Virus record (IMG/VR): IMGVR_UViG_3300047445_000122 | DNA length: 64,000 bases | Source of the DNA: a virus | Lineage: Duplodnaviria; Heunggongvirae; Uroviricota; Caudoviricetes | Direction: 5' to 3' (one strand) | In this document: piece by piece, positions 1-64,000 of the stretch | How the letters are laid out: the number at the start of each line of letters is the position of its first letter | How positions within the stretch are numbered: position 1 is the first letter of the stretch | Translations under genes and position numbers: made by a program | Notes under the pieces: model-generated | Told to the model about the DNA's origin: nothing | The model's input: only the letters and a program-made list of their open reading frames with translations | The model's database searches: none

Positions 1-69
1 TGGTTGGTGTCTCTCCAGATGGGATGCCTTCAGCATCTTCATGGAGTTTCGCCCGGTATTCCTTGAAAC

Positions 70-402
70 TCATGGGTTGATTTCCTTGATCAGACGTTTG
101 TAGAGTTCGACATCATGATCTGGTAGTTGAGCTGCGCCTATGGCATTCAAGACAGAGCGGGCTTTAGAGCCATTCTCAGTCTCTGCCAGTAGGAGGTACA
201 GTTCAGTAGCCGCAGAGGGCAGGAAGGTGTTGAAGAACGTCACAGCACTGTTGATTGCTGCCCTGACGTTTCCTTCCTCCAGACTCTGTCCCAGCTGAGT
301 TGGCAACAGCAAGACTGAGGCCAGGTCATTGACCATGATCGGCCTCCGCTTGAGGTTGTCAATAGCAAAGGGCAGATAATTGTCCTTGCTAAGGGCTTCC
401 AT
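70..402 (-). CDS. hypothetical protein (110 aa)
   Basis: Complete ORF sharing 1 nt stop/start overlap with the upstream ORF 402..731 in the same orientation. No recognisable motif. Confidence 0.45.
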   Translation of the reverse strand: MEALSKDNYLPFAIDNLKRRPIMVNDLASVLLLPTQLGQSLEEGNVRAAINSAVTFFNTFLPSAATELYLLLAETENGSKARSVLNAIGAAQLPDHDVELYKRLIKEINP

Positions 403-731
403 TACTCAGCAGATTCAGTCTTCACTTCTTCAACTGGCTTTGGTTTTGGACCTGGTTTCGGGCCTGGCTTCTTCGGGGCAACAGGAGCCGGGGCGGCTTC
501 CTTCTCTGGCTCAGCAACAGCCACTTCTGGAGCCTTGCGGGCTTCTTCAGTGTACAGGGCGAAGGCTTCAGGGAACAGTTGGTCAATGGCTGGATAGCTG
601 ACAAGCAGCTCCTCGAAGCCGTTGGCCAGGCGTTGAGCAACGCCTTGGGGCACCAGATAGGCTTTCTCATCAACCAGATGAGAGGCCACTACGGTTGGGA
701 AATGTTCAAATGGGTTCTTGGTAGCAGACAT
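402..731 (-). CDS. hypothetical protein with a Pro/Lys-rich C-terminal tail (109 aa)
   Basis: Complete ORF. The conserved promoter motif lies about 40 nt upstream (around 770..830 on the minus strand). Low-complexity PKPGPKPKP tail. Confidence 0.45.
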   Translation of the reverse strand: MSATKNPFEHFPTVVASHLVDEKAYLVPQGVAQRLANGFEELLVSYPAIDQLFPEAFALYTEEARKAPEVAVAEPEKEAAPAPVAPKKPGPKPGPKPKPVEEVKTESAE

Positions 732-783
732 GTTAGTTCCTTGTGGAATGGTTGTTCGATGAAGTATTTAGGCGGTTGTGAGC

Positions 784-831
784 AAAATATTTCTCGGAAC
801 CACTTTACTTCCTCAAGAAATGGTCTATAAT
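784..831 (+). promoter_or_regulatory. conserved phage promoter (AAATATTT upstream element, CACTTTACTT at about -35, GGTCTATAAT at -10)
   Basis: Motif 29 nt upstream of ATG 860. The same roughly 50-bp architecture recurs at least 9 times in the window. Confidence 0.6.
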
Positions 832-859
832 CCTGAATATCAACTCAACGGAGCCTAAC

Positions 860-1135
860 ATGACCAAGCTGAATGAACACCAGAAGCGCACTCTCATCCG
901 CCTGACCAACCGCATCCACACTTTCTATGGTTGCGGCGACAGAGGTTTCCGCAACGGTGTCGCCTTCCACGTTGAGCACCATCCAAGCGGCAGCATCATG
1001 TTGGTATTCAACAACTCTGACGGTCTGCCTTGGTACGAGACCTTTTACATGGGTTGTATCAACATCGGCGTCCGGGGAGGTATCCACCACTACAATGGCG
1101 AAGGCGTCAAGTGGAAATACATCATCGGGAATTGA
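860..1135 (+). CDS. hypothetical protein (91 aa)
   Basis: Plus-strand ORF immediately downstream of the conserved promoter (AAATATTT / CACTTTACTT / GGTCTATAAT at 784..831). ATG with upstream GGAG. Confidence 0.5.
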   Translation: MTKLNEHQKRTLIRLTNRIHTFYGCGDRGFRNGVAFHVEHHPSGSIMLVFNNSDGLPWYETFYMGCINIGVRGGIHHYNGEGVKWKYIIGN

Positions 1136-1138
1136 ACC

Positions 1139-1188
1139 AAAAATATTTCTCGAAACAGCTTTACTTTCTCAATATCCAGGCGTATGAT
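1139..1188 (+). promoter_or_regulatory. conserved phage promoter (variant with a TATGAT -10)
   Basis: AAATATTTCTCG...GCTTTACTTT...GCGTATGAT upstream of ATG 1231. Confidence 0.55.
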
Positions 1189-1230
1189 TCTCTTCATTGG
1201 TAGCGAAACTCAACTGAAAGGAACTACACC

Positions 1231-1545
1231 ATGACCAACATCGCCAAAATCGTCCCAGGCACCTTCAAGACCGAACAGGACATGACCAACCTCAACTATC
1301 GTGAAGAAGTTGAGGGCGTCGTGACGGTTGAGTTCGAGGGCAAGACCTTCGAGACCAAAGCAACCTTCACTGCCGGCGTCGATATCATCATCGCCCACGG
1401 TTTCGTTGGACAAGCCAAGACCGGCAAGGTTGTGTGGGAGGCGCGTGTATCCTACCGTGTGAAGAGCGATGAACACGACTGCCGACTGGGCGGTGCAATC
1501 GCCCTGGACAAGATGTGGTACGATCCTGAAGCAAAAATCGGCTGA
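1231..1545 (+). CDS. hypothetical protein (104 aa)
   Basis: Plus-strand ORF downstream of a second copy of the promoter motif (1139..1188), followed by a bidirectional terminator at 1560..1595. SD-like AAAGGAAC upstream. Confidence 0.55.
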   Translation: MTNIAKIVPGTFKTEQDMTNLNYREEVEGVVTVEFEGKTFETKATFTAGVDIIIAHGFVGQAKTGKVVWEARVSYRVKSDEHDCRLGGAIALDKMWYDPEAKIG

Positions 1546-1559
1546 TCAAGGACAGACAA

Positions 1560-1595
1560 AGAAAAAGCCCCTGGTCTCCCAGGGGCTTTTGTTTT
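1560..1595. terminator. bidirectional rho-independent terminator
   Basis: AAAAAGCCCCTGG-tctc-CCAGGGGCTTTTGTTTT, located between convergent genes. Confidence 0.7.
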
Positions 1596-1800
1596 AGGCC
1601 ATATTCAAGACGGTCAGACCACGAGAAACCATTGCCTGGCCCAGCTTGATCAACTCGCCCGGAGGCATGTTGATGACACTGGCAATTTGGTCACCTTGAG
1701 TACGAACAGACAGGATGGTGGAACCATTGTCCTGACCACTCAAGTTCACGTATTCAGGATACGAGGCAAATGGGGCTGTGTAGGCGTAGATGTTGTCCAT
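1594..1800 (-). CDS. hypothetical protein (about 68 aa; ATG at 1800 preferred over the TTG at 1824)
   Basis: The internal ATG at 1800 is preceded by AAGGAA. The track start at 1824 would be a TTG. Confidence 0.4.
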   Translation of the reverse strand: MDNIYAYTAPFASYPEYVNLSGQDNGSTILSVRTQGDQIASVINMPPGELIKLGQAMVSRGLTVLNMA

Positions 1801-1820
1801 GTGTTCCTTGTGTAAGTTGA

Positions 1821-2603
1821 TCAACCAAGCAGAGCAGCGACTGGCTTGGACTTGTTATCCTTCTCGGAGTACAGAGCTGTCAGGAACTTCTTCACGAAGT
1901 CGGAACGCACGATATCATCAAGACCGAACTTCACAACCGGGATGCCAATGTCATTGCGGCGTGCGAACTTCTCCAACCAGCTGATGCCAGGCTCACCCTG
2001 GAGGTCATGCTGGAACGGATCGCCCATCAGAACAGTCCGGCCTGACTCGAAGCGGGTGCACACGGCGACCACATCATCAGGCTTCAGGTTTTGGGCTTCA
2101 TCAACGATCACGAAGGTGTCTTTGAAGCTCAAGCCCCGGACGTACTCAAAGGGCAACATCTCAATTTTCTTCTTGCGCAGACAGTACTCATATACAGCAT
2201 CCCCCAGCTGACGCCGCAGGACGTTGAGAATTGGGAGGAGCAGTGGGGTCATCTTCTCCTCCAGGGTACCAGGAAGCATACCAATGGACTTGCCTACAGT
2301 CTCATTGGCGCGAGTCAGAATGATCTTGTCAATCTGGTGATCGCAAATCATTTGGGCAGCGAGTGAGGCGACAGTGTATGTCTTACCAACTCCTGCTGGA
2401 CCGATGGCCACGGTCACTTCGTTCGAGCGTACAGAGGTTGCCAACGTCTTCTGATTGTCCGTCTTTGGATGGAATTCGATCCGCTTGTGGAACTTTACAT
2501 TCTCCATGCGGTATTCATCAGCAGCTTGTTGGTTACGCTGTTCAGCTTGAGCTTCAGCAACAGCGGAATGTCGTTTTTGACGCTTGGTCAATTGTTTGGC
2601 CAT
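1821..2603 (-). CDS. phoH: PhoH-like phosphate-starvation-inducible ATPase
   Basis: Walker A motif GPAGVGKTY, a DEAQN-type Walker B motif, and overall PhoH-family length and order. A strong SD (AGGAG) precedes the ATG at 2603. Confidence 0.85.
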   Translation of the reverse strand: MAKQLTKRQKRHSAVAEAQAEQRNQQAADEYRMENVKFHKRIEFHPKTDNQKTLATSVRSNEVTVAIGPAGVGKTYTVASLAAQMICDHQIDKIILTRANETVGKSIGMLPGTLEEKMTPLLLPILNVLRRQLGDAVYEYCLRKKKIEMLPFEYVRGLSFKDTFVIVDEAQNLKPDDVVAVCTRFESGRTVLMGDPFQHDLQGEPGISWLEKFARRNDIGIPVVKFGLDDIVRSDFVKKFLTALYSEKDNKSKPVAALLG

Positions 2604-2760
2604 GAACTACTCCTGGTGGATTGGGGCAATTAAGGGCTTGCTGCACCCTTCTGAGTAGTTAGCGCTTAGAATCTGCCCTTCACGTTGATGTTGATGGTGA
2701 TCGTCTTGAGCTGCTTCAACAGCCGCCCGATCAAGTCACCAAGCTTGTCCCAGAACTTCT

Positions 2761-3306
2761 TCATTGGTTGAACTCCAACTTGGTTTCATGTTCCAGGCAA
2801 TCATGGATGTTGGTCTCAGTGCACTTGGGCATGAGCTTGCTTTGTTCCAGCCTGAAGAAGCGCTCCAGGCGGCGGTCATAGCGGTAGACCTTCACACCAT
2901 GATCAAGCAGGTACTTGATGCCATCCCGGTCGCGGTAGTCATTCTCATACACGAAGCCAACCACGCCAGACAGTACCATGTCGGTTGCACATGGATAGCA
3001 AGCTGCGTGGGTACAGAACATGACGGAGCCTTCGGAAGACTCTGAGGACTTGCGCAGCTTGTTCAGGGCGTTGATCTCAGCATGGCGAACATCAGAGCGG
3101 GTCTTCAACCCACCATGACCATCGCACTCTTCGCAGACATTCGGTTCGCCGGGGAGGCGTCCATTCCAACCTTGGGCAACCGGAATGTCTCCGGTCTCGC
3201 CCTTGACGAGCAAAGCGCCCACACGCAGACGTTGAGCATGGGAGTTGGCAGCGTAGCAGGCCGCAGCGTTCAGGTGGGCAATTGCGTGGCGGGTCTTGAT
3301 GTTCAT
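2761..3306 (-). CDS. dCMP deaminase (cytidine/deoxycytidylate deaminase zinc-binding family)
   Basis: HAEINAL followed by CTHAACYPCA (HxE ... PCxxC zinc motif). Start reassigned to ATG 3306 (MNIKTRH), which has a perfect AAGGAAA SD; this creates an ATGA overlap with ORF 3303..3608. Confidence 0.8.
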   Translation of the reverse strand: MNIKTRHAIAHLNAAACYAANSHAQRLRVGALLVKGETGDIPVAQGWNGRLPGEPNVCEECDGHGGLKTRSDVRHAEINALNKLRKSSESSEGSVMFCTHAACYPCATDMVLSGVVGFVYENDYRDRDGIKYLLDHGVKVYRYDRRLERFFRLEQSKLMPKCTETNIHDCLEHETKLEFNQ

Positions 3307-3608
3307 GCGTTTCCTTTGTTGTCGTACCAGAAGGCATCGCCCTTCTTCAGTGGGTTGGGCGTGAGGAACCTGTCTTGGTGCCACTTCTGTCCATCATAGG
3401 TCCAGAAGATAGCAATCAGGGTACGGATACCGGGGATGACGATGTTGTATTGACCAGGTTCAGCAGGAGGGTCTTCAGCGCAGTCGCGTGGGCCGTTGCT
3501 TGGTGGGGCGGGTTCTTTCTTGCCAAAGATGGCATCCCAACCCTTTTGGTACATGGGAGTTGATGTGCGGGTGGCGATGCGGTCGCCAGTGATGTCGTTG
3601 TGACTCAT
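3303..3608 (-). CDS. hypothetical protein (101 aa)
   Basis: Complete ORF translationally coupled to the dCMP deaminase gene. A -10-like TATAAT (minus strand, 3641..3646) lies upstream. Confidence 0.45.
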   Translation of the reverse strand: MSHNDITGDRIATRTSTPMYQKGWDAIFGKKEPAPPSNGPRDCAEDPPAEPGQYNIVIPGIRTLIAIFWTYDGQKWHQDRFLTPNPLKKGDAFWYDNKGNA

Positions 3609-3654
3609 GATTCCTTTCGAGAGGGGTTGCTATGGTCAGGATTATACCGTCAAC

Positions 3655-3775
3655 CCATGGCCGTTGACCCCTGGTGTGGGGACTGGAATATTCCAGTTCT
3701 AAGTGGTTGATATTACAAGCTTGAAATCTTGACTTCAGGCGTTTTGCTGTTGTGAATTCGGAGTCGCCCGTACAT
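3655..3775. repeat. intergenic repeat element, copy A (degenerate)
   Basis: Shares TGACCCCTGGTGTG, TAAGTGGTTGAT, TTGACTT and TGCTGTTGTGAATTC with copies B-D. Confidence 0.5.
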
Positions 3776-4144
3776 TGCCTCAAACTTCCACAACAAGCCA
3801 TAGGCAACGGCCTCCGCTTCCTCCTCATAATGGTCAGTGTGCTTGACGTGATGAGAGTGATCGACGGCGTGGGAGAGTTGTTGTACATGAGCCAGTTCGT
3901 GGAACAGCGTATGGACAATTTCACGAAGGTCAGAGCAGGAGCCAGCATAGACGATGACTGACAGGTTCGTGGGGGTAGAGTTGGTGAGACCGCGATGCGT
4001 TGAACTGCGGCTCGATACGACACGCAGGTTCAGGTTTTTAGACAGGGTCTGTTCGCTGATGGACAGCTCTTGGAGACCGAAGGCAACGGCAGCACTCACC
4101 AGCCTCTCCTCCGGGACAGAGGGATAGACTTTGGTGGTGATCAT
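3713..4144 (-). CDS. putative Zn-metallopeptidase-like protein (HExxH motif; SprT-like?)
   Basis: HELAHV motif followed by additional His residues. Family assignment from memory only. Confidence 0.35.
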   Translation of the reverse strand: MITTKVYPSVPEERLVSAAVAFGLQELSISEQTLSKNLNLRVVSSRSSTHRGLTNSTPTNLSVIVYAGSCSDLREIVHTLFHELAHVQQLSHAVDHSHHVKHTDHYEEEAEAVAYGLLWKFEAMYGRLRIHNSKTPEVKISSL

Positions 4145-4248
4145 TAGGTGGGGATTGAGAAGTACAGACGAAAAAAGACCCGCCAGGGGAGGGGCGGGTC
4201 AAAGCCTTTGGAGAGGCTGGTTGATCTGATAGGATCGGAGACTGGGGA

Positions 4249-4890
4249 TTACTTGAAGACGATGTTGATGTTGTCCGGCTTACTCAGCTTGTACACGCGA
4301 TCCTTACCGGCCTTTGCTTCAGACAGAAGCTCGCAGCCGTATTGTTTCGGGTAGTAGTACAGGTACGAGGTCACGCCGGTCTCGGACACATCCATCGCCT
4401 TCATCAGCTTCGGCACGGTGGAGCCGTCCTTCAGCATCAGTTGGCTCATGAGCTTGCCGATCTTGCTTGCTTTCTTGATCGTGACCGTGGTGATGCCGTT
4501 TTCGGTCACTGGAGAACCAGCAGTTGGAACACCAGACGCTGCCTGAGCTGCGTCTTGCTTCGCTGCGGGCTTCACAGCCGGTGCCGCGCCGCCTTTAGCT
4601 TGATTCGCCGCCTTCGTTGCCGGAGCCTTAGCGGCTGGGGCAGCACCGACAGCACCCAGGTTCTGGAGGGTCATCGCTGCCATTACGCCGGGGTGGATAC
4701 CTGCGGCGGTCAGCTTCGAGACATCCATGAACGGAATCACCGGTTTCGGCAGCACTTCAACTTCCATCATGATCTGTACGCTCTTTACCGTACCGAACTG
4801 ACCGGTGGAGGCGTCCAGGATGCTTAGGGCTTCAGCGCCTTCAACGGAGCCGGTGGACAGTTTCAGGTTGATGGTTTTGGTGTTCGACAT
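4249..4890 (-). CDS. hypothetical protein with an Ala/Lys-rich low-complexity centre (213 aa)
   Basis: Start reassigned to ATG 4890 (MSNTKT) with GGAG 8 nt upstream. AAKAPATKAANQAKGGAAPAVKPAAK repeat-like segment. Confidence 0.45.
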   Translation of the reverse strand: MSNTKTINLKLSTGSVEGAEALSILDASTGQFGTVKSVQIMMEVEVLPKPVIPFMDVSKLTAAGIHPGVMAAMTLQNLGAVGAAPAAKAPATKAANQAKGGAAPAVKPAAKQDAAQAASGVPTAGSPVTENGITTVTIKKASKIGKLMSQLMLKDGSTVPKLMKAMDVSETGVTSYLYYYPKQYGCELLSEAKAGKDRVYKLSKPDNINIVFK

Positions 4891-5034
4891 TTTGATTCTC
4901 CATTTCAAAGTAAGTTTGTATTTGTTGATGAGACTTGTTTCACTTCAAGGCCACTTGGGTCTTTTCGCTACTCCGGTTTTTCTCAACCGATGAATAGAAT
5001 CATAGTCTTGGTCTTTTGAAAAGTAAAGAGATTT

Positions 5035-5511
5035 TTAGAAAATTTTCTCGACCTCAATATTTTCCCGGCTACGTTGTTGAATGCCGTACAACTCCAAGAC
5101 ACCTTGAGTTCCACCGTATGCCTCGATTTCCCAGGGCAGAGCAATGAATTGCTCAGCATTCTCAGGCGGGCGGTAAAGAGTCCCATCCCAGAGGAAACCC
5201 CACTTAATACCGGCGTCAGTGCGCATCAAGGTATATTGCAAACGACCCTCGGAGAGCTGACGAGCGTGAATCGATTCGTGGGCCAACACCTCACGGATTT
5301 TGTCCAAGCTGTCGTTATCATTGCGGTTGTAGTACACCAGCAAGTTGCCCTTTTCCTCTTGAACGAACGCCTTACACAGCCCGGAGTCATCAAACTGCTG
5401 GAAGCGGATGATGACGTCATTGTATCGGGTTTGTGAGAACGCGAACAGACCGAAGTGTTCAATGTCCTTCACGGCGGATTGCGTCAAACCTACAGATTCT
5501 ACATATAGCAT
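5035..5511 (-). CDS. hypothetical protein with an HExxH motif (possible metallopeptidase)
   Basis: AHESIHARQ motif. A promoter -10 (TATAAT on the minus strand at 5585..5590) and a terminator at 5645..5680 lie upstream. Confidence 0.35.
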   Translation of the reverse strand: MLYVESVGLTQSAVKDIEHFGLFAFSQTRYNDVIIRFQQFDDSGLCKAFVQEEKGNLLVYYNRNDNDSLDKIREVLAHESIHARQLSEGRLQYTLMRTDAGIKWGFLWDGTLYRPPENAEQFIALPWEIEAYGGTQGVLELYGIQQRSRENIEVEKIF

Positions 5512-5644
5512 ACAGCTTAATCCCCTTTCTCCGAGGTACGCGGTTATTCATGTCTTGTTGTGTCTATGCTGCTTGACCGGGGGAATTATAGGCGCGTTAA
5601 TCGTTATTCTCCTAGAGAAATATTTCTATTGAGCGGCTTGACAA

Positions 5645-5680
5645 GAAAAATGCCGGGCCAAGAATCACCCGGCATTTCAT
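5645..5680 (-). terminator. rho-independent terminator
   Basis: GCCGGG..CCCGGC hairpin flanked by A and T runs. Confidence 0.5.
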
Positions 5681-5699
5681 AGAGCGAGAGGAAGGAAAA

Positions 5700-6710
5700 T
5701 CAACCGCGCAGCATCATCGTTTCTGCGGTGTCCAACCACTCATCGCCGTCCGTCTTCATATAGCTCGCCAGCTTCAGCACGGAGCGGATCGACAACTCAC
5801 GCATACGCTCGGCATGAGTAGACAGCCATTCGATCAGCATCTCACCCTCTTCTTCATTCAGGCCTTGCTCCGAGATCAGGTCAGAGGTGGCGATGACTTG
5901 CTTGATGCGGATCAAGATTTCACGGTTGGTGTGAACTTTCAAGTCCAGGTAGTTCGAGCGGGAGATCAGCGCCTTGAAGTGCTCCGACATCGTGCCGCCC
6001 TTCTCGATCACGCGGTCAAAGTCCTTGTTGGTGATGAAGGCGATGGTGCCTTCAAAATCAAACTCTTGAGGGATGCCGTTTTCCTCGAACCAGGAGGAGG
6101 CGGAAGGGTAGGACAGGTTGCGAGAGCCGGTGTCCAGCGCTGCCTTCAGGAAGTTCAGGCAATCCTCGTCAGCGAACACGGAGTCAATATCATCGAACAC
6201 CAGAACTTGACCCGGATTCGAGTGTTGGAACAGTTGGGTGTACAGGCCCAGTGGGGTGATCTTGCCGCGCAGGTGGGTGAACTTCTCAATCTCACGACCG
6301 CGCAGGGCTTTGTGAAGGCGCTTCTCCAGGGTGTAGGTCTTACCCACGCCTGGGGCTGCGGAAATGATCAGGGCTTTCACGGAGCCGGTCACCAGGCCTT
6401 CCACCATACGATCCATCACGCGGAAGCGCTTGGCGATGATCTCACCCAGTTCTTCGTCAGTCAACTCAATCGAAGCAGCGTGAGGCTGGACCATCGGGCT
6501 GTTAGCGCCGGTCATCTCAGCAGGTACGCCGTCAATCGTCATGTCCTTACGCCAAGCCTGAACGCCGATCTTCTTGCCGTCGCGGATGATGTACACGTAC
6601 ACATCGCGCTTGTTCTCCTTGTCGCCGCTGATGATTTCCACCAGAGGGAAGGTGCCGGTCAGTTCACGGCCATAGTAGGTTGCGGAGGTCAGGGTGATGG
6701 TTTTGAACAT
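5700..6710 (-). CDS. AAA+ family ATPase
   Basis: Walker A motif AAPGVGKTYT and Walker B motif VLVFDDIDS. Start reassigned to ATG 6710 (AAGGAAA SD), because the conserved promoter -10 at 6751..6756 lies inside the longer track ORF. Confidence 0.6.
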   Translation of the reverse strand: MFKTITLTSATYYGRELTGTFPLVEIISGDKENKRDVYVYIIRDGKKIGVQAWRKDMTIDGVPAEMTGANSPMVQPHAASIELTDEELGEIIAKRFRVMDRMVEGLVTGSVKALIISAAPGVGKTYTLEKRLHKALRGREIEKFTHLRGKITPLGLYTQLFQHSNPGQVLVFDDIDSVFADEDCLNFLKAALDTGSRNLSYPSASSWFEENGIPQEFDFEGTIAFITNKDFDRVIEKGGTMSEHFKALISRSNYLDLKVHTNREILIRIKQVIATSDLISEQGLNEEEGEMLIEWLSTHAERMRELSIRSVLKLASYMKTDGDEWLDTAETMMLRG

Positions 6711-6750
6711 GATGTAGTTTCCTTCAGTTGATATTGTTTCGATGAGGTCT

Positions 6751-6798
6751 ATTATACGCCAATTATTGAGCAAGTAAAGTGGTTTCGTAAAAATATTT
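6751..6798 (-). promoter_or_regulatory. conserved phage promoter for the AAA+ ATPase gene
   Basis: Minus strand reads AAATATTTT..CCACTTTACTT..GGCGTATAAT. -10 lies 35 nt upstream of ATG 6710. Confidence 0.55.
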
Positions 6799-6838
6799 TC
6801 GACCCACCGAAGCAGCGCCCCGGAGGGCGCTTTTCATC

Positions 6839-7306
6839 TTACATCAACCAGAGGAGAGGTTGAGCCTTGCCCATCAACTTCTCGTTGAAATCCTCATCCC
6901 AAGGGAACTTGCCCTTGTCGTCAGTCAGAACCATTTGAAGGTAGACAGGAGCCGATTCACCCTTGTTGTAGTAGTATTCCAGACCCTGAACAGCCCAGTC
7001 ATCGACTTGCTTGGTGGTCAGCTTCTTGAACACCACCGGGAACCTTCCAACGTTCAGGGAGGAGGAACCGTCAGTGAACTTGCGACCGGACTTGATCTCA
7101 TCCACAGCTTTGTGAATCAGGTAGTGACCGATTTCCTGACGGACACCCATGACGATGATTTCTGGGTGGTCAAGGGTATCTTTCAGACCGACAGTGTAGC
7201 AGAACGGTGGAGTCATGGCGTCAGGATCAGCGAAGACGCCCATCACAGCAAAGCCATAGTCTGGGTTCTTGATGTCACTCTTGATCTTTTGTTGGATGAT
7301 GTCCAT
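6839..7306 (-). CDS. DUF4262-like protein (155 aa)
   Basis: Size and the CYTVGL / HPEIIV pattern are reminiscent of the DUF4262 family. Start reassigned to ATG 7306 (AAAGGA SD). Low certainty. Confidence 0.3.
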   Translation of the reverse strand: MDIIQQKIKSDIKNPDYGFAVMGVFADPDAMTPPFCYTVGLKDTLDHPEIIVMGVRQEIGHYLIHKAVDEIKSGRKFTDGSSSLNVGRFPVVFKKLTTKQVDDWAVQGLEYYYNKGESAPVYLQMVLTDDKGKFPWDEDFNEKLMGKAQPLLWLM

Positions 7307-7375
7307 TCTGTAGTTCCTTTCAGTTTGATCTCGCGGTATTGCTCGACCTGAAAAGATTATACTTGGTAACTTGAT

Positions 7376-7424
7376 AAAAGAAAAGCCCCTGAGACGAATC
7401 TCAGGGGCTTTTTCGTTACTTCGT
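7376..7424. terminator. bidirectional rho-independent terminator
   Basis: AAAAGCCCCTGAGA-cgaa-TCTCAGGGGCTTTTT. Confidence 0.7.
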
Positions 7425-7712
7425 GGCTCTGTTGTACGTATCCCACGATTCCTTGTGGCGTTCATACTCACGCACTACGTCCCGGAACCAGGCGGTCATC
7501 TCATTCACAGGGAAGCGACTGGCTTGACCCTCGTTGTACTGGATCCCCGTTCCCGGCGATTCCCAGACCCGCTTGTGGTACTTGAACTTGAAGCCAAAAA
7601 TCTTGACTTCCTTCTGAACATACAAGCGGACAACAGCCTTGGAGTATTCAGCAACCGTCCAGCGACATTGATAGTCACCCAGACGGCCTTTGATCAACAT
7701 GGAGTTGCGCAT
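7416..7712 (-). CDS. hypothetical protein (98 aa)
   Basis: Complete ORF, coupled to the upstream ACP-fusion gene, followed by the terminator at 7376..7424. Confidence 0.4.
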   Translation of the reverse strand: MRNSMLIKGRLGDYQCRWTVAEYSKAVVRLYVQKEVKIFGFKFKYHKRVWESPGTGIQYNEGQASRFPVNEMTAWFRDVVREYERHKESWDTYNRATK

Positions 7713-9070
7713 TACTTGGTGTTGTACAGTTCGCGGCCATAGGCCTGGCTGACATCACCCAGCACGATGTACTTACAGCAACGGCACTTGTCGAAGTTGT
7801 AGTCAGTCGGTACGGACACGATGTCGCGTGGATCGACCTTGACTTCAACCAGGCGGTCGCCGCCGCTGGAGCTGGAGAAGTGACGGACATAGCCCGGAGC
7901 ACAGATGTGCAGACCGTGGGAGCAAGTCACGTTGTCGCGGTCATCGACCTTGGAACGTGGCATCTCGACAGTCAGGCCTGGGTTGTTCTTCATCGTACCA
8001 GTGTACTTGTCCAGGTAGTTGTTGCGTACAACCTTCAGGGCGATGATGTCGCCGTCGCCGTCGATGCGGAGGCCAGTCTTGGTCACGAAGTTGAACAGGT
8101 TCTTGTTGACGCGGAAGGAATGGGATTCTTCCAGCTTCTCGAAGAAGCGGCTGAACTTCTCCAGACCCTTTTCATCGGAGTCTTCCAGGCAGCGCATCAT
8201 CACGCCAGCCAGTTCGGAGTCGATGCGCTTGCCATCGAACGTCACACCCTGGGCGGTCACGACCATCTTGCCACTGGACCAGCGCGACAGAGCACCAACC
8301 ATGTCGATCAGATCGTACAGCAGTTGCAGGTCTTTCTTGTAAATCTGGTTGTTCTGGACGTTGGCCACAATCGCGCTGATCTTGTCATAGTTCTTGTGGG
8401 TCTTGTCAATCTGCAGTGGAGTGCTGTCGCGCACCACAGTCAGAACTTGAGGCAGGACGATGGCCTGGAACGGCACCAGAACATCAGGCTCGGTGTCATC
8501 CGCAGCCAGGGAGTTGGTAGGCAGTTCATCGACCGCCTTCATGATGAACAGAACAGCATCCTTGACGGTCTTGATCTTCTCAACATCTTCATCTGGAATC
8601 TCGATGTCGAACTCATCTTCCAGAGCCATAGCCAGCTCAACGGTGTCCAGGGAATCAGCGCCCAGGTCATCGATGAAGTGGGATTCTGGGGATACATCAC
8701 CGGCATCAACGCCCAGTTGATCAATGATGACTTCGATGGTCTTGTTCAGGATGGTGGTGTTCAGCTCAGGCTCCGGGGCCGGAACGATCTTGGCTTCAGC
8801 CGGGATCGCCTTGGACTTGCGTGGCTTGGCTTCCTTCTTCGCCTTCGGTTTGCGCACACGCTTCGGCGCGGCTGCTTTCTTGGCCTTCTTGGTGGTCTTG
8901 GCCTCAACCTGTTCTTCGGTTGGCTTCGGTGCGTTCTCTGCTACAGCCCAGCGAGCCAGGGTGGAGCGGGAGATACCAACCTTGTCAGCCGCTTCCGACT
9001 TGCTCAGACCATTGGCCTGGTAGTTCTGGAAGCTGATAACTGCTTGGATTTGTTGACTCGTCAGAATCAT
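7712..9070 (-). CDS. multidomain protein: N-terminal HTH, Lys-rich linker, acyl-carrier-protein (ACP) domain, and a C-terminal 250-aa domain of unknown function
   Basis: Residues about 115..185 ([59 protein letters not shown]) match bacterial AcpP almost motif-for-motif, including the DSL phosphopantetheine-attachment serine. N-terminal [20 protein letters not shown] helix-turn-helix. Strong SD before ATG 9070. Confidence 0.7.
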
Positions 9071-9145
9071 GTAGTTATTCCTTTCAGTGGATAATACAGG
9101 GAATTATAGCGTCAAGTGGGTTCAACCAAGAACCCACTTACTTGA

Positions 9146-12058
9146 TCAAGGCATCAAGATTGACTTGGCTTTCTCAAGCGCCGCTTCAAACTCCAGGGTG
9201 TCCCGGTCAAAGAAGCTGCCAAACAACACGGCCTTGTACTGTTCCTTGATGTATTGCTCACGGAACTTCTTGAAGTTGCCCTTGGCATGCTCATACAACT
9301 CATTGTGGTAGAAGCGGCCTGGTTTGGATGGCTCGAAGCCGGGAGCGAAGGTGGTGCGCTTCGCAAAGTCCATCGCCAGACGACTTGCCTCAACCAGAGA
9401 CAGCTTCACGCCGTAGTGTTGGGCGTATCGATAGCCGAAGGCGATCACAGGCGGAATGTCATATTGATCGTGATGATACAGAGCACCGCCATTCTTCAGC
9501 GAGTACAATGCCATCTTCAAGTGCTTGTTGATCCGGGACGGCGGGAGGTTCGTGGACTCCTGGAAATTCAGGAACTTGGACGACCACACTTTCGTGTAAT
9601 AATCCTTCTTCCGCAGGGCGATGTCTGTACCTGGGCTGTCCTTGTAGGCATTGGCCAAAGTGAACGCCTTGTAACGGCGCTGGAATTGACGGGAGCCCAC
9701 TTGGTTGTAACCAACGCTGTCAAGGAAGTCGGACAGAGGTGTGATATTCAACTCATCCTTGTACTTGTCAACGTTCTTGAAGTTCATCGGAGTGATGCGG
9801 TACAGGTTGAAGTTCTCTTCAGCCAGGGAGGCCACTGTGACCAACAATCCCATGTTCAGGCTCATTGGGAACTCGCGTGTCAACTCCATGTCCAGGTAGG
9901 ACTTCTCAGACTTGCCGTCATTGTACAACAAGAAGCCTGGTTCAACCTTGTCTGTCGAAGCCGGGATGGCTGAGAAGGAACTGCGCTGGTTGTTATTGAG
10001 ATTGGCCGGGGATTGCATACCATACTTCATGGAGCGTTTCTCAATCTCCAGGATGCGCATACCGCGCACAGAGACCTTCAGAGGATCGCGCTCAGCCTTC
10101 GGTACAGTCACAGTGCTCAGGCGGATGATCTTGGGTTTGTACTCCAGGCTCTGGCTCCAAGCCTCATAGAAGGCAAAGCCGTCTTCAGTGTCGGAACGCA
10201 CCAAAACCACACGGCAACGCAGCTCCCATGGATTGAGGGTCAAGCGGTCTTGAACATCAGCAATACCGCGTTGCTCACCCAGGGTGTTGCGCATGATCCA
10301 AGTGATGCGCCTTGACATCTCATTGTCGGTATCAACATACACAACAATGTCGTTGTGGCGGAAGTGTTGGTCATTCACCGGAACTTGAGACAGGTCGGTG
10401 TAGCTACCGTAACTTGGGCTGACAGTGCCATGGCTTGGAACCACAGAGTGGGTCGCCCGGAGGACAGGCAGGTATTGCTTGACATTGCGCTTGAAGAGAA
10501 CGCGCTGGGCAGTCATGTAGCCGCCCTGTTCCCAGTCACGAACTTGTTCAGGTTCCCCAGACAAGGCAGCGAAGTCAGGTTCCCAACCAGCAGCCACCAT
10601 AGCACCAATTTGGTCATTGCCACGAGCAGTGTACTCGATAGAGCGGTTGGTGGTGACGACTTGAGTGATGCCGTTGACAACCACATCCATGGTATCGGTC
10701 TCAACTGAAACATCAACAGCCACGTGTTTGGTTTCCTCAACCTCACGCTCCATGTGAGGGAATGTGATCTTGACGTCCTGGGTGAGGCGGCGCGGCTGGG
10801 ATGCGTTCAACTGCAGCTTGCCGTTGACTGGCAAGCCCTTGGAGTTGATCACAGGCGGGAGGTTGCAACCCATGTCCATTTCCCACTCGACCTCCTTCAT
10901 GGCAAAGATCATCTCACTGTTCACGCCATGGTTGGTCCAATCGCAGTAGTTCAACACACGTAACAGACTGGCGGACAGAGTCTGGATGCTGGTGTCGTCA
11001 GTGACCGCTCGAACGTGGTTCTGTAAGGTTGGGATGAACTCCTCAACCAACTTCTCCAGGCGCAGGAGGATGTTGTAACAAGTCTGAGCGTCATACTCCA
11101 GCGCTTCCCGGCTCGGCGGAATCTCAAGGTCACCGATCCCGAAGAACAGAGCAAACACTGAGTCCTTGGCGGATGGGGAGAACTTCTCAACTTGGCGGAT
11201 GACCTCACCAATGCGACCGGACAGACCTTCCACATACACGCCGCTTTCCTTCAGGGTGTTGATGTAGTCATCTTCCAAGTCGATGTTGATCAACTGGTTC
11301 ATGTCCAGAGGGTAGGACACGCCGCCCATGTTGGCCAGGAATTGACCATAATAGCGAGACAGACCCTGGGAGTGTACATACTTCCAGTCGGTGCCTTCAA
11401 ACTTGATGTCGCCGTAGTTCTCCCAGATGTCAGCGGAGTTTTGACCCACAACGATTGGGCGCGGCTCGAAGAAGAACAGCTGCGCCGCGACAGAGCGCGC
11501 ATAGGTCTCGTAACGCCCAACGCTGGACGGAACCTTGTACGTGATGCCGTTTGGCTCCTCCGTTGGCTTAGAGCCAATGTGAACCAGCTTCGGGATGCTA
11601 CCCTTGGCACGGAAGAATGAGAAGCTGTGTAGCTGGCCCTCGAACCGGCTCTCAATGATGTAGGAGTCAGTGACGGCGAACGGCGACTTGGAACCCAGAC
11701 CATAGGCACCAATGGACATGTTCTCGTTCTCTTTCGTGGACTCAAACAGGTTGCCCAGATAGCGCTTGACGTTCTCGATGGACAGGCCGGTGCCGTTGTC
11801 GCTGATGATCAGCTCGTGAGTCATGTGGCTCGGCAGATGGATGTGCCATTGACCAGGGGCCGTACCAGTGAGGCGTGCGAGGTCATGCATTGCGTCGCGG
11901 GCATTCGCGCCTAGCTCACGCACCACCGCATCTTCCTTCTTGGTATACAGTTTGTCAATCATCAGGGAGAACGACTTGCCGTTCATCTTGGCGCCCATGT
12001 CACTGACGCCCCCGATGTTGCTAACTGTTACGACTGATTCTTGTTCATGTGTGATCAT
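9146..12058 (-). CDS. large GHKL/Bergerat-fold ATPase-domain protein (970 aa), function unknown
   Basis: N-terminal N-box ELGANARDAMHD, G1 box ISDNGTGL and G2 box GAYGLGSKSPFAV (Hsp90/GyrB/MutL-like). No toprim or topoisomerase active-site motifs were found in the remaining 800 aa. Confidence 0.5.
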   Translation of the reverse strand: MITHEQESVVTVSNIGGVSDMGAKMNGKSFSLMIDKLYTKKEDAVVRELGANARDAMHDLARLTGTAPGQWHIHLPSHMTHELIISDNGTGLSIENVKRYLGNLFESTKENENMSIGAYGLGSKSPFAVTDSYIIESRFEGQLHSFSFFRAKGSIPKLVHIGSKPTEEPNGITYKVPSSVGRYETYARSVAAQLFFFEPRPIVVGQNSADIWENYGDIKFEGTDWKYVHSQGLSRYYGQFLANMGGVSYPLDMNQLINIDLEDDYINTLKESGVYVEGLSGRIGEVIRQVEKFSPSAKDSVFALFFGIGDLEIPPSREALEYDAQTCYNILLRLEKLVEEFIPTLQNHVRAVTDDTSIQTLSASLLRVLNYCDWTNHGVNSEMIFAMKEVEWEMDMGCNLPPVINSKGLPVNGKLQLNASQPRRLTQDVKITFPHMEREVEETKHVAVDVSVETDTMDVVVNGITQVVTTNRSIEYTARGNDQIGAMVAAGWEPDFAALSGEPEQVRDWEQGGYMTAQRVLFKRNVKQYLPVLRATHSVVPSHGTVSPSYGSYTDLSQVPVNDQHFRHNDIVVYVDTDNEMSRRITWIMRNTLGEQRGIADVQDRLTLNPWELRCRVVLVRSDTEDGFAFYEAWSQSLEYKPKIIRLSTVTVPKAERDPLKVSVRGMRILEIEKRSMKYGMQSPANLNNNQRSSFSAIPASTDKVEPGFLLYNDGKSEKSYLDMELTREFPMSLNMGLLVTVASLAEENFNLYRITPMNFKNVDKYKDELNITPLSDFLDSVGYNQVGSRQFQRRYKAFTLANAYKDSPGTDIALRKKDYYTKVWSSKFLNFQESTNLPPSRINKHLKMALYSLKNGGALYHHDQYDIPPVIAFGYRYAQHYGVKLSLVEASRLAMDFAKRTTFAPGFEPSKPGRFYHNELYEHAKGNFKKFREQYIKEQYKAVLFGSFFDRDTLEFEAALEKAKSILMP

Positions 12059-12074
12059 TCTTGATTATTGTTCC

Positions 12075-12353
12075 TTATTGGTTAATGACCAGGATCGCCA
12101 GATTGACGCAGCCCGGATACTTCAACTCAGATTGTTTGGTGGGATGGTAGATCCAATTATCCACCCGCCCTTCAGTTTTCTCTACCTGGGACAGCTCGAA
12201 GGTCACACAAGCCCCGGTAAGCTGCGAGGTGAGGCTAATTTTGGTGTCCTGCGGGTCTTCCTTCGTGAAGTCGGTCATCTCAGACGCCTCAACAACATAA
12301 CGGCCAGTGGTCTTGCTAAAGTGAAACAGTTCGGAGGCAAAGATGAGATTCAT
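12075..12353 (-). CDS. hypothetical protein (92 aa)
   Basis: Complete ORF. Minus-strand -10 TATAAT at 12394..12399 upstream. Confidence 0.4.
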   Translation of the reverse strand: MNLIFASELFHFSKTTGRYVVEASEMTDFTKEDPQDTKISLTSQLTGACVTFELSQVEKTEGRVDNWIYHPTKQSELKYPGCVNLAILVINQ

Positions 12354-12429
12354 GAGACCAGTATTCCCTAAGTGGTGCGGTTACGATAGGGAAATTATAC
12401 CGGCCAGAGGAGGCGTTGAGTTAGCCATT

Positions 12430-12580
12430 GATATTGGGTCGCCACACAGTGGGTCAACCCAATCAATATTCCAACCGTAAGTGCTTGATTCTACAGGTTG
12501 AGAAAATTGACTTTATTGGAATTGCTGTTGTGAATTCCGAGACAAGAAAAAGCCCCTGGTGGGAACCAGGGGCATGTTGT
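12430..12580. repeat. intergenic repeat element, copy B
   Basis: CCGTAAGTGCTTGATTCTACAGG ... TTGACTT ... GGAATT-GCTGTTGTG-AATTCC hairpin ... AAAAAGCCCCTGG..CCAGGGGC terminator ... ATGTTGTTA. Confidence 0.65.
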
Positions 12581-12858
12581 TACTTGAGAATCGCCAGACA
12601 GCTTTCTCGGTCTTTGTTCAGAGAGTCAGTCCACTGAACCACTGCCATGTCGCGGATCGAAGTGACCAGGGCTTCGACATCCCAATTGGTCAGATCGGCT
12701 TCGATGAACATGACCTTGCCATCATCCAGACGCCAGTTACACACCAGGTCAACCTTCAGTGTCTTCGGGCCGTTGTCTACATCGACACGCATCCAAGACA
12801 CGAACCAACCGGCGTTGATGGTGGCCAGGAGCTCATCAACAGTATACAGACGGCGCAT
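12580..12858 (-). CDS. hypothetical protein (92 aa)
   Basis: Complete ORF with an ATGA overlap to the TAXI gene. Followed by repeat-element copy B with its terminator. Confidence 0.4.
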   Translation of the reverse strand: MRRLYTVDELLATINAGWFVSWMRVDVDNGPKTLKVDLVCNWRLDDGKVMFIEADLTNWDVEALVTSIRDMAVVQWTDSLNKDRESCLAILK

Positions 12859-13841
12859 TACTTCTTGGCCTTAGCTGCTGGGCCGTTGAAGCGCGGCAGA
12901 TCGGATACCGTGGCGTCAACGTTCTTGATCTCATTCCAGCCCGGTTCATAGCGGCCTTCCTTCAGTTCCTCCAGGTTGGAGGCGATGAGTTGCTTCAGGC
13001 GGGCAACTTCTTGAGCCTTCTGGCCAGTGAACGGGCGGGTTACCAGGACGTTTTGGATGGCCAGGGCTGGGATGTTGTAGGCGCCAATGTTCTTGTAGTT
13101 GAACGGCTTGACGTTGTATGGACTACCAATCGGAGCATCGAACGGGATCAGGGTCAGACCGCTGTTCGCATCCAGAGCCTTGATCGAGGCAACCGGCCAA
13201 CCGGCGACAGTGAAGGCAGCTGCGACTTTGCCGGTGCGCACCAGTTCAAATGCAGCTTCATCAGTCTTCACCGAAGTGAAGCGCATGCCGTAGCCCAGTT
13301 GCTTGTTCAGAACAGCGCCCAGGAGCTCAGCACTGCCCACGGCGGCGACGTTCTGGCCGCGCAGGGAGCTGAAGGAGGTCATGCGGACGTTCTTCAGGTC
13401 GCCGTCCATGAAGCCATACTTCTTCTCGCCACGAACGTTGTAGCCGTTGGCCAGGGCCACAATGTGCAGGTAGTTGTTGTTCAGCGGCATGACCACTTGC
13501 AGGGAGGCGATGTTGTCGTCACCTTGACCCATGGTCTTCAGGGTATCGACTTGAGCCAGGCCCAGATCAGCTTGCTTCTCGCTCAGATCAGTCAGGTTGT
13601 CAAGACCGCCCTTGGTGGTCTTTTCGCAGATCGCCATGTTGTTGCCGACAACCTTCTTGATGTCGCGGTACATGGCTGCGTAGCCTTTGTTGGAAGCGCC
13701 GGTGGCGATGGTCAGACCGTCGCAATCAGCTGCTGGAGCGCCGTCCATCTTGGCTGCGTGAGCCGGGAGGGACATAGTTACAGCAGCCAAGATGCCGAGA
13801 GCGCTGATGCTGGACAGGGCGATGAGTTTGGACAGTTTCAC
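12858..13841 (-). CDS. TAXI-family TRAP-transporter periplasmic solute-binding protein (secreted)
   Basis: Signal peptide MKLSKLIALSSISALGILAAVTMSLPAHA. Segments GLTIATGASNKGYAAMY, KGGLDNLTDLSEKQADLGLAQVD, YLHIVALANGY and GKVAAAFTVAGWP align to the TAXI consensus remembered from bacterial proteins. Likely GTG start with AAGGAG SD. Confidence 0.7.
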   Translation of the reverse strand: MKLSKLIALSSISALGILAAVTMSLPAHAAKMDGAPAADCDGLTIATGASNKGYAAMYRDIKKVVGNNMAICEKTTKGGLDNLTDLSEKQADLGLAQVDTLKTMGQGDDNIASLQVVMPLNNNYLHIVALANGYNVRGEKKYGFMDGDLKNVRMTSFSSLRGQNVAAVGSAELLGAVLNKQLGYGMRFTSVKTDEAAFELVRTGKVAAAFTVAGWPVASIKALDANSGLTLIPFDAPIGSPYNVKPFNYKNIGAYNIPALAIQNVLVTRPFTGQKAQEVARLKQLIASNLEELKEGRYEPGWNEIKNVDATVSDLPRFNGPAAKAKK

Positions 13842-13853
13842 GGTATAGCTCCT

Positions 13854-14002
13854 TACAGGTTGAAGTTGGTTGCAGGCGGATGATCCTGCGGAGTTGTTAC
13901 AACAGGGGTCTCGCCTTCCGGCGTTGCTGGCTTGGAGGTGAACACATAGAGCGCACCCAGGACAGCCAGCATCAACACGATACCAATGACGGTGAGTTTC
14001 AT
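13854..14002 (-). CDS. small single-pass membrane protein (49 aa), not in the ORF track
   Basis: ATG 14002 with AAGGA 7 nt upstream. Sequence MKLTVIGIVLMLAVLGALYVFTSK followed by a Pro/Thr-rich tail. Sits 12 nt upstream of the TAXI gene. Confidence 0.35.
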
Positions 14003-14011
14003 GATGATTCC

Positions 14012-14782
14012 TTATGCGACAGAGAGGGCCGGAGCCTTCAGCTTGTTGATGTCCAGGATGCTACCCAGGACAGGGGCGCCAGCAGCGTCATATTGGACTT
14101 GACGGGTCTGCTCGGTCTGGGTGATGTTCTTCTTCACGAAGTCATCATCCACCAGTGCCATACGCAGGTTGGCCAGGGCTGTGGAGTTGGCCTTGTCGAT
14201 AGCATCGAAGGCTGTTTTCTCACGGTAGATCGCCATGAAGTCCTTGCCCTTGTTGAACGACTTGCCCAGTTCAGCATCAGCCACAGCCATCTCATAGATC
14301 GCTTCTGCCTTCTCCACGACGGCCATGAAGTTCTGGGTTTCCGCCTTGGCTTGCTTGAACATGTCGGTACGATACACAAACAACTGTTCATAACCAGCCA
14401 GCTGTTCGTTGATCTCAGCGCTGTCTTCAGGGTAGCGCTTGTTGAAGTTCATGGCCTTGCGCTTGAACTCTGCCAGAGCTGCAGCTTGCTGGTGCAGGAT
14501 ATCGCGCTGCTCAGCCAGATCGTCTGAACGCTCCTTCGCACGTTGGTGAAGGGTCTCGACCGGGGCGCGGCTGATCACAACCTTCATGGCCTGGAACTTC
14601 AGCTGCGCCATCTTCTCGGTGAAGGCTGGCGTCAGTGCCATCACCAGACCGCCAATCACAGCCGCCGCAACCAGACCCACGAGACCGGTGATGGCCAGGA
14701 AGATGATTGGCGCTACGAACAGACCCGCAGCTAGCATCACGCCAACGCCCAGGTACTTCTTGAACTTCTCACGTTTGTCCAC
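14012..14782 (-). CDS. membrane-anchored coiled-coil protein (2 N-terminal TM helices; PspA/TelA-like?)
   Basis: Hydrophobic stretch at residues 10..55, then a long predicted coiled coil. The conserved promoter lies upstream (14822..14873). Confidence 0.45.
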   Translation of the reverse strand: MDKREKFKKYLGVGVMLAAGLFVAPIIFLAITGLVGLVAAAVIGGLVMALTPAFTEKMAQLKFQAMKVVISRAPVETLHQRAKERSDDLAEQRDILHQQAAALAEFKRKAMNFNKRYPEDSAEINEQLAGYEQLFVYRTDMFKQAKAETQNFMAVVEKAEAIYEMAVADAELGKSFNKGKDFMAIYREKTAFDAIDKANSTALANLRMALVDDDFVKKNITQTEQTRQVQYDAAGAPVLGSILDINKLKAPALSVA

Positions 14783-14821
14783 TTACCGCTCCTTTGTTTG
14801 ATTGGATGTAACTGGAGAGCT

Positions 14822-14873
14822 ATTATAGACCAGTTGATTTCGCAAAGTAAAGTGATATTGAGAAAATAAAAAT
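14822..14873 (-). promoter_or_regulatory. conserved phage promoter
   Basis: Minus strand reads TTTTTATTTTC..TCACTTTACTTT..CTGGTCTATAAT, 40 nt upstream of ATG 14782. Confidence 0.5.
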
Positions 14874-14899
14874 GCCCCGGATTTCTCCGGGGCTTTTCT
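14870..14899. terminator. rho-independent terminator
   Basis: AAAAATGCCCCGGA-tttc-TCCGGGGCTTTTCTT. Confidence 0.65.
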
Positions 14900-15072
14900 T
14901 AGCTGACTTTGATGCGGTAGTCGTTATCTGGCCATCCAGCCTGGTACCACTTCAAGCCGCGCTCCGCATCGGCCATTGTTGGGAATGACCACTCTGACTT
15001 GTCCCCGTTGAAGCGGGATGGATTCCGACAGATGACCTCTCCACCTTCCCTATTCAGGACGATCTGGATCAT
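14900..15072 (-). CDS. small hypothetical protein (57 aa), not in the ORF track
   Basis: ATG..TAA ORF located just before the terminator at 14874..14899. Weak. Confidence 0.25.
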
Positions 15073-15126
15073 GCGAACATCATGTGTTTGAAGGCTTGGC
15101 TTACGATGCGTGTTGCTGAGTCTGGC

Positions 15127-15321
15127 TCAGGTTCGCATAGTGCCCACTGCGCGAAGTCGGCAGGACATGTTGGGATTCAACAGACCCAATGCCTTGTCTG
15201 TGTACTGGCCACGCATCGACATACGCAGACACACCAGCTTCAGGAACTGGGGATTCACCAGCCGCTCCTCGGAGGTCATCGCCTTCAGATGGTCCTCCAA
15301 CATTACCAGAGGCGTCTTCAT
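15127..15321 (-). CDS. small hypothetical protein (64 aa)
   Basis: ATGA overlap with the upstream ORF 15321..15707 suggests a genuine coupled gene. Confidence 0.3.
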   Translation of the reverse strand: MKTPLVMLEDHLKAMTSEERLVNPQFLKLVCLRMSMRGQYTDKALGLLNPNMSCRLRAVGTMRT

Positions 15322-15707
15322 TAGGCTTGACCAGTGGCTTCATTGATCGCTGCCTGGATGACATCTTCTGGAGCATCCAGGACGACAGTGGCGCCGCCCA
15401 GAGCAACAGCCTTGTTGACGTTGGGGTTGTTGATCGCCACGTACAGGGCTTCCAGGTTCTCAACCTCATCGGTCAGCTTCTGGACGCCGCCCTCGTTGAT
15501 CACATTAGCCAGCTTGCGCAGGGTGTTGTTCGGCAGCTTGGTGGCTTCCGCCAGTTCCTTGAAGATCGCAGTCTGGAGGTCGCGCTCAGCGGCGGCGCGC
15601 ACTTTCGATTCCTCCACCTTGTTCAGGTCGGTACGGATGCGAGCCAACAGCAGTGGGTCTTTTGGGATGTCGAATGCTTGGGTTTCTTCTGCGGTTACGA
15701 TGGTCAT
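15321..15707 (-). CDS. hypothetical protein (128 aa)
   Basis: Complete ORF directly downstream of the helicase gene. Confidence 0.45.
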   Translation of the reverse strand: MTIVTAEETQAFDIPKDPLLLARIRTDLNKVEESKVRAAAERDLQTAIFKELAEATKLPNNTLRKLANVINEGGVQKLTDEVENLEALYVAINNPNVNKAVALGGATVVLDAPEDVIQAAINEATGQA

Positions 15708-15722
15708 GTGGTTTCCTTTCTG

Positions 15723-17111
15723 TTAGGTCGATGCGAATGTCCAATCTGCGGCCTTCTTCGAGACCGGAGTTGGTGTTTGTACGGAGGCGTGGGCTGCGTA
15801 TTCGGAGTCATCCATCACAGCCCGTTGATCGTCATCGCTGACGTCATAATACTTTTGCTTGTCATTGTTAAGTCCTATCATGAACTTACCAATGGTCTGC
15901 TTGTTAGCAAACCTGTTCTTGAGAACCTTGCCGAGCGCCTTACCCAGCTTTGCGATATCATCAGGAGCCATGAAGGCCACCATGAAGTCTGCTACAGCCG
16001 CGATACCAATGGCCGCACCGATGTCGGACATGGACACGTTATCACTGTCTTGACCAGTCCTGTTGAACTGAGCAGCAGTCCATCCGATCACATCAAACTC
16101 GATCATCAGGCCGCGCAATTCTTCAGCGACAGAGGTGAAGTAGGTGTTGGTGTTGGATTTAGCGGAGGAAGGCAGGAGGGAGGACAACATCAGGGTCAGG
16201 TAATCGACAATGATGACGTCGATCTTGATGTTTTCCTTGGTCTTGATCTCATTCAGCGCATGGCGGAAGTGACCAACGTGAACGGAGGAGGAGGGGAACT
16301 CACGGATGATGAACTCACCCTTGGTCTTGTCGCGCAGCTTCTTGACTCGGTTGAGGTATGGAACCTTCTCCATCGCCCGGAGCTCATCAAACGTCAAATC
16401 ATTGAAGCAGACGTCAGAGCGCTCACGGATCACTTCCTCAGCCACCTCTAGCGTGAAATACGCCACGTTCAGGCCTTGTTCCAGGTAGTTCTCTGCCATG
16501 TTGATGAGCCATGTGGTTTTACCCACGTTAATACCGGCTTGAACGATGGACAGCGTCTTCCTGGTGCAACCGCCCTTTGTCACTCGATTCATGATGTCCA
16601 GGTTGAAGGGCACCTTGTTGAGTACGTTGTGGTAGTATTCCCACTGCAGTTCCGCGTCACGGAAGTAGTTGTGACCAACCCGGCTATCGAAGCAGACTCC
16701 CAGGGCGTCCTGGAGAATCTTTGGGATGGCGTGTTTATCATGCTTCTTGTCGTTCCCTTCGAGGATCGAAATGGATTGCATGATGCTGTTGTAAATTGCT
16801 CTTTCTTGACACCACTTCTCGGTCGTGTCCAACAACCATTGATCATCAGAAGGCTCATGAATAGCGAACTGGATGATCTGGGAGGCTTCCTTGTGGATGC
16901 CATCGCCCATTTGCTTCTCGTTCAGTTCGATCAACAGGGCTTCTTTGGGGGGGATGGTGTTGTACTTGCCGACGAATGCTTTGACCAGCTTGAAGACTTC
17001 TTGGTATGCACCAGATGAGAAATACTCATTGGTGATGAATGGGAGGACTTTTCGGGTGTAACGCTCGTTGTGGATCAAGTTGTTAATGACTGTTTGTTCG
17101 AGGTCGGCCAT
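15723..17111 (-). CDS. replicative DNA helicase (DnaB family; T4 gp41-like)
   Basis: Walker A motif GINVGKTTWLINMA, plus the RecA-like core and an arginine finger region. AAGGAG SD before ATG 17111. Gene order helicase then UvsX matches T4. Confidence 0.8.
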   Translation of the reverse strand: MADLEQTVINNLIHNERYTRKVLPFITNEYFSSGAYQEVFKLVKAFVGKYNTIPPKEALLIELNEKQMGDGIHKEASQIIQFAIHEPSDDQWLLDTTEKWCQERAIYNSIMQSISILEGNDKKHDKHAIPKILQDALGVCFDSRVGHNYFRDAELQWEYYHNVLNKVPFNLDIMNRVTKGGCTRKTLSIVQAGINVGKTTWLINMAENYLEQGLNVAYFTLEVAEEVIRERSDVCFNDLTFDELRAMEKVPYLNRVKKLRDKTKGEFIIREFPSSSVHVGHFRHALNEIKTKENIKIDVIIVDYLTLMLSSLLPSSAKSNTNTYFTSVAEELRGLMIEFDVIGWTAAQFNRTGQDSDNVSMSDIGAAIGIAAVADFMVAFMAPDDIAKLGKALGKVLKNRFANKQTIGKFMIGLNNDKQKYYDVSDDDQRAVMDDSEYAAHASVQTPTPVSKKAADWTFAST

Positions 17112-17150
17112 GTAACTCCTTGTTGTTGCTAGGCGGTTATTATACCCTGT

Positions 17151-17438
17151 TTAGGTACCAGAAGGGGACAGGCAGAATGTATTGACAAGGAGTTCATCAA
17201 GGATCGTATTGATCAGCTCCTTGAAGTTGCGGTCGTTGTCCAGGTCCAGGTTGTTCGGGTTCTTCAACACCTCAAACATGTAACGCACAACTGGTTCCCC
17301 ACGGACAGTCTCGAATTTGAGATTGCCATAGGCGTACACAACGCCTTCATACGGGGTCTTCATCAGCTCAACATGAGACTGGTTGGTAGGACCAGTGTCG
17401 ATCAACTTGTAGTGCTCGGTCAACTTCTCTTGGGTCAT
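17151..17438 (-). CDS. hypothetical protein (about 95 aa)
   Basis: Start reassigned to ATG 17438 (MTQEKL), which has an AAGGAG SD. Confidence 0.4.
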   Translation of the reverse strand: MTQEKLTEHYKLIDTGPTNQSHVELMKTPYEGVVYAYGNLKFETVRGEPVVRYMFEVLKNPNNLDLDNDRNFKELINTILDELLVNTFCLSPSGT

Positions 17439-17501
17439 GGGTTTCTCCTTGGTAATCTGAATCAAGCCACCTCCGGGGAGGAGGCTTTGTTCAAACAACT
17501 G

Positions 17502-17759
17502 TTAGGTTGTCTTGACTTGGTGTTGCAGTACGCCCATCGGGATAGCCTCACGACGCAGTTGCGCCTGGCTGTCGAAGAAGATGGTGTGTACGCTATCACC
17601 CACAACGTGATCGACGGTCATCAGAGGCCAGCAGTTGCCCTTCAGATGGACTACATCGCCAGTCTTGTACTCCGGGGTTGGGATGATCCGGCGTTCCCCG
17701 ATAGGGCCGTAGCCCGTATCAACTTGTTTGTCCCATGCTTTATCAGCAGAGCTACCCAT
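17502..17759 (-). CDS. small protein, DUF2158-like (85 aa)
   Basis: KTGDVVHLKGNCWPLMTV resembles the DUF2158 KxGDxVxLKSGGPxMTV motif. Confidence 0.35.
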   Translation of the reverse strand: MGSSADKAWDKQVDTGYGPIGERRIIPTPEYKTGDVVHLKGNCWPLMTVDHVVGDSVHTIFFDSQAQLRREAIPMGVLQHQVKTT

Positions 17760-18844
17760 TACTTCACCTCGCCGGTGTCAGGATCAACAGTCTCATCACC
17801 CTGGACGCCCAGCTTCTGGGAGGTCAGAGCATACTCATCGCGCACAAAGTCGCGGAACCCTTGGTTGACGATGATCGGCTCCCAGAAGGCATCATCAGCC
17901 ATCAGTTCCTTCAGGCGATACTTCTTGTCGTCCTTGACGCCGCACAGAGGCGTGCGCTGGTAGTAGCCAGAGGTTGGCATGATGATGTAGCCTGCCTTCT
18001 TGGCCAGCTCGAACATGGAGCTGCGCTTGTCGATACCGCCGTCATACGTGACGTGGATCGTGAACTTGGCTTTCTCCTTGACAAAGCGCGACTTCATGAT
18101 GCTGTAGTTGAAGTTCCAGCCCAGCAGTTCCTTGGTGGTGTCGTCCTTGTCTTGGGAACGAGTCACGAACCAGATAGCATCAGAGCTCAGGAAGTTCTGC
18201 TTGCCACCCTTAATGATCGGCTCGGCGTATGGGCTGGACGTGTCATCGTAGTAGGAGTTGATGAAAAAGAAGGGTTGGCCCTTCAGATTCAGTTGTGGAG
18301 TGATGATGCGGAAGAAGGAGTTGATGGACTTCGCACGAGTCATGTCAGTTACAGACTTTTGATCCTCAGCGTCTTCCGCTTCCTTCTTGGAGGCCACCTG
18401 ACTGATGGAGTCCACGAACCACAGGACTTTCTCACCAATCTTCGCCTCACCCAGCATACCCACGACTTGGAAGGTCAGTTCCTCAACGTTGGTGAACGGT
18501 ACGTGGATGATGCGGGTCATATCACAGCCGCGAGTTTCAAACGCAGCCATACCGCCGAATTCACAGTCACCGAAGATGACGATGGCCTCAGGATCGTGTT
18601 GGAGCCATGCGTAGATGATTTCCACACAGAGGTTGGTCTTGAAGGTACGGGAATCACCAACAATCTGGGTGATACCGGCAGTGATACCGCCGTCCATGTG
18701 ACCGGAGCACATGACGTTCAGGATATCAACCATTGTTTTACAGATCACGCGTTTGTCGCCAAACGCGGAGGCATCCAGGGTAGTTGCCAGGGTTTTCGGG
18801 CCTGCTGCCTTGATGAGGCGCGAGGCCAGACTTGAAATTGCCAT
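17759..18844 (-). CDS. uvsX: UvsX recombinase (RecA-like)
   Basis: Close collinear similarity to T4 UvsX as remembered: SRLIKA at the N-terminus; DSISQVASKKEAEDAEDQKSVTDMTRAKSINSFFRIITP versus T4 DSLGNLASKKETEDALNEKVVSDMTRAKTMKSLFRIVTP. Start reassigned to ATG 18844 with AAGGAA SD. Confidence 0.9.
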   Translation of the reverse strand: MAISSLASRLIKAAGPKTLATTLDASAFGDKRVICKTMVDILNVMCSGHMDGGITAGITQIVGDSRTFKTNLCVEIIYAWLQHDPEAIVIFGDCEFGGMAAFETRGCDMTRIIHVPFTNVEELTFQVVGMLGEAKIGEKVLWFVDSISQVASKKEAEDAEDQKSVTDMTRAKSINSFFRIITPQLNLKGQPFFFINSYYDDTSSPYAEPIIKGGKQNFLSSDAIWFVTRSQDKDDTTKELLGWNFNYSIMKSRFVKEKAKFTIHVTYDGGIDKRSSMFELAKKAGYIIMPTSGYYQRTPLCGVKDDKKYRLKELMADDAFWEPIIVNQGFRDFVRDEYALTSQKLGVQGDETVDPDTGEVK

Positions 18845-18854
18845 GCGGGATTCC

Positions 18855-19460
18855 TTATTGGATTGTGACGAACGATTGTTCAATGAAGTCATCGTCCTCC
18901 ATGCCCAACTTATCTGCCATGCGACGCAGGAGATTCATGAGGCTGTTGGTATGGACGATTTGTGAGTTGTAAACCTTGAGACCTGCCAGCTGCTCTTGGA
19001 ATTTAGCAACTTGGTTCTTCAGACTCACGACCTCGGAGAGAGCCGAAATTATAGTGGATTTGGTCTCGAAAGTAAAGGAGCTGAGCTTGTTGAACAAGGC
19101 CTGTTCCTCAACTGTGATCGTGCCATAGATGTGGGCTCCCACAAAGCAAACCTCATCATACTCAAACCCCAGTTCCTCCAGCTTGCTGCTGTTCATGCTC
19201 ATCAGCTCGAAAGCCGCGTCCATGGTCAGCGGCCACAGAGTCCGGTCCAGGACGTTCACTTGGGCAACAACGATGTGTGTCCCGATGACGTCTTTCTGGT
19301 CGTTAGGCAAGATTCCGGCGGCTGGTGACCCGAATTGGTTGAGGTGGTGAGAAAGCTCAACGTACAAGCGTTTAGCCACCTCCTCGGTCAAGCACACGAA
19401 GCGCATGCTCAGAGTCTTCGCGGTCGGGTTCTCCTTGAAGTTCTTCACGTCGTCAAGCAC
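18855..19460 (-). CDS. hypothetical protein (201 aa)
   Basis: Complete ORF between the MazG-like gene and uvsX. Confidence 0.4.
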   Translation of the reverse strand: MLDDVKNFKENPTAKTLSMRFVCLTEEVAKRLYVELSHHLNQFGSPAAGILPNDQKDVIGTHIVVAQVNVLDRTLWPLTMDAAFELMSMNSSKLEELGFEYDEVCFVGAHIYGTITVEEQALFNKLSSFTFETKSTIISALSEVVSLKNQVAKFQEQLAGLKVYNSQIVHTNSLMNLLRRMADKLGMEDDDFIEQSFVTIQ

Positions 19461-20065
19461 AGAGCCTCCTCATTGGCTTTCACATCGACTCCCTTCATCA
19501 CGCCCTTCGCCACGCGCTCATGGTTGCGCTTGTTCTTGAGCATGTAGGCTTCATACAACTCATCGTTGTTGTAGCCCAGGAAGGCGATGCCATGTTGGAT
19601 GAAGTCGATCAAGTACGACATCGTGAACTTGGCTTGGGACATTGCCAACTTGTATGTGTTGGAGCGTGCCGGGCTGATGTCATTCCAGAAATGACGGTAG
19701 GCATCAGACAACTTCGAGTAGAAGTTGGGCTGGTCTGGGGTGACCACATAGCCGGTCGGGAGCGCTTCAATGTCGTCAATCTCGATCATTGGGTAGTGCT
19801 TGACGTATCCGGCGAGCATGAAGTGGATCACATCTACCAGCTCGAACAGGGCTGCTTCACGGTTGAAGACAGGCTTGCGTTCATACCACTTCCACTTCTC
19901 CGTGACTTCCTCCAGGAATTCAGCCAGTTCAGTGTCTGCGGCGGCGTTGAAACGCCAAGCGAATGTTGGGTCAGTTCTCCAGCCGTCGCCATTGTAAGCC
20001 GTGTTGAGGGCTTCTTGAGAACGGCACATGGAACGAATTTGATGGAGGGTCACGATATGGGACAT
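19445..20065 (-). CDS. MazG-like NTP pyrophosphatase (T4 gp56 dCTPase/dUTPase-like)
   Basis: KWKWYERK...ALFELVDVIHFMLAGYV parallels T4 gp56 KWKARYIEAQEK...EIKFELVDIFHFVLNMFVG. Confidence 0.65.
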   Translation of the reverse strand: MSHIVTLHQIRSMCRSQEALNTAYNGDGWRTDPTFAWRFNAAADTELAEFLEEVTEKWKWYERKPVFNREAALFELVDVIHFMLAGYVKHYPMIEIDDIEALPTGYVVTPDQPNFYSKLSDAYRHFWNDISPARSNTYKLAMSQAKFTMSYLIDFIQHGIAFLGYNNDELYEAYMLKNKRNHERVAKGVMKGVDVKANEEALCLTT

Positions 20066-20646
20066 TAGTAGGTCACGCCTTTCTGTTCAGCGAAGTGTTT
20101 GAAGAAGTCAAGGAACGGACCAGTGCCATCCAGACAGTTGTTGAAGGTCGCATGGAAGTCGTTGAAACCACGGATGTACTCCTCGAAGGGGTGTGGAGCG
20201 AGACCTGATTTGCGTTCAACCTTGATGATGGGAACGTCCAGAGGCTTCAACAGCTCCTCATACTCATCCTCAGTGCGGAAGTCAGTGATCACGTACAGGC
20301 GTTCTGGATTTGCGATCACAGCCGGCATCTGATTCTTGATGAAGGCACGGACGAAATACTTGGAGTCCACTTCACGTACCTTGCCGGCCACCAGGATGAT
20401 GTCCCGGCCTGTCGCGCCTGTGGTATTGTTCGGGTGTTCATACACCTTGTCTTTCTGTTCATCGGGCATGTATGCGTTGAACCAAGGGAACATAACCTGT
20501 GCCAGGTTCCGTACTTCATCACTGAAGGACAGACGGACAGCATTATGTTCCTTGACGAGGATGGAGGCAAGGTAATCCTTGCCCACCCTACGTTCACCAC
20601 ACAAACACACCAGATTCTTTCGAGCTGGGCGTGCGATGGTATTCAT
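20065..20646 (-). CDS. deoxynucleoside monophosphate kinase (T4 gp1-like)
   Basis: P-loop CGERRVGKD (T4 gp1 has GVKRSGKD) and the YVITDFRTEDE region (T4 has YIVPDTRQDHE). Translationally coupled to the neighbouring genes. Confidence 0.65.
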   Translation of the reverse strand: MNTIARPARKNLVCLCGERRVGKDYLASILVKEHNAVRLSFSDEVRNLAQVMFPWFNAYMPDEQKDKVYEHPNNTTGATGRDIILVAGKVREVDSKYFVRAFIKNQMPAVIANPERLYVITDFRTEDEYEELLKPLDVPIIKVERKSGLAPHPFEEYIRGFNDFHATFNNCLDGTGPFLDFFKHFAEQKGVTY

Positions 20647-20647
20647 G

Positions 20648-21724
20648 TTACTCCATAATGTTGAATTTGCGGAACGGCGACCAGGTCACGGCGCTCAGGA
20701 GGTCGCCTTGGAGGCGGCGCGTTACGCGGTGTTGGTAGATCACACCCTTCTTCGACAGGATATATCCATACACCAGAGCAGCGTATTCATACATCAGGTC
20801 GCCGTAACCGACAGCATAGCGATCAAAGATGTCTTCGATCTGGTTCCAGTGTTTGCCCCTCTCAGCTTCCAGGATTTCAGTGGTCTGGGTGATCATGGAA
20901 CCGTATTGAGCAATCAGCTCGCTGAAGAAGTGTTCCCACACCAGGTGACCGCCAACTGGACCAACCAGAGCAACATCATTCTCATGGAAGTTCTGTTTCT
21001 CCTCCAGGACAGCATCGAACTGGTCAATGAAGTCGCTGTAGACGTGGGCATTGGTGACGTGCCAGCGGTAGGAACCCAGCTTCACAGTCGGGTGGATCTT
21101 CTTCACCTCATTGTACATCAGCTCGTGGATGAAACTGAACTCGAATGGGTTGATCGAGCCAGTACCAAACAACAGGTCGCCAGAGCGTTGGATACACTTG
21201 GTGTGGAACTCACCATTCTCCACATAGAAGTGGAGCTCACGATTGCATGGGATGTCTTTTGGTACATGACCTTCACCATACACAGCTTCGATGGCTTCCA
21301 GGTTGTCGATGGTTGGGTCAGCAATCGTGACGAAGGAGCGGCGGGTGTTGATACCGTCATTGCGGAATTGATCAACAGCAGTCTGGAACTGGCTGTAACG
21401 ATGGAGGCGAGGGCCGTATGCGCCGTGCCAGGTAACTCCATCATCGCTGTAGTTCTTTGCGCGGGGCAGGAAGAAGTCCAGGTATGGGGTCACTGCGTTG
21501 GCTCCAGCCATGACCCAGAAGGTCTCAGCGATCAGCTGGAAGATGTTGGATTTGCGTCCGTGGAGGTGTAGGTGGCGGGAGCGGGGATTTTTGAACTCCA
21601 GCGTCGTGTCGTACATCGCCAGAGCGTACCCATTGCGGGTGTCTTGTTTGATACCTTCCTTTTGAAGGGCTTGGAAGGCTCGGTGGATTGTGTGTGAGAC
21701 GGTGTTGCCTCGGATAGTTCTCAT
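20648..21724 (-). CDS. ThyA-superfamily enzyme (thymidylate synthase or dUMP/dCMP hydroxymethylase) with about 90-aa C-terminal extension
   Basis: ThyA landmarks in order: RNGYA, ETFWVM, YGP, NTRRSFVT, catalytic PCN, QRSGDLLFG...N, AHVYS. The sequence continues a further 90 aa beyond the canonical fold. Confidence 0.75.
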   Translation of the reverse strand: MRTIRGNTVSHTIHRAFQALQKEGIKQDTRNGYALAMYDTTLEFKNPRSRHLHLHGRKSNIFQLIAETFWVMAGANAVTPYLDFFLPRAKNYSDDGVTWHGAYGPRLHRYSQFQTAVDQFRNDGINTRRSFVTIADPTIDNLEAIEAVYGEGHVPKDIPCNRELHFYVENGEFHTKCIQRSGDLLFGTGSINPFEFSFIHELMYNEVKKIHPTVKLGSYRWHVTNAHVYSDFIDQFDAVLEEKQNFHENDVALVGPVGGHLVWEHFFSELIAQYGSMITQTTEILEAERGKHWNQIEDIFDRYAVGYGDLMYEYAALVYGYILSKKGVIYQHRVTRRLQGDLLSAVTWSPFRKFNIME

Positions 21725-21802
21725 GAAACTCCTTCTTGTTGCTAGAGGTCGTATTATACCTCAGGCTGTTGGTAGTTGGAAACCCAGGGGTCAAGACCAA
21801 GA

Positions 21803-22003
21803 TCAATCGAATAGCGCTGTATATTGATGGCGCTTGTTGTCGTATTGAGGATGCTCTCTGTAGTTACACCCTTGGCGCATTGCCCACACTGTGAAATCGT
21901 TCTTCAGAGCCAGCAACCCACAGCCCGAACAAATGGGCCATGGCAGTCGCTTGGTCTGGACGAATGAGTGTGGATCAGGCTTATACGCTGGCTGTTTTGC
22001 CAT
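21803..22003 (-). CDS. small Cys-containing hypothetical protein (66 aa)
   Basis: Complete ORF in the same orientation as its neighbours. Confidence 0.3.
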   Translation of the reverse strand: MAKQPAYKPDPHSFVQTKRLPWPICSGCGLLALKNDFTVWAMRQGCNYREHPQYDNKRHQYTALFD

Positions 22004-22093
22004 TGGTTGCGGGAGCCGGGGGAGGAGGGGGAGGCGGGAACCAGAGACTGAAGATCATCATCCCCAGAATCTGGCTGACCGCTGATGCGCTGA

Positions 22094-23275
22094 TCATTTC
22101 TGTTTCTTCTCTTTGGCGAGCAGGTAGCTGTTGGAGATAACCTTGAAGGTGAACTCCGGGCGGGTCGTGGACTTGTACACATGGCCCTCACGCTTGACGT
22201 CCTTGTTCATGCCTGGGCCTTCAGCCAGTTCCAACAGCTTTGGAACAATCAAGTCGCCCTCGTTCATCAGTTCACTCAGTGGACCAATGAAGTCGATTGG
22301 GGTGTGCTTGACCTCGAATTCATCGGCCATCGCTTGGCGCTCGGCGGCAGTCCAGTACTTCTGCTTGTCAATGTCATACACATCAAACAGGCGGAACTCC
22401 AGGCCTTTGACCTTCTCGTGGTTGTCCTGGATGTTAGGTGCCAGGAGCTCACCTTGGAGGGCATGGGAGCCGTCCAGGCATTCCAGAACTTGGATCAGTT
22501 GTTGGTTATTCACAGCGGCCCAGAAGTTCGAGCCGTCATCGTCGCGCAGTTGCAGGTTGCGCGAGCAAACAGCAGTCACAGGCTCCTTGTACAGACCGAA
22601 CTTGAGCTTGAAGCCGTGTATCAGCTTCCGAATCAAGCCTGGATTCGAGGCTTTGAACTTGAGGTTGATCGCTTCATTGAAGTGTTTCGAGTCCGGGCGA
22701 ACCAGATACGCAGTCAGGGAGGAGCCATCCAGCTTGATCGTGCGCTCAAACACCTCACCCTTGTGGGTGGCAGAGCTCACGGTTTGAACCATGTTCTGGA
22801 CACGCGGTTGATCGGTCTTCGACACGAAGGAAGGAAACACGCGGATTGCGCCGCCGCCATTCGATGCGCCGCCGTTGTTGGTCTTGGCTTCCTCAACAGG
22901 CTCCCACTTCACAATCTTCAGATCGCTGGTGACGTCATCGCCTTCTTTCCAGTTGATCAGCTTCAGTTCCTTGAACTCCTGGATTGGCATCAACAGACCC
23001 TGGGACAGAGTACCACGCAGCTTGATGGTCTTGACACGCATACCGCGACGGCCATCCCAGTTGCTAAAGCGCTCCTCAAAGGAAGCATAGCGTGGATCAG
23101 AGGCATCAAGCCAGCTGTCCACTTCCATGTACACGGCCAGATCGCCTTCCATGTACAGTCCTTTCTGGACCACACATTGCCAGCCGTCGATCAGGGCCAG
23201 TTGAATCTTGTCAGCGCCTTCGATAGGCAGCAGTTGTGAGATGCGGCGAATTGTCGCCAGCTTACGTTCAGTCAT
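22094..23275 (-). CDS. ATP-dependent RNA/DNA ligase-family nucleotidyltransferase with a 180-aa N-terminal domain (Rnl5/DraRnl-like architecture)
   Basis: Motif I KLDGSS about 180 aa from the N-terminus. Start reassigned to ATG 23275 (MTERK) with GGAG SD. Confidence 0.45.
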   Translation of the reverse strand: MTERKLATIRRISQLLPIEGADKIQLALIDGWQCVVQKGLYMEGDLAVYMEVDSWLDASDPRYASFEERFSNWDGRRGMRVKTIKLRGTLSQGLLMPIQEFKELKLINWKEGDDVTSDLKIVKWEPVEEAKTNNGGASNGGGAIRVFPSFVSKTDQPRVQNMVQTVSSATHKGEVFERTIKLDGSSLTAYLVRPDSKHFNEAINLKFKASNPGLIRKLIHGFKLKFGLYKEPVTAVCSRNLQLRDDDGSNFWAAVNNQQLIQVLECLDGSHALQGELLAPNIQDNHEKVKGLEFRLFDVYDIDKQKYWTAAERQAMADEFEVKHTPIDFIGPLSELMNEGDLIVPKLLELAEGPGMNKDVKREGHVYKSTTRPEFTFKVISNSYLLAKEKKQK

Positions 23276-23399
23276 TGATACTCCGGGAATAGGATATGAA
23301 GATGCGTCCTGGACACGCGAGAGCATGGCTAGGAGCAGTGAGGAGGGGATGACCCAAGGATAGGGTCACAAAGCGGGAGGAGACAGCCCGGAACGGGCC

Positions 23400-23432
23400 T
23401 TAAAACGGAAAGCGCCCCGGAGGGCGCTTGAT
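23400..23432 (-). terminator. rho-independent terminator (minus strand)
   Basis: GCGCCCCGG-a-GGGCGC with a T-run on the minus strand. Confidence 0.55.
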
Positions 23433-23436
23433 GGAA

Positions 23437-23721
23437 CTACTGACGTATGATGCGGTGCGCGTAGACTTCAACCGCGACTTTGATCATTGAGGGTTGCCCA
23501 TCCACCACTTGGGCGATGTAGAGTAGACCTTGCGGCAATTGGAACTTGTCCAATTGCGACTTGATGCCCTCTTCTGTACTGTATAAAGCCGGATCAAGCT
23601 TCATACGAACTCCCATGAAGGTCGCGTGATCGCACTTGTCAATCAACTTTCGATCTTCTGCTGAGTACGTCAAAAGTTCAAGGATGGTCTTGGTGTGACC
23701 AACACTCTTGATTCGGTCCAT
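23437..23721 (-). CDS. hypothetical protein (94 aa)
   Basis: Complete ORF followed by a terminator. Confidence 0.4.
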   Translation of the reverse strand: MDRIKSVGHTKTILELLTYSAEDRKLIDKCDHATFMGVRMKLDPALYSTEEGIKSQLDKFQLPQGLLYIAQVVDGQPSMIKVAVEVYAHRIIRQ

Positions 23722-23722
23722 G

Positions 23723-23905
23723 TCAGGCGAAGAACCAGCTGAAGGTCTGCTTGATGACAGACAGGGTCAGTTTGTGAGTGATCAGCCAGTACGGCAGTGA
23801 GATCCACCAGAAGATCCAGTTCAGGATCGCGTAACCGATGCTGTGGTGGAGAGTCCATCCCACCATCGCGCTGAAGCAAGCCACCAGAACGTAGAGCACT
23901 TTCAT
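23723..23905 (-). CDS. small membrane protein (60 aa)
   Basis: Two hydrophobic helices; coupled to its neighbours. Confidence 0.3.
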   Translation of the reverse strand: MKVLYVLVACFSAMVGWTLHHSIGYAILNWIFWWISLPYWLITHKLTLSVIKQTFSWFFA

Positions 23906-24333
23906 TCGCAGCCTTTCAAGTGGTTGTCAACAACTTGAGCAGCCAGCTTGCCATCGTACATGCCGTTGAAGTTGTCCTTGAGGTACTTCATCAGCGCACC
24001 TTTGTTCATAGGCAGGGTCACGGCGCGGAGAGCAGCGGTCAGATCGGCCACGCCCATTTGTTTCGGCAGGTACGCTTCCAGGATCGAGCGCTCAGCCAAC
24101 AGTTCATTGACGCGGGTCTCGGCCTTCGTGAAGCTGTGCTCCTCGTCAACCGTCTTGATGGATTTGCGAACTGCGTCAACGGCGTCAGCGTCAGTCGCTT
24201 CGCGGTTGCCGTCTTTCTTGGCCACAGCTGCGATTGCGCCGATGAGGTTGGCCAGTTTCCCGGCCTTGAACTTGTCGCCAGCCTTCAGGGCGTCTTCACG
24301 GTCTTGCTTGATACGGTCAATCAGAGTCGTCAT
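23902..24333 (-). CDS. GatB/YqeY-domain protein
   Basis: Length and sequence pattern typical of the YqeY family. Confidence 0.45.
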   Translation of the reverse strand: MTTLIDRIKQDREDALKAGDKFKAGKLANLIGAIAAVAKKDGNREATDADAVDAVRKSIKTVDEEHSFTKAETRVNELLAERSILEAYLPKQMGVADLTAALRAVTLPMNKGALMKYLKDNFNGMYDGKLAAQVVDNHLKGCE

Positions 24334-24518
24334 CTGTTTCCTTTCATGATATTGTCGATCAGCGCCTCAGCCGACTGGATTTGTACCAGGGCCAGGCGCA
24401 GGGTTTCGTTGCCTTGGAGGGTCACCGGGCAGTCATACTGCAAGGCTTCCTTGATGCCACGCTTGTCCTTCCAGTACTCCCACATGTGGCGTTCGGTTGG
24501 TTCAACGAATTTGTTCAT
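24330..24518 (-). CDS. small hypothetical protein (62 aa)
   Basis: ATGA-coupled ORF. Confidence 0.3.
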   Translation of the reverse strand: MNKFVEPTERHMWEYWKDKRGIKEALQYDCPVTLQGNETLRLALVQIQSAEALIDNIMKGNR

Positions 24519-24753
24519 CTTTCTTCCTCCAAGGCCAGTAGGTTTCCAGGCAGTGAGCCAGGATGAGTGTGTTGAGGATCGGAACCAGGATGGCGATCAG
24601 AAGGAGGGTCAGAGCGGCCAGCTTGTCTTCCATAACGCGGGTTGGGCGTGTAGTCTTATTGACCATATCGTACCAACCGCTCAACATCCAGATGATCTGG
24701 ACGCCGACGCCGATTGCTGAGACCAGGTAGACGATGACCAGGAATTTGATCAT
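24502..24753 (-). CDS. small membrane protein (83 aa)
   Basis: Hydrophobic helices. Confidence 0.3.
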   Translation of the reverse strand: MIKFLVIVYLVSAIGVGVQIIWMLSGWYDMVNKTTRPTRVMEDKLAALTLLLIAILVPILNTLILAHCLETYWPWRKKDEQIR

Positions 24754-25028
24754 TTGTCTTCCTTCATGAACTTCTCCACGAACAGAGCCTCAGCTTTCGC
24801 CACGGTCTCGGATTCAACCCACTTCATCTGCGTCCACAGACGGCCATTGCCGTTCAGGAAGTCCGCAGCCACAGCGAAGGTCTTGTGCTCTTCCTTCGTG
24901 AGGGCGGTCTTGATTTTCATCGCGCCGATGATGTTGAAGGCTTGGGCCTTCTTGCCGGCATTGAAGCACTCAATCGCCTTGGCGATGTTGTTCATTGGAG
25001 GCAGGGATGGTTTGGTGGAGTTGTTCAT
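24750..25028 (-). CDS. hypothetical protein (about 92 aa)
   Basis: Start reassigned to ATG 25028, preceded by AAGGAAC and located 29 nt downstream of the promoter -10 at 25057..25062. Confidence 0.4.
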   Translation of the reverse strand: MNNSTKPSLPPMNNIAKAIECFNAGKKAQAFNIIGAMKIKTALTKEEHKTFAVAADFLNGNGRLWTQMKWVESETVAKAEALFVEKFMKEDK

Positions 25029-25056
25029 AATGTAGGTTCCTTTCACAGATGAGTCT

Positions 25057-25104
25057 ATTATACGGACAACATCTGTGAAAGTAAAGTGGTCTGAAGAAAT
25101 ATTT
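25057..25104 (-). promoter_or_regulatory. conserved phage promoter
   Basis: Minus strand reads AAATATTT..CCACTTTACTTT..GTCCGTATAAT. Lies upstream of ATG 25028. Confidence 0.55.
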
Positions 25105-25123
25105 TATTGACCTGCGCGCTTGA

Positions 25124-25324
25124 CTACCTTTTGAATGTGATCCAGTTGGTGAACATGAAGACTGCCAGGAGGGCAACTAACATCACCCAGAGAGCCCATT
25201 GGGTCTTGGAGGTTGGTTGGTCATTGATTGGCCAGAGACACCAGAGCGCCAGGAAGCCGGAACCGCCGAAGAAGAACATGGCCTTCATACAGCCTTCGAG
25301 GAATTTGAGGATTGAGATTTCCAT
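25124..25324 (-). CDS. small membrane protein (66 aa)
   Basis: Two TM helices. Terminator at 25336..25358 upstream. Confidence 0.3.
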   Translation of the reverse strand: MEISILKFLEGCMKAMFFFGGSGFLALWCLWPINDQPTSKTQWALWVMLVALLAVFMFTNWITFKR

Positions 25325-25329
25325 GATGT

Positions 25330-25358
25330 AAAGAAAAAGCGCCCCGGAGGGCGCTGGG
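25330..25358 (-). terminator. rho-independent terminator (minus strand)
   Basis: AAAGAAAAAGCGCCCCGGAGGGCGC. Confidence 0.55.
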
Positions 25359-25362
25359 TTAA

Positions 25363-25773
25363 TCAGAACAGCTTTTCAAAGCCGAAGGATTTGATCATCC
25401 AGAATTCATCACCCATCTGGATGATGTTGCCCACGCTCATGGAGGTGTGGCTGAGACCCTTGCTGATGATCAACTCGCGCGCTTGACCGTCTGGAGACCA
25501 GAAGTCACCCTGGAGAACGCCATAGATGTGTTCCAGATGCTCAAACACGGTCTCGCCTTCGTTGATGGCTGGACCGACAAAGCTGCCCAGCTCCACATAC
25601 TTCTCGGTCAGGGTTTCGCGGGTCGGCAGCAAGCCCTCTTCCTTCATGAAGTTGTAGCCCATCAGGGAGTCGCGCACGAAGGTGGAGTTGGCGTACCAGG
25701 CCTTGTACTTGTCGCCAACAGCGAGGATCGGTTGGTGTTGGGCTGCGTCGTTGAGGGTCTTGAACATTTCCAT
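25363..25773 (-). CDS. hypothetical protein (136 aa)
   Basis: Complete ORF; terminator downstream. Confidence 0.45.
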   Translation of the reverse strand: MEMFKTLNDAAQHQPILAVGDKYKAWYANSTFVRDSLMGYNFMKEEGLLPTRETLTEKYVELGSFVGPAINEGETVFEHLEHIYGVLQGDFWSPDGQARELIISKGLSHTSMSVGNIIQMGDEFWMIKSFGFEKLF

Positions 25774-25841
25774 GATGTAGTTTCCTGTAGTTGAGGTTGA
25801 CCGGATTGATCAACTTGAGAAGGATTATAAACCCATTCCAG

Positions 25842-25875
25842 GAAAAAGAAAAGCCCCTTTCGGGGCTTATTTTAA
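25842..25875. terminator. bidirectional rho-independent terminator
   Basis: AAAAGAAAAGCCCC-tttc-GGGGCTTATTTT. Confidence 0.6.
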
Positions 25876-26474
25876 ACTTGCTGAGACCACTCTTGGAGGG
25901 CTGTCTGGAACAAGTCATACATCTTGTCGCGCTTGTCGTTGTCGCTGAAGGGCATGGAGCCGCTGCGGGTGTCATCAGAACAACCCAGAAGCCAGATGCG
26001 GTCTGTTTGGATGTCCATCCGGCTGCGAGTGATGACCTCCACACCGTTGCTGGCCTTGAACACGATAGGCGTGTCGTCAGTCCCGCGATTGCGTGTGTAC
26101 TCATCCTGGTAGATGATGTCGAACGTGAGGCGGCGCTCGGTCTTGATAAGGCTGTAGCGCAGCAACACACGGTCGCGCTTGTCCAACAGGTCGTGGTACG
26201 AGGGGACAGGCGGGTTGTACATGTTGGTGATACGCCTGTGTTGTTCCTTCTGCCACTTCAGGAATTCATCCATCATGCCCATAGCCATACCGGCTTCGGA
26301 GTCCTCGTCATCAGGGTCGCCGCTGTAGAAGGAGCGGATGAACTCACGCGCCTTCATCTTGTCGGGCATGGGCACTTGTCCCAGTTGATGTTCAACACCG
26401 TCCTTGATGCCGATGCCTTCACACATCTCAGGCAGGTTGGTGCTCATGTCTTGTGGTTTGTACTTGGTTTCCAT
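25872..26474 (-). CDS. hypothetical protein (about 200 aa)
   Basis: The ATG at 26474 (METKYK) is preferred over the TTG at 26492. Confidence 0.45.
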   Translation of the reverse strand: METKYKPQDMSTNLPEMCEGIGIKDGVEHQLGQVPMPDKMKAREFIRSFYSGDPDDEDSEAGMAMGMMDEFLKWQKEQHRRITNMYNPPVPSYHDLLDKRDRVLLRYSLIKTERRLTFDIIYQDEYTRNRGTDDTPIVFKASNGVEVITRSRMDIQTDRIWLLGCSDDTRSGSMPFSDNDKRDKMYDLFQTALQEWSQQV

Positions 26475-26481
26475 TGTTCCC

Positions 26482-26844
26482 TCAGTGTACAACGATTGCG
26501 TTCATATAGCCTTCCCAGAACAGGTCTTGCTGCTCGCGGGTTGGTTCCGGTTCGGCACCAAACAGAATGTCCTGGGCCTTCTCAACTTCCATCTTCATCA
26601 CCTTGCAGTTGCGTCCCCAGAGGTAGAAGTCTGGGTTGAGAGTGTCGATGGACACGACTGGGGTGAGCTCAACAGCCGGCTGTTGGGTCTGCTCTTCCAG
26701 GTGGATCAAGCTCAAGGTCGGGGTGAAGCGCTCGGTCTCCTTGTCCTTCCAGAACATGTGTTGGGCCTTCTCGAACACACGGTGGCCGATGCGTACTTGA
26801 GTGCCCAAGAGATAGGCGTGCAGCTTGGTCTGTTGTGGTGCCAT
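26482..26844 (-). CDS. hypothetical protein (120 aa)
   Basis: Complete ORF. Confidence 0.4.
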   Translation of the reverse strand: MAPQQTKLHAYLLGTQVRIGHRVFEKAQHMFWKDKETERFTPTLSLIHLEEQTQQPAVELTPVVSIDTLNPDFYLWGRNCKVMKMEVEKAQDILFGAEPEPTREQQDLFWEGYMNAIVVH

Positions 26845-26859
26845 GATATAGTCCCTTCG

Positions 26860-27246
26860 TTAGCTGAGGAGGTCGGTCAGGTGTTCATCCATCTGATCAA
26901 AGAATCCATCTGGCGGCCAGCAGATGGTTCCATACTTGCTGATTGGGACTTCCACCGCGCCGCCTGGACGGTGGAACATGAACACCACTTCGTCCAGGAT
27001 ATGGCTGCGCTCGCCCCTGTCCATATCCTGGAACTTCTGGCGGATCGCAACGCGGAGGCCGTTGAAGACCACGTCAATGTTGCTGAAAACAACTTGTTCG
27101 ATGTGCTCTGCATCAGCCAGCAGTTGTTTACCAATGTCCGACATATGCTTGCCAGTCTGCCAGACTTGACTGATGACGCGGAGGCTGGCTTGCGTCTTCG
27201 GGTCGATTTGACTCCAGTCACCACAATGGAATGTGAGTTTCTTCAT
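26860..27246 (-). CDS. hypothetical protein (128 aa)
   Basis: GGAG SD. The conserved promoter lies 33 nt upstream of the ATG. Confidence 0.45.
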   Translation of the reverse strand: MKKLTFHCGDWSQIDPKTQASLRVISQVWQTGKHMSDIGKQLLADAEHIEQVVFSNIDVVFNGLRVAIRQKFQDMDRGERSHILDEVVFMFHRPGGAVEVPISKYGTICWPPDGFFDQMDEHLTDLLS

Positions 27247-27278
27247 GTTTTCTCCAGTTTGCTACCAACATTGAAGCG

Positions 27279-27326
27279 ATTATAGACCACTTTATTGAGA
27301 AAGTAAAGTGGTCTCAGGAAATATTT
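27279..27326 (-). promoter_or_regulatory. conserved phage promoter
   Basis: Minus strand reads AAATATTTCC..CCACTTTACTT..GTGGTCTATAAT, 33 nt upstream of ATG 27246. Confidence 0.6.
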
Positions 27327-28030
27327 TCTGACACGCCTCGTGGACCAAAGTTGTCCAACTTGAAGTCCAACATGTCTGTGATCTTGATAGGACGCACCCC
27401 AGTCAGCTTCAGGTCAGCAGGGATGATATAGGGGCGCTCCTTCAGGATTTTCACTGTAGCGCGTCCATCAACAATTGGACCAACTTCAATAATCGGCGCT
27501 TCCTGGTCAATCTGTCTCTCGACATACTTGGCGTTTTCGATTGGGACGCAATGCTCCATCCCATCCTCGAAGTTGAGAGCCGAAGTGACGTTGACAGACT
27601 TGTAGTTGGCGTGATGGCTATACTCGATCACGCCAACGCACTCAGGGCGCTTGATATCCGCCATCCCCTTGCACCATTCCTCATGACGCTTGAAATGGAT
27701 CTCAATGTCCTTGACGATGTTGCGTACAGTATCGCCGGAAGCCACGAAGTCATCCAGGATCAGGTAGCGGGTCACATCAACGTTCCGCGTGCCTTCAATC
27801 TTCTCTCCGTGGCTCGATTCACCATCCTTGCGAACAACAATCAACGGGAAGTCGATCAACATCAGGGTGGCGAAGGCGAACGACAGACCGCTTTTGCCGG
27901 TCACTGCAATCGCCTGGGCGTCATACTTCTTCAGGAGGAATGGGATGACCTTGGACAGCCTCTGGGCGTGATGACGCAGAGAGACTGGATCGAACTGGAT
28001 GTCTGAGTAACCGCTGGGGCGAAATTCCAT
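27314..28030 (-). CDS. phosphoribosyltransferase (type I PRTase) domain protein with a C-terminal extension
   Basis: Canonical PRPP-binding motif RYLILDDFVASGDTV. Confidence 0.55.
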   Translation of the reverse strand: MEFRPSGYSDIQFDPVSLRHHAQRLSKVIPFLLKKYDAQAIAVTGKSGLSFAFATLMLIDFPLIVVRKDGESSHGEKIEGTRNVDVTRYLILDDFVASGDTVRNIVKDIEIHFKRHEEWCKGMADIKRPECVGVIEYSHHANYKSVNVTSALNFEDGMEHCVPIENAKYVERQIDQEAPIIEVGPIVDGRATVKILKERPYIIPADLKLTGVRPIKITDMLDFKLDNFGPRGVSENIS

Positions 28031-28109
28031 GAGTGGCTCAATGAGTGGTTGAAGTTACCGGAAGTATAATGTCAACCACTTCTCCCGGTCTAGAACTTTT
28101 TTACCAATA

Positions 28110-28262
28110 TCAACCACGCTCTGACCCCTGGTGTGTCCTGTGGGATTTACCACTCGTAAGTGCTTGATTTTAAAGAGCGTAAAACTTGACTTCTCCCGAA
28201 ATGCTGTTGTGAATTTCGGGCAATAAAAAGCCCCTGGAGGCCGAAGTCCAGGGGCAGATGTT
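28110..28262. repeat. intergenic repeat element, copy C
   Basis: TGACCCCTGGTGTG ... TCGTAAGTGCTTGATT ... GCGTAAAACTTGACTT ... CCCGAAAT-GCTGTTGTG-AATTTCGGG hairpin ... AAAAAGCCCCTGG..CCAGGGGC ... GATGTTGTTA. Confidence 0.65.
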
Positions 28263-28271
28263 GTTATCTTG

Positions 28272-28502
28272 TTAGCGTCTTAGTTGCTCTACAGCTTTGT
28301 TGAAGTCTTGAACCGGAATCTTGACCCCTTTCTTCCAGAGGTCACCGTGCATTTCTTCCCAACACTCAACTGACAGAGTCCAAGATAACGTCGTCTGGGG
28401 CAGGGTCAACTGAACAAACAGGACTTCTGGCACTCCTAACTTCCGTTTCAATACCCTCAAGTTAGCACTGTAGTCTTTGAACACAAATTCCAGACTCTCC
28501 AT
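28272..28502 (-). CDS. small hypothetical protein (about 76 aa)
   Basis: Start reassigned to ATG 28502 (AAAGGGGG SD) to remove the 108-nt overlap with ORF 28565..29611. Confidence 0.3.
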   Translation of the reverse strand: MESLEFVFKDYSANLRVLKRKLGVPEVLFVQLTLPQTTLSWTLSVECWEEMHGDLWKKGVKIPVQDFNKAVEQLRR

Positions 28503-28564
28503 AGCGCCCCCTTTGTTGAGGAAGGCATAGTATAACGTTAACGATTCACAACCGTAAAGGAAAA

Positions 28565-29611
28565 TTAAATCAGGCTGTGCGTTGTCGCTTTCGGCTGGGG
28601 AGCGCCTGCGCCGTTGTACTTCGAGCGTACTTGACCACCTTCCTTCAGCCGCAGATACTTGTCTGTTTCGCACAACAGGTTACTGCCGATGTTGTGGGCA
28701 TCTTCGAGGTGGAATTGTACAAGGGCTTCAACTTCAGCGCTGTAGCCATGCTGAATAGCAACTTGTGGCAATGCGACCTTCACCGCCTCCGACAGTTGAG
28801 CAAGCTCAAGGTAGTGTTGAGCTACCGGGATGGACTTGGTCAGTGGGCGACCATGAAGGCGATTCAAGAAGCGAACCGGGCCAGGGCCGATTGGCGCCCA
28901 GGTCTTCCAATCCGGGGCATCGCGCATGGTCATGTACTTCAAGTCTGCGATTTGCTGACCTGCCATGAAGTCACCGTTGGACTTGGCCTTGGTGAGGCGG
29001 CTGTGATAGCTCTGAAGGGTCTCCCCGGCTTCTGGCGGGCCAATTTCATAGATCGCCTTGAAGACGACATGAGCCAGGAAGTAGCGCTTGTCCTTGCACT
29101 TCTCGTACAACTCCAGGTCACCATCGACTTCAGCCGGGTTCCCGCAACCACGGATCATGTAGGCACCGGTGAACAGCTTGTCTTCCCTGCCGACAGCGCA
29201 GAAGCGGGTATACAGGTCATCAGCGTCATAGCCGTTCGTCAAGTCAGTCCAACCCAGCTTCAGGACGGTCGGAGACCAGTTGATCCAGCGCGCTACAGCG
29301 ACGTTGAACCACATGTCCTTGGAGTGATGATGTGGAGTGTAGAACTCCTTGAACAAAATCTCAGTCTCCTTGTCGTGCATGCGGTTGACGTTACAAAAAC
29401 GATGGTCGCGGATGAAGGTGTCTTCGGTCCACGGCTTGGGTTGACCTTCAGCTTTCTTGATGCGGACGGTCTCCCGCTCCAGTGCCCACTCACAGGCAGC
29501 GATCACATGGTTATGATAGTTGGCGGCGAACTCACCGTTGGCCTTGATCTGGTCTTCCAGGGTCTGGGACAGTTCAACAGCCTTGTCAAGTTTTTCAATC
29601 AGTGTGTTCAT
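28565..29611 (-). CDS. hypothetical protein (348 aa); candidate DNA-modification enzyme
   Basis: Conserved-looking globular protein with no motif I can name. Coupled by an ATGA overlap to the downstream P-loop kinase gene. Confidence 0.45.
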   Translation of the reverse strand: MNTLIEKLDKAVELSQTLEDQIKANGEFAANYHNHVIAACEWALERETVRIKKAEGQPKPWTEDTFIRDHRFCNVNRMHDKETEILFKEFYTPHHHSKDMWFNVAVARWINWSPTVLKLGWTDLTNGYDADDLYTRFCAVGREDKLFTGAYMIRGCGNPAEVDGDLELYEKCKDKRYFLAHVVFKAIYEIGPPEAGETLQSYHSRLTKAKSNGDFMAGQQIADLKYMTMRDAPDWKTWAPIGPGPVRFLNRLHGRPLTKSIPVAQHYLELAQLSEAVKVALPQVAIQHGYSAEVEALVQFHLEDAHNIGSNLLCETDKYLRLKEGGQVRSKYNGAGAPQPKATTHSLI

Positions 29612-30396
29612 ACAAAGAACCCTCCCAGGGCATTGGATGTTGGTTTCGGCTCCTCCTTCGGAGCAGGAGCATATTGGGCGATCATTTCTGGGGTCGGCGC
29701 CACTTGACCCATATCAGTCCAGCGCTTGAGCTCAGCGTTGCGCTTGTTGATGTCGAACTTGCGAATGAGGCGATAATCCACATCAGACAAACCGTCAGTA
29801 GCAAGCAAATTCAACATCTGTAAGACATCATTCCGGTCGCCATAGTGCGTCCAGATACCATAGTCAACCGCCTTGTTATGGGAGGTCATGACTGGGCGAT
29901 ACTTGGCACAGACCTTGTCAGTATCCAGAGGATCAATGTTGCCCTTCGAGACCCGGCGCTTCAGGATCGAGTTGAACACCACTTCAGGGTCAATATCAAT
30001 GGTGAACCAGAAGTATGGCACGTTGGCTGTCTTGAGGTCATCATAGATCACTTGAGAACCCTTGAAGGTTGTAGACGACAGCACACCCTCTGCCAGAGTG
30101 GTCTTGATCTTGGCCAGGTGCATGATAGCACGCTGTCCGGCCTCAAACGACTTCATGCCTTGGTCAGTCTTCTTGTCGTGGGTGCCCTTTACAGCGTCCA
30201 GACCACCACAGTCAGTCTCATACTTGCCAACGATGTGATGGGTACCACAGTCATAGTAGTGACAGCCGAACTCCGGGAGGTGTTTCAGCTCAGCATTGGG
30301 CGGCAGGAAGTTGCGGATGATGGTGCTCTTGCCAGTACCATTGGTGCCACGGATATTGATGTATCCAGGATCACCCCATTTCCAGTTTGGGTTCAT
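29608..30396 (-). CDS. P-loop kinase-family protein (polynucleotide / nucleotide kinase-like)
   Basis: Walker A GTNGTGKST within the first 30 residues. No HAD phosphatase DxDGT motif. Confidence 0.5.
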   Translation of the reverse strand: MNPNWKWGDPGYINIRGTNGTGKSTIIRNFLPPNAELKHLPEFGCHYYDCGTHHIVGKYETDCGGLDAVKGTHDKKTDQGMKSFEAGQRAIMHLAKIKTTLAEGVLSSTTFKGSQVIYDDLKTANVPYFWFTIDIDPEVVFNSILKRRVSKGNIDPLDTDKVCAKYRPVMTSHNKAVDYGIWTHYGDRNDVLQMLNLLATDGLSDVDYRLIRKFDINKRNAELKRWTDMGQVAPTPEMIAQYAPAPKEEPKPTSNALGGFFV

Positions 30397-30477
30397 GTTG
30401 CTCCTTTCATTGTTTGGGGGATTATACTACCAATCGAGAAAAATAAATAGCCCCCAGATTTCTCTGGAGGCCATTGT

Positions 30478-30663
30478 TCATTGAAGCAGAGAGGCGCGCA
30501 CGAAGCAGTCTTTGGCCTCCAGCAGCTTGCGCATACCAGCTTCCTTCTCAGGACTGGTTGGCAGCTCATCCATCTTCAGCATGAGCTCGAAGATCGGCTC
30601 ACTGACATCTTGAAGATGTGGAGGTAGGTGGGCGAAAGCGAAGAAGCGGCGATCAACTCTCAC
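30478..30663 (-). CDS. small hypothetical protein (61 aa)
   Basis: Complete ORF preceded by the terminator at 30445..30470. Confidence 0.3.
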   Translation of the reverse strand: MRVDRRFFAFAHLPPHLQDVSEPIFELMLKMDELPTSPEKEAGMRKLLEAKDCFVRASLLQ

Positions 30664-31010
30664 TTGCAGTCCTTGTTCTTCTGCTTGTCGCAGGTCGGTT
30701 GCGAGGCCACAGGAGTTACCGGGCGGGCCGGGAACATGAATGGCGTAGCAGCCGATTGACGAGCCGCCGTCACATGAGCAGGTTCAGTAACCACAGGAGC
30801 AGGACGCGGGGCCGGGGCCGGGGTTGCTGGACGGGCAGTCACCGTCGCAGGGCGAGCATACATCGTTGGATGGGATGCCACGCTCACGTGAGGCGAGACA
30901 TGAGCCACGCTAATGGCCCAGGCGCTGGAGGCGAACACGGAACCAACCAGAGCGGCGATCAGGGCCAGGTTACGCACTTGCCTTCTCCTTCTTCTGGGTC
31001 TTGATACCAC
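30660..31010 (-). CDS. secreted Pro/Ala-rich small protein
   Basis: An RRRRR stretch followed by a hydrophobic segment ending in AWA (signal-peptide-like), then PAPAPRPAP repeats and a C-terminal Cys pair. Confidence 0.35.
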   Translation of the reverse strand: MVSRPRRRRRQVRNLALIAALVGSVFASSAWAISVAHVSPHVSVASHPTMYARPATVTARPATPAPAPRPAPVVTEPAHVTAARQSAATPFMFPARPVTPVASQPTCDKQKNKDCK

Positions 31011-31179
31011 GAGCCTTCTTGCCGGCCTCAGTCAGACCGTCCTTGTCGTAGTACACACGGTCAGGCGATTTGCCGTGCTTGGCGGTAGTGGTTGCTGGAC
31101 CACGAGCGCCGTTCAGATGCATCTTGGTGATGGACTTTGCCAGTTCTTTGGTCTTGGCTGCTTTGGATTGGCGGGACAT
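30970..31179 (-). CDS. small basic protein (69 aa)
   Basis: Lys-rich; possible nucleic-acid binder. Weak. Confidence 0.3.
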   Translation of the reverse strand: MSRQSKAAKTKELAKSITKMHLNGARGPATTTAKHGKSPDRVYYDKDGLTEAGKKARGIKTQKKEKASA

Positions 31180-31210
31180 AGTGTTTCCTTTCAGTTGTTA
31201 CGTGTGTTGT

Positions 31211-31324
31211 TTATTTTGCTACCAGATAGCCGATGCCGATCCCTACAGCGAGGAGACCTACACCGACTACCAGAATGATCTTCACTACAAAGCCTGCAGC
31301 GGCGTCAGCGAGTTCAGTCAGCAT
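31211..31324 (-). CDS. tiny hydrophobic peptide (37 aa), not in the ORF track
   Basis: ATG..TAA. Sequence MLTELADAAAGFVVKIILVVGVGLLAVGIGIGYLVAK. Confidence 0.25.
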   Translation of the reverse strand: MLTELADAAAGFVVKIILVVGVGLLAVGIGIGYLVAK

Positions 31325-31326
31325 GG

Positions 31327-31449
31327 TTAGTGAGTCAGGAATTGTACCAGGGAGTATACACCCCAGATTGTTAGGCCCAGCATCGACAGGGCGCTGAAAA
31401 TGATGGCCGCGAAGGCCAACTTGAAGAAACCAGCAAAGCCATCAGCCAT
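31327..31449 (-). CDS. tiny hydrophobic peptide (40 aa), not in the ORF track
   Basis: ATG..TAA. Sequence MADGFAGFFKLAFAAIIFSALSMLGLTIWGVYSLVQFLTH. Confidence 0.25.
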   Translation of the reverse strand: MADGFAGFFKLAFAAIIFSALSMLGLTIWGVYSLVQFLTH

Positions 31450-31469
31450 GATTTTAACTCCGTCAGTGA

Positions 31470-32327
31470 TCATTGCGCCGACTTGAACATGGTAGGCATG
31501 GTACCCAGATACTGGATCTTGGTATCGCGCAGTGCTTCAGCCTGCATGCGAGCAATTTCCATCTGCATGACTTGCGGGTTGTTACGATAGGCTTGACCAC
31601 GCAGTTCGATGGCCTTGGCTTCAGCTTGAGCGACTTCCACTTGGGCTTGAGCGGTCACAACAACCTTCTCTTGCTCGGCCTTGGTGCGGCGCACTTCGTT
31701 CTCCACCTTCATGGCGTCCTGAGTCGCTTGAATCTTGGCATTGATCGAGGCCACAACGTTATCCGGGAAGTGCAGCTTGCCCAGGTAGCTGATGGATTCA
31801 ACCGTGATACCGATGGTGGCGGCGCGTTTGATTACAGCGTCATTGACTTCCTTCAGCAGCTTGGCCTTGCCGTCGCCTTGCAGGGACTCAACATCATACT
31901 TGGTGCCGGCTTCGTTGAACTCGTCACGAACGAACGTGCGCAGGAAACTGTCGCTGATGACGTCGATGGGCTGGCGGTACTTCTGGAACACCTTGATGGC
32001 GTTCGCCTTCTCCACATGGTAGGAGATTTGGATGTCCGTGGACACGCCGATACCACCGGCCACCTGGAACTGGATCGACTGATCCGGCTTCTTGCTCTCT
32101 TCACTGCGGGCTGTCCACATGTCGGCTTGGGTGAAGGTCGGCAGCAGTTCCACGCTGGTGTTCCAGCCAGCCATGTAGCGACCTGGATCCAGAACCTTGG
32201 AGTCAACGCCACGGTCATCACCGAACTTGTTGAACTGGACGCCAACAAAGCCGTTCGGGACGTTGTTACAGGCCGACAGGCCCAGAGCCAGGGCGGCGAT
32301 AGCTACGAAACGCATCAGACGGTTCAT
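31470..32327 (-). CDS. SPFH/band-7 (stomatin/HflC-like) domain lipoprotein
   Basis: SPFH core with a coiled-coil tail (EVRRTKAEQEK...). Start reassigned to ATG 32327, giving the lipobox MNRLMRFVAIAALALGLSAC. The stop of the upstream small membrane ORF overlaps this ATG. Confidence 0.65.
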   Translation of the reverse strand: MNRLMRFVAIAALALGLSACNNVPNGFVGVQFNKFGDDRGVDSKVLDPGRYMAGWNTSVELLPTFTQADMWTARSEESKKPDQSIQFQVAGGIGVSTDIQISYHVEKANAIKVFQKYRQPIDVISDSFLRTFVRDEFNEAGTKYDVESLQGDGKAKLLKEVNDAVIKRAATIGITVESISYLGKLHFPDNVVASINAKIQATQDAMKVENEVRRTKAEQEKVVVTAQAQVEVAQAEAKAIELRGQAYRNNPQVMQMEIARMQAEALRDTKIQYLGTMPTMFKSAQ

Positions 32328-32536
32328 TGACATACCACCTTGTTCTGGTTGTACAGATGGGTCAGGTACTTGATAGTGAAGTACGCCGCCAGGGCGGTTC
32401 CGACCAGAGCCAGGACCAGCAGAATGGAGGATGCGATTTTCAGGATCGCAGGCAGGACGAAGCCGGTGAAGACCAGCCACAGTACGATGACCAGCAGCAG
32501 TCGCACCACCAGGCCAAATTCTTTGGAATTAAACAT
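32324..32536 (-). CDS. small 2-TM membrane protein (NfeD-like partner of the SPFH protein?)
   Basis: Hydrophobic 70-aa ORF, translationally coupled (ATGA) to the SPFH gene. Confidence 0.4.
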   Translation of the reverse strand: MFNSKEFGLVVRLLLVIVLWLVFTGFVLPAILKIASSILLVLALVGTALAAYFTIKYLTHLYNQNKVVCQ

Positions 32537-32617
32537 GTTTCTCCTTGTTTGTTATCGGGGATTCGATAGGGAGAATTATATGGAACCCTCCCATGATCGT
32601 AAATCTTGATTGGTTGA

Positions 32618-33199
32618 TCAAGCCCACCAACGATCAAGCTCAATGTTGGAGTCGTACACTGTGGTCTCCAGCTTGACCTCAAGGACTTCGATCTGTGGGT
32701 TGTTGATCTTCAGCAGCTGCGCATAGGCGTTGCACCAGGTATCCACTCCATGAACCTTCCCATAGCGATACCGGGCGTTCAGGAAGACGGTCTTGTGGCT
32801 GTCAGTGACCTCCATAGGGTTCCTGGACTCCACAAAGTCCTTCAGTGGGTTATCCAAGACAAGATCAACAGGCATCCTGATCTTGATATGGCACTCCCTG
32901 TAGTTGTTGTCCGAAGGAGTCAGGGTTGGAAGGTTTTCATGCTCCAGCTTCTGGCGCGTCACCCTCCTGCGGTTCATGGTCAACGACAACCCAGCCCTGC
33001 GGATTTCAGCCATGATGTCGTTGATGTTATTGTAGCCGCCCTTGCCAAGGACAAAGTGGCGAGTGATCATGACATCAGTTTGCTCGCGCTCCTCGCCCTT
33101 CAAGAGGATGATGGTGGGCTTCCAACCGGGGATATGGTACTGATCCCCGGTGTAGGTGACGTGGGCATGGAAATGCCCCTTCAGCTCGGAGACCTTCAT
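32618..33199 (-). CDS. hypothetical protein (193 aa)
   Basis: Complete ORF coupled to the helicase gene. Confidence 0.45.
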   Translation of the reverse strand: MKVSELKGHFHAHVTYTGDQYHIPGWKPTIILLKGEEREQTDVMITRHFVLGKGGYNNINDIMAEIRRAGLSLTMNRRRVTRQKLEHENLPTLTPSDNNYRECHIKIRMPVDLVLDNPLKDFVESRNPMEVTDSHKTVFLNARYRYGKVHGVDTWCNAYAQLLKINNPQIEVLEVKLETTVYDSNIELDRWWA

Positions 33200-34833
33200 T
33201 CTGGGATCACCAGAGACTCAAGGTACCAGTCAGGGAACATGTCCATGTTCTCCCGCAGCAGGCGCGTGAAGTTCGAGTCAAGGATGTATGTCTTCGCGTG
33301 GTCATTCACACCCCGGATGGAACGACCGGAGGCCTGGACAATGCGGAGGATGGCTTTGCGTGCGTACCAGCGCGGTCGGCGCTCTACGTTGAGTTTCACC
33401 AGAGGGTCACCCAGGTACAGGAACGGCACCTTGGCGATGATCTGGAACCTTGACATGTCGTCCTTGAAGTCATATCCCTTCTCGATGGAAGCCGACAGGA
33501 TCACACGCCCGGAGTTGTGTTGCTTCAACTCGTTCATGATCTCATGGCGCTCCTTGGAGACCAGCATCTGCTTGCGCTTCGTGGAGTTGAGGTAGATTTG
33601 GTTGGCCAAGGCATAGGACACAGTGTGAATGATACCGTTCGCCGGGGCATGCAGTTGGATCAGCTTGTCGACGTGGTTCGCCAACTTCTTGATGTCGAAG
33701 GCTCCGCTGATCCTTTGTTGGCCCAAGACATACACCTTGCGGTTCGCAACCGGGATTGGGTTGGGAATGTCAAAGAACTCATACTCACCCTCAACGATAC
33801 CCAGGGAGCCAGCATACTCCTCAACCCCACAGATGGTGGCTGACAGATGTAGGAAATGTTGGGCCTTGCGGAACAGAGCATAGTTGGATACTTGCCATGC
33901 GTACACTGGCTTGATGCTGACATAGCCGGTATCATACTCATCAATCATCCACTCGCCACCGTTCACAGAGTCGAAAATCTCTGTCTTGTCCCCGATTTGT
34001 TGGAGCTGTTCCAGAGCTTCGCCCACCTGGTCGTGATCGCGGCGGTTGGTATCCTTCATCATGTCCTCGAAGGTGTCGATCAGTTCCTCAACCTTGTCGT
34101 GCATGATGGCCATGCCTTCCATCATCTCACGAGTCACAGAGAACGGCTCACCAATCCGCACGCTCTTGAAGCTATTGATGTAATTCTCCATGTCCTTCAC
34201 GAATCCGCCATAGCCGAACTTGGTCAGCATCTGATACTCGTTGGCGCGGAGGCGGATGGTGGTGTGATCCACGATAGCATCATCCAACTCATGGCACTCA
34301 TCCGCGATGATGAGGGTTGCCTTGTTCTCATCCTTCATACACAGAGAGGTACATGCCTCAATCTGGAAGGAGTTGTTGGTCATGCGCAGATCGGCCTTGT
34401 TGCACCATTGAATCCGGCGCTGGACGTATGGACACTCATACTTCGGGGAGCAAGCCTTGCGACCCACATGAGCACGACAAGCACCAGAGTTGTACGGGCC
34501 TTTGTCGTGTGGGCAGCTGTAGTTGGTCTTGCCCTTCAAGTCAAACACATCCTTGAACTCGTTGAGGATTTGATCCTGGAGACCCTTGGACGCAGTGATG
34601 ATAGTCGTGCGATGCTTGTCGAACAACTCCTTCATCATCTTGTGAACAGTGTAAGAAATGGCCGATTTGCCGATTCCTGTTGGGGCTTGGGCGATGACAT
34701 GTTTCCGCCCCAAGCGGAACATTCGGACAGCTTCTACACACACTTCCAGCTGTCCTGGGTTCGGGGTGGGATAAGGAAACCATTTGCGAGCCAGCGCCAG
34801 GAGCATTTCACGTTCTTGATCAATAGTTGTCAT
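33196..34833 (-). CDS. DinG/Rad3 (XPD)-family Fe-S DNA helicase
   Basis: Motif I AQAPTGIGKS, DEAH box IADECHELDD, and a 4-Cys cluster between them (YSCPHD...ACRAH...CSPKYECPY). Start reassigned to ATG 34833 with AAGGAAAG SD. Confidence 0.7.
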   Translation of the reverse strand: MTTIDQEREMLLALARKWFPYPTPNPGQLEVCVEAVRMFRLGRKHVIAQAPTGIGKSAISYTVHKMMKELFDKHRTTIITASKGLQDQILNEFKDVFDLKGKTNYSCPHDKGPYNSGACRAHVGRKACSPKYECPYVQRRIQWCNKADLRMTNNSFQIEACTSLCMKDENKATLIIADECHELDDAIVDHTTIRLRANEYQMLTKFGYGGFVKDMENYINSFKSVRIGEPFSVTREMMEGMAIMHDKVEELIDTFEDMMKDTNRRDHDQVGEALEQLQQIGDKTEIFDSVNGGEWMIDEYDTGYVSIKPVYAWQVSNYALFRKAQHFLHLSATICGVEEYAGSLGIVEGEYEFFDIPNPIPVANRKVYVLGQQRISGAFDIKKLANHVDKLIQLHAPANGIIHTVSYALANQIYLNSTKRKQMLVSKERHEIMNELKQHNSGRVILSASIEKGYDFKDDMSRFQIIAKVPFLYLGDPLVKLNVERRPRWYARKAILRIVQASGRSIRGVNDHAKTYILDSNFTRLLRENMDMFPDWYLESLVIPE

Positions 34834-34854
34834 TGACTTTCCTTTGTTCGTAAA

Positions 34855-34892
34855 GAAAAAGCCCCTGGACGGACCAGGGGCTTTTTGTATTT
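34855..34892 (-). terminator. terminator at the end of the tRNA array
   Basis: AAAGAAAAAGCCCCTGGAC-g-GACCAGGGGCTTTTTG, immediately 3' of the last tRNA (minus sense). Confidence 0.7.
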
Positions 34893-34970
34893 TGGTGCCC
34901 GTTGCACGGATTTGAACCTGCGACCCCACCCTTACAGGGGGCGTGCTCTACCAGACTGAGCTAAACGGGC
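34893..34970 (-). tRNA. tRNA, probably Thr (anticodon TGT)
   Basis: Perfect acceptor stem GCCCGTT/AACGGGC plus encoded CCA, and a D-arm TAGCTCAGTCTGGTAGAGC. Anticodon loop reads CCTGTAA. T-stem is imperfect by eye. Confidence 0.5.
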
Positions 34971-34971
34971 T

Positions 34972-35046
34972 TGGCATACCGGGATGGGATCGAACCACCG
35001 ACACCAGGTTTTGGAGACCTGTGTTCTACCACTGAACTACCGATAC
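34972..35046 (-). tRNA. tRNA-Trp (CCA)
   Basis: Manual cloverleaf: anticodon loop CTCCAAA, T-loop TTCGATC, encoded CCA end. Confidence 0.7.
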
Positions 35047-35228
35047 ATTGTGTTGTTACTTATACTGCTTGGCCAGAGCCATCAGACCCTTCGCAGCTTC
35101 ATCGCCATAGGTCTTGAAGAATGCTTCAGTGGTCTTGTCATAGATGCTCTTGGCCAGAGCTGGATTCTTGTCGTCCAGAGCCTTAGCCAGCTGACTACCT
35201 TTGGCGGCGTGCGTATCCTTGTAGCGGA

Positions 35229-35516
35229 TCACTTGATCACAACCAGGATGTCTTCGTTGGACAGGATCAGATATTCCACGCCGTCAACCTTCACACCCTG
35301 ACCGGCGCCACGCTTGTGGACGATCTTGTCGCCCTTGTGGAAGGGTTCTGATTCACGCAGAGCGCCGGTGCTGACGTGGGAGACTTCAACCACAATGCCT
35401 TCAGAGACAGAAGCAGCAGGAGCCGGGGCGACGATGATACCGCCAGCTGAGGTTTCAGGGGCGGATTCACGCGTGATCACGCAGTAGCCTGGAGTTGGCT
35501 TGATTTGTTTGGACAT
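35229..35516 (-). CDS. GroES-like co-chaperonin (Hsp10; T4 gp31 analogue)
   Basis: IVHKRGAGQGVKVDGVEYLILSNEDILVVI matches the GroES C-terminus. Start set to ATG 35516 (MSKQIKPT) with AAGGAAA SD, because the longer track ORF would run into tRNA genes. Confidence 0.7.
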   Translation of the reverse strand: MSKQIKPTPGYCVITRESAPETSAGGIIVAPAPAASVSEGIVVEVSHVSTGALRESEPFHKGDKIVHKRGAGQGVKVDGVEYLILSNEDILVVIK

Positions 35517-35534
35517 GGTTTCCTTTTGATTGAA

Positions 35535-35608
35535 TGGAGGCGTGTGGGTGAATCGAACACCCGTCTTAGGCTTTGCAGGCCCAGACCTAACCACTCAGAC
35601 AACACGCC
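35535..35608 (-). tRNA. tRNA-Cys (GCA)
   Basis: Perfect acceptor stem, anticodon loop CTGCAAA, T-arm GGGTG TTCGATT CACCC. D-arm is unusual. Confidence 0.6.
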
Positions 35609-35614
35609 ATTGAT

Positions 35615-35697
35615 TGGTGGGGATACAGGGACTCGAACCCAGACGCCGAAGCCGGAGCGTTTGAAACTCCTGTGTCTACCAATTTCACCATATCCCC
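35615..35697 (-). tRNA. tRNA-Leu (CAA), class II
   Basis: Anticodon stem GGAGT/GCTCC with loop TTCAAAC, and a long variable arm. Confidence 0.6.
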
Positions 35698-35818
35698 AAA
35701 TTTCAACACCATCCTTACGCCCTCGCCCATCTATCGTGACAAGTTAGCAGAACTTCGGTGCACCTCACTTCAAGCAGTGCTGGCTACGCTGCACGGACTG
35801 CCGAATGATGTTGAAATT

Positions 35819-35894
35819 TGGAGCGGGTGACAGGTCTCGAACCTGCGCATGCCGGCTTGGAAGGCCAGTGCTTTACCAACTTAGCTACACCCGC
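35819..35894 (-). tRNA. tRNA-Gly (TCC)
   Basis: Perfect acceptor stem GCGGGTG/CACCCGC, anticodon loop CTTCCAA, encoded CCA. Confidence 0.8.
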
Positions 35895-35896
35895 AA

Positions 35897-35972
35897 TGGC
35901 GCCCAGGGCCGGAATCGAACCAGCGACACGTGGATTTTCAGTCCACTGCTCTACCAACTGAGCTACCTGGGC
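35897..35972 (-). tRNA. tRNA-Phe (GAA)
   Basis: Acceptor stem GCCCAGG/CCTGGGC, anticodon loop CTGAAAA, T-loop TTCGATT. Confidence 0.8.
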
Positions 35973-36107
35973 ATTGAAGCGTTTTGCATGGAAGTAGACT
36001 TCAATGCTATTCATGGACAATATACGCTGACTAGAACTGTAGAGACAGGGATGAGAACGTACAATGCTGCTTCACCACATATCAGGGAGCGACCCAGAAC
36101 ATTCAAT

Positions 36108-36193
36108 TTGGTGCGAACGGAGGGACTCGAACCCATCACGCCTAGTGGCACATCCCCCTCAAGGATGCGTGTCTGCCAATTTCACCACGTTCG
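36108..36193 (-). tRNA. tRNA-Leu (GAG), class II
   Basis: Anticodon stem CATCC/GGATG with loop TTGAGGG, and a long variable arm. Confidence 0.65.
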
Positions 36194-36269
36194 CATTGCC
36201 CCGGAGCCTGAAGAAACCATCCGGGCAGACCTGCTTCAGATCAAGTCTGGGGAGCAACCCCGCTAGAAC

Positions 36270-36524
36270 TCAATTCAACAAGCGACTCAACAACCGCTGG
36301 CTCTTGTTTCCATGTTTGGGTGAGTTGATGGTGACGTCCGGGAAGTCTGACTTGTTGAGCTGACGCCCAATCCGAGTCTCAAGACAACCCACGCACAACA
36401 TACCAACTATCGACCCAACAACCTTCATCCACAAATCAGTGTTGATGAAGTAGTGCTCGTTGGCCTTGCCGGTGTCTACACAGCAATCCAAACACAGCCA
36501 CTTTCGTCTTGATTTACACGCCAT
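36270..36524 (-). CDS. small Cys-rich protein (84 aa) embedded in the tRNA array
   Basis: The CLDCC...CVGC pattern suggests a zinc-ribbon-like fold. No tRNA overlaps it. Confidence 0.35.
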   Translation of the reverse strand: MACKSRRKWLCLDCCVDTGKANEHYFINTDLWMKVVGSIVGMLCVGCLETRIGRQLNKSDFPDVTINSPKHGNKSQRLLSRLLN

Positions 36525-36541
36525 GTGACTCCCATATCAAT

Positions 36542-36618
36542 TGGCGCGCCGAAGTGGACTTGAACCACTGACCCTGGGATTAGAAGGCCCATGCTCTATC
36601 CAGCTGAGCTACCGGCGC
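36542..36618 (-). tRNA. tRNA-Arg (TCT)
   Basis: Acceptor stem GCGCCGG/TCGGCGC, anticodon loop CTTCTAA (one mismatched closing pair), T-loop TTCAAGT. Confidence 0.55.
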
Positions 36619-36629
36619 GGCGCTGTTCG

Positions 36630-37151
36630 TTATGGAAGAATTATAAGTGAGGAGGTCAGAGGAGCAGAAACTTGTACTTGCTTCTCAACCACAACGTAGA
36701 AGCGGGAGAATGCCGCTGCCTTCTTGGACACTGGATACGGTCGCCTCATCAACTGACACTTAACCTTAGTCCAGAATCCCACCTTGATATCCACCAATTC
36801 AGTGATGTCAGCGGCGAAGCGGAACAGACCTCCAGTGGTATCAGCATCCAACATCTTACGCAGTTGTTCGCCGCCAGGAGTGTTGAAGACTGAGATCAGC
36901 ATGGTCTTGTCATGATCCATCTTGGTGACCAGGAAGTCGGCATATTCACTCGACTTGTCCAGACTGCCATAGATCACATCCACGAGGCCGTATTGAGCCT
37001 TGGTAGGGCGCTTACCCTCTCCCAGCCATTCCACGTTTTGAGCTTCCTGGGCTTTGTTCAGGGCATCGATGGCGTCAGTGTAGTCCAAGTCTGCCAGTGC
37101 GCCACGAGGCTCGAACTGGACTTGGTACTCACCAATGATTTCTTGTAGCAT
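36630..37151 (-). CDS. hypothetical protein (173 aa) within the tRNA array
   Basis: Complete ORF flanked by tRNA genes. Confidence 0.45.
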   Translation of the reverse strand: MLQEIIGEYQVQFEPRGALADLDYTDAIDALNKAQEAQNVEWLGEGKRPTKAQYGLVDVIYGSLDKSSEYADFLVTKMDHDKTMLISVFNTPGGEQLRKMLDADTTGGLFRFAADITELVDIKVGFWTKVKCQLMRRPYPVSKKAAAFSRFYVVVEKQVQVSAPLTSSLIILP

Positions 37152-37231
37152 ACACGCCCTCTTGATGTTCGGAGCAGCCTTCCACTGAAGGAGGTCAAGG
37201 AAAGGAGGAAAACTTGACGGCTGCGGTTGAT

Positions 37232-37309
37232 TGGTCTCCGCGACAGGATTTGAACCTGCGACCCCTCGCTCCCAAAGCGAGTGCTCTACACGGGCTGAGC
37301 TACACAGAG
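37232..37309 (-). tRNA. tRNA-Pro (TGG)
   Basis: C1-G72 acceptor stem (typical of tRNA-Pro), anticodon stem CTCGC/GCGAG with loop TTTGGGA. Confidence 0.7.
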
Positions 37310-37506
37310 AATGTTAGGTGTCAATGCTGGATTGTTGTGGAAGGATTTCAAGTGTTATGCCCTTGTTCTCCAACATTGACGGGGATGGTCGGCAGACTAC
37401 CCTTATGTAGTGTGACATTCCTCCAACCGGACATATTCTAACGCATGTTGGCGTCTAGTCTATCCGGCGGAATGCCGTTTTGGTTTTAAACTACTGCCGT
37501 TTGATC

Positions 37507-37582
37507 TTGGTGGTAGGGGCAGGGATCGAACCTGCGACCTGTGGATTATCGGTCCACTGCTCTGCCAACTGAGCTACCCCAC
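37507..37582 (-). tRNA. tRNA-Ile (GAT)
   Basis: Perfect anticodon stem GTGGA/TCCAC with loop CCGATAA. Note C at position 33. Confidence 0.6.
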
Positions 37583-37597
37583 CGGGTTGGTACTTAG

Positions 37598-37685
37598 ACC
37601 ATACATAACAACACTCGCGCCTTCTCTGAACATGTAGGCACTGTAGTGGGTTTCTGTTCCTCAGGAGGAGTGTTGTTATGTATGG
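37598..37685. repeat. 18-bp perfect inverted repeat (CCATACATAACAACACTC / GAGTGTTGTTATGTATGG) with a 52-nt loop
   Basis: Seen directly in the sequence. The right arm overlaps the 3' end of tRNA-Ser(TGA) by 3 nt. Confidence 0.6.
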
Positions 37686-37775
37686 CGGAAATGGTGAGAC
37701 TCGAACTCACACAGCGGTTGCCCGCCCTTCAGTTTTCAAGACTGCTGCCGCTAGGCCAACTCGGCTAACATTTCC
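37683..37775 (-). tRNA. tRNA-Ser (TGA), class II
   Basis: Acceptor stem GGAAATG/CATTTCC, anticodon loop CTTGAAA, long variable arm. Confidence 0.65.
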
Positions 37776-37776
37776 G

Positions 37777-37868
37777 TGGCGGAGACTGTTGGATTTGAAC
37801 CAACGGAGCCACTTGCGTGACTCGGTGCCTTAGCAGGGCACTGCAATAGACCGCTCTGCCAAGTCTCC
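37777..37868 (-). tRNA. tRNA-Ser (GCT), class II
   Basis: Acceptor stem GGAGACT/AGTCTCC, anticodon stem GTGCC/GGCAC with loop CTGCTAA, long variable arm. Confidence 0.7.
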
Positions 37869-38221
37869 AGTGTTTGGTGTGATCTCCTTGATACCGCCTC
37901 AGACCCTGTCTATGCATTCGGGCGTCACACTCTTCAGGTTTCAATCCCGGTTACAGCGTCCGGGGAACTAACGCCAGGCCCACTAGACGGAGGCTGGTGC
38001 TCTGTTGTACTGACTCTCTCAAATTGCACTTGAGGGCGTGTGCGCGGGAGTCTGCTTTTGCCCTGAATTCTGTCCACCCGAAAATCAAGTACATCCACTG
38101 TCCGCTGACTGGAAGCGGGGTTCGTATCAATCTTGATGTTGGGAAAGGGTGTCTCCATCTGATTCCAACGTTGCCTCCAACCCCTCTCGACCAGTCAGCC
38201 CGATACTCATTGGATATTCTG

Positions 38222-38296
38222 TGGCCGGAAGGACAGGAATCGAACCTGTGTACCAAGGCTATCCCGCCCCTGCTCTACCAACTGAGCTACCTCCCG
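38222..38296 (-). tRNA. tRNA-like gene with unresolved anticodon (possibly degenerate)
   Basis: Good acceptor, D and T arms (ACAGG TTCGATT CCTGT) and an encoded CCA. The anticodon arm does not fold canonically by eye. Confidence 0.4.
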
Positions 38297-38369
38297 GAAG
38301 CACAACCCATATTCCTGCAATCAGCATGCGTTCCCAATGGATTGTGGCCGTTCTATCACGACTGTCAAC

Positions 38370-38447
38370 TGGTTGCGACGGGCTGGATTTGAACCAGCGA
38401 CCTGAGGATTATGAGTCCTCTGCTCTACCTGACTGAGCTACCTCGCC
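38370..38447 (-). tRNA. tRNA-Met-like (CAT) with an imperfect acceptor stem
   Basis: Anticodon stem GAGGA/TCCTC with loop CTCATAA. The 3' end GCAACCA resembles an initiator tRNA. Two acceptor-stem mismatches including 1-72. Confidence 0.5.
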
Positions 38448-38454
38448 TTTGATC

Positions 38455-38530
38455 TGGCGCCGTGAGCTGGATTTGAACCAACGTGACACCCGCAACATGG
38501 GTGCATCCTAAGCCTCTAGATGATCACGGC
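38455..38530 (-). tRNA. tRNA with a GTT anticodon (Asn-like) and an atypical anticodon loop
   Basis: Perfect acceptor stem GCCGTGA/TCACGGC. Anticodon stem CACCC/GGGTG with loop ATGTTGC. Confidence 0.4.
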
Positions 38531-38618
38531 AAAACTACTGAAGTGAGAATCCTCTACATCGCGGCGGCAAGGACGCATCAGGCGTCCAATGTAGTTGACT
38601 CTCGCTTCAGGAGTCTGA

Positions 38619-38694
38619 TGGCGTCTCCAACGAGATTTGAACTCGTGTACCCACCTTGAAAGGGTGGTGTCCTAGACCGCTAGACGATGGAGAC
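38619..38694 (-). tRNA. tRNA-Glu (TTC)
   Basis: Near-identical architecture to E. coli tRNA-Glu: TCGTCTAGCGGTCTAGGACACC..CTTTCAA. Confidence 0.8.
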
Positions 38695-38696
38695 AG

Positions 38697-38778
38697 TGGA
38701 AGGGGCGACAGGATTTGAACCTGTGACGTATGCTGGGATCAAAACCCAGTGCCTTGAACCGAACTTGGCGACACCCCT
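38697..38778 (-). tRNA. tRNA-Gln (TTG)
   Basis: Anticodon stem CTGGG/CCCAG with loop TTTTGAT. A1-U72 acceptor stem. Long D-loop. Confidence 0.55.
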
Positions 38779-38786
38779 ATTGTTTT

Positions 38787-38863
38787 TGGCTCCCCAGGCT
38801 GGACTCGAACCAGCGACCAACACATTAACAGTGTGCTGCTCTACCAAACTGAGCTACTGAGGA
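38787..38863 (-). tRNA. tRNA-Asn (GTT)
   Basis: Anticodon loop CTGTTAA, D-arm TAGCTCAGTTTGGTAGAGC, T-loop TTCGAGT. Confidence 0.75.
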
Positions 38864-38920
38864 TTTGTTACTACAGCAGGGTATCAGTTCGCCGGAGCGG
38901 AATTGCTCGACGTGAAGAGA

Positions 38921-38953
38921 ATTATAGACCACTTCTGCTAAGAAGTAAAGCTC
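38921..38953 (-). promoter_or_regulatory. promoter of the tRNA array
   Basis: Minus strand reads GCTTTACTT..GTGGTCTATAAT, about 55 nt upstream of the first (highest-coordinate) tRNA. The 24-nt leader is identical to the one at 43684..43711. Confidence 0.55.
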
Positions 38954-38972
38954 AACTTACTTGACAACCGAA

Positions 38973-39890
38973 TTACATGTTGTTGTCGTACATCCACTGC
39001 ATCTGCGCCTTCACGTTTGCGAGGGAACCCACGATCACGTAGTTGACGAAGATGTAAACGCCGTCTGGGACGATGTTAGGGATGCGGAACACAGCATTCC
39101 ACTTCACAACCGGGTTGATGCCAGTCGCCTGATAGTTCCAGCGACCGAAACCCGCACCAGGGTAAGTCGATTGTGGCAGGGAACGGTTGTAGATACCCAT
39201 TGCATGAGTACCATTGCTGTTAGCGAAGATCAGCGGAAGACCTTGTTCAGGGCTGCAAGTCGCATAGGGCGGCGTGCAGTAGCTGATCGAGGCCAGTTGA
39301 CGACTGCCCTTCACATCCAGGGTGTAGAAGTTGTTGAACTCAACAGGCATGTAGCCGGTCAGGGTCTCGAACTTACCACGCACCCAGGATGGTTCGCCGG
39401 TGCTCTTGGGTGCTGCGTATTGAACTTCATAGCGCATGTAGGTCGCATAGGAACCTTCATACAGCTGGATGTTCTTGGTCAGCAACCAGTTGGACCGGGC
39501 CACACCGTTCACAGGGCGCCAGTACGACATCATGTTCACGCCCTTGACGGTCGGAGGAGTCGCCAGGGTGCTGTAGTTCACAGCGATACTCGTGGAGGCA
39601 GAAGGATTGACGCCGTTGTAGGGCACTTCCGCCCCGGCTTCGTTGGGGTTGTAGTTCTCTTCCAGGTCGCCAGACGCATTGCTGACAGTCATGGAGGATT
39701 GGAGTTGACGGCCATGGTCATAGTCGTCAATGAACTCCTTGCCGCTCCACTTCACGGAGCAAACTGCTTCAGCATCCCAGGAGCAGGTCTTAACAGTCAC
39801 ACCACGCGACGGCGAGGTGATAGTGTAGTCTGCCCAAGCCGGGGAGGAGATACCAACGATCATTGCCATTGCTGCGATAATACGCTTCAT
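38973..39890 (-). CDS. secreted protein of unknown function (306 aa)
   Basis: Start reassigned to ATG 39890 (AAGGAAA SD), giving the signal peptide MKRIIAAMAMIVGISSPAWA. Several Cys pairs. Confidence 0.5.
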   Translation of the reverse strand: MKRIIAAMAMIVGISSPAWADYTITSPSRGVTVKTCSWDAEAVCSVKWSGKEFIDDYDHGRQLQSSMTVSNASGDLEENYNPNEAGAEVPYNGVNPSASTSIAVNYSTLATPPTVKGVNMMSYWRPVNGVARSNWLLTKNIQLYEGSYATYMRYEVQYAAPKSTGEPSWVRGKFETLTGYMPVEFNNFYTLDVKGSRQLASISYCTPPYATCSPEQGLPLIFANSNGTHAMGIYNRSLPQSTYPGAGFGRWNYQATGINPVVKWNAVFRIPNIVPDGVYIFVNYVIVGSLANVKAQMQWMYDNNM

Positions 39891-39989
39891 GCCATTTCCT
39901 TTATGGTTGTTTTCTTTCGCGCCGCCCCGAATGAGGCGACGGAAAGAATTATAAACCACAATATCAACGGCGTAAAGATCAATATTTTA

Positions 39990-40511
39990 TCAACCCATCT
40001 TCTTCCCCGCTTGGATCAGGCGTTTCCGCTTGATCTTGAAGCTGTCGGATGAAGTCCCGCCGAACATCTCAGCATTCGCATACAGTTCGGCCCAGGCAGT
40101 GAGGTACAACATGTGAGAGAGTGGATGTTTCCACAACTCCACTACGTCATCCCCGCGCCGGGTGTGGAACTCCATGTCCATCCTCATGAGTTCAGCAACG
40201 GTATTGTCCTCAGGATAGAGGGCCAGCCATTGAGCAGCGCTCGCTTGGGCATGATCCGGGAACCTACCAGACCCGTCAGCAACAAGTGGCTTCCCGCAGT
40301 CGTGATAGATTTGATAGGTCTCCAGGATCAAGTCATCGTGGACATCGATCTTGCTTTTCAAGAAGGAGTAGTGAGGGCAGGTATCATCAGTCAGCTTCAG
40401 ATACGCCTCCCGCACCCTATAACCATGCTCTAAGACATTCAAGCTGGTTGTTTGGGACGTTTCCTGCATCAGCTGCTCTAAAGCGCCTATAGTGGCCGCT
40501 AGATGTCTCAT
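39990..40511 (-). CDS. HD-domain phosphohydrolase
   Basis: H...HD motif (HYSF...IYHDCGK). Start ATG 40511 overlaps the stop of the PTH2-like gene (ATGA). Confidence 0.5.
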   Translation of the reverse strand: MRHLAATIGALEQLMQETSQTTSLNVLEHGYRVREAYLKLTDDTCPHYSFLKSKIDVHDDLILETYQIYHDCGKPLVADGSGRFPDHAQASAAQWLALYPEDNTVAELMRMDMEFHTRRGDDVVELWKHPLSHMLYLTAWAELYANAEMFGGTSSDSFKIKRKRLIQAGKKMG

Positions 40512-40813
40512 TTCGTACCTCCCTTGAACAGGCGGTACTTCTTGAAGGCAGGGCGCTGATGTTGATACACAGGCTCCGACGCGAATGAGGTGAACCCATA
40601 GTCCCAATCGGGCTCATGGAACCTCACGAACTTTATCCCGCTGTCTTGAAGTTTGGCATACGCCTTCTCCAGTTCATCCTTGTTCTTGACTTGGATGACA
40701 ATCAGCGAGTTGGGTTCAGCTGTCGGATTCGGGAAGGCCAGGCCGCTCTCTTGGGCAGCGTGGCAAGACTGAACCAGTATTTGCTCAATAGGCAAGTCCA
40801 TGCGAATGAACAC
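40508..40813 (-). CDS. peptidyl-tRNA hydrolase, PTH2 family-like
   Basis: VQSCHAAQ (PTH2 motif is QCxHAA) and LIVIQVKNKDELEKAYAKL...GIKF parallel the PTRH2 family core. Probable GTG start. Confidence 0.5.
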   Translation of the reverse strand: MFIRMDLPIEQILVQSCHAAQESGLAFPNPTAEPNSLIVIQVKNKDELEKAYAKLQDSGIKFVRFHEPDWDYGFTSFASEPVYQHQRPAFKKYRLFKGGTK

Positions 40814-40874
40814 ATAGATCCATGCCTTGTCAGTGCACCTACTGGTTGATGATTGTTTCTTGGGATTTCATGGA

Positions 40875-41222
40875 TTACTCCTGAGGTTTGGTTGAGAAAA
40901 TACTGCGATATGTGTAGCTCTGATGGCGTCCACTTCCGTGGGTCTTGCGAATCATGAGGTTCCACTTGTTGAAAGCGAAGCACTCATCATTGACCGTCTT
41001 GCCCCACACAAACATACTGATCAGGAAGCCAACCAGATTCTGGGCAATCACCAGAGGCGAGAGGAACGCTGCGACAGTGAGGTGGACGATCATGACGCCG
41101 ATAGTTTGGGCGACATTGTGAGTCTTGGCCTCCATAGTGAACGGAGTCCAGGTTGCCATCGTCTCAGAGAACACTGTCAGAACGACGCCGACGCAATAAG
41201 CCAAGAAAATCAAGCTAGACAT
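40875..41222 (-). CDS. small 3-TM membrane protein (115 aa)
   Basis: Start reassigned to ATG 41222 (MSSLIFL) with GGAG SD. Three hydrophobic helices. Confidence 0.4.
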   Translation of the reverse strand: MSSLIFLAYCVGVVLTVFSETMATWTPFTMEAKTHNVAQTIGVMIVHLTVAAFLSPLVIAQNLVGFLISMFVWGKTVNDECFAFNKWNLMIRKTHGSGRHQSYTYRSIFSTKPQE

Positions 41223-41350
41223 AAAATCTCCATTTGTTGACCACATTGGAACACCCTCAACTCCCATCAACCGCGCACTTGCGGTCTATGAAGATCGACC
41301 TCTGTCAAGGCCATTTCTGAGTGACAGCTCATCTCAAGGACGTTCTAATG

Positions 41351-41428
41351 TGGTGCGTCGTACAGGAATCGAACCCGTGACCTGTCTGGTTAGGCGCCAG
41401 ACTGCTCTGCCAACTGAGCTAACAACGC
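41351..41428 (-). tRNA. tRNA-Arg (CCT)
   Basis: Acceptor stem GCGTTGT/ACGACGC, anticodon stem TCTGG/CCAGA with loop CGCCTAA, T-loop TTCGATT. Confidence 0.5.
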
Positions 41429-41432
41429 ATTA

Positions 41433-41519
41433 TGGTGGGCGTGGTTGGATTTGAACCAACGAAGTACAGAGACACCGGATTTACAGTCCAGCGCAGATTA
41501 CCGCATCTGCAACACACCC
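41433..41519 (-). tRNA. tRNA-Tyr (GTA), class II
   Basis: Anticodon loop CTGTAAA, long variable arm, acceptor stem GGGTGTG/CACGCCC. Confidence 0.65.
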
Positions 41520-41557
41520 ATTACTGCTGGCTACAGTGTATATAGCCAGCAGGTTTC

Positions 41558-41761
41558 TTACATTTCCGACAACGCCGATTCGATCTGGCGCTTGCTATGC
41601 TTGTCCCGCTTTGGGACTACATGAGCCCCGCCCTTGCGAAGGATATTGCTATCCTCACTTGGCTTGTGACGGGGCTTCATAGCCTGTTGACGCTGTTCAC
41701 GGCTGCTCTTCGTCATGACCGCGTCTTGCACGAAGCCATTGCGATACTGGTTGGTACGCAT
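41558..41761 (-). CDS. small basic protein (67 aa)
   Basis: Lys/Arg-rich and probably disordered; coupled to the upstream gene. Confidence 0.3.
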   Translation of the reverse strand: MRTNQYRNGFVQDAVMTKSSREQRQQAMKPRHKPSEDSNILRKGGAHVVPKRDKHSKRQIESALSEM

Positions 41762-42186
41762 TACTGAGCCTTCACCAGTTCGTAAGTGGCAACCACATCG
41801 CGGTCTTTCCAGTTGAACTCTGGGTACAACCGGTTGATGTCAGCCATGCGACCGGAACTGATATCCAGAATCACCAGACCAGGATGCAAGCTCTTGCTCT
41901 GGTCATAGATGTCCTTGGCTTCCTTCAGACCACTGTTGGTGATCGTGCGGATCATCTTGATCGTTGGCACTGCCCACTCATTGTTAGTGGTGTAGGCAGG
42001 GTAGTTGATCGTGACGCGATAGCGCTCACCGAAGGCTTCTGGCTTTTCCAGTCGCTTTTGGAGCGAGTTCAAGTCCACGGTGTTAACGTACATGGGTTCA
42101 TCATCGCCAGCACGATGACGGTGGCGATTCACCTCAGGGAGGATCATCGCAGCCAGTACCTTGGCTTCATTATCAGTCAGGTTCAC
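41761..42186 (-). CDS. protein with a ribosomal L7/L12 C-terminal-domain-like segment
   Basis: TIKMIRTITNSGLKEAKDIYDQSK versus E. coli L7/L12 [25 protein letters not shown]. Confidence 0.45.
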   Translation of the reverse strand: MNLTDNEAKVLAAMILPEVNRHRHRAGDDEPMYVNTVDLNSLQKRLEKPEAFGERYRVTINYPAYTTNNEWAVPTIKMIRTITNSGLKEAKDIYDQSKSLHPGLVILDISSGRMADINRLYPEFNWKDRDVVATYELVKAQ

Positions 42187-42236
42187 AGTTCTCTTTCAAG
42201 AAAGAGGCTCCAGGCCTTCCCGGAGCCGGTAGTTGA

Positions 42237-42896
42237 TTACAGAGCCAGCTTGATGTGGGTAGTGGCGTTCACAGCCGACAGGGCGTAGTCGATTTCATCG
42301 GTCACGGCTGCGATCTCATCTTCCAGAGTCTTGATCAGGGTCTTGACGTCCAGTGGGTCGATCATGTTCAGCTCGTGCATGTCCATGATCGCATCCTTGG
42401 TGGAAGTGATCAGAGCCTGGTTCTGCTCGACTGCGGACTTGTTCTTCACATCAGTGCCCAGCAGGCGGTCGATGGAGCCTTGAACATTGGTCTCGATCTC
42501 CAGGCGGGAGCGTTCCATGTTGTTGGCGGCTTGTGCCAGCTGCAGCTTCAGAACGGCGACCAGGGATTGCTTGTAGGCAACAACATTCTTCATGTCGATT
42601 GCTTCCACGATGGACATTTCCTTGCCATTGATGGTGACCTTGGTTTTGACGTTCGCTTCAGCGATGGCGAACTTGATCGCACTGCGGCGCTTGATCAGAT
42701 CGTCCAGGGACTGATGATTGGACTTGATCGCGGCGGCGACTTCGGCGGCGTCCTTGAACTGGGCCAGAATCGGCTTCGGTTCCTTGCGACCCTTGGTCAG
42801 GGACACGAACAGGGTGGTTGGCTTGGTAGCCGCCAGGATACGTGCATCCAGGGTCTTCAGCTCGACCAGAGCGCGGTTCAGCAGAATTTCAGACAT
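42237..42896 (-). CDS. coiled-coil hypothetical protein (219 aa)
   Basis: Complete ORF downstream of a roughly 800-nt untranslated leader. Confidence 0.45.
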   Translation of the reverse strand: MSEILLNRALVELKTLDARILAATKPTTLFVSLTKGRKEPKPILAQFKDAAEVAAAIKSNHQSLDDLIKRRSAIKFAIAEANVKTKVTINGKEMSIVEAIDMKNVVAYKQSLVAVLKLQLAQAANNMERSRLEIETNVQGSIDRLLGTDVKNKSAVEQNQALITSTKDAIMDMHELNMIDPLDVKTLIKTLEDEIAAVTDEIDYALSAVNATTHIKLAL

Positions 42897-42911
42897 TATG
42901 TAGCTCCTTTA

Positions 42912-43105
42912 GGGTTGATCTTTACGTGTATCCATTGAGATGTTCACCACATTACAGCCTGGCGTACACTCATGGGCCTATTATTGGTCACCACTCAAAC
43001 GATAGCCCAGGATTTCATGAACTGTCAGCTTTGTCGTTTGCGAGAAGCATCTTTACCAATAGTCATCTTTGCGGGTTGATCTTTGCCCATTAATCTTTGA
43101 CCTTT
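42912..43105. repeat. cluster of short direct repeats (T/C)ATCTTT(A/G)C(C/G), at least 5 copies (iteron-like)
   Basis: TTGATCTTTACG 42915, GCATCTTTACC 43047, GTCATCTTTGCG 43063, TTGATCTTTGCCC 43076, TAATCTTTGACC 43091. Confidence 0.45.
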
Positions 43106-43325
43106 GACTGGTCGTCCCATAGAATAGGACAAGAAATGGTTGACATTTAGTTCATCGCTCTACCACTGAGCTACCTATCGGGCAGGAGTCGAACCTGCGA
43201 CATATGAATTGGATTAGTCGTTATCACGCCGGATAATTTTTGGTTGCCACTTTTTATACGGGGTGGCTTACCCCGCCAATAAGTTCTGAGTGTTCGTAAC
43301 TGATGAACATCTCAATGGATACATC
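42927..43325. repeat. 20-bp perfect inverted repeat pair (TGTATCCATTGAGATGTTCA at 42927..42946; reverse complement at 43306..43325) flanking about 360 bp
   Basis: Seen directly in the sequence. The enclosed segment contains ATCTTT(G/A)C direct repeats and tRNA-half-like fragments. Confidence 0.6.
43155..43200 (-). other. tRNA-derived fragments in a permuted order: T-arm plus 3' acceptor-like segment immediately followed by a D-arm-like segment
   Basis: Minus-strand RNA reads ..GCAGG TTCGACT CCTGC CCGATAG | G TAGCTCAGTGGTAGAGC G... No anticodon arm is present, so it cannot fold into a cloverleaf. Confidence 0.4.
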
Positions 43326-43706
43326 ATTAAAGACCCTCATGGGAAGGTATTTAATGATGCGGTCTGACGACTACAGTGGTTGGTCACCGTAGCGGTTCCG
43401 ACAGACCTGATGAAGTTGGGATGGCCGTCCCATTCACGCGTCTGGTCAGCTGAAAGCACGACCTCGGCGGGAACTTCACTTAACATCACCTGGGAGCCCA
43501 AAGCTCTTCGCAGTATCTCCCAGTATCGGGTGGTTGAGCACTAAGCCACCCTAGGTCATTCTCTCCGACAGGCTATGCGGAGTCAGCCTCACCGTGGGAC
43601 TACGGCGACTTGTTTGAGGCTGTACCAGATTCCACGACCCTTGCTCAAGGGTGTCGTTTAGTCCCTCTTGTTATTCGGTAACTTCATTTGCTCGACGTGA
43701 AGAGAA

Positions 43707-43740
43707 TTATACTGTATCCATCCAACCACGTAAAGGGGAC
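43707..43740 (-). promoter_or_regulatory. promoter driving the roughly 800-nt untranslated leader upstream of gene 42237..42896
   Basis: Minus strand reads CCCCTTTACGTG..ACAGTATAAT, followed by the same 24-nt leader (TCTCTTCACGTCGAGCAA) as the tRNA-array promoter. Confidence 0.45.
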
Positions 43741-43765
43741 CAAACTTGACAAGTGGTTGGTATTG

Positions 43766-44092
43766 TCAACCGAAGAACACAGTTTGCATCCTGAGCATGC
43801 GCGGATATACATCTTCCATGTAGGTCTGGAATGTTGGGTCGATGGCATAGCCGGTGAAAGCCTTATATTCCTTCACTTCAGGAGCAGCATCTGGTTGGCG
43901 CTTCAGGGAGATACTTAGCCCGCCTTTATCCCATATGGCTACAGAGCCGTTGTTGTCGAAGTAGTCGATGAAGCCCCGCAGGTTTTGATCGATGTGTAGA
44001 CCGAAGTGGCGGGAGGTAGAGACCTCCACGATAACACCGGGGATCGGCAGTTGGCGTTTTTGGACTTTGATTTCCATTTGTTGGTTGTTCAT
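43766..44092 (-). CDS. hypothetical protein (about 108 aa)
   Basis: Start reassigned to ATG 44092 (AAAGGA SD). Confidence 0.4.
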   Translation of the reverse strand: MNNQQMEIKVQKRQLPIPGVIVEVSTSRHFGLHIDQNLRGFIDYFDNNGSVAIWDKGGLSISLKRQPDAAPEVKEYKAFTGYAIDPTFQTYMEDVYPRMLRMQTVFFG

Positions 44093-44529
44093 GTCATTCC
44101 TTTCACAATATAACACATTAGGGCGAAGCCCGTTTAATTCAGGGTAGGTGAGGAGAAAGGCAAAACAGTCCCACAGAATCTCCCCAGTTAGGTTCTGATT
44201 CTGTCGGAGTTCTGCCTGTTTCAGTGCCGGAGCCGGATCAGGAAGCGCCATTCAATATCGTCTGGGCGCTCTAGTTCCCACATTGACTCGCGAACGTGTG
44301 AGCCGTAACACCCCTGGGAACGTCCAGACCAGATAGCCTGGGAACAGTGGGGCGGAGATTCGTTACACCCTGGTATCTCCGAGAACAACAAGTCATAGCC
44401 ACGTACAACAAAGAACCGCCTATGACGAACGCAGGATTATATAGACAAGTGGACTACCAAGTAAAGACACACTGGTTGACAACCCAATCCTGCCTAAGTA
44501 AAGGGATTCATACACTATAAGGTGACGAT

Positions 44530-46326
44530 ATGTCTAATACCAGATTCACCACCAGTTTCGACTACGCCGACATCATCAATGCTCTGCAGACATTCATGCG
44601 AGCCTCAGATGACTTCCGCGATGTGAACTGGGACGGCAGCATGGCCAAGACTCTGTTGAGAGTGCTGTCCTACAATACCCAGCTTCAACAAGTAGCCAAC
44701 GGCTTCCTGTTCAATGAGCTCAGCATCGACAGCGCGACGATCCAGAACAACGTCAACTCCATCGCTTCCGGCGCTCTGGGCTACATGCCACAGGGTATCC
44801 GCGCTGCTGTGTACTACGCCGATGTGACTGTGTCCGTCCCGGTAGGCACCAACAACCCTCCTCCATACATCAACATCGACCGCAGCTCCAAGTTCTTCGC
44901 AGCCAAGGACGGTGTGGCCCTGAACTTCGTGGCAGATACCAGCTACACAGCCCCTCTGTCAGAAGACGGACTGACCTATCAATTCAAGGGCGTGAAGCTG
45001 ATCCAAGGCAATTGGGTCTCCAATTCCTTCGTTTGTCAGGTATCCAACAACGTTGAATCATACGTCCTGCCGAATAAGGACATCGACGTTGACTATTTGA
45101 GCGTGGCTGTGACCGTACCCACAGCACTCCAATCTCTGGCTGCGTATAAGCGCGTTAGAGGTGTCTTTGATCTGGGTGCAACCAACAAGTCCTACTTCCT
45201 GAGTTTGAACAAGGCCGGGAACTACGCACTTGAGTTTGGTGATGACAAGCTCGCACGCCGCATCCAGTATGGCGAGGTGGTGTTGGTTGACAGTCTCCAG
45301 ACCCTGGGTTCACTTGGCAATAACGCATCGAACGTGTCTGCTGTCGGTTCCATCGGCGGCTTCTTCGACATCAAGGTTGTAGGCAACCAAGAGTTCTCCT
45401 ATGGCGGTGACGAAGCAGAGGACATCGAGACCACACGTAAAATCGCCCCTATGGCGTTTTCAGCACAGGGGTCAGCCGTATCCAGTGGCGACTATGTTGC
45501 GCTGACGAAAGAGCTGTTCTCAGAGGCCGATAGTGTGTCTTCATGGGGTGGTGAGTATGATGAGCCTCCGAAGTTCGGCTATCAGATCGTTGCGGTCAAG
45601 CCAAAGAACAGCAAGACCCTGAACGACAGCCAGAAACAAGTTCTTGCTGGGATTCTCCAAGAGCGTTGCGTGGGCTCCATCAGTCCTATCATCAAAGACC
45701 CGGACTACACCTACATCAACCTTGAATCCAACGTTGTGTATGCCAAGAACTCAACCCTGCTGAGTGAACAATCCCTGCGGGTGAAGATTGATCAATCCCT
45801 GAAGACCTATTCCAAGAATGTGTTGGAGTTCTTCGGCGGCGACTATCTGCACTCCAACCTCACGACCTTCATCACTGCGGTCGATCCATCCTTCACTGGC
45901 AACGTGACGACTGTGAAGTTCACGAAGAAGTTTCTGCCTGTCCTCAAGGCCACCGGCACATACACCTTCAACTTCGGCGTCCCAATCCGCCCGAACAGCG
46001 TTGATGTTGTCAACTTCAAGATTCTGGATGCGACGTACAGCACCTGGGACTTCCACTTGATTGATGACGGCAACGGGAGTGTCTTCTGCCAGCGCGTGAA
46101 CCCTGTACTGTCCTCGGACACTTACACGTACCCAACGGCTGTAGGAACAGTGGATTACGCTGGCGGGATCGTGGTGCTCAACAAGTTCGCGCCTATCTCT
46201 GTGTTGGGGATTGAAGGAATGGTGGCCTTGACCATCACCCCGGATGCCCAAGACCCATCGTTGCTGTCCACTCGCTCCTCGATCAACGTGATCGACAAGA
46301 CTGTGATCAGCTTCACTGCCCGTTGA
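44530..46326 (+). CDS. baseplate wedge protein (T4 gp6 / P2 gpJ family)
   Basis: The N-terminal region (DYADIINALQTF...AKTLLRVLSYNTQL) parallels T4 gp6 (LNVLCDLLAYNTLY). Size 598 aa. First gene of the plus-strand virion module. Confidence 0.5.
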   Translation: MSNTRFTTSFDYADIINALQTFMRASDDFRDVNWDGSMAKTLLRVLSYNTQLQQVANGFLFNELSIDSATIQNNVNSIASGALGYMPQGIRAAVYYADVTVSVPVGTNNPPPYINIDRSSKFFAAKDGVALNFVADTSYTAPLSEDGLTYQFKGVKLIQGNWVSNSFVCQVSNNVESYVLPNKDIDVDYLSVAVTVPTALQSLAAYKRVRGVFDLGATNKSYFLSLNKAGNYALEFGDDKLARRIQYGEVVLVDSLQTLGSLGNNASNVSAVGSIGGFFDIKVVGNQEFSYGGDEAEDIETTRKIAPMAFSAQGSAVSSGDYVALTKELFSEADSVSSWGGEYDEPPKFGYQIVAVKPKNSKTLNDSQKQVLAGILQERCVGSISPIIKDPDYTYINLESNVVYAKNSTLLSEQSLRVKIDQSLKTYSKNVLEFFGGDYLHSNLTTFITAVDPSFTGNVTTVKFTKKFLPVLKATGTYTFNFGVPIRPNSVDVVNFKILDATYSTWDFHLIDDGNGSVFCQRVNPVLSSDTYTYPTAVGTVDYAGGIVVLNKFAPISVLGIEGMVALTITPDAQDPSLLSTRSSINVIDKTVISFTAR

Positions 46327-46334
46327 GGTGACCA

Positions 46335-47129
46335 ATGAAGTATGAACTCGGACAATTCGTCCAGACCCAATTGCCGCGACACTTCTTGGATGAGAATCCA
46401 AGGTTTGTCCGGCTCATGGAGTTGTACTACCAGTGGTTGTATCGCAAGGATGGACCCGCTGAGGATGAGATTGACTTCGTGCGGGCTGACATCAGCAAGT
46501 GGTCCAAGGTAGACATCGACCGCTTTGTTCAAACCAACTCTCCGCGCTTCAACTCCTTCCGGGGTTCAGATGAAGCTGTGGTTGCTGAGGTCTTGAGTTG
46601 GCGCGCTCCGGGCGCTATCTCTGAGCGCTTCCAAGCCCAATACTTCCTGGAGCGTGAGTTTGACAGCTTCGTGACGGCTGATGGTGACTACTTTCTTGAT
46701 GGATCAGGTGTCCCGCTTGAGACCTCATTCGTGATTGAGGATGTGATTCAGAACTGGGCCAACAAGTTCAACATGGAACGCCTTGTGGACTCCGTGAGCT
46801 TGAACCCGCACGATGAGATTCTGCTCTTGAAGAGCATGAAGATGATGTACGCGGCGAAGGGCACTCAGAAGTGTATTGAGTTGTTCTTCAAGGTGTACTT
46901 CAACGAGGACATCACTGTCTACATTCCAAAGCATGATATCCTGGCGATTGATGGTGCGCCCTCGATTGACATGCCGATATTCGTGAGGGACGACTGGCGC
47001 TTCCAAGAATTCTGCTACGTGATCCAGACCACCAATGATCCAGCTCCATACCGCGATGTGTTTGAACGCATCTACCTCAAACAATTCCATCCAGGTGGCT
47101 TCAATGTCATCATGGAACAGAAACCATAA
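46335..47129 (+). CDS. baseplate protein (P2 gpI / Mu gp48-like?)
   Basis: Assignment by position (directly after the gpJ/gp6-like gene) and size only. Confidence 0.3.
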   Translation: MKYELGQFVQTQLPRHFLDENPRFVRLMELYYQWLYRKDGPAEDEIDFVRADISKWSKVDIDRFVQTNSPRFNSFRGSDEAVVAEVLSWRAPGAISERFQAQYFLEREFDSFVTADGDYFLDGSGVPLETSFVIEDVIQNWANKFNMERLVDSVSLNPHDEILLLKSMKMMYAAKGTQKCIELFFKVYFNEDITVYIPKHDILAIDGAPSIDMPIFVRDDWRFQEFCYVIQTTNDPAPYRDVFERIYLKQFHPGGFNVIMEQKP

Positions 47130-47137
47130 GGGACATC

Positions 47138-48010
47138 ATGTCAGATAACAGCCAAACAACTCAATTCCCACAAGGGATCAACACCCCTTCGTTGAGTGGT
47201 GTATCAACTATCTCATTCAATGATGGGTTGGTGATCAACTCCACTCCGACTCCTGTGTCTCTGGCCTTGGGTGGCGCGAATGTAGGAACGTTCACCCATG
47301 CCATCGTCACAGGTAACGCCATCAACGGCACATATCAAATCAAGGCGTCTATGGGCGGCGCTCTGAGTCTGGTGAACTTGGAGATTGCTGTCCAATCCTT
47401 CGTGGGTGCAACCTCTGTGACCAACCAAGTGACGGTCACCAGTGTATCCGACAGCGACAAGAGTGTGTTGTGTTTCAAATACGCTTCAGTCCAAAAGAAC
47501 ACCATCAACAATGAGATGGCCGTCCTGTTGTCCTACACATGTAACTCTCCGGGATCAACGAACATGAGTGTGAATGTGGACTCGATTGGCAACCCGGCGA
47601 CGATGAACGTCACCACGACCATCGCTCCATGGAACACTTCGGTCAGCTACCGCTATGTGGATTCCCGCGACATGATGCTGGCCCTGTCGCAACGCGTGAA
47701 TGGTTCCGTGATCTCTCTGAACTCCATCACGGTTCCAAGTACAGTGTCTTGCAACCCTGCTGACGTACCTTCCCGCCCAACCGGCTCGAACGGCTATGGC
47801 TCTTGTATCACGATCAGCGGCGGCGACACCAAGTTGCAACTGTCTCAGATTTTCCATGACACCCAAACCGGACGTATGTGGTCACGCTTCATGACTGGTG
47901 ATGGAGTTACCTGGAGTGCATGGAACAACATGATCACCCAGGCCGATATCTCAGACACTCTGGCGAAGTCAGCCCAAGCAACAATCATGGATTCCATTAT
48001 CTTCGGGTAA
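47138..48010 (+). CDS. tail fibre / baseplate structural protein (290 aa)
   Basis: Ser/Thr/Asn-rich beta-type sequence within the structural module. Confidence 0.35.
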   Translation: MSDNSQTTQFPQGINTPSLSGVSTISFNDGLVINSTPTPVSLALGGANVGTFTHAIVTGNAINGTYQIKASMGGALSLVNLEIAVQSFVGATSVTNQVTVTSVSDSDKSVLCFKYASVQKNTINNEMAVLLSYTCNSPGSTNMSVNVDSIGNPATMNVTTTIAPWNTSVSYRYVDSRDMMLALSQRVNGSVISLNSITVPSTVSCNPADVPSRPTGSNGYGSCITISGGDTKLQLSQIFHDTQTGRMWSRFMTGDGVTWSAWNNMITQADISDTLAKSAQATIMDSIIFG

Positions 48011-48090
48011 TGGCTCAATAAGTACACAATGTGGCCAGGAGGGTGTTCCTCCTGGCCTTTATTACCATATAATCCACAAGGATCAAGAGA

Positions 48091-48423
48091 ATGAGCACTT
48101 TGAATTCCTACGCCAGCGCCGATCTTGGAACGTCCCAGATTGCTGTCTATACTTGTCCCGGTAGTAAGGTGGCTGTGATTGTCGGCTCCAACATCGCCAA
48201 CAAGCTGGACGTGTCCATCACTGTCGACATCAAGATTCGCAAGGGCGGCACCGACTACTGGTTGCTGCGCCAAGTCCTGATTCCACCATTTACTGCCTAT
48301 GTGTCTTCTGGCGACGAACAGAAGACTGTTCTGAACGCAGGCGACAGCATCCAAATGAAATCCAGCGCTGTTGCATCCGCTGATATTCTGATGTCTGTTT
48401 CTGAATTCGCTGACACTGTTTAA
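48091..48423 (+). CDS. hypothetical structural-module protein (110 aa)
   Basis: Complete ORF with its own SD (AAGGA..GAGA). Confidence 0.3.
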   Translation: MSTLNSYASADLGTSQIAVYTCPGSKVAVIVGSNIANKLDVSITVDIKIRKGGTDYWLLRQVLIPPFTAYVSSGDEQKTVLNAGDSIQMKSSAVASADILMSVSEFADTV

Positions 48424-48436
48424 TTGGAGGTGACAT

Positions 48437-50545
48437 ATGTCTCTCGCAGGTTTTCCATCTGGCGGTCAGCCGCCACTGTTTGCGTATCCTGATGGGTACA
48501 ATGCCACATCGACCACCTCTTTGGCGGTTGGTACTGGCTCGAAGACTTTGACTGTCCAGCCCAATAAGGCATACGCCATTGGCAACAACATCAAGGTCTT
48601 GAAGGACGTCAACAACTGGATGTTTGGTGACGTCACTGCCTACAACTCCTTGACAGGGGTTTTGACGTTCAACTGTGTAACCATTGCTGGATCTGGGACT
48701 TACACGAGCTGGAACATCACCATGTCGGGTCCACAAGGTATCCAAGGCAATCCTGGTGTGAACGCCCCAGGTCTTGGAGGCACCACCACGACCGGCGACA
48801 TTGTGATCAGCGCGTCTGTCTCTGCGATCTTCGCAACACCACCAAACCCAGGTTATTTCGCCACTCTGCCTGACGCCACAACCCTCTCCGGTAAGGGTAC
48901 AGCCGCCATCAGCATCTACAATGATGGTGACTTTGACTATGGTATCCGCGACTCGACCGGGAAGAAGTTGGGTTGGGTTCGTGCCCACACTGGTGCGGTT
49001 CTGGGTTGTGCAGACAATTCGACTGCCGGCGGCATCTGGACGATGTATGGTGTTGAGAAGACCGGTCTGACCGCCTCTCTGTATCACTCCACGTTCAACA
49101 ACAACAGCTCTGTCCGATTCCAGCGACTCACGTATGATGCGACCCGTGATGTGATCTTGTATGCGAATCCGTCTGGTGGCGATTTGTATGGTATGGTATA
49201 TGACAAGACCACTAAGTTGATCGGCAATCCCACGTTGATTATTGCGGCAACCAACTGTTGGGCGGCTTGTAAGACATCTGTGGCTGGTCAGTTGGCATTG
49301 TTCGCAGCCACCAACCCAACAGCTTGTTATGCTCGCATCCTTACAATCTCCTCTGGCGTCGTTGCCTCAATTGGTGCCGCCTCCTGGACGGCTACGACAA
49401 CCCAATCCAACGCAGTTGCTATCAGCAACTCATCTGGTGGCAGCGGTAATGCCACAGCATCCGGGACGATATCAGTAGCAGCTATCACCCAAGTTGGGAC
49501 GAGCAATCAATTTGTGGTGGCGTTCAGCGACACATCGCCACAAACATTCACATACGCATTCACCACTTCCAATGGCGGCACCACTCTAACTGTGGGGAGT
49601 GAGAAGTTCATCAATAACTCAAGTTCCAGTTACTATAAAAGGTTGTATTCCATTGACAACACGACAGTTGTCCTTGCTTACATGTATTCCGGTTCGGCGT
49701 TTTTCGTTCCAATTCGATTGGCCGGTAACGTTCAAACTCTTGGGGGCACAATTGCTAACATGAACGTAGGTGGATCGTATGAGAGTTATTGCAAGTTTTA
49801 CGACATTCTTTCTGACGGTCGCATTCCTTGTCACTCATACCAAGGCGCCAGCGGCAATTTCTTCGCCTTGATCAATGTCAACTCAGGCGCATTGACGACT
49901 ACTACATATCAATCTTCCTCAACGACTATGGCCGATGTCGGGTCCCTCCCAACTGTCAGCGATTACATTGCTATGAGCGGTACGTCAACTTTCGCAACGT
50001 TCTCAGCATCAACTTCCAATAGCGGAGGAGGGTCTGTTGCAATTTGTACAACCAGCGGAACGACTTTGACCACCAACTCAGTGTTGGTATTGCCCACGTT
50101 CGTACCTCAATGGCAAACTAGCGCAGGAGCGATTCTGTCCTATTCAGCAACCACTAACAAGCTGAGGGTGGTGTTCAGAGGCGCGTTGTACGTGATCGAC
50201 ACGACTAACATCAACGCGCCATTCATTGTTGATGTCACTATGCCGGCAGTCACTAGCACATCAGGTTATACGACGATTCTTAGCCCAAGCGGTATGTCGC
50301 CATATGGTGAGCGTGATTTCCGCTTCCTCTGGGCTCCTGACAACAAGAACGTGATCGGCATCAACGCAGGTAACACTGGTGCTGGTTATCCTTGGACCGC
50401 GTGGTATGGCACCAACCGCATCAAATTGATCACTCCGATTGGCAACATGTTGGATCAATACAGCGGTGTGACCGGCGATCCTGGGGCTGGTGAATCGTGG
50501 GCCATGAGCAAATATGTCCTCCAAAAATTCGAGAGTGCAGCATGA
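48437..50545 (+). CDS. tail fibre protein (702 aa)
   Basis: Gly/Ser/Thr/Asn-rich and repetitive; directly followed by a chaperone-like ORF with an ATGA overlap. Confidence 0.45.
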   Translation: MSLAGFPSGGQPPLFAYPDGYNATSTTSLAVGTGSKTLTVQPNKAYAIGNNIKVLKDVNNWMFGDVTAYNSLTGVLTFNCVTIAGSGTYTSWNITMSGPQGIQGNPGVNAPGLGGTTTTGDIVISASVSAIFATPPNPGYFATLPDATTLSGKGTAAISIYNDGDFDYGIRDSTGKKLGWVRAHTGAVLGCADNSTAGGIWTMYGVEKTGLTASLYHSTFNNNSSVRFQRLTYDATRDVILYANPSGGDLYGMVYDKTTKLIGNPTLIIAATNCWAACKTSVAGQLALFAATNPTACYARILTISSGVVASIGAASWTATTTQSNAVAISNSSGGSGNATASGTISVAAITQVGTSNQFVVAFSDTSPQTFTYAFTTSNGGTTLTVGSEKFINNSSSSYYKRLYSIDNTTVVLAYMYSGSAFFVPIRLAGNVQTLGGTIANMNVGGSYESYCKFYDILSDGRIPCHSYQGASGNFFALINVNSGALTTTTYQSSSTTMADVGSLPTVSDYIAMSGTSTFATFSASTSNSGGGSVAICTTSGTTLTTNSVLVLPTFVPQWQTSAGAILSYSATTNKLRVVFRGALYVIDTTNINAPFIVDVTMPAVTSTSGYTTILSPSGMSPYGERDFRFLWAPDNKNVIGINAGNTGAGYPWTAWYGTNRIKLITPIGNMLDQYSGVTGDPGAGESWAMSKYVLQKFESAA

Positions 50546-51132
50546 TTAAACTTTTGGTATCTGATAAATCCATCCTCTATGTCGGGGCTTCCTACACACT
50601 GGAAGGCAAGAACTATGTGTGTAAGAACCCAGACATGGTCATCAACATTGAGTCGTTCCCCAACATCTATGAAGCATCCGCTGAGTCTCTCCCGGCTGAC
50701 TTCAATGTTGGTAAGTATGGCTTCGACAACAACGCCTTCTTCTTGAAGTCTGTACCACCGGAGTTGTTGAAGACTATGCGTGCCCAGAAGATGCTTGACA
50801 TCTACAACTGGCGCGACCGCATGAACACCTCCACCTTCCCACACATTGGTCATCGCATCAAGTGCGACCGCTTGGCGCGCTCTGACATTGAGGCAACTGA
50901 AGGCTACATTGCTCTGTATGATGAATACCATCCTATGTTTCCGAGGGCTTGGGAAACTGCGGATGGAGTCATCATCCCGATGCCTGATCCGGCTGACTTC
51001 AAGGCCATGTACGGCTCTATGGTAACACAAGGGTTGATCTTGTACGGCATGTCCCGTCAATTCGAGGCTCTGGCTGCTATTGCACAGAACCAAGCTGAGC
51101 TGGATGCCATCATCCTCCCTGATCAGGTGTAA
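50542..51132 (+). CDS. putative tail-fibre assembly protein (196 aa)
   Basis: Start reassigned to ATG 50542 (MIKLLV), which overlaps the stop of the fibre gene. Size and position typical of Tfa proteins. Confidence 0.3.
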   Translation: MIKLLVSDKSILYVGASYTLEGKNYVCKNPDMVINIESFPNIYEASAESLPADFNVGKYGFDNNAFFLKSVPPELLKTMRAQKMLDIYNWRDRMNTSTFPHIGHRIKCDRLARSDIEATEGYIALYDEYHPMFPRAWETADGVIIPMPDPADFKAMYGSMVTQGLILYGMSRQFEALAAIAQNQAELDAIILPDQV

Positions 51133-51134
51133 CC

Positions 51135-51383
51135 ATGTCGGTAGCGAAAGTGGAACGCTACTTTTGGAACATCTTCCTGTGGTTGGACCAGGGTCTCAAT
51201 ACTCTCTTGGGCGGTGACCCAAGAGAGACCCTGTCCAGTCGCATGGGTAAGTATCTGAGAGACAAACGAAAATGTGTCCTATGTAAGGTCTTGTGTACCC
51301 TCTTGAACGTGATTGACAAAAATCACTGTGCTGAGAACATCGAAGACTCACTGGGATCAAAATCACTTACAGGGAGATACTGA
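51135..51383 (+). CDS. small hypothetical protein (82 aa)
   Basis: Complete ORF. Confidence 0.3.
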   Translation: MSVAKVERYFWNIFLWLDQGLNTLLGGDPRETLSSRMGKYLRDKRKCVLCKVLCTLLNVIDKNHCAENIEDSLGSKSLTGRY

Positions 51384-51967
51384 TGACATACGCTGGATGG
51401 GATCCAGCGTTTCGCACTTTCCAAACGTCACAATTCGTGGCGGTTGGCGGTGAAACTACGATCCCGAACAAGGGAGTGCCTGAATCGGTACTCTTCAAGA
51501 ATGGCGCCCTGTTGGACCCCAGAACTGACTACTCTCTCGACTACAACACAGGCGTCATCACGCTGACTGTAGCGGCGACGGCTGGTCAGAGGTTCCAACT
51601 GGTCAATTTTTCAACCTATCACATTTCTGATACCTACACCAAGGCACAGATCGACGCGATCACACTTTTTAGCACGTTTGTGACCGCAACCAATGCTTCC
51701 CCTGTCGCGTTGACGACAGCTGCTACGGTAGTGGATATGGACTGTTCTGCGGGCAACGCTTATGCGACTCTGCCGGCAGTTCCGAAGTCTGGTGTTGTGT
51801 ACCGCTTCCGCGATAAGTTGGCTACTGTATCTACAGTCAATCGCTTCACAGTGAAGCGCAATGGCGGAACTGGTACCATTATGGGCATTGCTGAAGACAT
51901 GGAAGTGACTCAACCGCGAGCCAGCTTTGGTATGATGTGGAATGGTTCCGATTGGAGGGTTTTCTAA
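51383..51967 (+). CDS. structural protein (194 aa)
   Basis: Thr/Ala/Val-rich; in the structural module. Confidence 0.35.
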   Translation: MTYAGWDPAFRTFQTSQFVAVGGETTIPNKGVPESVLFKNGALLDPRTDYSLDYNTGVITLTVAATAGQRFQLVNFSTYHISDTYTKAQIDAITLFSTFVTATNASPVALTTAATVVDMDCSAGNAYATLPAVPKSGVVYRFRDKLATVSTVNRFTVKRNGGTGTIMGIAEDMEVTQPRASFGMMWNGSDWRVF

Positions 51968-53838
51968 TGAGTAATCTTGCCCAATTTCTGGGTCAATATA
52001 GCAACGCAGGTGGATTTGAACTGTTGAATAACGGTTCGATTGAGATGGCCGGTTCAAGTATCAATCGTGCTGTCGTTATCAACCCAGTGACTCTGGCGTC
52101 TTTGAACACCACACCCGCCACCATCGGTGCGTATCTGAACATTGAAGGGTTCGCGCCTGTTCGGTTCAGCACTGCGTTCCCGCCTAGTGCAACGTCTGGT
52201 GTACAAATGACCGTCCCCAATTCTGTTCCGCAACAGCTGATTGACAACACCGTCCCGCAGGGTATTTGGCAACCACTTGTCGCCACTCCATCTACCGCCC
52301 CGGATACTCAACGCATCACTTATGGTCGTGCAACTCAGTTGTCCGGCAAGTCCTACAAGGCGTCAGTTGTAGTCAACGCGAATTGTACTTTGATTGTGAC
52401 GGCTGACGCCCTGAACTTCTATGTGTACGCCTACAATCCAACCACAAGGGTGCTCAGCGCCCCGTTTACGTACAGCGCTTTGAGTTTGCACACCAACTGG
52501 GGTTCCGGTAATGGCGTCCACTTGATGGGTTGTGTGGTTAGGTTGTTCCCAATCGACTCATCAAACGTGATGATGACTGTGAACACCAGCAACCAGTACT
52601 TCTATCAAGGCACTCCGGCAGGCTGGGGAGCAGTTGTTTTGTCAGTCAACGGATCGAACGTTGTTAGTGCTGGAGCGACCACGCAACAATCGAAGGTTCC
52701 TGTGGCGCCTTCATACAGCTATGCGCATTATGTTGAATTCGTCCAATTGACTTCTACAACGTTCGCCTATGTCCTTCAAGCAGCAACGACCAATGTTGAT
52801 GTCGGGGTCATCACAACCAGCGGCACGACAACCACTTTCAACACAGCTTTGAACTGGAACGTTGGGAACAGCAGCGACATTTGCGATTTGATTGTTGTTT
52901 CGCCCACGCTGCTTCTGCTCAGCGGCCACAAAGGCTCCTATATATCATTCGTGACCACATTTAGCATTTCCGGCACCACGGTCACTCTAGGAAACACAGT
53001 AAGTCCGTTTATTACGGGCGATTCCTCAGGATCATTCGCAACAATTTCGTTGTTCAAGATTGATGCAAGCAACTACGTCCAAGTGGCACAGGACAATGTC
53101 GGTGCCTATACATTCCGCTCACGTCCTTTCAGTTTGACTGGGTCCACTATCAACCCAGGCACTGCACAAACTTGGGCTGTTACTGGTATCAATGGTGCGA
53201 ATCAAAACCCATCACGCGACTACATCGTGACGAGGACTGATGCTTATAAAATCAGACACATCATCGGCATCGGCGGTGGCGGCGGGAATCCAATATTTAC
53301 AAACGGCACTTTGGTTATTCCTCGTGTTGTTTATGGACCGCTTGTGTTCTCTGTCAGCGGTACTGGCGTGCTCACTAGTGCCAATGGATCGAATCTCACT
53401 GAATACACAGGAATGACTTGGGGTGGCAACGCAACGCGCCAATGGTGGACGACTGATGGTAAGTTGTATCTCAGTCCCTATGACGGCTCGGCCATTAAAC
53501 TAGCCACCATCGGGAGCGGCACCATCACTCTGGGTGCTGACTACTTTGTGCCTCCGAGCACCATTGGAGCTGGGTCTGATTTTCCGCGATCTTCCGAAGG
53601 GTTCATTGTCACAGACACTTTTGGATTCGGTACACTCAAGACTTCATCTGGTAATAGAACCTATCCGTTGACTGTCTCGAATAGATTCAACGTCAACGTT
53701 ACCTTGACAGTACCTGCATACAGCGCCGAAGCTGCTCTGACAGCCAACGGTTCTGCTTTGGTTGTTTCTGATCAAACCAGATGTTGGGCTGGCGGTATCG
53801 CTAACAACTCAGTCTATCTGCTGGATGGTTGTGTATAA
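51937..53838 (+). CDS. tail fibre-like protein (633 aa)
   Basis: Ser/Thr/Gly/Asn-rich. Followed by a plus-strand terminator at 53851..53882. Confidence 0.4.
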   Translation: MEWFRLEGFLMSNLAQFLGQYSNAGGFELLNNGSIEMAGSSINRAVVINPVTLASLNTTPATIGAYLNIEGFAPVRFSTAFPPSATSGVQMTVPNSVPQQLIDNTVPQGIWQPLVATPSTAPDTQRITYGRATQLSGKSYKASVVVNANCTLIVTADALNFYVYAYNPTTRVLSAPFTYSALSLHTNWGSGNGVHLMGCVVRLFPIDSSNVMMTVNTSNQYFYQGTPAGWGAVVLSVNGSNVVSAGATTQQSKVPVAPSYSYAHYVEFVQLTSTTFAYVLQAATTNVDVGVITTSGTTTTFNTALNWNVGNSSDICDLIVVSPTLLLLSGHKGSYISFVTTFSISGTTVTLGNTVSPFITGDSSGSFATISLFKIDASNYVQVAQDNVGAYTFRSRPFSLTGSTINPGTAQTWAVTGINGANQNPSRDYIVTRTDAYKIRHIIGIGGGGGNPIFTNGTLVIPRVVYGPLVFSVSGTGVLTSANGSNLTEYTGMTWGGNATRQWWTTDGKLYLSPYDGSAIKLATIGSGTITLGADYFVPPSTIGAGSDFPRSSEGFIVTDTFGFGTLKTSSGNRTYPLTVSNRFNVNVTLTVPAYSAEAALTANGSALVVSDQTRCWAGGIANNSVYLLDGCV

Positions 53839-53850
53839 GGTATAATACCT

Positions 53851-53882
53851 GAGCCCCTGGATTCGTCCAGGGGCTTTTCTTT
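53851..53882 (+). terminator. rho-independent terminator (plus strand)
   Basis: GCCCCTGGA-ttcg-TCCAGGGGCTTTTCTTTT, after fibre gene 51937..53838. Confidence 0.7.
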
Positions 53883-53934
53883 TGTCTTCCACTAAATACA
53901 CTATAAATTCAACCATGTTCCGATAGGGGAATTC

Positions 53935-56900
53935 ATGTCACTTCAAAAAACCGACCTCAATGTCGCCCCGTTCTATGATGATTACGATGAGTCCAAAGGA
54001 TTCCATCGTGTGCTGTTCCGCCCAACCAAGTCCGTTCAGGCCCGTGAACTGACTCAGGCTCAAACCATCCTCCAAGAGCAAATCAACCGCTTCGGTCGTC
54101 ACTTCTTCCAAGAAGGCTCTGTTGTCGTTCCTGGTGGCATCAACGCCATCCCTGCCAAGGACACCATCGCAGTATCCCTGGGTGGCAACATTGATCCAAA
54201 CGTCCTGACCCTCAACAAAGACAAGCTGTACATTGTGTCCACCTCCTCTGGTGTGGAAGCCCACATGGTCAAGTTTGTTCCTGCTGCTAATGGCGACCCA
54301 ACTGCCTTCGCACTCGACTACCGCAAGACCGCAACTGACGGCGTGACTCGCACATTCCAAGCTGGAGAGACCTGCAACTTGGTGATCCGCGACGACAGCG
54401 GCGATACCATCGTCATCAACATGGTGGTGAACTCTGTCCAGAAGGGCACGTATGTTGCTGTTCTGCCTGGTGTGTACTTCGTGCGTGGCCATATGGTGCG
54501 TTGCGAGTCCCAAGACATCGTCGCCACACCATTCCGCAACGATCAGAACGTGCATGTGGGCTTCAAGATCAATGAGTCCATCATCAGCGAGACCCAAGAC
54601 GCCTCCCTGTTGTCGAACGCCCTGGGCGCTCCCAACTACAAGGCTCCGGGCGCTGCTCGCCTGAAGATCGAACTGACCCTGGCGTCCTACATTGGCGACT
54701 ACAACGACAACTCCTTCGTGGAGATTGTGACGTTTGCCAACGGTGAGCTGCAAAACAAGGTTGTCTCGACTGACTACAGCTACCTGATGAACAACATCGC
54801 GCAGCGTCAGTATGAGACCAACGGCAACTTCACTGTCGCGCCGATCCCGCTGAACATCTATGACCACATGCGGAATGAAGACTTCAAAGACGGTCTGTAC
54901 ACCCCTGCTCTGGGCGGCGACGCAACCAAGCTGGTGTATCGTCTGGGTCGTGGTATTGCCTACACCAACGGCTTCCGTTCTGAAATCCAGAACTACTACG
55001 ACATTGTAGCAGACAAGGCCATCGATACCAACACCCTGCGCAACGCAGTGTTGCCAACCTCCTTCGGCTCCTACTTCCTGTGTACGACTGCGACGGCTGT
55101 ATCTCTGCCACCACTCGACCTGAAGAAGCGTGTGAACCTGTTGGACGGCTCCAACGCTGTGATCGGTACTTGCCTGGTGCGTTCCGTGAAGTACAATGGC
55201 TATGACGCCATCATCGCCGGTAACACCATCCGCCTGTATGTGATGGACGTGCGGTTCAACACTGGCAAGAGCCTGGCTGACTTGGCTTCTGTGAAGTATC
55301 AAGACTCATCCAACAACTTCTCCGCTCCTGTGTATGGCAAGCGTGTGTACGACAGCACTGTGGACTCCATGCTCTTCAAGCTGCCGTATGATGCTGTGAA
55401 GTCTCTCTCGACCCAATCAGGCATCAACACCTCATACAGCGTCGTGCGTTCCTACGACATCACCCTGAACGGCTCTGGTGTTGGCTCTGTGTCTCTCCCA
55501 GCGAATGAGTATTTCGTGGCTCTGAACGGCTTCGATTATGCTGCTGCTCTGACCGGTTCCGGGACTCCAGGCACTGCGTTCGGTACAGACAAGCTCGCCC
55601 TCGGCGGTACGGGTGGGAATAAGACACTGACAGTGAATGTTGGTGCGTCGTACAGCGGTCAGGTCGTTCGCGTCATCGCGCCAGTCTATAAGGCCGTTAC
55701 GGGTCACAAGACGAAGACCCTCACCAGCCGTACCCAAACCATCGCCTTCGCAAACCAGAGCTCAGCAATCCTCGACCGTTGTGATGTGTACAAGCTCGAC
55801 AGCGTGATCTTGGTGAACCCTGATCTGACTGAAGTTGACGTGTCCAATCAATTCGGTATCAACTCAGGCAGCAAGCCGAACTGGTATGAGAACGGGAGCC
55901 TGTACAAGCTCGACAGCACGAAGGTGACTGGCAACTACCGTGTGACCTATGAGTATTTCAACCACTCCAGCGGCGACTACTTCACTGTGGACTCGTATGG
56001 TGGTATGCTGCGTGAAGACATCCCGCTGACGTCTGACACATTTGACAAGACCGTCGTGAGCTTGGCCGACTGTCTGGACTTCCGCCCTCTGCGCGATGCC
56101 TCGACAGCTACTGGCTCTGTGATTGGTGACTTCACCTCCGCTTCTTGGCTGGGTGACCTCATTGACCCGAACGACAGCGTCAACTATGACGTCACGTACT
56201 ACACCAACCGCATGGACTTGGTGTTTGCGGCTCCTGATGGCAGCTTCAGTGCTATGCGTGGTATCCCTGGCGACAACCCAAGCCCACCTCCTGTTCCGAA
56301 CGATTGTATGGCTTTGTACCAAGTGTACATTCCGGCCTACACTGTGGACGTGTCTAAGGTGCGTCTGTTCTCCTTCGACAACAAGCGCTACACGATGCGC
56401 GACATTGGCAAGCTGGAAGGTCGCATCGGCAACCTGGAATACTACACCTCTCTGAACCTCTTGGAGAACAAGGTGGAGCGTACCCAGGTGTTGGATCAGA
56501 ACGGTCTGAACCGTTTCAAGAACGGCTTCAGCGCCGACAACTTCCTGAGCACGACTCTGGGCGATGTGACTGATCCTCTGTGGGCTGCGTCCTATGACTT
56601 GAAGAACGGTCTGTTGCTGGGTTCCTACAAGGAAAGCCCTGCCGACATGATCTACAAGTCCGGTACCAATCACAAAATCGGCCGTTCTGCTGTGATGGAC
56701 TTCACGACCTCCGTTGCGATCAAACAGCCTCTGGCCACGCAAACTATCAACGTCAACCCATATGCTGTGTATACCTGGTCTGGCTCTGTGGAACTGTTCC
56801 CGGCGTCTGACTTCTGGAAAGACACTGTGTACTTGCCACCGATCACCCGCTCAGCTAATGGCCGTGTGACTTCCTCTGGCAATTCGTCTGGTCCAAGCGC

Positions 56901-59097
56901 TTCTGCGATCCAGGACTACAACGATCAGTATCTGTACCTCAAGGCGACTCCTGAGACTATGCAGAAAATCTGGGGCAGCGACTCCTCGATTCAAACCCCT
57001 GGCGCTCTGTTGACTTGGCAAACGCAATCTGGTACAGTGGTGACGATTCCTAACACCACCATCCCTGGTTCAAGTGTTGGCGGTCTCCCGGTTCCGACCT
57101 GGGCCATCACACCATACACCTTGGCAGACGTACCTGGCTTCACTCCCGGCACCACACTGGCTGGCTTCCCGCTGCCTCCTGCTGGTATCCCGATCTGGTC
57201 TCCATCCGCACCTACACAGGGCAACTCTGTACGTTGGGGCGTGACTGGTAGCCATGTGGAAACGACTGTCACCAATCAGTACTTCGATGACTTGATCGCA
57301 ACCGCAGTGATCCCATGGATGCGTAGTATCCAAATCACAGCCCGCCTCAAAGGCTTCCGCCCATTCACCAAGTTGTTTGCATTCTTCAACGGTATCAGTG
57401 TTGACGCTTACATCCAGCAGACGAAACCGGCGTTGGGAACCCTGGGTGCGAACATTGTGGTTGATGATACTGGTGCAGCTGAAGCAGTCTTCACGATCCC
57501 AAGCGATGTCAACATGCGCTTCCCTGTAGGCGATGCGACTCTGCGGTTCACTGATGACCCTGTGAACGGCGCGACCAACGCTCAATCCTTCACCTCTGGC
57601 GAGACTGTGTTCAAGTCCGGTGGTACTCTGGAAACCCGCCAGCAGACAACCGTGACCACTGTCACTCAAACCGTTGTGGAAGACTGGGGCTGGGTATCTC
57701 CTCCGCGAGACCCTGTTGCTCAAACCTTCTATGTGTCTGACTCTGGTGGTATCTGGGTTCCGAAGATTGACGTTGCATTCTCCACGAAGGCCAAGAAGCT
57801 GCCGATCACTCTGCAAGTGCGTTCTGTGACGGCTGGTCTCCCAACCAACGTTGTCGCTGCTGGCGGTCAAGTTATTCTGGACCCGTCCCAAGTGAATGTG
57901 TCTGCTGACGGCTCCGTGATGACCTCGTTCGTGTTTGATGACCCGATCTACCTGGCTGGCAAGACTGAATACGCCATCGTGCTCCTGGCCGACACCCAAG
58001 AGTACAACGTGTTCATCGCTACCATGGGTCAACGTGTGATTGGCAAGAACTTGAATGTGGCGGAGCAGCCTAACATCGGCGTGTTCCTGACCTCATCCAA
58101 CGCTTCAACCTGGTCTCCCGATCAACTGAGCGATCTGACCTTTGCTGTTCACAAGTGCGTGTTCGACACCAACACGACGACTCAAGTTGTCTGGGAGTGC
58201 TTCCGCCCTATGGCCCAGATCACAACTCTGCATCCGATCACTACCACTTCCGGTAGCAACATTGTGAAGTTGAATGTGCGTTCCCACTCTCTGAAGGCGG
58301 GTGACACGTTCCCGATCTACGTTGCTGAGGACGGTGCTGGTATCCCATCTACAGAGTTCATCGGCACGAAAACAGTTTTGTCCTCCGGTCTTGACTGGGT
58401 GACTTTCGCTGTAACAACCAATGCCAATGCATCAACTAACGTTGGTGGTGTGGTCAGCTTGACGGCGAACTATCCTGTGACTGAGTTCCGTCCTGATATC
58501 ATCCAGAACACTCTGCCAGGTACCACAGTTGCTTGGGAATATCAATATGTGTCTCAAGCCAGCCGCGCAACCTCTGCTTGGACGTTGTTCACGAACACAA
58601 ACGAAACCAATGGTCTTCCTTCTGAAGGCGTCATCCGCCAAGATGGTGACTTTAAGATTCGCGCCACGTTCAAGACGACTGATCCAAACCTGACCCCTCA
58701 GGTGAAGTTGAACGGTATGGGTGTCCAGCTGATTGGTCGCCGTCTCACAAACGACGCAACCAACCCAGCATTCAACTATGTGACGAAGGCTGTGAAGTTT
58801 GATAATGCCAACACCTCCATGCGCGCCTACATCGGTGTGAACCTCCCTGGTTCTACCAACATGAAAGCGTACTACAAGCTGTTGGCAACCGGCTCCGATG
58901 ATCTGAGCAAGGTAGCATGGACTGAGGTTCTTCCTCAGACCTCAATCATCAACCAACAGAAGGGCTTCGTTGAGTATGAGTACCGTGTGAACTCAACCAC
59001 CCCGTTCGTTGGCTACAAGATGATGATTTGCTTCTTTGGTCCAGACCCTGTCGATTGCCCAATCGTTCAGGACTTCCGCTCGATAGCGTTGGCATGA
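53935..59097 (+). CDS. very large virion structural protein (1720 aa)
   Basis: Uninterrupted 5.2-kb ORF in the tail/baseplate module immediately upstream of the gp13-like gene. Confidence 0.5.
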   Translation: MSLQKTDLNVAPFYDDYDESKGFHRVLFRPTKSVQARELTQAQTILQEQINRFGRHFFQEGSVVVPGGINAIPAKDTIAVSLGGNIDPNVLTLNKDKLYIVSTSSGVEAHMVKFVPAANGDPTAFALDYRKTATDGVTRTFQAGETCNLVIRDDSGDTIVINMVVNSVQKGTYVAVLPGVYFVRGHMVRCESQDIVATPFRNDQNVHVGFKINESIISETQDASLLSNALGAPNYKAPGAARLKIELTLASYIGDYNDNSFVEIVTFANGELQNKVVSTDYSYLMNNIAQRQYETNGNFTVAPIPLNIYDHMRNEDFKDGLYTPALGGDATKLVYRLGRGIAYTNGFRSEIQNYYDIVADKAIDTNTLRNAVLPTSFGSYFLCTTATAVSLPPLDLKKRVNLLDGSNAVIGTCLVRSVKYNGYDAIIAGNTIRLYVMDVRFNTGKSLADLASVKYQDSSNNFSAPVYGKRVYDSTVDSMLFKLPYDAVKSLSTQSGINTSYSVVRSYDITLNGSGVGSVSLPANEYFVALNGFDYAAALTGSGTPGTAFGTDKLALGGTGGNKTLTVNVGASYSGQVVRVIAPVYKAVTGHKTKTLTSRTQTIAFANQSSAILDRCDVYKLDSVILVNPDLTEVDVSNQFGINSGSKPNWYENGSLYKLDSTKVTGNYRVTYEYFNHSSGDYFTVDSYGGMLREDIPLTSDTFDKTVVSLADCLDFRPLRDASTATGSVIGDFTSASWLGDLIDPNDSVNYDVTYYTNRMDLVFAAPDGSFSAMRGIPGDNPSPPPVPNDCMALYQVYIPAYTVDVSKVRLFSFDNKRYTMRDIGKLEGRIGNLEYYTSLNLLENKVERTQVLDQNGLNRFKNGFSADNFLSTTLGDVTDPLWAASYDLKNGLLLGSYKESPADMIYKSGTNHKIGRSAVMDFTTSVAIKQPLATQTINVNPYAVYTWSGSVELFPASDFWKDTVYLPPITRSANGRVTSSGNSSGPSASAIQDYNDQYLYLKATPETMQKIWGSDSSIQTPGALLTWQTQSGTVVTIPNTTIPGSSVGGLPVPTWAITPYTLADVPGFTPGTTLAGFPLPPAGIPIWSPSAPTQGNSVRWGVTGSHVETTVTNQYFDDLIATAVIPWMRSIQITARLKGFRPFTKLFAFFNGISVDAYIQQTKPALGTLGANIVVDDTGAAEAVFTIPSDVNMRFPVGDATLRFTDDPVNGATNAQSFTSGETVFKSGGTLETRQQTTVTTVTQTVVEDWGWVSPPRDPVAQTFYVSDSGGIWVPKIDVAFSTKAKKLPITLQVRSVTAGLPTNVVAAGGQVILDPSQVNVSADGSVMTSFVFDDPIYLAGKTEYAIVLLADTQEYNVFIATMGQRVIGKNLNVAEQPNIGVFLTSSNASTWSPDQLSDLTFAVHKCVFDTNTTTQVVWECFRPMAQITTLHPITTTSGSNIVKLNVRSHSLKAGDTFPIYVAEDGAGIPSTEFIGTKTVLSSGLDWVTFAVTTNANASTNVGGVVSLTANYPVTEFRPDIIQNTLPGTTVAWEYQYVSQASRATSAWTLFTNTNETNGLPSEGVIRQDGDFKIRATFKTTDPNLTPQVKLNGMGVQLIGRRLTNDATNPAFNYVTKAVKFDNANTSMRAYIGVNLPGSTNMKAYYKLLATGSDDLSKVAWTEVLPQTSIINQQKGFVEYEYRVNSTTPFVGYKMMICFFGPDPVDCPIVQDFRSIALA

Positions 59098-59162
59098 CCT
59101 AAGCAGGTAACACAATGGAGGGGCTTCGGCTCCTCCATTGTTCTTGTACAGGAGTGACATGA

Positions 59163-59363
59163 ATGGACGAAATGAAAGTGAAAGACCATCCCCACCTGGT
59201 GCGCCGGAATGGGGTGATTGTAAACAAAGACCGGGAAGGCTTTGAGAGGTACGTGGCGACCCGCGAGGCACAAGAGACCAAGGATCAACAGATCAAGTCT
59301 CTGGGTGAGCGTGTGGATCAACTGACTGATCTAGTGAACCGGCTCCTGGAGGAACGAAAATGA
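59163..59363 (+). CDS. small coiled-coil protein (66 aa)
   Basis: ATGA-coupled to the gp13-like gene. Confidence 0.3.
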   Translation: MDEMKVKDHPHLVRRNGVIVNKDREGFERYVATREAQETKDQQIKSLGERVDQLTDLVNRLLEERK

Positions 59364-60118
59364 ATCGCAATAGCACACGTGCCGATCTCAAGAAGGAGAT
59401 TTTCACTGCCCTGGGTGCTCCTCTGATCAAGGTCAACTTGACTGACGAACAGATGGACTACATCATCAACTACTCAATCAAGAAGTACTGGCGTTGGCAC
59501 TATGAAGGCTCCTTTGAGACCTACTACTATGTGGATGTCACCCAAGCCGATGTCGATGCCGGGTATCTGACTGTCCCGCAACACTTCGACAGCGTGACCC
59601 AGATCATCCCCACGAACAGCCTCTCTTCCCAGCTTAATTGGGCCACTACGCAGTGGCAAATGACCGCCTCCAATATCCTCGCACAGAACCGCTTCATGCC
59701 CCTGAGTCTGGTTGACTATGTGGCAACCCAACAACTGGTGACTAACACTCGTGTGATCATGGGTGAGGACTACAAGCTGTTTGAGTTCGTGAAGCACCAG
59801 CGCCGGGTGAATCCTCACTTCCGCTGGGCGGCTGGCGATAGGCTGGTGTTGAAAGTGTTTGAGGTGATCGACCCTGACCGCACCGATCCGGCCGCAGTAA
59901 ACAGCTCCCTGCTGTTTGACGATGACGTTTTGCGCGACCTCTGCGTGGCCAAGGCGAAACAACAATGGGGTTCGATCCTTGAGCGCTTCTCCGGGGCGGT
60001 ACTTCCGGGCGGCGTCACCATCAGCGGCTCCCGCTTGATTGAGGAGGGCAAGGCTGAGGAAGAGGCTTGGCAACAACTCGTGCGTGACCAAACGGTTGAC
60101 TTTATGGTGGTGGGCTGA
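59360..60118 (+). CDS. neck protein (T4 gp13-like)
   Basis: IFTALGAPLIKVNLTDEQMDYIINYSIKKY versus T4 gp13 [30 protein letters not shown]. C-terminus AVLPGGVTISGSRLIEEGKAEEEAW versus T4 [25 protein letters not shown]. Confidence 0.8.
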   Translation: MNRNSTRADLKKEIFTALGAPLIKVNLTDEQMDYIINYSIKKYWRWHYEGSFETYYYVDVTQADVDAGYLTVPQHFDSVTQIIPTNSLSSQLNWATTQWQMTASNILAQNRFMPLSLVDYVATQQLVTNTRVIMGEDYKLFEFVKHQRRVNPHFRWAAGDRLVLKVFEVIDPDRTDPAAVNSSLLFDDDVLRDLCVAKAKQQWGSILERFSGAVLPGGVTISGSRLIEEGKAEEEAWQQLVRDQTVDFMVVG

Positions 60119-60250
60119 CCCCTGGTACAGCCCCATGGATTTATGGCCCGTAAGTGGTTGATTCTACAGGGCGTAAAATCCCACTTAACTGGATTTGTTG
60201 TTGTGAAATCCAGACAATAAAAATGCCCTGGGACTTCCTCCCAGGGCATT
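60110..60250. repeat. intergenic repeat element, copy D
   Basis: TGACCCCTGGTACAG ... CCGTAAGTGGTTGATTCTACAGGGCGTAAAAT ... CTGGATTT-GTTGTTGTG-AAATCCAG hairpin ... AAAAATGCCCTGGG..CCCAGGGCA ... CTTGTTATTA. Confidence 0.65.
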
Positions 60251-60257
60251 CTTGTTA

Positions 60258-60560
60258 TTACAACATCATGACACTGATGCCGTTCTTTCTCAGGGTCTCG
60301 ATCAGGCAGGGGAATGTGTAAGTTTCAATCGCATCGCTGATCGACTCAACCGGGATATGAGCCCGGTCTAGCGCCGTCCGTAAGTCTGACGCGTGATCCC
60401 AAAACGCCTCCTTCAGCTGACGCCTTGTGATCACGCCGTTCAGTGACTTCTCTCGACAGTCTTGGACAAATACGGCGGTCGCATAGTCCTCAACCTTGTC
60501 CATGATCATGCCGCTAACGCCACCTTGTCTATCCGGGTCACTACTGGGCGGGTGCCACAT
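60258..60560 (-). CDS. hypothetical protein (100 aa), minus-strand insert in the structural module
   Basis: Complete ORF convergent with gp13. Confidence 0.35.
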   Translation of the reverse strand: MWHPPSSDPDRQGGVSGMIMDKVEDYATAVFVQDCREKSLNGVITRRQLKEAFWDHASDLRTALDRAHIPVESISDAIETYTFPCLIETLRKNGISVMML

Positions 60561-60997
60561 GCGACCGTATTCACGAGAGACAGAAATTGCTCATTGCCGG
60601 TGGCCAGACTGATCCCCCGCGATTCCGCGAGATACTTGGCGGCGTTATTGGCCACCATGTGTCGAATCGTCGCCATTCGGCCCTCAGCCTCAATGTACTG
60701 GTTGACGAGGCCCATCAGATGAGTGTCGATTGCGCGCATATTGTTCCCTTCAGGTTGGTCAAACATACGATTATCAGGTATCACTCCATTAAAGGCATCT
60801 AAAGCAGCCAACACGGCATTGTACTTGTCTGAACCCGGAGCGAGGTCACAGGCCGGTACGATCTGGTACACCGATCTGGGGCTCATACCCATTGAGCGAA
60901 CAATGAAGGCTTCCCCAGTGTCGAAATTGATATATTGCTCACTGTCCCAAAGACCGGGAAGGCTTGAGGCAACTACGTGTAGTGCTTTCATATCCAT
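60506..60997 (-). CDS. hypothetical protein (about 160 aa), minus-strand insert in the structural module
   Basis: Start probably at ATG 60997/60991 (MDMKALHV). Promoter motif upstream at 61026..61057. Confidence 0.35.
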   Translation of the reverse strand: MDMKALHVVASSLPGLWDSEQYINFDTGEAFIVRSMGMSPRSVYQIVPACDLAPGSDKYNAVLAALDAFNGVIPDNRMFDQPEGNNMRAIDTHLMGLVNQYIEAEGRMATIRHMVANNAAKYLAESRGISLATGNEQFLSLVNTVACGTRPVVTRIDKVALAA

Positions 60998-61025
60998 CCT
61001 AGTTGAGAAGTGACAGGTTAATACA

Positions 61026-61057
61026 ATTATACCTGAATTTTCCGAAAAGTAAAGCTC
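61026..61057 (-). promoter_or_regulatory. promoter for the minus-strand insert genes in the structural module
   Basis: Minus strand reads GAGCTTTACTTTTCGG..TCAGGTATAAT, upstream of ATG 60997. Confidence 0.45.
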
Positions 61058-61110
61058 TAAAGGGGAGTGGGACACTAAGTACAGGATAGAACTCAATAAG
61101 GAATGCTGAA

Positions 61111-61779
61111 ATGACGACAATCAGCCTATTGAACAATCAAGATAACTGGCTCACTAATGAGATGGATGTGGTCCAGGACTTGATTGACGAAAACATTCAA
61201 GCGACAGGCTCTGACTTGCGCTACTTCCCGAAGGAACAACTGAACCTCAATGAGATGTTCGGTGAATCCACAGTGTCCAAGTTCAAGAGCGGCTTTGACA
61301 TTGAAATGTACCTCGCTCGCGTGACCCACCATAACGGCGAGGATGACATCTTCAGCAAGTTCGGCATGGTACGCAATGACGAAGCAACCTTGCTCGTGTC
61401 CGTGCGGCGCTTCTCTATCGTGGGGCAAGACCATGGGTTGAAGCAACCTCTCGAAGATGACGTGATCTACATGCCATTCTCCAATACCCTGTGGAAGATC
61501 AGGAAGGTGAAGCATGACGAAGAGTATTTCCAATTCGGACAGAACCGCGTGTGGCGTCTTGAAGTGGGCTTGTTCGATCCGTCCCACGAGACCTTTGAGA
61601 ATGACGACATCACACCTGAAGACCTCCAACAAGTGGCGCGCCAGGTTGATGATCTTGGGTTGACTTCCCTCTTGGGTATCTCGGAGGAGTTGAAGCAAGA
61701 TGAAGGTGAGGTCTTCAAGGAGGTGATTGAACAATCGCTCCCAACGACCTTTGACTCAGACAATCCATTCGGAGAGTAA
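61111..61779 (+). CDS. neck protein (T4 gp14-like, by position)
   Basis: Sits between the gp13-like and gp15-like genes. Acidic 222-aa protein. Confidence 0.45.
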   Translation: MTTISLLNNQDNWLTNEMDVVQDLIDENIQATGSDLRYFPKEQLNLNEMFGESTVSKFKSGFDIEMYLARVTHHNGEDDIFSKFGMVRNDEATLLVSVRRFSIVGQDHGLKQPLEDDVIYMPFSNTLWKIRKVKHDEEYFQFGQNRVWRLEVGLFDPSHETFENDDITPEDLQQVARQVDDLGLTSLLGISEELKQDEGEVFKEVIEQSLPTTFDSDNPFGE

Positions 61780-61781
61780 CC

Positions 61782-62543
61782 ATGGGACTGTTCGGTAAAG
61801 AGAAAGCATTCTATCAAGGACAAGTCAAGAAATACTCTGCCCTGTTCGGCAATCTGTTCTCCGACCTCTACATTGTGAGGAAGACAGACACGAAGACAGA
61901 GTATGTCCATGTACCAATCAAGTATGGACCAGGCAACCTCCGCAACAAGGCCAACACTGACTTTGGTTTGGTGCGTACTGGAATTCACCTCCCGGCGATG
62001 TCGTTTGAGTTGCGAGGGATCGAGAAAGACCCAGGACGGCTGATCAACCAGAATCTAGGCTATCGCCGGGGATCGCCTGAGGTGGGTACGTTGAACGAAT
62101 TGACGACACGTGTGCCCGTACCCCATGACATCAACTATCGTCTCACTATCGCCACTAAGACCATTGAGGAAATGCTCATGATCATCGAGCAGGTAGTGGA
62201 CGTGTTCAACCCCCAAGTCACAATCCGGCTTCTCGACAACAACCCAATCGGGATTGAGCGCGACATCACTGTGAAGATGACCAGTGATGGCTATGAGATT
62301 GACGATAACTATGAACGTTCACAGGAAGAGAACCGCCGCCTGGAAGTCTTCATTGACTTCACAGTGAAGGGCTATCTGTATCACAACAGCGTTGAAAAGC
62401 CTGTGACCCTGGAAATGGTGTTGGGTTCCGACGCATTCCAGTTCAACAGCGCAGCCTCATCCACTGAGGTCAAAGACTACATCCACTCAGCCACACCAAA
62501 CAATATCGGAGATAAGATGGCTGAGGTAACCAAAGGAATCTAA
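61782..62543 (+). CDS. tail sheath stabiliser / tail completion protein (T4 gp15-like)
   Basis: N-terminus MGLFGKEKAFYQGQVKKYSALFGNLFSDLYIVRK...HVPIKYG versus T4 gp15 MFGYFYNSSFRRYATLMGDLFSNIQIKRQ...RVPITYA. Confidence 0.75.
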   Translation: MGLFGKEKAFYQGQVKKYSALFGNLFSDLYIVRKTDTKTEYVHVPIKYGPGNLRNKANTDFGLVRTGIHLPAMSFELRGIEKDPGRLINQNLGYRRGSPEVGTLNELTTRVPVPHDINYRLTIATKTIEEMLMIIEQVVDVFNPQVTIRLLDNNPIGIERDITVKMTSDGYEIDDNYERSQEENRRLEVFIDFTVKGYLYHNSVEKPVTLEMVLGSDAFQFNSAASSTEVKDYIHSATPNNIGDKMAEVTKGI

Positions 62544-62545
62544 TC

Positions 62546-63154
62546 ATGAGTGGAACTCAAATGAGCGACGGCCTGGCGGCTCTGCTTGGAATAACTCCAT
62601 CTGGAGAGGACATTGTGGACCGCATGGACTCCTCCGGGGAGTTCGATGAGTTCAAGGATGAGCCACGGCCTGAAGTGAAGTTTGAGCTTCAGGTCAAGGA
62701 GACCTCTGTACCAGACCTGCAGTTGTCAGACGCGAAGGTGGACTATGCCTATGCGCGCTCCATGAACTACACGCTCTTGGAAATGACGACCCAGGCTCTG
62801 GCTCGTGCTCTGGCCGTGGCGAATGAAACTGAACACCCACGCGCATTTGAGTCGTTCAACTCACTGGCAACCACTGCCCGTGGACTCACCCAAGACTTGT
62901 TGGCCCTCCAGAAGGTGTTCAAGGAAGTCACGAAGGGACGTACAGAGCTGGATCCACCGCCTGTTGCCCAAACCAACATCCAAATCAACGGTGATGTCAA
63001 TACAGGCGGCGCCAAGGGCGGATCGTCAGTGGACATCATGAACTTGCTCCGCGACTCCATCGCCAGAGGCGAGATCAGCCCATTGGGCGTTGGTCACGTC
63101 AGCGATGTTGAGGACGTGGAAGTGAAGGAGGTCAAAGATGGCGAAGCAAGCTGA
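62546..63154 (+). CDS. terminase small subunit (T4 gp16-like)
   Basis: Central region VDYAYARSMNYTLLEMTTQALARALAVANETEHPRAFESFNSLATTARG parallels T4 gp16 [49 protein letters not shown]. Overlaps the TerL start. Confidence 0.65.
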   Translation: MSGTQMSDGLAALLGITPSGEDIVDRMDSSGEFDEFKDEPRPEVKFELQVKETSVPDLQLSDAKVDYAYARSMNYTLLEMTTQALARALAVANETEHPRAFESFNSLATTARGLTQDLLALQKVFKEVTKGRTELDPPPVAQTNIQINGDVNTGGAKGGSSVDIMNLLRDSIARGEISPLGVGHVSDVEDVEVKEVKDGEAS

Positions 63155-64000
63155 ATTTGCCCCAATCAAGGACGGTGGTGACTTCAAGTGGCCAGTTGCT
63201 GACGTCCAGATGCGCCTTGACCAGGTTCTGGTTGACAACAAGGCAGTGAAGCGTGCTGGGTCTACAGTCCGGTTCGAGACCCTGACGCCAGAACAACAGC
63301 TGGAGTACATGAAGTGTAAGCTGGATCCAATCTACTTCATTGAGACCTACTGCCGCATCATGTCTCTGGACCATGGTTTGATCCCGTTCAAGATGTACAA
63401 GTTCCAGAAGAAGATGGTGTTGGCTCTGGCGAACAACCGCTTCAACATCATTGCGACGGCCCGTCAGATGGGTAAGACCACGACTGTCGCCGCCTTCATC
63501 CTCTGGTATACCATCTTCAGCGACAAGCCGAAGCAATGCGCAGTTCTGGCCAACAAGGCTGACCAAGCCATGGAGATCATGGATCGTTGGCGTATGATGT
63601 ACGAGGAGCTGCCTTACTTCCTCCAACAGGGCGCTGACACCTTCAACCTGGGTGAGATTGAGCTTGAGAACAAGTCCAAAGTCTTCTCCGGTTCCTCCAA
63701 CCCCGACACTGTCCGTGGTAAGTCCATCAACTTTGTTATGTGGGATGAGGCAGCATTTACGGCGCGTGATGAAGAATTCTGGACATCCACGTTCCCTGTA
63801 CTGTCGTCCGGTAAAACCACCAAGATTGCTCTGGTGTCAACTCCCAAGGGCGCTCGTGGAGTGTTCCACAAGGTCTGGAAAGAGTCGCATTTGGATCAAG
63901 ACCATCCGATGTTCAATGGCTTCCATCACATCGAGATTCCATGGCACCACCACCCTGATCGCGATGAGAAGTGGAAGGCTGATACCATTTCCAAGACCAG
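63138..64000 (+). CDS. terminase large subunit (T4 gp17-like), 5' partial (runs off the window)
   Basis: AAGGAGG SD then ATG 63138. ETYCRIMS...ARQMGKTTTVAAFILWY (Walker A)...RGKSINFVMWDEAAF (Walker B) is collinear with T4 gp17. Confidence 0.9.
   Translation, partial: MAKQAEFAPIKDGGDFKWPVADVQMRLDQVLVDNKAVKRAGSTVRFETLTPEQQLEYMKCKLDPIYFIETYCRIMSLDHGLIPFKMYKFQKKMVLALANNRFNIIATARQMGKTTTVAAFILWYTIFSDKPKQCAVLANKADQAMEIMDRWRMMYEELPYFLQQGADTFNLGEIELENKSKVFSGSSNPDTVRGKSINFVMWDEAAFTARDEEFWTSTFPVLSSGKTTKIALVSTPKGARGVFHKVWKESHLDQDHPMFNGFHHIEIPWHHHPDRDEKWKADTISKT

Follow-up and report, generated by a model that had tools for sequence, protein, structure and literature searches.

Three adjacent genes of a T4-like phage (IMG/VR record IMGVR_UViG_3300047445_000122), called A, B and C here, may constitute a self-contained module of the inner membrane and periplasm rather than a fragment of a TRAP transporter, and may work as a tethered binding or sensing device. 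The function is predicted, and the reading is tentative, somewhat short of an even chance. The same three genes, in the same order, were found in about 50 loci residing in jumbo and large phages and in Burkholderiales chromosomes.

The phage context of the window, i.e. the whole 64,000-nt stretch of Caudoviricetes DNA analyzed, was confirmed by an rIIA-like gene, a gp41-type helicase, a UvsX-like gene and a baseplate wedge gene; a megablast search of GenBank phages with this region gave no match. A, B, C and a fourth ORF of 92 aa form one tightly coupled operon on the minus strand, with the following features:

14874..14893, minus strand: terminator-like hairpin of the upstream gene, the 5' boundary of the operon (GCCCCGGAGAAATCCGGGGC, then a T-run)
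14822..14851, minus strand: sigma-70-type promoter-like site (TTTACT, 18 nt spacer, TATAAT; 10/12 matches, a consensus match only)
14012..14782, minus strand: gene A, predicted inner-membrane protein, 256 aa, GTG start
13853..14002, minus strand: gene B, predicted bitopic peptide, 49 aa
12858..13841, minus strand: gene C, predicted secreted TAXI-fold substrate-binding protein (SBP), 327 aa, GTG start
12580..12858, minus strand: orf92, 92 aa, translationally coupled to C through a TAATG overlap
12552..12573, minus strand: intrinsic-terminator-like hairpin, end of the operon (GCCCCTGGTTCCCACCAGGGGC, then TTTTTCTTG)

The original prediction listed a TAXI protein, a 49-aa peptide with a single transmembrane (TM) segment and a 2-TM protein; all three ORFs are real and lie where they had been placed; they are encoded on the minus strand. 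An AAGGAG ribosome-binding site is found 7 nt upstream of the GTG start of A, gaps within A-B-C measure 9-11 nt, and ribosome-binding sites overlap the stop codon of the preceding gene. Predicted co-transcription of C with the single-TM peptide and the 2-TM helical protein, as proposed earlier, is supported by the promoter-like site, the flanking terminators and these tight junctions. The fourth ORF, missing from the earlier list, has neither Pfam nor PHROG matches and no homolog in any of the loci fetched. It was considered as a fourth member of the cassette and rejected, being absent from every other locus; orf92 is unique to this phage. Antisense ORFs recur over A and C; these are not genes, but shadow ORFs arising in GC-rich coding DNA.

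As judged from sequence and structural model, gene C encodes a secreted TAXI-fold SBP of a divergent subfamily, with a predicted Sec signal peptide (MKLSK, a hydrophobic core, and AHA|AK, as read from the sequence) free of a lipobox Cys. C matches Pfam NMT1_3 above threshold (E=5.4e-12, 46.4 bits, gathering score 27), and falls below the cut-off of NCBIfam TIGR02122 TRAP_TAXI (46.1 vs. 84.35 bits). The AlphaFold model has a pLDDT of 80.9, with residues 1-36 disordered, and the top seven Foldseek matches in the PDB are all TAXI SBPs (9ibo, 8s4j, 1us4, 4ddd, 8u79, 9ibp), with E values from 6e-14 to 3e-12 and TM scores of about 0.6. The assignment to periplasmic TAXI-family SBPs with a signal peptide was thus borne out by the Pfam profile and the nearest folds, but not at the TIGR02122 cut-off; the unrelated lipoproteins feared as top profile matches were not seen, TAXI proteins being on top. 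TAXI-TRAP SBPs (VcGluP/VC0430, 8S4J and 9IBO; TtGluBP, 1US4/1US5; the Ehrlichia 'immunogenic protein', 4DDD) share the type-II periplasmic binding fold with C and are its best matches in both structure and sequence, but identity is only 13-18%. In VcGluP the ligand is contacted by Y45, Q93 and E125, the latter binding its amine (PMC11574862). The Tyr and Gln equivalents are kept in C (Y54, Q97); in contrast, in the window and in all Massilia-type C proteins the equivalent of the amine-binding E125 is an Asn (N123), and that of H123 is N121. RP31-type C proteins retain H-x-E. A profile of C sequences including the RP31 type finds TAXI structures at E~1e-6, while a profile of the subfamily of the window no longer finds them by sequence. 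Cys40 and Cys72 are conserved in C.

Gene A matches phrog_27316 (E=1.6e-58), and has no Pfam match and no relative in a PDB sequence search. Clustered at 50%, the family has no fewer than 510 representatives, all unannotated and sitting mostly on large-phage contigs. Two hydrophobic helices at residues ~10-54, joined by a loop of 0-4 residues, form a TM hairpin rich in Gly and Ala, followed by an antiparallel helical bundle of ~200 residues and a small C-terminal beta element (model pLDDT 84.8). The hairpin is flanked by K/R-rich stretches on both sides, and in two A-family proteins an exported domain is fused on via a TM segment resembling a signal. Flank composition, loop length and fusions together predict an N-in/C-in topology with a cytoplasmic helical domain. 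The earlier description of A as a membrane coiled-coil protein was right, and the bundle, if cytoplasmic as predicted, could not contact the SBP directly. When 185k species genomes were scanned with a pattern of phage-type A, no relative turned up; bacterial A proteins have diverged too far to match it, and were retrieved via the SBP instead. A phage-only A profile picks up bacterial A proteins at E 1e-5 to 1e-9, and two branch profiles, A3 and A6, align in hhalign at 100% probability (E=1.4e-40); by these comparisons, the bacterial, phage and distant branches of A are homologous. One distant member has a weak match to Phage_holin_3_6 (E=0.005). Holins are small TM proteins (<150 aa), linked to an endolysin and expressed late; this identity was rejected, A being a 256-aa protein with a soluble domain of ~200 residues, preceded by an early-type promoter and with no endolysin adjacent. 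Homology to PspA/IM30/ESCRT-III was rejected as well, since A matches the PspA hairpin neither by profile nor by fold.

Gene B is a real gene: it matches phrog_37009 (E=1.5e-6), carries its own TAAGGAA ribosome-binding site, and nearly all of the ~50 related loci have a counterpart in its place, the TM segment and the tail being conserved. The peptide consists of an N-in TM helix, a Pro-rich periplasmic linker and a conserved C-terminus (...ATNFNL-COOH). In the window, B has no Cys and is therefore not a lipoprotein; among 40 B peptides, Cys occurs in just 6. A spanin pair was rejected because B lacks the lipobox Cys of an o-spanin, an outer-membrane lipoprotein, and because the helical domain of A is predicted to be cytoplasmic, unlike the periplasmic coiled coil of an i-spanin. 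Positive residues outnumber negative ones 104 to 6 in the N-terminal flanks of B, negative ones prevail in the tails (144 vs. 74); together with the loop length and the fusions of A, this bias indicates that the B tail would be the sole periplasm-exposed part of the A/B membrane pair. In the three TM helices of A and B no polar or charged position is conserved, a point against a path for solutes. A stator pair (MotA/ExbB/TolQ-MotB/ExbD/TolR or ZorAB) was rejected: the small subunit of such pairs has a conserved protonatable Asp in its single TM segment, and the TM helices of B contain no Asp or Glu. PADLOC profiles gave no significant match with A, B or C of either the window or Massilia, the sole match being a non-significant one to ZorA (E=0.012).

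Phage carriers of the cassette include RP12, RP31, FLC, Motura and IMG/VR contigs, bacterial ones Massilia and others. In searches of phages, A and C match the same 7 records only, and are adjacent in them, with an ORF of 44-52 aa in between. When loci were retrieved by similarity to the SBP only (26 bacterial genomes and 10 viral contigs, 36 loci), an A-family gene was found directly upstream in 32, a B peptide in 35; the single bacterial exception to the linkage, L027, is a decayed locus. C was never found without B in the loci surveyed, and almost never without A. In Massilia chromosomes the same cassette resides amid unrelated flanks, and bacterial homologs are not in TRAP operons. Bacterial copies are not obviously located in prophages; two-component sensors often adjoin them, and some are co-oriented with a sensor kinase and a response regulator. 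The closest relatives of the phage, RSP15 and PhiW-14, lack the cassette, which is therefore accessory, and phage and bacterial sequences are interleaved in the tree of C, denoting frequent transfer. Literature searches retrieved no description of the cassette; the only prior mention is that of the SBP, in a 2017 gene list.

Permeases are missing from this picture. No multi-TM permease is encoded within several kb of the cassette in the window, in agreement with the original prediction that no TRAP permease lies nearby, and no DctQ or DctM domain was detected in the neighbor genes. None of the 36 loci retrieved via the SBP has a TRAP QM gene in its ±5 kb flanks, no other permease recurs in the flanks, and no multi-TM protein of DctQM size, recurrent or not, was found within ±5 kb in ~40 loci. 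An unlinked permease of the host is possible. An ABC SBP and permease flank the cassette in RP31, polyamine enzymes in Motura; both were looked for near the cassette of the window, and none was found.

The sequence of B varies in two ways. The type of its TM segment goes with that of A, whereas its conserved extreme C-terminus goes with the type of C. Recombinant loci combining a phage-type A with a Massilia-type C (the window, L006, L044, L045) have B peptides with a phage-type TM segment and a ...FN[LF] tail, while loci with a phage-type A and an RP31-type C have B tails ending in ...[YF]K[LF]. In L052, one A gene accompanies two pairs each made up by a B peptide and an exported protein, and both B peptides begin their TM segment with MK[YF][KR]VI but have different tails. 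Wherever C has a Glu aligned to VcGluP E125, a K or R is found within the last four residues of B (11/11 loci); the B tails of these loci are otherwise diverged. An Asn at the same position of C pairs with the ...FN[LF] tail. These patterns suggest that B serves as an adaptor linking A with C.

In the architecture proposed for the tethered device, expressed from the early-type promoter, C would be exported by Sec to the periplasm, and the N-terminal TM helix of B would pack on the Gly/Ala-rich hairpin of A. The periplasmic linker of B, roughly 25 residues long, would end in a free C-terminus (...F-N-L-COOH in the window) docking on C, plausibly in the inter-domain cleft, which in TAXI proteins accommodates the ligand's carboxylate and amine. 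A would have almost no periplasmic exposure, its ~200-residue bundle serving as inside anchor or output. The complex would keep C at the inner membrane, and its cytoplasmic side would be coupled to whether C is tail-bound or ligand-bound.

The A/B pair is not confined to SBPs. In other phages A and a tiny peptide are paired with an unrelated secreted beta-rich protein, and L049 and L052 add a small OMP-like beta-barrel ending in ...GFSF or ...GLSF. A broader reading, possible but doubtful, is that A/B is a widespread and unrecognized phage chassis, displaying swappable periplasmic proteins, either TAXI-like SBPs or the beta-rich protein with its outer-membrane barrel, through adaptors of ~45 aa whose tail is captured by the partner. 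In the SBP case the B tail, lying in the ligand cleft, would be a tethered pseudo-ligand displaceable by the real one.

Known systems resemble the cassette in part. In Bordetella pertussis TAXI-GltS a TAXI SBP is likewise genetically coupled to a membrane partner other than TRAP QM, and tethering of the SBP to the membrane, by lipidation, is read as functionally important (PMC12344293). GltS is however a multi-TM Na+/glutamate symporter, whereas A and B add up to three hydrophobic TM helices with no transporter fold, and tethering would be achieved by a separate peptide. SBP-dependent transducers follow a similar logic, a periplasmic binding protein or TM partner signaling to a protein with a TM hairpin and a long antiparallel cytoplasmic coiled coil. 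Chemoreceptors read periplasmic binding proteins, and Htr transducers read their partner via TM contacts. Unlike these, A has a much shorter bundle; no MCPsignal or HAMP domain was detected in the cassette, and no CheA/CheW or other output partner was identified.

An early envelope-protection or superinfection-exclusion device, in which the periplasmic protein, held at the inner membrane, stops the DNA or lysozyme of incoming phages, or hides a host transporter that serves as receptor, is compatible with the architecture proposed above, and differs in purpose alone. The role would be that of T4 Imm/Sp; these, like holin T and antiholin RI, are small early phage membrane or periplasmic proteins acting at the envelope. 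The accessory nature of the cassette, the early-type promoter amid early and replication genes with an rIIA-like neighbor, the exchange of the exported partner, as expected of an arms-race module, and the frequent transfer between phages and bacteria all suit this explanation. Yet neither sequence nor fold similarity to the T4 proteins was found, no endolysin is linked, PADLOC gave no match, the sequences point to no target, and the cassette also resides in bacterial chromosomes, in copies not obviously prophage-borne and often next to two-component sensors. This purpose is unlikely; the action of C as a decoy or receptor blocker, put forward earlier as an alternative, is possible.

Quite unlikely is that A and B oligomerize into a novel channel or transporter fed by C, making a complete phage-borne SBP-dependent uptake system, the beta-barrel supplying, in a variant, the outer-membrane step. 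The strict conservation of the three-part layout, the barrel of L049 and L052, the transport and polyamine genes next to the RP31 and Motura cassettes, and the precedent of a non-TRAP partner for a TAXI SBP (PMC12344293) speak for it. Against it stand the three hydrophobic, Gly/Ala-rich TM helices devoid of conserved polar or charged residues, the 0-4-residue periplasmic loop of A, which offers no docking surface to an SBP, the lack of ATPase and ion-coupling motifs, and the replacement of the exported partner by an unrelated beta-rich protein.

Decidedly unlikely is the auxiliary metabolic gene (AMG) explanation, according to which C, an orphan TAXI SBP, captures organic or amino acids for a TAXI-TRAP (QM) permease of the host, with A and B as unrelated neighbors or mere helpers. 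Bacterial-type periplasmic SBPs are carried by other phages too; cyanophage PstS is reportedly a single gene matching the host Pst system, and is thought to use host PstCAB. The TAXI fold, the NMT1_3 match, the conserved Y54 and Q97, and the transporter genes adjoining the RP31 cassette agree with this explanation, as does the fact that TAXI SBPs can work with unlinked or non-TRAP partners, TAXI-GltS being the precedent (PMC12344293). Unlike PstS, however, C comes with two dedicated membrane partners from which it is hardly ever separated, bacterial orthologs lie in the same cassette, and none of the ~50 loci includes a QM gene. C also scores below the TIGR02122 cut-off, has lost the amine-binding Glu in the subfamily of the window, and is replaced on the A/B pair elsewhere by a non-SBP protein. 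The notion of a stray host-type transporter component in need of a host permease is weakened by the recurrence of the cassette and by flanks free of TRAP QM genes.

It is most improbable that the B C-terminus mimics the signal (YxF, WVF) by which unassembled outer-membrane proteins or MucE activate DegS/AlgW-type PDZ proteases, C capping or uncapping it and envelope stress being thereby tuned: B tails do end exactly at [FY]-[NK]-[LF]-COOH in ~40 loci, but other subgroups end in ...IVR, ...LRIP, ...LKID, ...FMSQ or ...EYSE, tails vary with the partner protein, not with a universal PDZ motif of the host, and no stress-response genes are linked.

An SBP is usually interpreted as a component of an ABC, TRAP or TTT transporter, or as the input of a sensor kinase or chemoreceptor. 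In the ~50 loci of the cassette, a divergent TAXI branch comes tied to two uncharacterized membrane partners; the label 'TRAP transporter substrate-binding protein' for its genes, or their inclusion among the AMGs of viromes, is probably misleading. The mosaic combinations of A and C and the interleaved phage and host phylogeny provide a data set of natural domain swaps, and with its three genes and one peptide the system is small and directly testable. If B is an adaptor with its tail held by the SBP, the binding protein would be coupled to the membrane in a new manner, and the cassette would represent a new class of early envelope functions in phages. Should the broader chassis reading prove true, SBP coupling would follow a new principle, tethering by a peptide whose tail sits in the cleft, and large phages would have a new trans-membrane relay, exchanged with their hosts.

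Genes A, B and C, encoding a membrane protein, a tiny TM peptide and a TAXI-type solute-binding protein (SBP), are flanked in the window by the following features:

14893..14874, minus strand: terminator of the gene preceding A, read from the DNA
14851..14822, minus strand: sigma-70-like promoter match (TTTACT, 18-nt spacer, TATAAT)
14782..14012, minus strand: gene A, 256 aa, GTG start
14002..13853, minus strand: gene B, 49 aa
13841..12858, minus strand: gene C, 327 aa
12858..12580, minus strand: 92-aa ORF, its ATG overlapping the stop codon of C (TAATG), translationally coupled to the SBP
12573..12552, minus strand: strong hairpin and T-run 3' of the 92-aa ORF, read from the DNA

An AAGGAG ribosome-binding site precedes the GTG of A, and the stop codons of A and of B each lie within the TAAGGA(A/G) site of the gene that follows. 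The promoter match, terminators, ribosome-binding sites and stop/start overlap point to a single operon formed by A, B, C and the 92-aa ORF, the last having no Pfam or PHROG match and no homolog among the fetched loci. Long antisense ORFs lie on the plus strand over C (12990..13883, 297 aa) and A (13880..14527, 215 aa). Equivalent ORFs recur over the cassette in GC-rich related loci and group in one cluster; they are shadow ORFs, artefacts of codon bias, and were rejected as genes.

The cassette is found next to a rIIA-like gene and a gp41-type helicase gene; UvsX-like, PhoH, RNA ligase and baseplate wedge genes reside elsewhere in the window. The best relatives of the helicase are from Ralstonia phage RSP15 (55%) and Delftia phage PhiW-14 (50%), and no close relative of the phage was found in GenBank. 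The window is thus from a T4-like myovirus, probably with a Burkholderiales host. A 452-aa protein adjoining the rIIA-like gene (7712..9070, minus strand), in the position of T4 rIIB, carries an N-terminal HTH_3 and a PP-binding (acyl-carrier-like) domain, a pairing unusual for a phage early gene. Also present are a DUF4262 protein (6839..7471, minus strand) and a 1720-aa protein (53935..59097, plus strand; phrog_358/877) with no assigned function in PHROG. Thymidylate-synthase-like (phrog_3676) and dCMP-deaminase-like genes were detected as well (regions 20648..21724 and 2761..3384, minus strand). The DNA of PhiW-14 contains putrescinyl-thymine, and in Achromobacter phage Motura homospermidine-synthase-like and glutathionylspermidine-synthase genes directly follow the cassette (L002, 7881..10706); a polyamine connection of the SBP is possible.

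The TAXI fold assigned to C in the original prediction is borne out. C scores 46.4 bits against Pfam NMT1_3, above the gathering score of 27, and 46.1 bits against the NCBIfam TAXI model, far under its cut-off of 84.35. The seven best PDB matches of its AlphaFold model (pLDDT 80.9) are all TAXI proteins (VcGluP, TtGluBP, 4DDD, VCA0144; 13-18% identity), and the same structures are retrieved by sequence search with the C-family profile (E~1e-6). As read from the sequence, the N-terminus is a Sec signal peptide without lipobox. Residues C40 and C72, nearly invariant across the family alignment, would be compatible with a periplasmic disulfide. In VcGluP residues Y45, Q93 and E125 hold the amine of the ligand (PMC11574862); in an alignment with VcGluP, C has kept the first two as Tyr54 and Gln97, and Asn123 replaces the Glu. 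C belongs to a divergent TAXI branch and is unlikely to bind glutamate. In the NJ tree of C, phage sequences intermingle with bacterial ones, the RP31-type clade being purely viral; repeated phage-bacterium exchange is therefore indicated.

Searches by tblastn with A and with C retrieved an identical set of seven phage records, from Ralstonia jumbo phages RP12, RP31, FLC1-1B and FLC4-3B and from Motura. In all seven, A is immediately followed by an ORF of 44-52 aa, and this by C. C homologs at 52-64% identity are numerous, some of them encoded on Massilia and Telluria chromosomes. Massilia aquatica and Massilia sp. TSP1-1-2 carry an A(~262 aa)-B(55-66 aa)-C cassette within unrelated flanks, and the same cassette is present in a phage-like contig of 439 kb. 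Loci sampled by SBP similarity alone came from 10 IMG/VR contigs (30-365 kb) and 26 genomes, all Burkholderiales-like (Massilia, Duganella, Telluria, Rhodoferax, Paucibacter, Ideonella, Gallionella, Rhodocyclaceae). A same-strand A-family ORF lies directly upstream in 32 of the 36 loci, the B peptide in 35; the one bacterial locus that departs from this (L027) is rearranged, and its A is truncated. Neither a recurring multi-TM permease nor a protein of fused TAXI QM size was found in the flanks of these loci. Sensor kinases are the only recurrent neighbours. A distant bacterial subgroup has, in the orientation of the cassette, a histidine kinase (dCache/PAS) together with a response regulator (REC+GerE, LuxR-type), downstream of C (L032, L033, L037) or upstream of A (L035, L036); in Massilia, hybrid kinases are convergent with the cassette. 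In RP31 (L001, 7923..9448) genes for another SBP (SBP_bac_11, molybdate/sulfate type) and for an ABC permease (BPD_transp_1) come immediately after the cassette, with no ATPase seen within the stretch examined. Additional ORFs are inserted in three loci: two viral contigs (L040, L041; 4473..4760) have a ~95-aa secreted Gly/His/Ser-rich one after A and before B, and in L062 a 50-aa TM one separates B from C.

A word-indexed profile search found 321 members of the A family, every one annotated 'hypothetical'; exhaustive HMMER search raised 510 representatives at 50% clustering, 360 with E <= 1e-10. Distant members are homologous (hhalign probability 100%, E=1.4e-40) and reside on phage-like contigs, where a tiny TM peptide comes next and then a secreted protein. 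The latter is a TAXI-like SBP in L053, L054, L056, L058, L061, L062 and L065, and an unrelated ~350-aa beta-rich protein, accompanied by a small OMP-like barrel, in L049, L051 and L052. In two clusters A is fused, via a signal-like TM segment, to this beta-rich domain. One 172-kb IMG/VR contig (L052, 3492..7203) encodes A, B1, a 353-aa beta-rich secreted protein, a 181-aa OMP-like barrel (...GIGLSF), B2 and a TAXI-like SBP; a single A chassis thus bears two pairs of adaptor peptide and exported cargo.

In the A family K/R-rich stretches flank both sides of a hairpin with an inter-helix loop of 0-4 residues. The N-terminus of B peptides is basic, whereas their tail is acidic and rich in Pro, Gln and Ser. 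From these charges A is predicted to be N-in/C-in, which places its bundle in the cytoplasm, and B to be N-in/C-out, the ~25-residue B tail being the only predicted periplasmic polypeptide of the pair; the A fusions are consistent with this topology. The three TM helices of A and B lack conserved polar residues, and are Gly-, Ala- and Pro-rich (P25, G33, G36, P52).

Common to the B peptides are a TM helix and, after a linker that varies, a conserved extreme C-terminus. The window A is 42% identical to RP31 A and 19% to Massilia A, the window C 57% identical to Massilia C and 28% to RP31 C. B helices starting MK..IIG...LG.LYF.T accompany phage-type A, those starting MFWK.IRWGG bacterial-type A. 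Tails vary with the class of C, ending ...FN[LF] in Massilia-type, ...[YF]K[LF] in RP31-type and ...[IF]VR in distant bacterial loci. The two associations are decoupled in recombinant loci (the window, L006, L044, L045). Where C features H/F-x-E at the positions of VcGluP H123/E125, K or R is found among the last four B residues (11/11 loci) in otherwise diverged tails (YKL, LRIP, LKID, NNRN, GLGK, IKIQ, others); N-x-N at these positions is paired with ...FN[LF]. The converse of the E/(K or R) pairing is not strict (exceptions L061, L033-L036). Because the whole pattern follows clades, the co-variation is suggestive, not proof.

In one of the readings given by the original prediction, C is an orphan that delivers to a TRAP permease of the host. 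This reading is disfavoured because the A-B-C linkage is strict in phages and bacteria alike and the exported partner is interchangeable. The evidence best supports a self-contained module of inner membrane and periplasm: B would bridge C to A, the cleft of C plausibly holding the free C-terminus of B, and the cytoplasmic bundle of A may act as anchor or output. Many TAXI SBPs are membrane-tethered lipoproteins (PMC11574862); tethering by a peptide would achieve this non-covalently. Conceptually, the TAXI-GltS system comes nearest (PMC12344293): there, the partner of a TAXI SBP is not a TRAP protein. The Motura record labels C 'transporter substrate-binding domain-containing protein'; no description of A, B or the cassette was found in the literature. 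The module may serve in sensing or relay or in exclusion, or it may be an uptake route of a new kind. The original observation is thus confirmed, and its interpretation holds in part. What was found goes beyond the SBP initially flagged: large phages and Burkholderiales share a conserved envelope cassette of three components, as yet uncharacterised.

Follow-up and report, generated by a model that had tools for sequence, protein, structure and literature searches.

The locus comprises three ORFs packed together on the minus strand of the 64,000-nt window (the whole stretch of DNA analysed): a ThyA-superfamily ORF of 358 aa (20648..21724), a dNMP kinase ORF of 193 aa (20065..20646) and a 206-aa ORF (19445..20065) encoding a dimeric-dUTPase-family pyrophosphatase. 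The junctions, read directly, confirmed the operon described in the initial annotation: 1 nt separates the TAA stop of the ThyA-like ORF from the ATG of the kinase (GGAGTAACATG), and the kinase stop and pyrophosphatase start share 1 nt (TAATG). The 358-aa start is preceded by a Shine-Dalgarno site (AAGGAG) and a TATAAT box. The public JGI call of this protein, 322 aa long, begins too far downstream, given that the alignment with homologues already starts at residue 4 of the 358-aa form. The TATAAT box belongs to a weak candidate sigma-70-like promoter upstream of the operon (TTTCCA-18-TATAAT; 21753..21782, minus strand), with 10 of 12 consensus matches in a region where such sites are no commoner than expected by chance; a similar TATAAT and AAGGAG arrangement also precedes the DNA kinase gene described below.

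Downstream, a 201-aa ORF (18855..19460, minus strand) shares 16 nt with the end of the pyrophosphatase gene and is probably co-transcribed with the three-gene operon. It is annotated as a gene in the JGI and Logan records and had no match in Pfam, PHROG or NCBIfam, nor by tblastn among 50,697 phage records. Beyond it, a UvsX-like recombinase (17759..18892, minus strand; phrog_97, E 5e-71; 56% identity to ΦW-14 gp234) is the conserved downstream neighbour that anchors synteny with phages ΦW-14, SH-Ab 15599 (hereafter 15599) and T4.

Analysis of the 358-aa protein placed it within the thymidylate synthase (TS) superfamily and apart from TS proper. It matched phrog_3676, named 'thymidylate synthase', over residues 16-356 far beyond chance (E 3e-86) and passed the broad Pfam superfamily model Thymidylat_synt (37 bits versus a cut-off of 24.3). 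In contrast, it stayed below the threshold of each of the seven NCBIfam TS equivalogs (16-37 bits versus cut-offs of 108-427), and it aligns end to end with dUMP hydroxymethylases; identity was 44% to 15599 gp17 and 41% to ΦW-14 gp230, each over 99% of its length (E 1e-82 to 1e-89). The extra length noted initially is real, amounting to about 95 residues over E. coli ThyA (264 aa), and nearly all of the best 120 of 254 homologues (E ≤ 1e-10) are 357-392 aa long. The 532 phage records matching the protein mostly carry Salmonella, Klebsiella, Escherichia, Dickeya and Serratia, Pseudomonas and Bordetella, or Bacillus host names, which, going by name rather than record by record, we take to be the ViI-like, M6-like and Bacillus hmU-phage groups. 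Rather than occurring in phages with unmodified DNA, which the initial annotation had named as the finding that would count against a hydroxymethylase, the long form also occurs in phages of proven modified DNA.

The catalytic Cys lies in the PCN motif (residues 159-161), as predicted, and C160, R128/R129, R180-S181, D183, H227, Y229 and E67 were invariant in alignments of 9 and 62 sequences. The residue aligned with E. coli Asn177, which the initial annotation had singled out for inspection, is N192, part of an invariant GSINPFEF motif and itself invariant in 62 homologues; the B. subtilis enzyme also has Asn here (uracil-type), whereas T4 gp42 and MilA have Asp, which points to uracil/thymine. 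Three residues before the catalytic Cys, D157 aligns with Asp145 of T4 dCH and the corresponding Asp of MilA, in contrast to Leu143 of E. coli TS, although the meaning of this Asp and of the missing tail described below is borrowed from enzymes acting on dCMP or CMP, and no single residue is proven to split dUMP hydroxymethylases from TS. In addition, the E. coli segment VTIWDEWADENG (W80/W83) corresponds to an invariant LPRAxxYSDDG that lacks Trp, and the alignment revealed no counterpart in the 358-aa protein of the TS C-terminal tail DPHPGIKAPVAI, a helical domain standing in its place. In TS, the tail closes over the folate, and Trp80 and Trp83 shield the methylene intermediate (PMC5175136, PMC6400193).

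An AF2 model of the protein (pLDDT 96) consists of a TS-like core (residues ~1-244) and a MilA-like five-helix C-terminal domain (~245-358), and a structure search with it matched both TS and MilA folds with a probability of 1.00. MilA (PDB 5jnh/5b6d), which hydroxymethylates CMP at C5 in the mildiomycin pathway, was the best structural match and the sole solved structure to align over nearly the full length (TM 0.70/0.79 over 360 columns, five-helix domain included), as well as the best PDB sequence match (E 1.5e-9). The two proteins share the Asp at Cys-3 and the lack of a TS tail but differ at the base-specificity position, where MilA has Asp, and in the ribo, cytosine substrate of MilA (CMP); their identity is 17-20%. 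Since the helical domain is family-wide and sits away from the active site, it is a clade marker and not in itself evidence of new chemistry. The gene neighbourhood, originally advanced as an argument for a hydroxymethylase, holds: the string of genes is that of ΦW-14. The preference for a hydroxymethylase over a plain TS was itself borne out by orthology to gp230 and gp17, by this gene string and by a 5-hmdU DNA kinase in the window, and together the data support the assignment of the 358-aa protein as a putative dUMP hydroxymethylase of the ΦW-14 gp230/15599 gp17/SPO1 gp29 type and decide the choice between hmC and hmU in favour of uracil/thymine.

The two partner genes fit such an assignment. 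The 193-aa protein matched the phrog_139 dNMP kinase family (E 7e-30) and, narrowly, Pfam DNMK (27.6 bits versus a cut-off of 27.1, over residues 12-48 only, the N-terminal P-loop GERRVGKD), in agreement with its original description as gp1-like. It is 51% identical to ΦW-14 gp231 and also resembles 15599 gp18, in this case over the N-terminal half of the latter (38%), suggesting that this kinase of the T4 gp1/ΦW-14 gp231 type phosphorylates 5-hmdUMP. The 206-aa protein matched Pfam dUTPase_2 (E 1.3e-15; 58.5 bits versus a cut-off of 22.9), with 28% identity to ΦW-14 gp232, 35% local identity to T4 gp56 and, for 15599 gp18, 33% identity to its C-terminal domain. Its metal motifs ExxE/ExxD (E46/E49/E75/D78) are invariant in all three, so its description as gp56-like stands as to homology, but the dCTPase role that this name implies is unlikely. 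Gln13 and Asn17 of 15599 gp18, whose uracil/thymine contacts come from a model rather than a crystal structure, are kept (SQEALN), whereas the dCTPase gp56 has Pro/Glu; Tyr35 of the gp18 model is Phe here, and the Trp56 equivalent is kept, as it is in gp56 too. The enzyme most likely acts as a dTTPase/dUTPase and not as a dCTPase.

Additional pathway genes, all on the minus strand, lie elsewhere in the window. The dCMP deaminase reported initially (2761..3306, 181 aa) is real, with a Pfam dCMP_cyt_deam_1 match (E 1.6e-10), HAE and CYPC zinc motifs, and 27% identity to ΦW-14 gp77. About 7 kb from the operon, a 262-aa protein (29608..30396) with the Walker A motif GTNGTGKST showed 52% end-to-end identity (E 3e-98) to ΦW-14 gp37, the P-loop subunit of the 5-hydroxymethyluracil DNA kinase (HMUDK), whose activity on 5-hmdU DNA has been demonstrated biochemically (PMC8989533). 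The adjoining gene (28565..29611) shares its first 4 nt with the end of the kinase gene; it encodes a 348-aa HMUDK helical-domain protein, an 'aGPT-Pplase clade 1' paralogue (Pfam HMUDK_hel, E 6e-33; phrog_2396, E 3e-57) with 53% identity to ΦW-14 gp72, which is entered as aG/PT-PPlase1 in Table 3 of an earlier study (PMC5889632). The DNA kinase would have no substrate unless the DNA contained 5-hmdU, and its presence thus supports 5-hmdU in the phage DNA; this post-replicative continuation was absent from the initial annotation. Lastly, a small gene (24750..25046) is homologous to ΦW-14 gp108 (46% identity) and to the small ORFs next to ADDT in L177 and L178 (40% and 35%); in these three relatives the gp108-like gene adjoins a transferase, but here it does not.

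Comparison with characterised phages revealed the closest parallel in ΦW-14, a Delftia phage with putrescinyl-thymine DNA. In ΦW-14, gp230-gp231-gp232 (hydroxymethylase, dNMP kinase, dUTPase) have identical order and orientation and are followed by a small ORF, gp233, to which the 201-aa ORF is unrelated, and by UvsX. Each of the two phages is a T4-like myovirus with a genome of about 160 kb, and their RIIA/B, PhoH, gp41, helicase and structural genes are 30-60% identical, but they lack nucleotide-level similarity, and the kinase and clade-1 genes that overlap here are 32 kb apart in ΦW-14. Furthermore, the ΦW-14 putrescine:DNA transferase, gp109, is beside gp108, whereas none is found beside the gp108 homologue or elsewhere in the 83 kb searched here. 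The Acinetobacter phage 15599 (diaminopropanyl-thymine), whose gp17 is the closest cultured hydroxymethylase, shows the same order of hydroxymethylase, kinase::dTTPase/dUTPase and UvsX, except that the kinase and pyrophosphatase are fused in one 391-aa protein, gp18, instead of being encoded by two genes overlapping at TAATG; its transferase (DADT/Pplase2) lies 5 kb upstream of the hydroxymethylase, and none was seen in our 83 kb. [quoted passage not shown] T4 genes 42, 1 and 56 follow the same logic, in which a hydroxymethylase is served by its own kinase and by a pyrophosphatase that excludes the canonical dNTP, and draw on the same three superfamilies; the location of gene 42 is equivalent as well, ahead of uvsX and gene 41 (T4 order 42 - b-gt - segA - uvsX - 40 - 41). 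T4, however, targets cytosine (Asp179), disperses the three genes and has a 246-aa gp42 without the helical domain, in contrast to the uracil/thymine specificity and compact operon proposed here.

We consider it highly likely that the three genes constitute the pre-replicative half of a thymidine replacement pathway of the ΦW-14/15599 type with a post-replicative kinase step. Every enzyme activity is deduced from homology and gene order, from the residues for catalysis and specificity, and from the fold. The dCMP deaminase would supply dUMP, and the 358-aa enzyme would transfer a methylene group from methylene-tetrahydrofolate to C5 of dUMP via Cys160, the methylene intermediate then being hydrated rather than reduced to give 5-hydroxymethyl-dUMP. 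The 193-aa kinase would phosphorylate this product, with host kinases completing 5-hmdUTP, while the 206-aa pyrophosphatase would hydrolyse dTTP and dUTP to their monophosphates and so exclude thymine from the DNA and recycle dUMP, leaving the phage polymerase to incorporate 5-hmdU instead of T. Very probably the pathway continues after replication, when the 5-hmdU DNA kinase and its helical partner would phosphorylate the hydroxymethyl group in DNA, and the base thus activated could undergo replacement by a nucleophile, yielding a hypermodified base, or conversion to thymine. The source is a metagenome contig, and identities to the characterised orthologues are 41-44% for the hydroxymethylase and 28-33% for the pyrophosphatase.

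In thymidine hypermodification systems (5-HMUDK plus ADDT/aGPT-Pplase2; Lee et al. 2018, 2021), the defining enzyme is a clade-2 group transferase (ADDT/DADT, Pfam PF18724) with an essential Cys/Glu pair. The search for ADDT/Pplase2 covered the window plus about 10 kb on each side (contig positions 82,230-164,982), which amounts to 83 kb out of a source contig of 165 kb, and none was found there by tblastn, six-frame profile search (best E 0.86 unfiltered) or precomputed Pfam matches. Likewise, 16 transferases of the ΦW-14/15599 clade were found in a 5.8-billion-protein database that includes the proteins of the source contig, and none of these was on a contig of ~165 kb. The negative search result applies to about half of the contig, and a transferase may still lie in positions 1-82,229. 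The closest relatives have a diamine transferase and a Rieske oxygenase beside the gp108-like gene and the hydroxymethylase. We tentatively raise the possibility, itself doubtful, that this lineage lost the ΦW-14-type diamine transferase and Rieske oxygenase and kept the 5-hmdU DNA kinase/clade-1 pair, leading to an undescribed thymidine hypermodification via an unrecognised or divergent transferase, to phosphorylated or plain 5-hmdU, or to 5-hmdU-to-thymine conversion.

A rival reading, in which the pre-replicative genes act as proposed but there is no group transferase and no hypermodification of the polyamine or amino-acid type, so that the DNA ends as 5-hmdU, as partly phosphorylated 5-hmdU or once again as thymine through the kinase and clade-1 protein, appears unlikely. 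The negative results of the three search types and of the database survey are consistent with it, as is the presence of the gp108-like gene without its usual ADDT neighbour, and the route from 5-hmdU to thymine in these phages has been stated to be unexplained (PMC5889632). Nevertheless, all characterised 5-HMUDK phages carry a transferase, and a ViI-like or M6-like transferase may exist in the ~82 kb outside the stretch searched, given that 120 of the 484 matches to a broader transferase profile were examined. Distance from the operon also means little, since the kinase, clade-1 gene and transferase of ΦW-14 are spread over 55 kb.

Far less probable is that the 358-aa protein is an ordinary TS with an accessory domain, the kinase and dUTPase serving to raise dTTP supply and exclude uracil. 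The Pfam superfamily match, the name 'thymidylate synthase' given to most database relatives and the TS-like set of catalytic Cys, Arg, Asn and Tyr residues are all compatible with this explanation, but the seven TS equivalogs were missed by 70-410 bits, the C-terminal tail and Trp80/Trp83 are lacking, Asp occupies the Leu143 position, the 15599 orthologue belonged to the enzyme set required for 5-hmdU-derived bases in E. coli, and the 5-hmdU DNA kinase of the same genome would be left without a substrate. Least credible of all is hydroxymethyl-cytosine DNA made in T4 fashion by a dCMP hydroxymethylase, a gp56-type dCTPase and a gp1-type kinase, because despite the T4-like gene location ahead of uvsX and gene 41, the resemblance of the pyrophosphatase to gp56 in local identity and metal motifs and the gp1-like kinase, the invariant N192 stands in place of the Asp of dCMP/CMP enzymes, T4 gp42 is only 17% identical, the phage dCMP deaminase would drain the dCMP substrate, the DNA kinase is of the 5-hmdU type, the pyrophosphatase has Gln/Asn rather than the Pro/Glu of gp56, and no glucosyltransferase was seen.

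In sum, thymidine replacement through 5-hmdU, as proposed for these three genes, would extend a pathway already known to counter restriction to a new, uncultivated lineage of ΦW-14-like phages.

Analysis of the nucleotide-metabolism operon on the minus strand supported its assignment as the precursor module of a thymidine-replacement pathway, rather than as part of an hmC pathway or as the locus of an ordinary thymidylate synthase (TS). The modified-pyrimidine hydroxymethylase pathway proposed in the initial annotation was supported by homology to dUMP hydroxymethylases (HMases), by conserved residues, by gene order and by the presence of a 5-hmdU DNA kinase. Within a pathway like that of the Delftia phage ΦW-14, the module would supply 5-hmdUTP from dUMP and exclude dTTP.

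The three ORFs lie on the minus strand with exactly the coordinates and lengths first assigned to them: the ThyA-like protein (358 aa, 20648..21724; phrog_3676, E 3e-86), the dNMP kinase (193 aa, 20065..20646; phrog_139, E 7e-30) and the pyrophosphatase (206 aa, 19445..20065; Pfam dUTPase_2, E 1e-15). The family assignments of all three, as predicted by these profiles, are far beyond chance. Direct reading of the junctions showed that the TAA stop of the ThyA-like gene is separated by one base from the kinase ATG, with GGAG close upstream of that ATG, and that the kinase stop overlaps the pyrophosphatase start in the sequence TAATG. A further 201-aa ORF within the operon (ORF201, 18855-19460, minus strand) overlaps the pyrophosphatase stop by 16 nt and gave no hit to Pfam, PHROG or NCBIfam models or to the sequenced phages tried. 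The dCMP deaminase reported earlier is also present on the minus strand (2761..3306), with HAE and CxxC zinc motifs. The start of the 358-aa protein is preceded by an AAGGAG ribosome-binding site and a TATAAT box. In the public JGI annotation this hydroxymethylase (P0001) has 322 aa and begins 36 codons further in. That start is too late, since the alignments with homologues reach back to residue 4; the omitted 36 residues are modelled with confidence as a strand plus a helix and align to homologues as well.

The closest end-to-end matches of the ThyA-like protein among sequenced phages were gp17 of Acinetobacter phage SH-Ab 15599 (hereafter 15599; 44% identity), nACB2 (42%) and ΦW-14 gp230 (41%), followed by proteins of Serratia, Vibrio and Pseudomonas phages. 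The 532 matching records came mostly from Salmonella, Pseudomonas, Vibrio, Klebsiella, Bacillus, Escherichia and Dickeya phages; the host names suggest that most of these belong to the ViI-like, M6-like and Bacillus hmU-phage groups. The DNA of ΦW-14 contains putrescinyl-thymine and that of 15599 diaminopropanyl-thymine, both made from 5-hmdU supplied by the HMase (PMC8989533, PMC13458397).

The protein retains the catalytic C160 (in IPCN), the phosphate-binding R128/R129 and R180-S181, and D183, H227, Y229 and E67. An ordinary TS was nevertheless rejected. All seven NCBIfam TS equivalog models scored far below threshold (16-37 bits against cut-offs of 108-427), the sole TS model passed being the broad Pfam superfamily model, and the best phage alignments include the dUMP hydroxymethylases of 15599 and ΦW-14. 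The TS C-terminal tail, which closes over the folate, is absent, and the segment carrying Trp80 and Trp83 in E. coli is replaced by an invariant LPRAxxYSDDG lacking Trp. Three residues before the catalytic Cys stands D157, with at least 90% conservation across 62 homologues and an Asp counterpart in MilA, the CMP hydroxymethylase of mildiomycin biosynthesis. The equivalent residue of T4 dCMP hydroxymethylase, Asp145, is described as unique in being polar and as assisting the delivery of water to the methylene intermediate; in E. coli TS this site is Leu143, which supports Trp83 (PMC6400193). Read from sequence, D157 together with the absence of the Trp residues and the tail suggests that the intermediate is hydrated and does not receive a hydride. 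Inspection of the residue aligned with E. coli Asn177, another check suggested at the outset, found Asn (N192, inside an invariant GSINPFEF motif), and this specificity residue predicts that the substrate is a uracil nucleotide. The hmC pathway was rejected since N192 stands where cytosine-specific enzymes, including MilA, have Asp.

The extra length of the ThyA-like protein, which the initial annotation had weighed in favor of a hydroxymethylase, is real but not peculiar to this protein, as nearly all of the best 120 of 254 homologues (E <= 1e-10) are 357-392 aa long. The PHROG profile (phrog_3676) spans residues 16-356, and an AlphaFold2 model built on the 62 homologues (pLDDT 96, pTM 0.94) shows a TS core followed by five helices (263-279, 282-287, 289-302, 310-325 and 340-347). 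In comparisons with PDB structures, MilA was the top match and the sole near-full-length one (5jnh_B, 360 columns, TM 0.70/0.79), whereas thymidylate synthases aligned over ~245 columns with a TMq of about 0.5. MilA has an extra five-helix C-terminal domain that lies away from the active site and is required for solubility (PMC5175136). A MAFFT alignment gave a hint that the extra ~90 aa are an insertion before a conserved last strand (355-357) rather than a tail, but the MilA comparison favors a C-terminal domain. The MilA match and the family-wide length make the extension a marker of the hydroxymethylase clade; by analogy with MilA its role is probably structural, and alone it is no evidence of new chemistry. 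These features provide an annotation rule: a ThyA homologue of ~360 aa that combines KD-x-PCN, an invariant GSINPFEF and a helical C-terminal domain like that of MilA should be annotated as a dUMP hydroxymethylase and not as a thymidylate synthase.

The gene order is that of ΦW-14, in which the same string runs gp230 HMase, gp231 dNMP kinase, gp232 dUTPase, a small ORF and UvsX; the window dNMP kinase is 51% identical to gp231 and the pyrophosphatase 28% identical to gp232. In 15599, a single fusion protein, gp18, combines the kinase and pyrophosphatase, which have separate genes here. The C-terminal domain of gp18 hydrolyses dTTP and dUTP and leaves 5-hmdUTP and the other dNTPs intact, and a Gln and an Asn make base contacts in the authors' model (PMC13458397). 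The window pyrophosphatase shares ExxE/ExxD metal motifs with gp232, gp18 and T4 gp56, and keeps this Gln and Asn, which are Pro and Glu in the dCTPase gp56. This conservation hints at a uracil/thymine-type pyrophosphatase rather than the gp56 type, an argument that is suggestive only because the contacts are modelled, Tyr35 is Phe in the window protein and even gp56 shares Trp56. T4 genes 42, 1 and 56 follow the same logic as the window operon but are directed at cytosine; in T4, as in the window, the hydroxymethylase gene lies upstream of uvsX and gene 41.

Support independent of the operon came from a P-loop protein encoded 7 kb away (29608..30396, minus strand). It aligns over its whole length with ΦW-14 gp37 at 52% identity, and gp37 has been validated biochemically as a kinase of 5-hmdU in DNA (PMC8989533). 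Such a kinase would find no substrate in DNA free of 5-hmdU; its presence backs the hydroxymethylase assignment on separate grounds and implies further processing of 5-hmdU-containing DNA after replication. The kinase gene overlaps by 4 nt at its stop, and is translationally coupled to, the gene for its helical partner of the clade-1 aGPT-Pplase type (HMUDK_hel; 28565..29611, minus strand; Pfam HMUDK_hel E 6e-33), which is 53% identical to ΦW-14 gp72, entered as 'aG/PT-PPlase1' in the 2018 paper (PMC5889632). By its predicted genes, the contig carries a complete precursor module together with the DNA kinase. The kinase also matches PHROG 800 (E 5e-23), whose annotation, 'terminase small subunit', is misleading given the proven DNA-base kinase activity of the ΦW-14 orthologue. 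A TATAAT box lies ~30-35 nt upstream of an AAGGAG-ATG at both the HMase operon (21753-21782, minus strand) and the kinase pair (about 30415-30425, minus strand), a layout that may represent a shared early or middle promoter arrangement; site counts in a promoter and terminator scan were not above chance.

Reverse-complemented, the window is identical to 91,384-155,383 of JGI metagenome contig 3300046684 Ga0495669_0000010 (165,148 bp). The final base is decided by a clade-2 group transferase (ADDT/DADT, Pfam PF18724), which was not found in the window plus ~10 kb on each side (contig 82,230-164,982) by tblastn, an unfiltered six-frame profile search or precomputed Pfam calls. With ΦW-14 gp109 and 15599 gp7 as queries, tblastn placed no transferase on this part of the contig, and the unfiltered HMM built from five clade-2 sequences gave a best E of 0.86 over all six frames. 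Clade-2 profile scans of IMG/VR, from which an exact 45-mer of the window is absent, and of JGI metagenome data likewise placed none on the contig. A profile of the ΦW-14/15599 transferase clade found 16 proteins among 5.8 billion, a database that includes the proteins of the source contig, and none of the 16 was on a ~165-kb contig; a broader profile gave 484 matches, with none on the contig among the 120 listed. Pathway genes are scattered in ΦW-14. A 238-aa ORF just downstream of the kinase pair (27314-28030, minus strand), weakly phosphoribosyltransferase-like (PRTase-CE E 5e-4; phrog_2068 E 6e-6), was rejected as a substitute: among phages, homologues occur only as early genes of the unrelated Ralstonia phage RS-PI-1 and Xanthomonas phage XacN1, with no modification genes nearby. 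A profile-profile comparison of clade 1 (HMUDK_hel) with clade 2 (ADDT), made with shallow alignments, gave 0.2% probability and lends no support to the clade-1 protein as a stand-in.

In ΦW-14 and two metagenomic relatives (L177 and L178), the transferase gene adjoins a gene for a ~90-aa gp108-like protein, which matched no PHROG or Pfam family; the window has this gene (24750..25046, minus strand) with no transferase beside it. The order in L177 is Rieske oxygenase, ADDT, gp108-like protein, a 53-aa ORF and an HMase (63% identical over the first 215 residues). In L178 (gene pair within 8982-10915) and L177 (1082-3068), the transferase is 57-59% identical to gp109 and its gene is directly preceded by a Rieske/Ring_hydroxyl_A oxygenase gene, which in L178 overlaps the transferase gene. 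No such gene occurs in ΦW-14. The oxygenase could be a new enzyme for tailoring bases of the putrescinyl-thymine kind.

Nucleotide searches with the operon and 24 kb of the window found no match among 50,697 phage records. At the protein level, the phage is a distant relative of ΦW-14, with 30-60% identity over RIIA/RIIB, PhoH, gp41 helicase, UvsX, a DEAD-type helicase and baseplate, neck and terminase proteins. Judged from its predicted proteins, the contig is a deep-branching, uncultivated ΦW-14-like myovirus whose HMase is at most 44% identical to that of any sequenced phage. The rIIB/rIIA pair (7712-9070 and 9146-12058, minus strand) resembles ΦW-14 gp2/gp1; the rIIB homologue has an N-terminal HTH and a clear Pfam PP-binding (phosphopantetheine carrier) match (E 6e-14, residues 112-173), which is unusual for rIIB. 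Twenty tRNA genes (34893-41519, minus strand) form three groups (34893-36618, 37232-38863 and 41351-41519), and this cluster accounts for ~1.8 kb in which no protein genes were called. An RNA ligase gene (22094..23326) and a HAD_PNKP protein encoded just outside the window suggest a tRNA-repair set. Unexpected accessory genes, all on the minus strand, encode an NMT1_3-like solute-binding-type protein (12858-13841), a DUF4262 protein (6839-7471), an SPFH/Band-7 protein (31470-32480) and a GroES-like Cpn10 (about 35229-35516).

Thymidine hypermodifications shield phage DNA from most restriction enzymes, and the enzymes of thymidine hypermodification are useful tools for adding new chemistry to DNA. 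The pathway itself is already well described (2018, 2021 and 2026 papers); the lineage is new. The practical value of the finding is as a lead: should the remainder of the genome encode an unusual transferase, or none at all, this phage could reveal a new base or, alternatively, the missing enzyme for the step from 5-hmdU to thymine.

Follow-up and report, generated by a model that had tools for sequence, protein, structure and literature searches.

A coupled 5-HMUDK and Pplase1 gene pair, proposed to hypermodify hmU DNA, in an uncultivated T4-like relative of phage PhiW-14

Do the three neighbouring genes at positions 27314 to 30396 of this 64,000-nucleotide stretch of phage DNA (hereafter the window) constitute the post-replicative half of a DNA hypermodification pathway, as an earlier note had suggested, or does the P-loop kinase among them serve in RNA-end repair? 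The window derives from JGI contig Ga0495669_0000010 (165,148 bp), 84 kb of which was examined. It contains more than 25 syntenic homologues of PhiW-14 genes, and very probably belongs to a T4-like myovirus, as yet uncultivated, that is a distant relative of Delftia phage PhiW-14. Reading of the window confirmed the three open reading frames, all on the minus strand, and the same three genes were called on the identical JGI and Logan metagenome contigs. The analysis described below points with good confidence to a coupled pair consisting of a 5-hydroxymethyl-dU DNA kinase (5-HMUDK) and a Pplase1/HMUDK_hel protein, which would hypermodify hmU DNA. The proposed module is upheld for the kinase and for the 348-aa gene, but not for the gene of the phosphoribosyltransferase (PRTase)-fold protein.

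The three genes had been described as adjacent and partly overlapping. This is true for the kinase gene (29608..30396, minus strand) and the 348-aa gene (28565..29611, minus strand), which share the four nucleotides ATGA at 29608-29611, where the start of the 348-aa gene coincides with the kinase stop, but not for the PRTase-fold gene (27314..28030, minus strand), which follows the 348-aa gene downstream at a distance of 534 nt. The gap contains a 76-aa ORF (28272..28502, minus strand), also called on the JGI and Logan contigs, for which searches of Pfam, PHROG, NCBIfam and PADLOC returned zero matches, and an intrinsic terminator-like hairpin with U-run (28230..28255, minus strand). The latter consists of a 9-bp GC-rich stem followed by UUUUUAUU; its minimum free energy is -19.1 kcal/mol (z -2.8), and none of 200 shuffled sequences folded as well. 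Another terminator-like hairpin, with a 13-bp stem (30446..30475, minus strand; -21 kcal/mol, z -5.0), is located upstream of the kinase gene and is followed by a TATAAT sequence and a strong ribosome-binding site, AAGGAG, 5 nt ahead of the kinase ATG. The kinase gene, the 348-aa gene and, as last gene, the 76-aa ORF are highly likely to form one unit bounded by the two hairpins. Judged from the ATGA overlap, translation of the first two genes is, at the same level of confidence, predicted to be coupled.

The 262-aa kinase is assigned by homology to the long-form, PhiW-14 type of 5-HMUDK. Residues 1-261 are 52% identical to PhiW-14 gp37 (tblastn, E 9e-83), a protein whose 5-hydroxymethyl-dU DNA kinase activity was demonstrated biochemically (PMC8989533), and the Walker A P-loop GTNGTGKST (residues 17-25; 30322..30348, minus strand), read from the translation, is invariant in the alignment of the two proteins. 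The full-length similarity bears out the earlier suggestion of a kinase of the 5-hmdU DNA kinase type. The kinase domain of Bacillus phage SP10 gp186 was aligned with the window kinase by hhalign at 97.1% probability. When the kinase was searched exhaustively against 1.84 billion cluster representatives, the threshold of E<=1e-30 was reached by only three entries, including a fragment of the window kinase. No match was obtained with the Pfam model PF18748 (HMUDK_HMUD1) even at E<=1. This model also misses the validated PhiW-14 gp37, although it matches SP10 gp186 and gp54 of Pseudomonas phage M6. Because PF18748 leaves the long-form clade uncovered, its failure to match does not argue against membership in the 5-HMUDK family, and annotation pipelines should not expect it to catch long-form enzymes. 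In RefSeq these kinases are annotated as 'terminase small subunit'.

The earlier note had offered a Pnk-like 5'-kinase, cooperating with RNA ligase in RNA-end repair, as the alternative; this polynucleotide-kinase reading was weighed here for tRNA repair as well. The window does contain an RNA ligase gene (22094..23275/23326) and 19 tRNA genes, and the P-loop kinase is of fitting size. However, Pfam searches at E<=1 detected no similarity to Pnk, AAA_33 or Zeta-type kinases, Pfam revealed no similarity to adenylate kinases, and no relatives were found in the PDB; the resemblance to polynucleotide or adenylate kinases that the earlier note would have taken as a refutation was not seen. As had been noted, it has a Walker A motif and no phosphatase domain detectable by Pfam; the genome encodes a HAD_PNKP phosphatase as a separate gene elsewhere, outside the window (L104 11414-12022). 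Moreover, over its full length the kinase is homologous to a protein proven to phosphorylate a DNA base. A role in RNA repair is extremely improbable, and Pnk identity, for which the 262-aa protein would be expected to show Pnk/AAA_33 and HAD phosphatase domains (neither found by Pfam at E<=1), was rejected as effectively refuted.

The 348-aa product had been regarded as a conserved protein of unknown type. It in fact belongs to clade 1, also named HMUDK_hel, of the aGPT-Pplase ('pyrophosphorylase') superfamily, which is found alongside this kinase, and would be the helical partner of the enzyme: it matches Pfam PF18723 with E 6e-33 and 114.8 bits (cut-off 25) over model positions 7-275 of 281, and phrog_2396 with E 3e-57. 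Identity is 54% to PhiW-14 gp72, about 31% to M6 gp55 and 31% to the homologue in Acinetobacter phage SH-Ab 15599. The motifs RFCNVxR..D..T, TGAYMIR, FMA..DL, GPG and CE..KY are invariant in these four proteins. By hhalign, the protein aligns with residues 305-540 of SP10 gp186 (97.7% probability), so that the order of the two window genes is colinear with the domains of the SP10 fusion protein. The overlap of the genes in the window, the adjacency of their counterparts in M6 and the fusion in SP10 argue that Pplase1 acts together with the kinase, as its subunit or partner.

Comparison with known systems places the window pair closest to PhiW-14, whose gp37 and gp72 are full-length homologues and which shares the long-form kinase with a C-terminal LGGFF-type tail, the same trio of pre-replicative genes and a T4-like backbone. 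In PhiW-14, however, the genes of gp37 and gp72 are 32 kb apart, whereas in the window they adjoin. The feature tables of the PhiW-14 record list no tRNA gene, in contrast to the 19 of the window. In M6 the kinase gene (gp54) is directly followed by the Pplase1 gene (gp55), as in the window. Unlike the window kinase, the M6 enzyme is a short form of 187 aa that lacks a clamp-type tail and is matched by PF18748; the phage is a siphovirus whose cluster also includes the ADDT, PLP and radical-SAM genes. SP10, a Herelleviridae phage making alpha-glutamylthymine, encodes both modules in a single polypeptide of 637 aa with only ~21-28% identity to the window proteins. Phage 15599, which has the alpha-dapT pathway (PMC13458397), possesses a long-form kinase with 27% identity to that of the window (E 7e-16), but there a long distance separates the kinase gene from the Pplase1 gene.

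The third gene encodes a 238-aa protein of the type I PRTase fold. Its core (residues 1-135) is OPRT/PurR-like, with the PRPP loop YLILDDFVASGDT and an RK..HG loop, and is followed by a unique extension of ~100 aa. Scores remained below the Pfam gathering thresholds (17.0 bits vs 26.3 for PF00156 and 20.4 vs 27 for PF24390). A profile of the family matched PurR and OPRT structures in the PDB with E values of 9e-9 to 3e-7, and Foldseek comparison of an AF2 model (pLDDT 81.5) returned OPRT and PurR, OPRT at E 1e-5. The protein belongs to a small OPRT-like family, which is divergent and minimal.

Could this protein be the transferase of the pathway, one that would displace the (pyro)phosphate of 5-P(P)mdU or provide an adduct derived from PRPP? 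The three genes are neighbours on the same strand, the PRPP loop and the OPRT-like RK..HG loop are intact, the extension is predicted to be folded, and a transferase appears to be 'missing', since no ADDT was found nearby. Against this, the gene is separated from the kinase unit by a strong terminator and a 235-nt spacer, and type I PRTases use PRPP, not DNA. The phylogenetic distribution also disagrees: phage-wide tblastn with the PRTase-like protein yielded only seven records, none of them PhiW-14, M6, ViI or 15599, and no homologue was found in PhiW-14. In the regions examined, no 5-HMUDK was present around the homologues in RS-PI-1, XacN1 and three metagenomic phage contigs, nor around the structural relatives of the protein in mycobacteriophages. 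In T7-like and other phages, the genes surrounding family members are early or accessory ones. A single pathway including all three genes is very unlikely. The PRTase-fold gene is probably a separate transcription unit outside the hypermodification pathway, and a PRTase gene near a kinase unit should not be counted into such a pathway in annotation.

The ThyA-like/kinase/MazG cluster (19445..21724) was found as described before, and its genes, located 8 kb from the kinase unit and syntenic with PhiW-14 genes 230-232, were identified by homology as those needed for hmdUTP. The gene at 20648..21724 (minus strand) encodes a dUMP hydroxymethylase of the ThyA superfamily (Pfam Thymidylat_synt; phrog_3676 E 3e-86) with 41% identity to the product of PhiW-14 gene 230; this enzyme and the 5-HMUDK homologue co-occur in the same genome. 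The dNMP kinase (20065..20646, minus strand) is 51% identical to the product of PhiW-14 gene 231 and shares 38% identity with the N-terminal half of phage 15599 gp18. The product of 19445..20065 (minus strand), a dUTPase_2/MazG-type pyrophosphohydrolase (Pfam dUTPase_2 E 1e-15), is probably a dTTPase/dUTPase; it shows 33% identity to the C-terminal half of 15599 gp18, a protein shown experimentally to be a dTTPase/dUTPase (PMC13458397).

No amine transferase comparable to the putrescine transferase gp109 of PhiW-14 was found in the sequence examined. Tblastn of the window with gp109 gave a best E value of 0.99, and an HMM built from 12 ADDT (PF18724) sequences gave a best E value of 2.1 against the six-frame translation. 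The part of the 165-kb source contig that was examined, 84 kb, yielded neither ADDT nor Pplase2, and no contig of ~165 kb occurred among the best 120 of 606 ADDT database matches. Comparison of the Pplase1 profile with the ADDT profile by hhalign gave 0.4% probability. A homologue of PhiW-14 gene 108, which in PhiW-14 precedes the ADDT gene, is present at 24750-25046 without an adjoining ADDT. These negative results are what would be expected if the phage had no ADDT and the kinase-Pplase1 pair were self-sufficient, Pplase1 resolving 5-PmdU to thymine or to an amino-acid or other adduct. SP10 offers a precedent, making alpha-glutamylthymine with the kinase-Pplase1 fusion only, with no Pplase2 detected (PMC5889632 Table 3). 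[quoted passage not shown] We consider self-sufficiency of the pair unlikely, though less so than participation of the PRTase-fold protein.

The kinase ends in a distinctive peptide. Motif comparison identified the C-terminal tail LGGFFV (29611..29628, minus strand), which follows a Pro/Ala/Lys-rich linker, as a putative epitope for the gp45 sliding clamp. In the six-frame translation of the window the pattern LG[GAS]FF occurs once, at the kinase C-terminus. In PhiW-14 all five occurrences are C-terminal, namely in DNA polymerase, exonuclease, 5-HMUDK, ADDT and an NrdA.1-like protein, and DNA polymerase, gp33, exonuclease, 5-HMUDK and ADDT have the common ending (TT)xLG[GAS]F(F). The window tail, ALGGFFV, was compared with those of PhiW-14 and 15599 as proxies for the phage's own polymerase and gp45; the PhiW-14 polymerase ends in KLGAFFV and gp33 in SLGGFAAT. 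In phage 15599 the DNA polymerase, the protein at the gp33 position, 5-HMUDK and ADDT carry SLxxLF-type tails instead (SLMDLF-type in place of LGGFF), i.e. the tails co-vary. Among the closest long-form relatives of the kinase, 16-17 of ~17 have T4-type, SLFDLFG-like tails; among 97 short-form kinases there is one such tail, in an entry that is itself a piece of the window kinase. The C-terminus of the window Pplase1 reads ...TTHSLI and lacks an aromatic residue, and no common tail was found on gp67 and gp33 of ViI.

The C-termini of T4 gp43, gp33 and gp55 are gp45-binding epitopes, the tail of gp43 being EKASLDFLFG (PMC2988020; PMC6212786). Like the window tail, the epitopes of these proteins and of T4 DNA ligase are short hydrophobic C-terminal peptides on a flexible linker, and within a given phage the polymerase and the late-transcription factors have their tail in common (PMC2988020, PMC6212786). 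No DNA-modification enzyme was described as a gp45 client in the literature searched. From the common and co-varying tails we infer that the tail probably docks the kinase on the replication sliding clamp. The broader proposal, that in T4-like thymidine-hypermodifying phages (the PhiW-14, 15599 and window lineages) the base kinase and the amine transferase are gp45 clients using the same epitope as polymerase, gp33 and gp55, is one towards which we lean slightly. The clients may further include one or more Rieske oxygenases encoded nearby.

In the preferred reading, that of a coupled 5-HMUDK-Pplase1 pair, hmdUTP would replace dTTP through the action of dCMP deaminase, dUMP hydroxymethylase, dNMP kinase and dTTPase/dUTPase, the gene identities being based on homology. 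By analogy with PhiW-14, the phage polymerase would then synthesize 5-hmdU DNA. The LGGFFV tail would bind the phage gp45 clamp and thereby bring the kinase to newly replicated DNA, where, as suggested by the 52%-identical gp37, it would use ATP to phosphorylate the 5-hydroxymethyl group of hmU within the polymer, turning it into a leaving group. Pplase1, the putative partner, would work with the kinase on the same base. A transferase (ADDT/Pplase2) encoded elsewhere in the genome, if any, would exchange the phosphate for an amine, and the sites left over would become thymine.

With the window, the previously almost unique PhiW-14 is joined by a second, distant lineage. The common clamp-type tail provides a simple hypothesis for the recruitment of base-modifying enzymes to replicating phage DNA, and a sequence signature for finding more DNA-acting enzymes in such phages. 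If clamp docking is real, 'post-replicative' hypermodification would be physically coupled to the clamps remaining on new DNA; such coupling could account for the way in which the enzymes locate hmU DNA, and perhaps for the modification of only a fraction of the sites.

The open reading frames of the P-loop kinase (262 aa, 29608..30396, Walker A GTNGTGKST), the 348-aa protein (28565..29611, hereafter Pplase1) and the phosphoribosyltransferase (PRTase)-like protein (238 aa, 27314..28030) are present, all on the minus strand. The three genes are called identically on metagenome contigs from JGI and Logan. The longest of these, Ga0495669_0000010 (JGI 3300046684; 165,148 bp), contains the window at ~91.4-155.4 kb. 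The earlier note described the genes as partly overlapping. This holds for the kinase and Pplase1 genes, which share an ATGA stop/start at 29608-29611 and are the only overlapping pair, but not for the PRTase-like gene, which is set apart by a 76-aa ORF (orf76, 28272..28502) and a hairpin with a U-run (28230..28255; -19.1 kcal/mol, no shuffle folds equally well). Upstream of the kinase gene are another hairpin (30446..30475; -21 kcal/mol), a TATAAT and a ribosome-binding site, AAGGAG. These signals suggested that the kinase gene, the Pplase1 gene and orf76 are likely to constitute a transcription unit, with the PRTase-like gene outside it. Equivalence of orf76 to gp38 of the Delftia phage PhiW-14 was rejected, zero similarity being detected.

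The kinase matched PhiW-14 gp37 over the full length (52% identity, E 9e-83), and purified gp37 phosphorylates 5-hmdU within DNA (PMC8989533). This match supports the proposed role of the kinase in DNA hypermodification. A profile of the kinase and gp37 aligned with the kinase domain of Bacillus phage SP10 gp186 (97.1% probability), and the kinase search also found the homologue of Acinetobacter phage SH-Ab 15599 (hereafter 15599; E 7e-16) and kinases of the type present in Pseudomonas phage M6. A PDB sequence search gave no meaningful match, and IMG/VR scans returned only PhiW-14 itself. The alternative, a Pnk-like kinase acting in RNA repair with the RNA ligase, was refuted at the level of sequence comparison: no similarity to Pnk, AAA_33 or adenylate kinases was detected. 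A HAD_PNKP-type phosphatase encoded by the same phage outside the window (L104, 11414-12022, E 5e-10), next to a 193-aa ORF without family match, is a more plausible RNA-repair partner of the ligase than the kinase.

The Pfam family PF18748 was not detected in the kinase, and it missed the validated gp37 as well. Since PF18748 does recognise SP10 gp186 and M6 gp54, the PhiW-14-type kinases are, as judged from these profile matches, a divergent, long-form clade. Such kinases are rare: when 1.84 billion cluster representatives were searched exhaustively with HMMER, 127 matched, and of these only 3 reached E<=1e-30. In RefSeq, the validated 5-hmdU DNA kinases (5-HMUDK) of PhiW-14 (NC_013697 gene 37), M6 (NC_007809 gp054) and ViI (NC_015296 Vi01_061c) carry the label 'terminase small subunit', as does PHROG 800, and this misannotation is spreading.

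The hypermodification reading also proved right for Pplase1, which matched Pfam PF18723 (HMUDK_hel; 114.8 bits), the family labelled aGPT-Pplase clade 1 in GenBank records, as well as phrog_2396 (E 3e-57), and shares 54% identity with PhiW-14 gp72 and ~31% with M6 gp55. It aligned with residues 305-540 of SP10 gp186 (97.7% probability), so that the domain order of this fusion protein is the same as the order of the kinase and Pplase1 genes in the window; the gene order in M6 is also the same. M6 gp55 is dispensable for N-alpha-GlyT formation in vitro. Profile-profile comparison (hhalign) revealed no detectable similarity between Pplase1 and ADDT (PF18724, aGPT-Pplase clade 2 or Pplase2), the amine transferase of thymine hypermodification, therefore we do not claim that Pplase1 shares the catalytic Cys/Glu of ADDT. 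The PDB sequence search with Pplase1 found no meaningful match, and its single-sequence AlphaFold model (pLDDT 34) was unusable.

The core of the PRTase-like protein is genuinely that of a type I PRTase: besides the PRPP loop YLILDDFVASGDT, there is an RK..HG loop similar to that of OPRT. The family profile matched the structures of PurR and OPRT (E 9e-9 to 3e-7), and so did the AF2 model of the protein (pLDDT 81.5). Its inclusion in the hypermodification module could not be upheld. PhiW-14 has no homologue, and none of the homologue-bearing phages examined has a 5-HMUDK nearby. The family comprises ~160-aa proteins encoded among early/accessory genes, not only in T7-like phages (RS-PI-1 gp42 and contigs L100 and L101) but also in the jumbo phage XacN1 and in a metagenomic phage contig of 70 kb. 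Mycobacteriophages have structural relatives. Because of this distribution and the intervening terminator, the gene is regarded as a neighbour of the module, and its product may function in nucleotide salvage or in PRPP/ppGpp binding. A PADLOC match to the retron type III-A PRTase (E 9e-4) was rejected as a weak generic PRPP-loop match, and a literature search for an anti-defence role of phage PRTases found nothing relevant.

No close DNA relative was found among 50,697 phage records, the sole match being 38 nt long and due to chance. When the encoded proteins are compared, the window shows synteny with PhiW-14, the classical alpha-putrescinylthymine phage (PMC5889632, PMC8989533), with identities typically between 30 and 60%. 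The common genes include PhoH, dCMP deaminase, rIIA/B, gp41, UvsX, the gene 70 helicase and the baseplate, neck and terminase genes, as well as a dUTPase, dNMP kinase and dUMP hydroxymethylase trio. In the window the trio consists of a dUTPase_2 enzyme (19445-20065), a dNMP kinase (20065-20646) and a dUMP hydroxymethylase (20648-21724), by which the predicted pre-replicative half of the hypermodification pathway is present. The dUTPase_2 enzyme and the dNMP kinase each match one half of phage 15599 gp18, for which dTTPase/dUTPase activity is proven.

No PF18724/ADDT gene was detected in the window or in an extra 20 kb on either side, and, of 606 ADDT-family database matches, the best 120 include none on a contig of ~165 kb. 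An ADDT gene may lie elsewhere on the source contig. A metagenome scan with an ADDT alignment yielded 80 loci, none from Ga0495669_0000010. A known 57%-identical JGI ADDT was absent too, indicating that the scanned collection does not cover such records. A homologue of PhiW-14 gene 108 (46% identity), whose immediate downstream neighbour in PhiW-14 is the putrescinyltransferase gene 109, was found at 24750-25046 on the minus strand; the ORFs that come after it in the window encode small membrane proteins and not a transferase. On two other metagenomic phage contigs (L014, 8982-10915; L103, 1082-3068) a Rieske/ring-hydroxylating oxygenase gene immediately precedes a PhiW-14-clade ADDT gene, and may represent a further modification step.

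The kinase ends with a Pro/Ala/Lys-rich linker followed by ALGGFFV. The six-frame translation of PhiW-14 contains LG[GAS]FF five times, in each case within two residues of a stop codon and in a real gene: DNA polymerase (KLGAFFV), 5-HMUDK, the putrescinyltransferase gp109, an exonuclease (gene 32, PhiW-14 record L003, 26496-27356, LGGFFA) and an NrdA.1-like 99-aa protein (gene 98, record L004, 31188-31487, LGAFFT). PhiW-14 gp33 ends with SLGGFAAT. The tails co-vary in phage 15599, where those of DNA polymerase (SFSLNSLF), the gp33-position protein (TISLKELF), 5-HMUDK (TTNLMDLF) and ADDT (TFSLMDIL) have shifted together. Tails such as SLFDLFGA, SLFDIFGG or SMFDMFS were present in 16-17 of the ~17 closest kinase relatives, and in 1 of 97 short (M6-type) kinases, namely a fragment of the window kinase itself. 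Metagenomic PhiW-14-clade ADDTs have the same kind of tail, and the L014 Rieske oxygenase ends with KTALGAFF. These tails are similar to EKASLDFLFG, with which the T4 polymerase ends. This peptide is the gp45 sliding-clamp-binding epitope, as are the gp33 and gp55 C-termini (PMC2988020, PMC6212786). We infer that the long-form kinase and ADDT are putative clamp clients; the PhiW-14 exonuclease and NrdA.1-like protein are further candidates. We found no paper connecting 5-HMUDK or ADDT tails with clamp binding. ViI was rejected as a third lineage because its gp67 and gp33 have no common tail, and the proposal is limited to PhiW-14- and 15599-type phages.

Several other genes, all on the minus strand, were recorded in the window. 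A cluster of 19 tRNA genes (34972-41519) separates the helicase from the baseplate block; the feature tables of the PhiW-14 record contain none. A YqeY-like protein (23902-24333, Pfam E 7.5e-13), encoded between the RNA ligase and the kinase module of this tRNA-rich genome, belongs to phrog_1460, annotated 'tRNA amidotransferase'. Directly downstream of the gene-70-type helicase a 193-aa ORF (32618-33199) matched AbiEi in PADLOC (E 1.4e-10), whereas PhiW-14 has the unrelated gp71 in this position. An SPFH/Band_7 lipoprotein (31470-32330; phrog_200, E 5e-63) is encoded in the interval from the helicase to the kinase unit, and a Band_7 gene is found also on L099, an unrelated PRTase-bearing contig. 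Just downstream of the PRTase-like gene, a 128-aa ORF (26860-27246) gave a weak PADLOC match to the NsnB C-terminus (E 1.8e-5). A 327-aa protein (12858-13841) with an N-terminal hydrophobic, signal-peptide-like stretch matched Pfam NMT1_3 (E 5e-12), a family that includes TAXI-type TRAP solute-binding proteins, and could be an auxiliary uptake gene product.

Thus, hypermodification is the right reading of the kinase and Pplase1, and the wrong one of the PRTase-like protein. The kinase/Pplase1 module is a further case of an already known kind, and the points worth following are the possible clamp-binding tails and the so far missing transferase.
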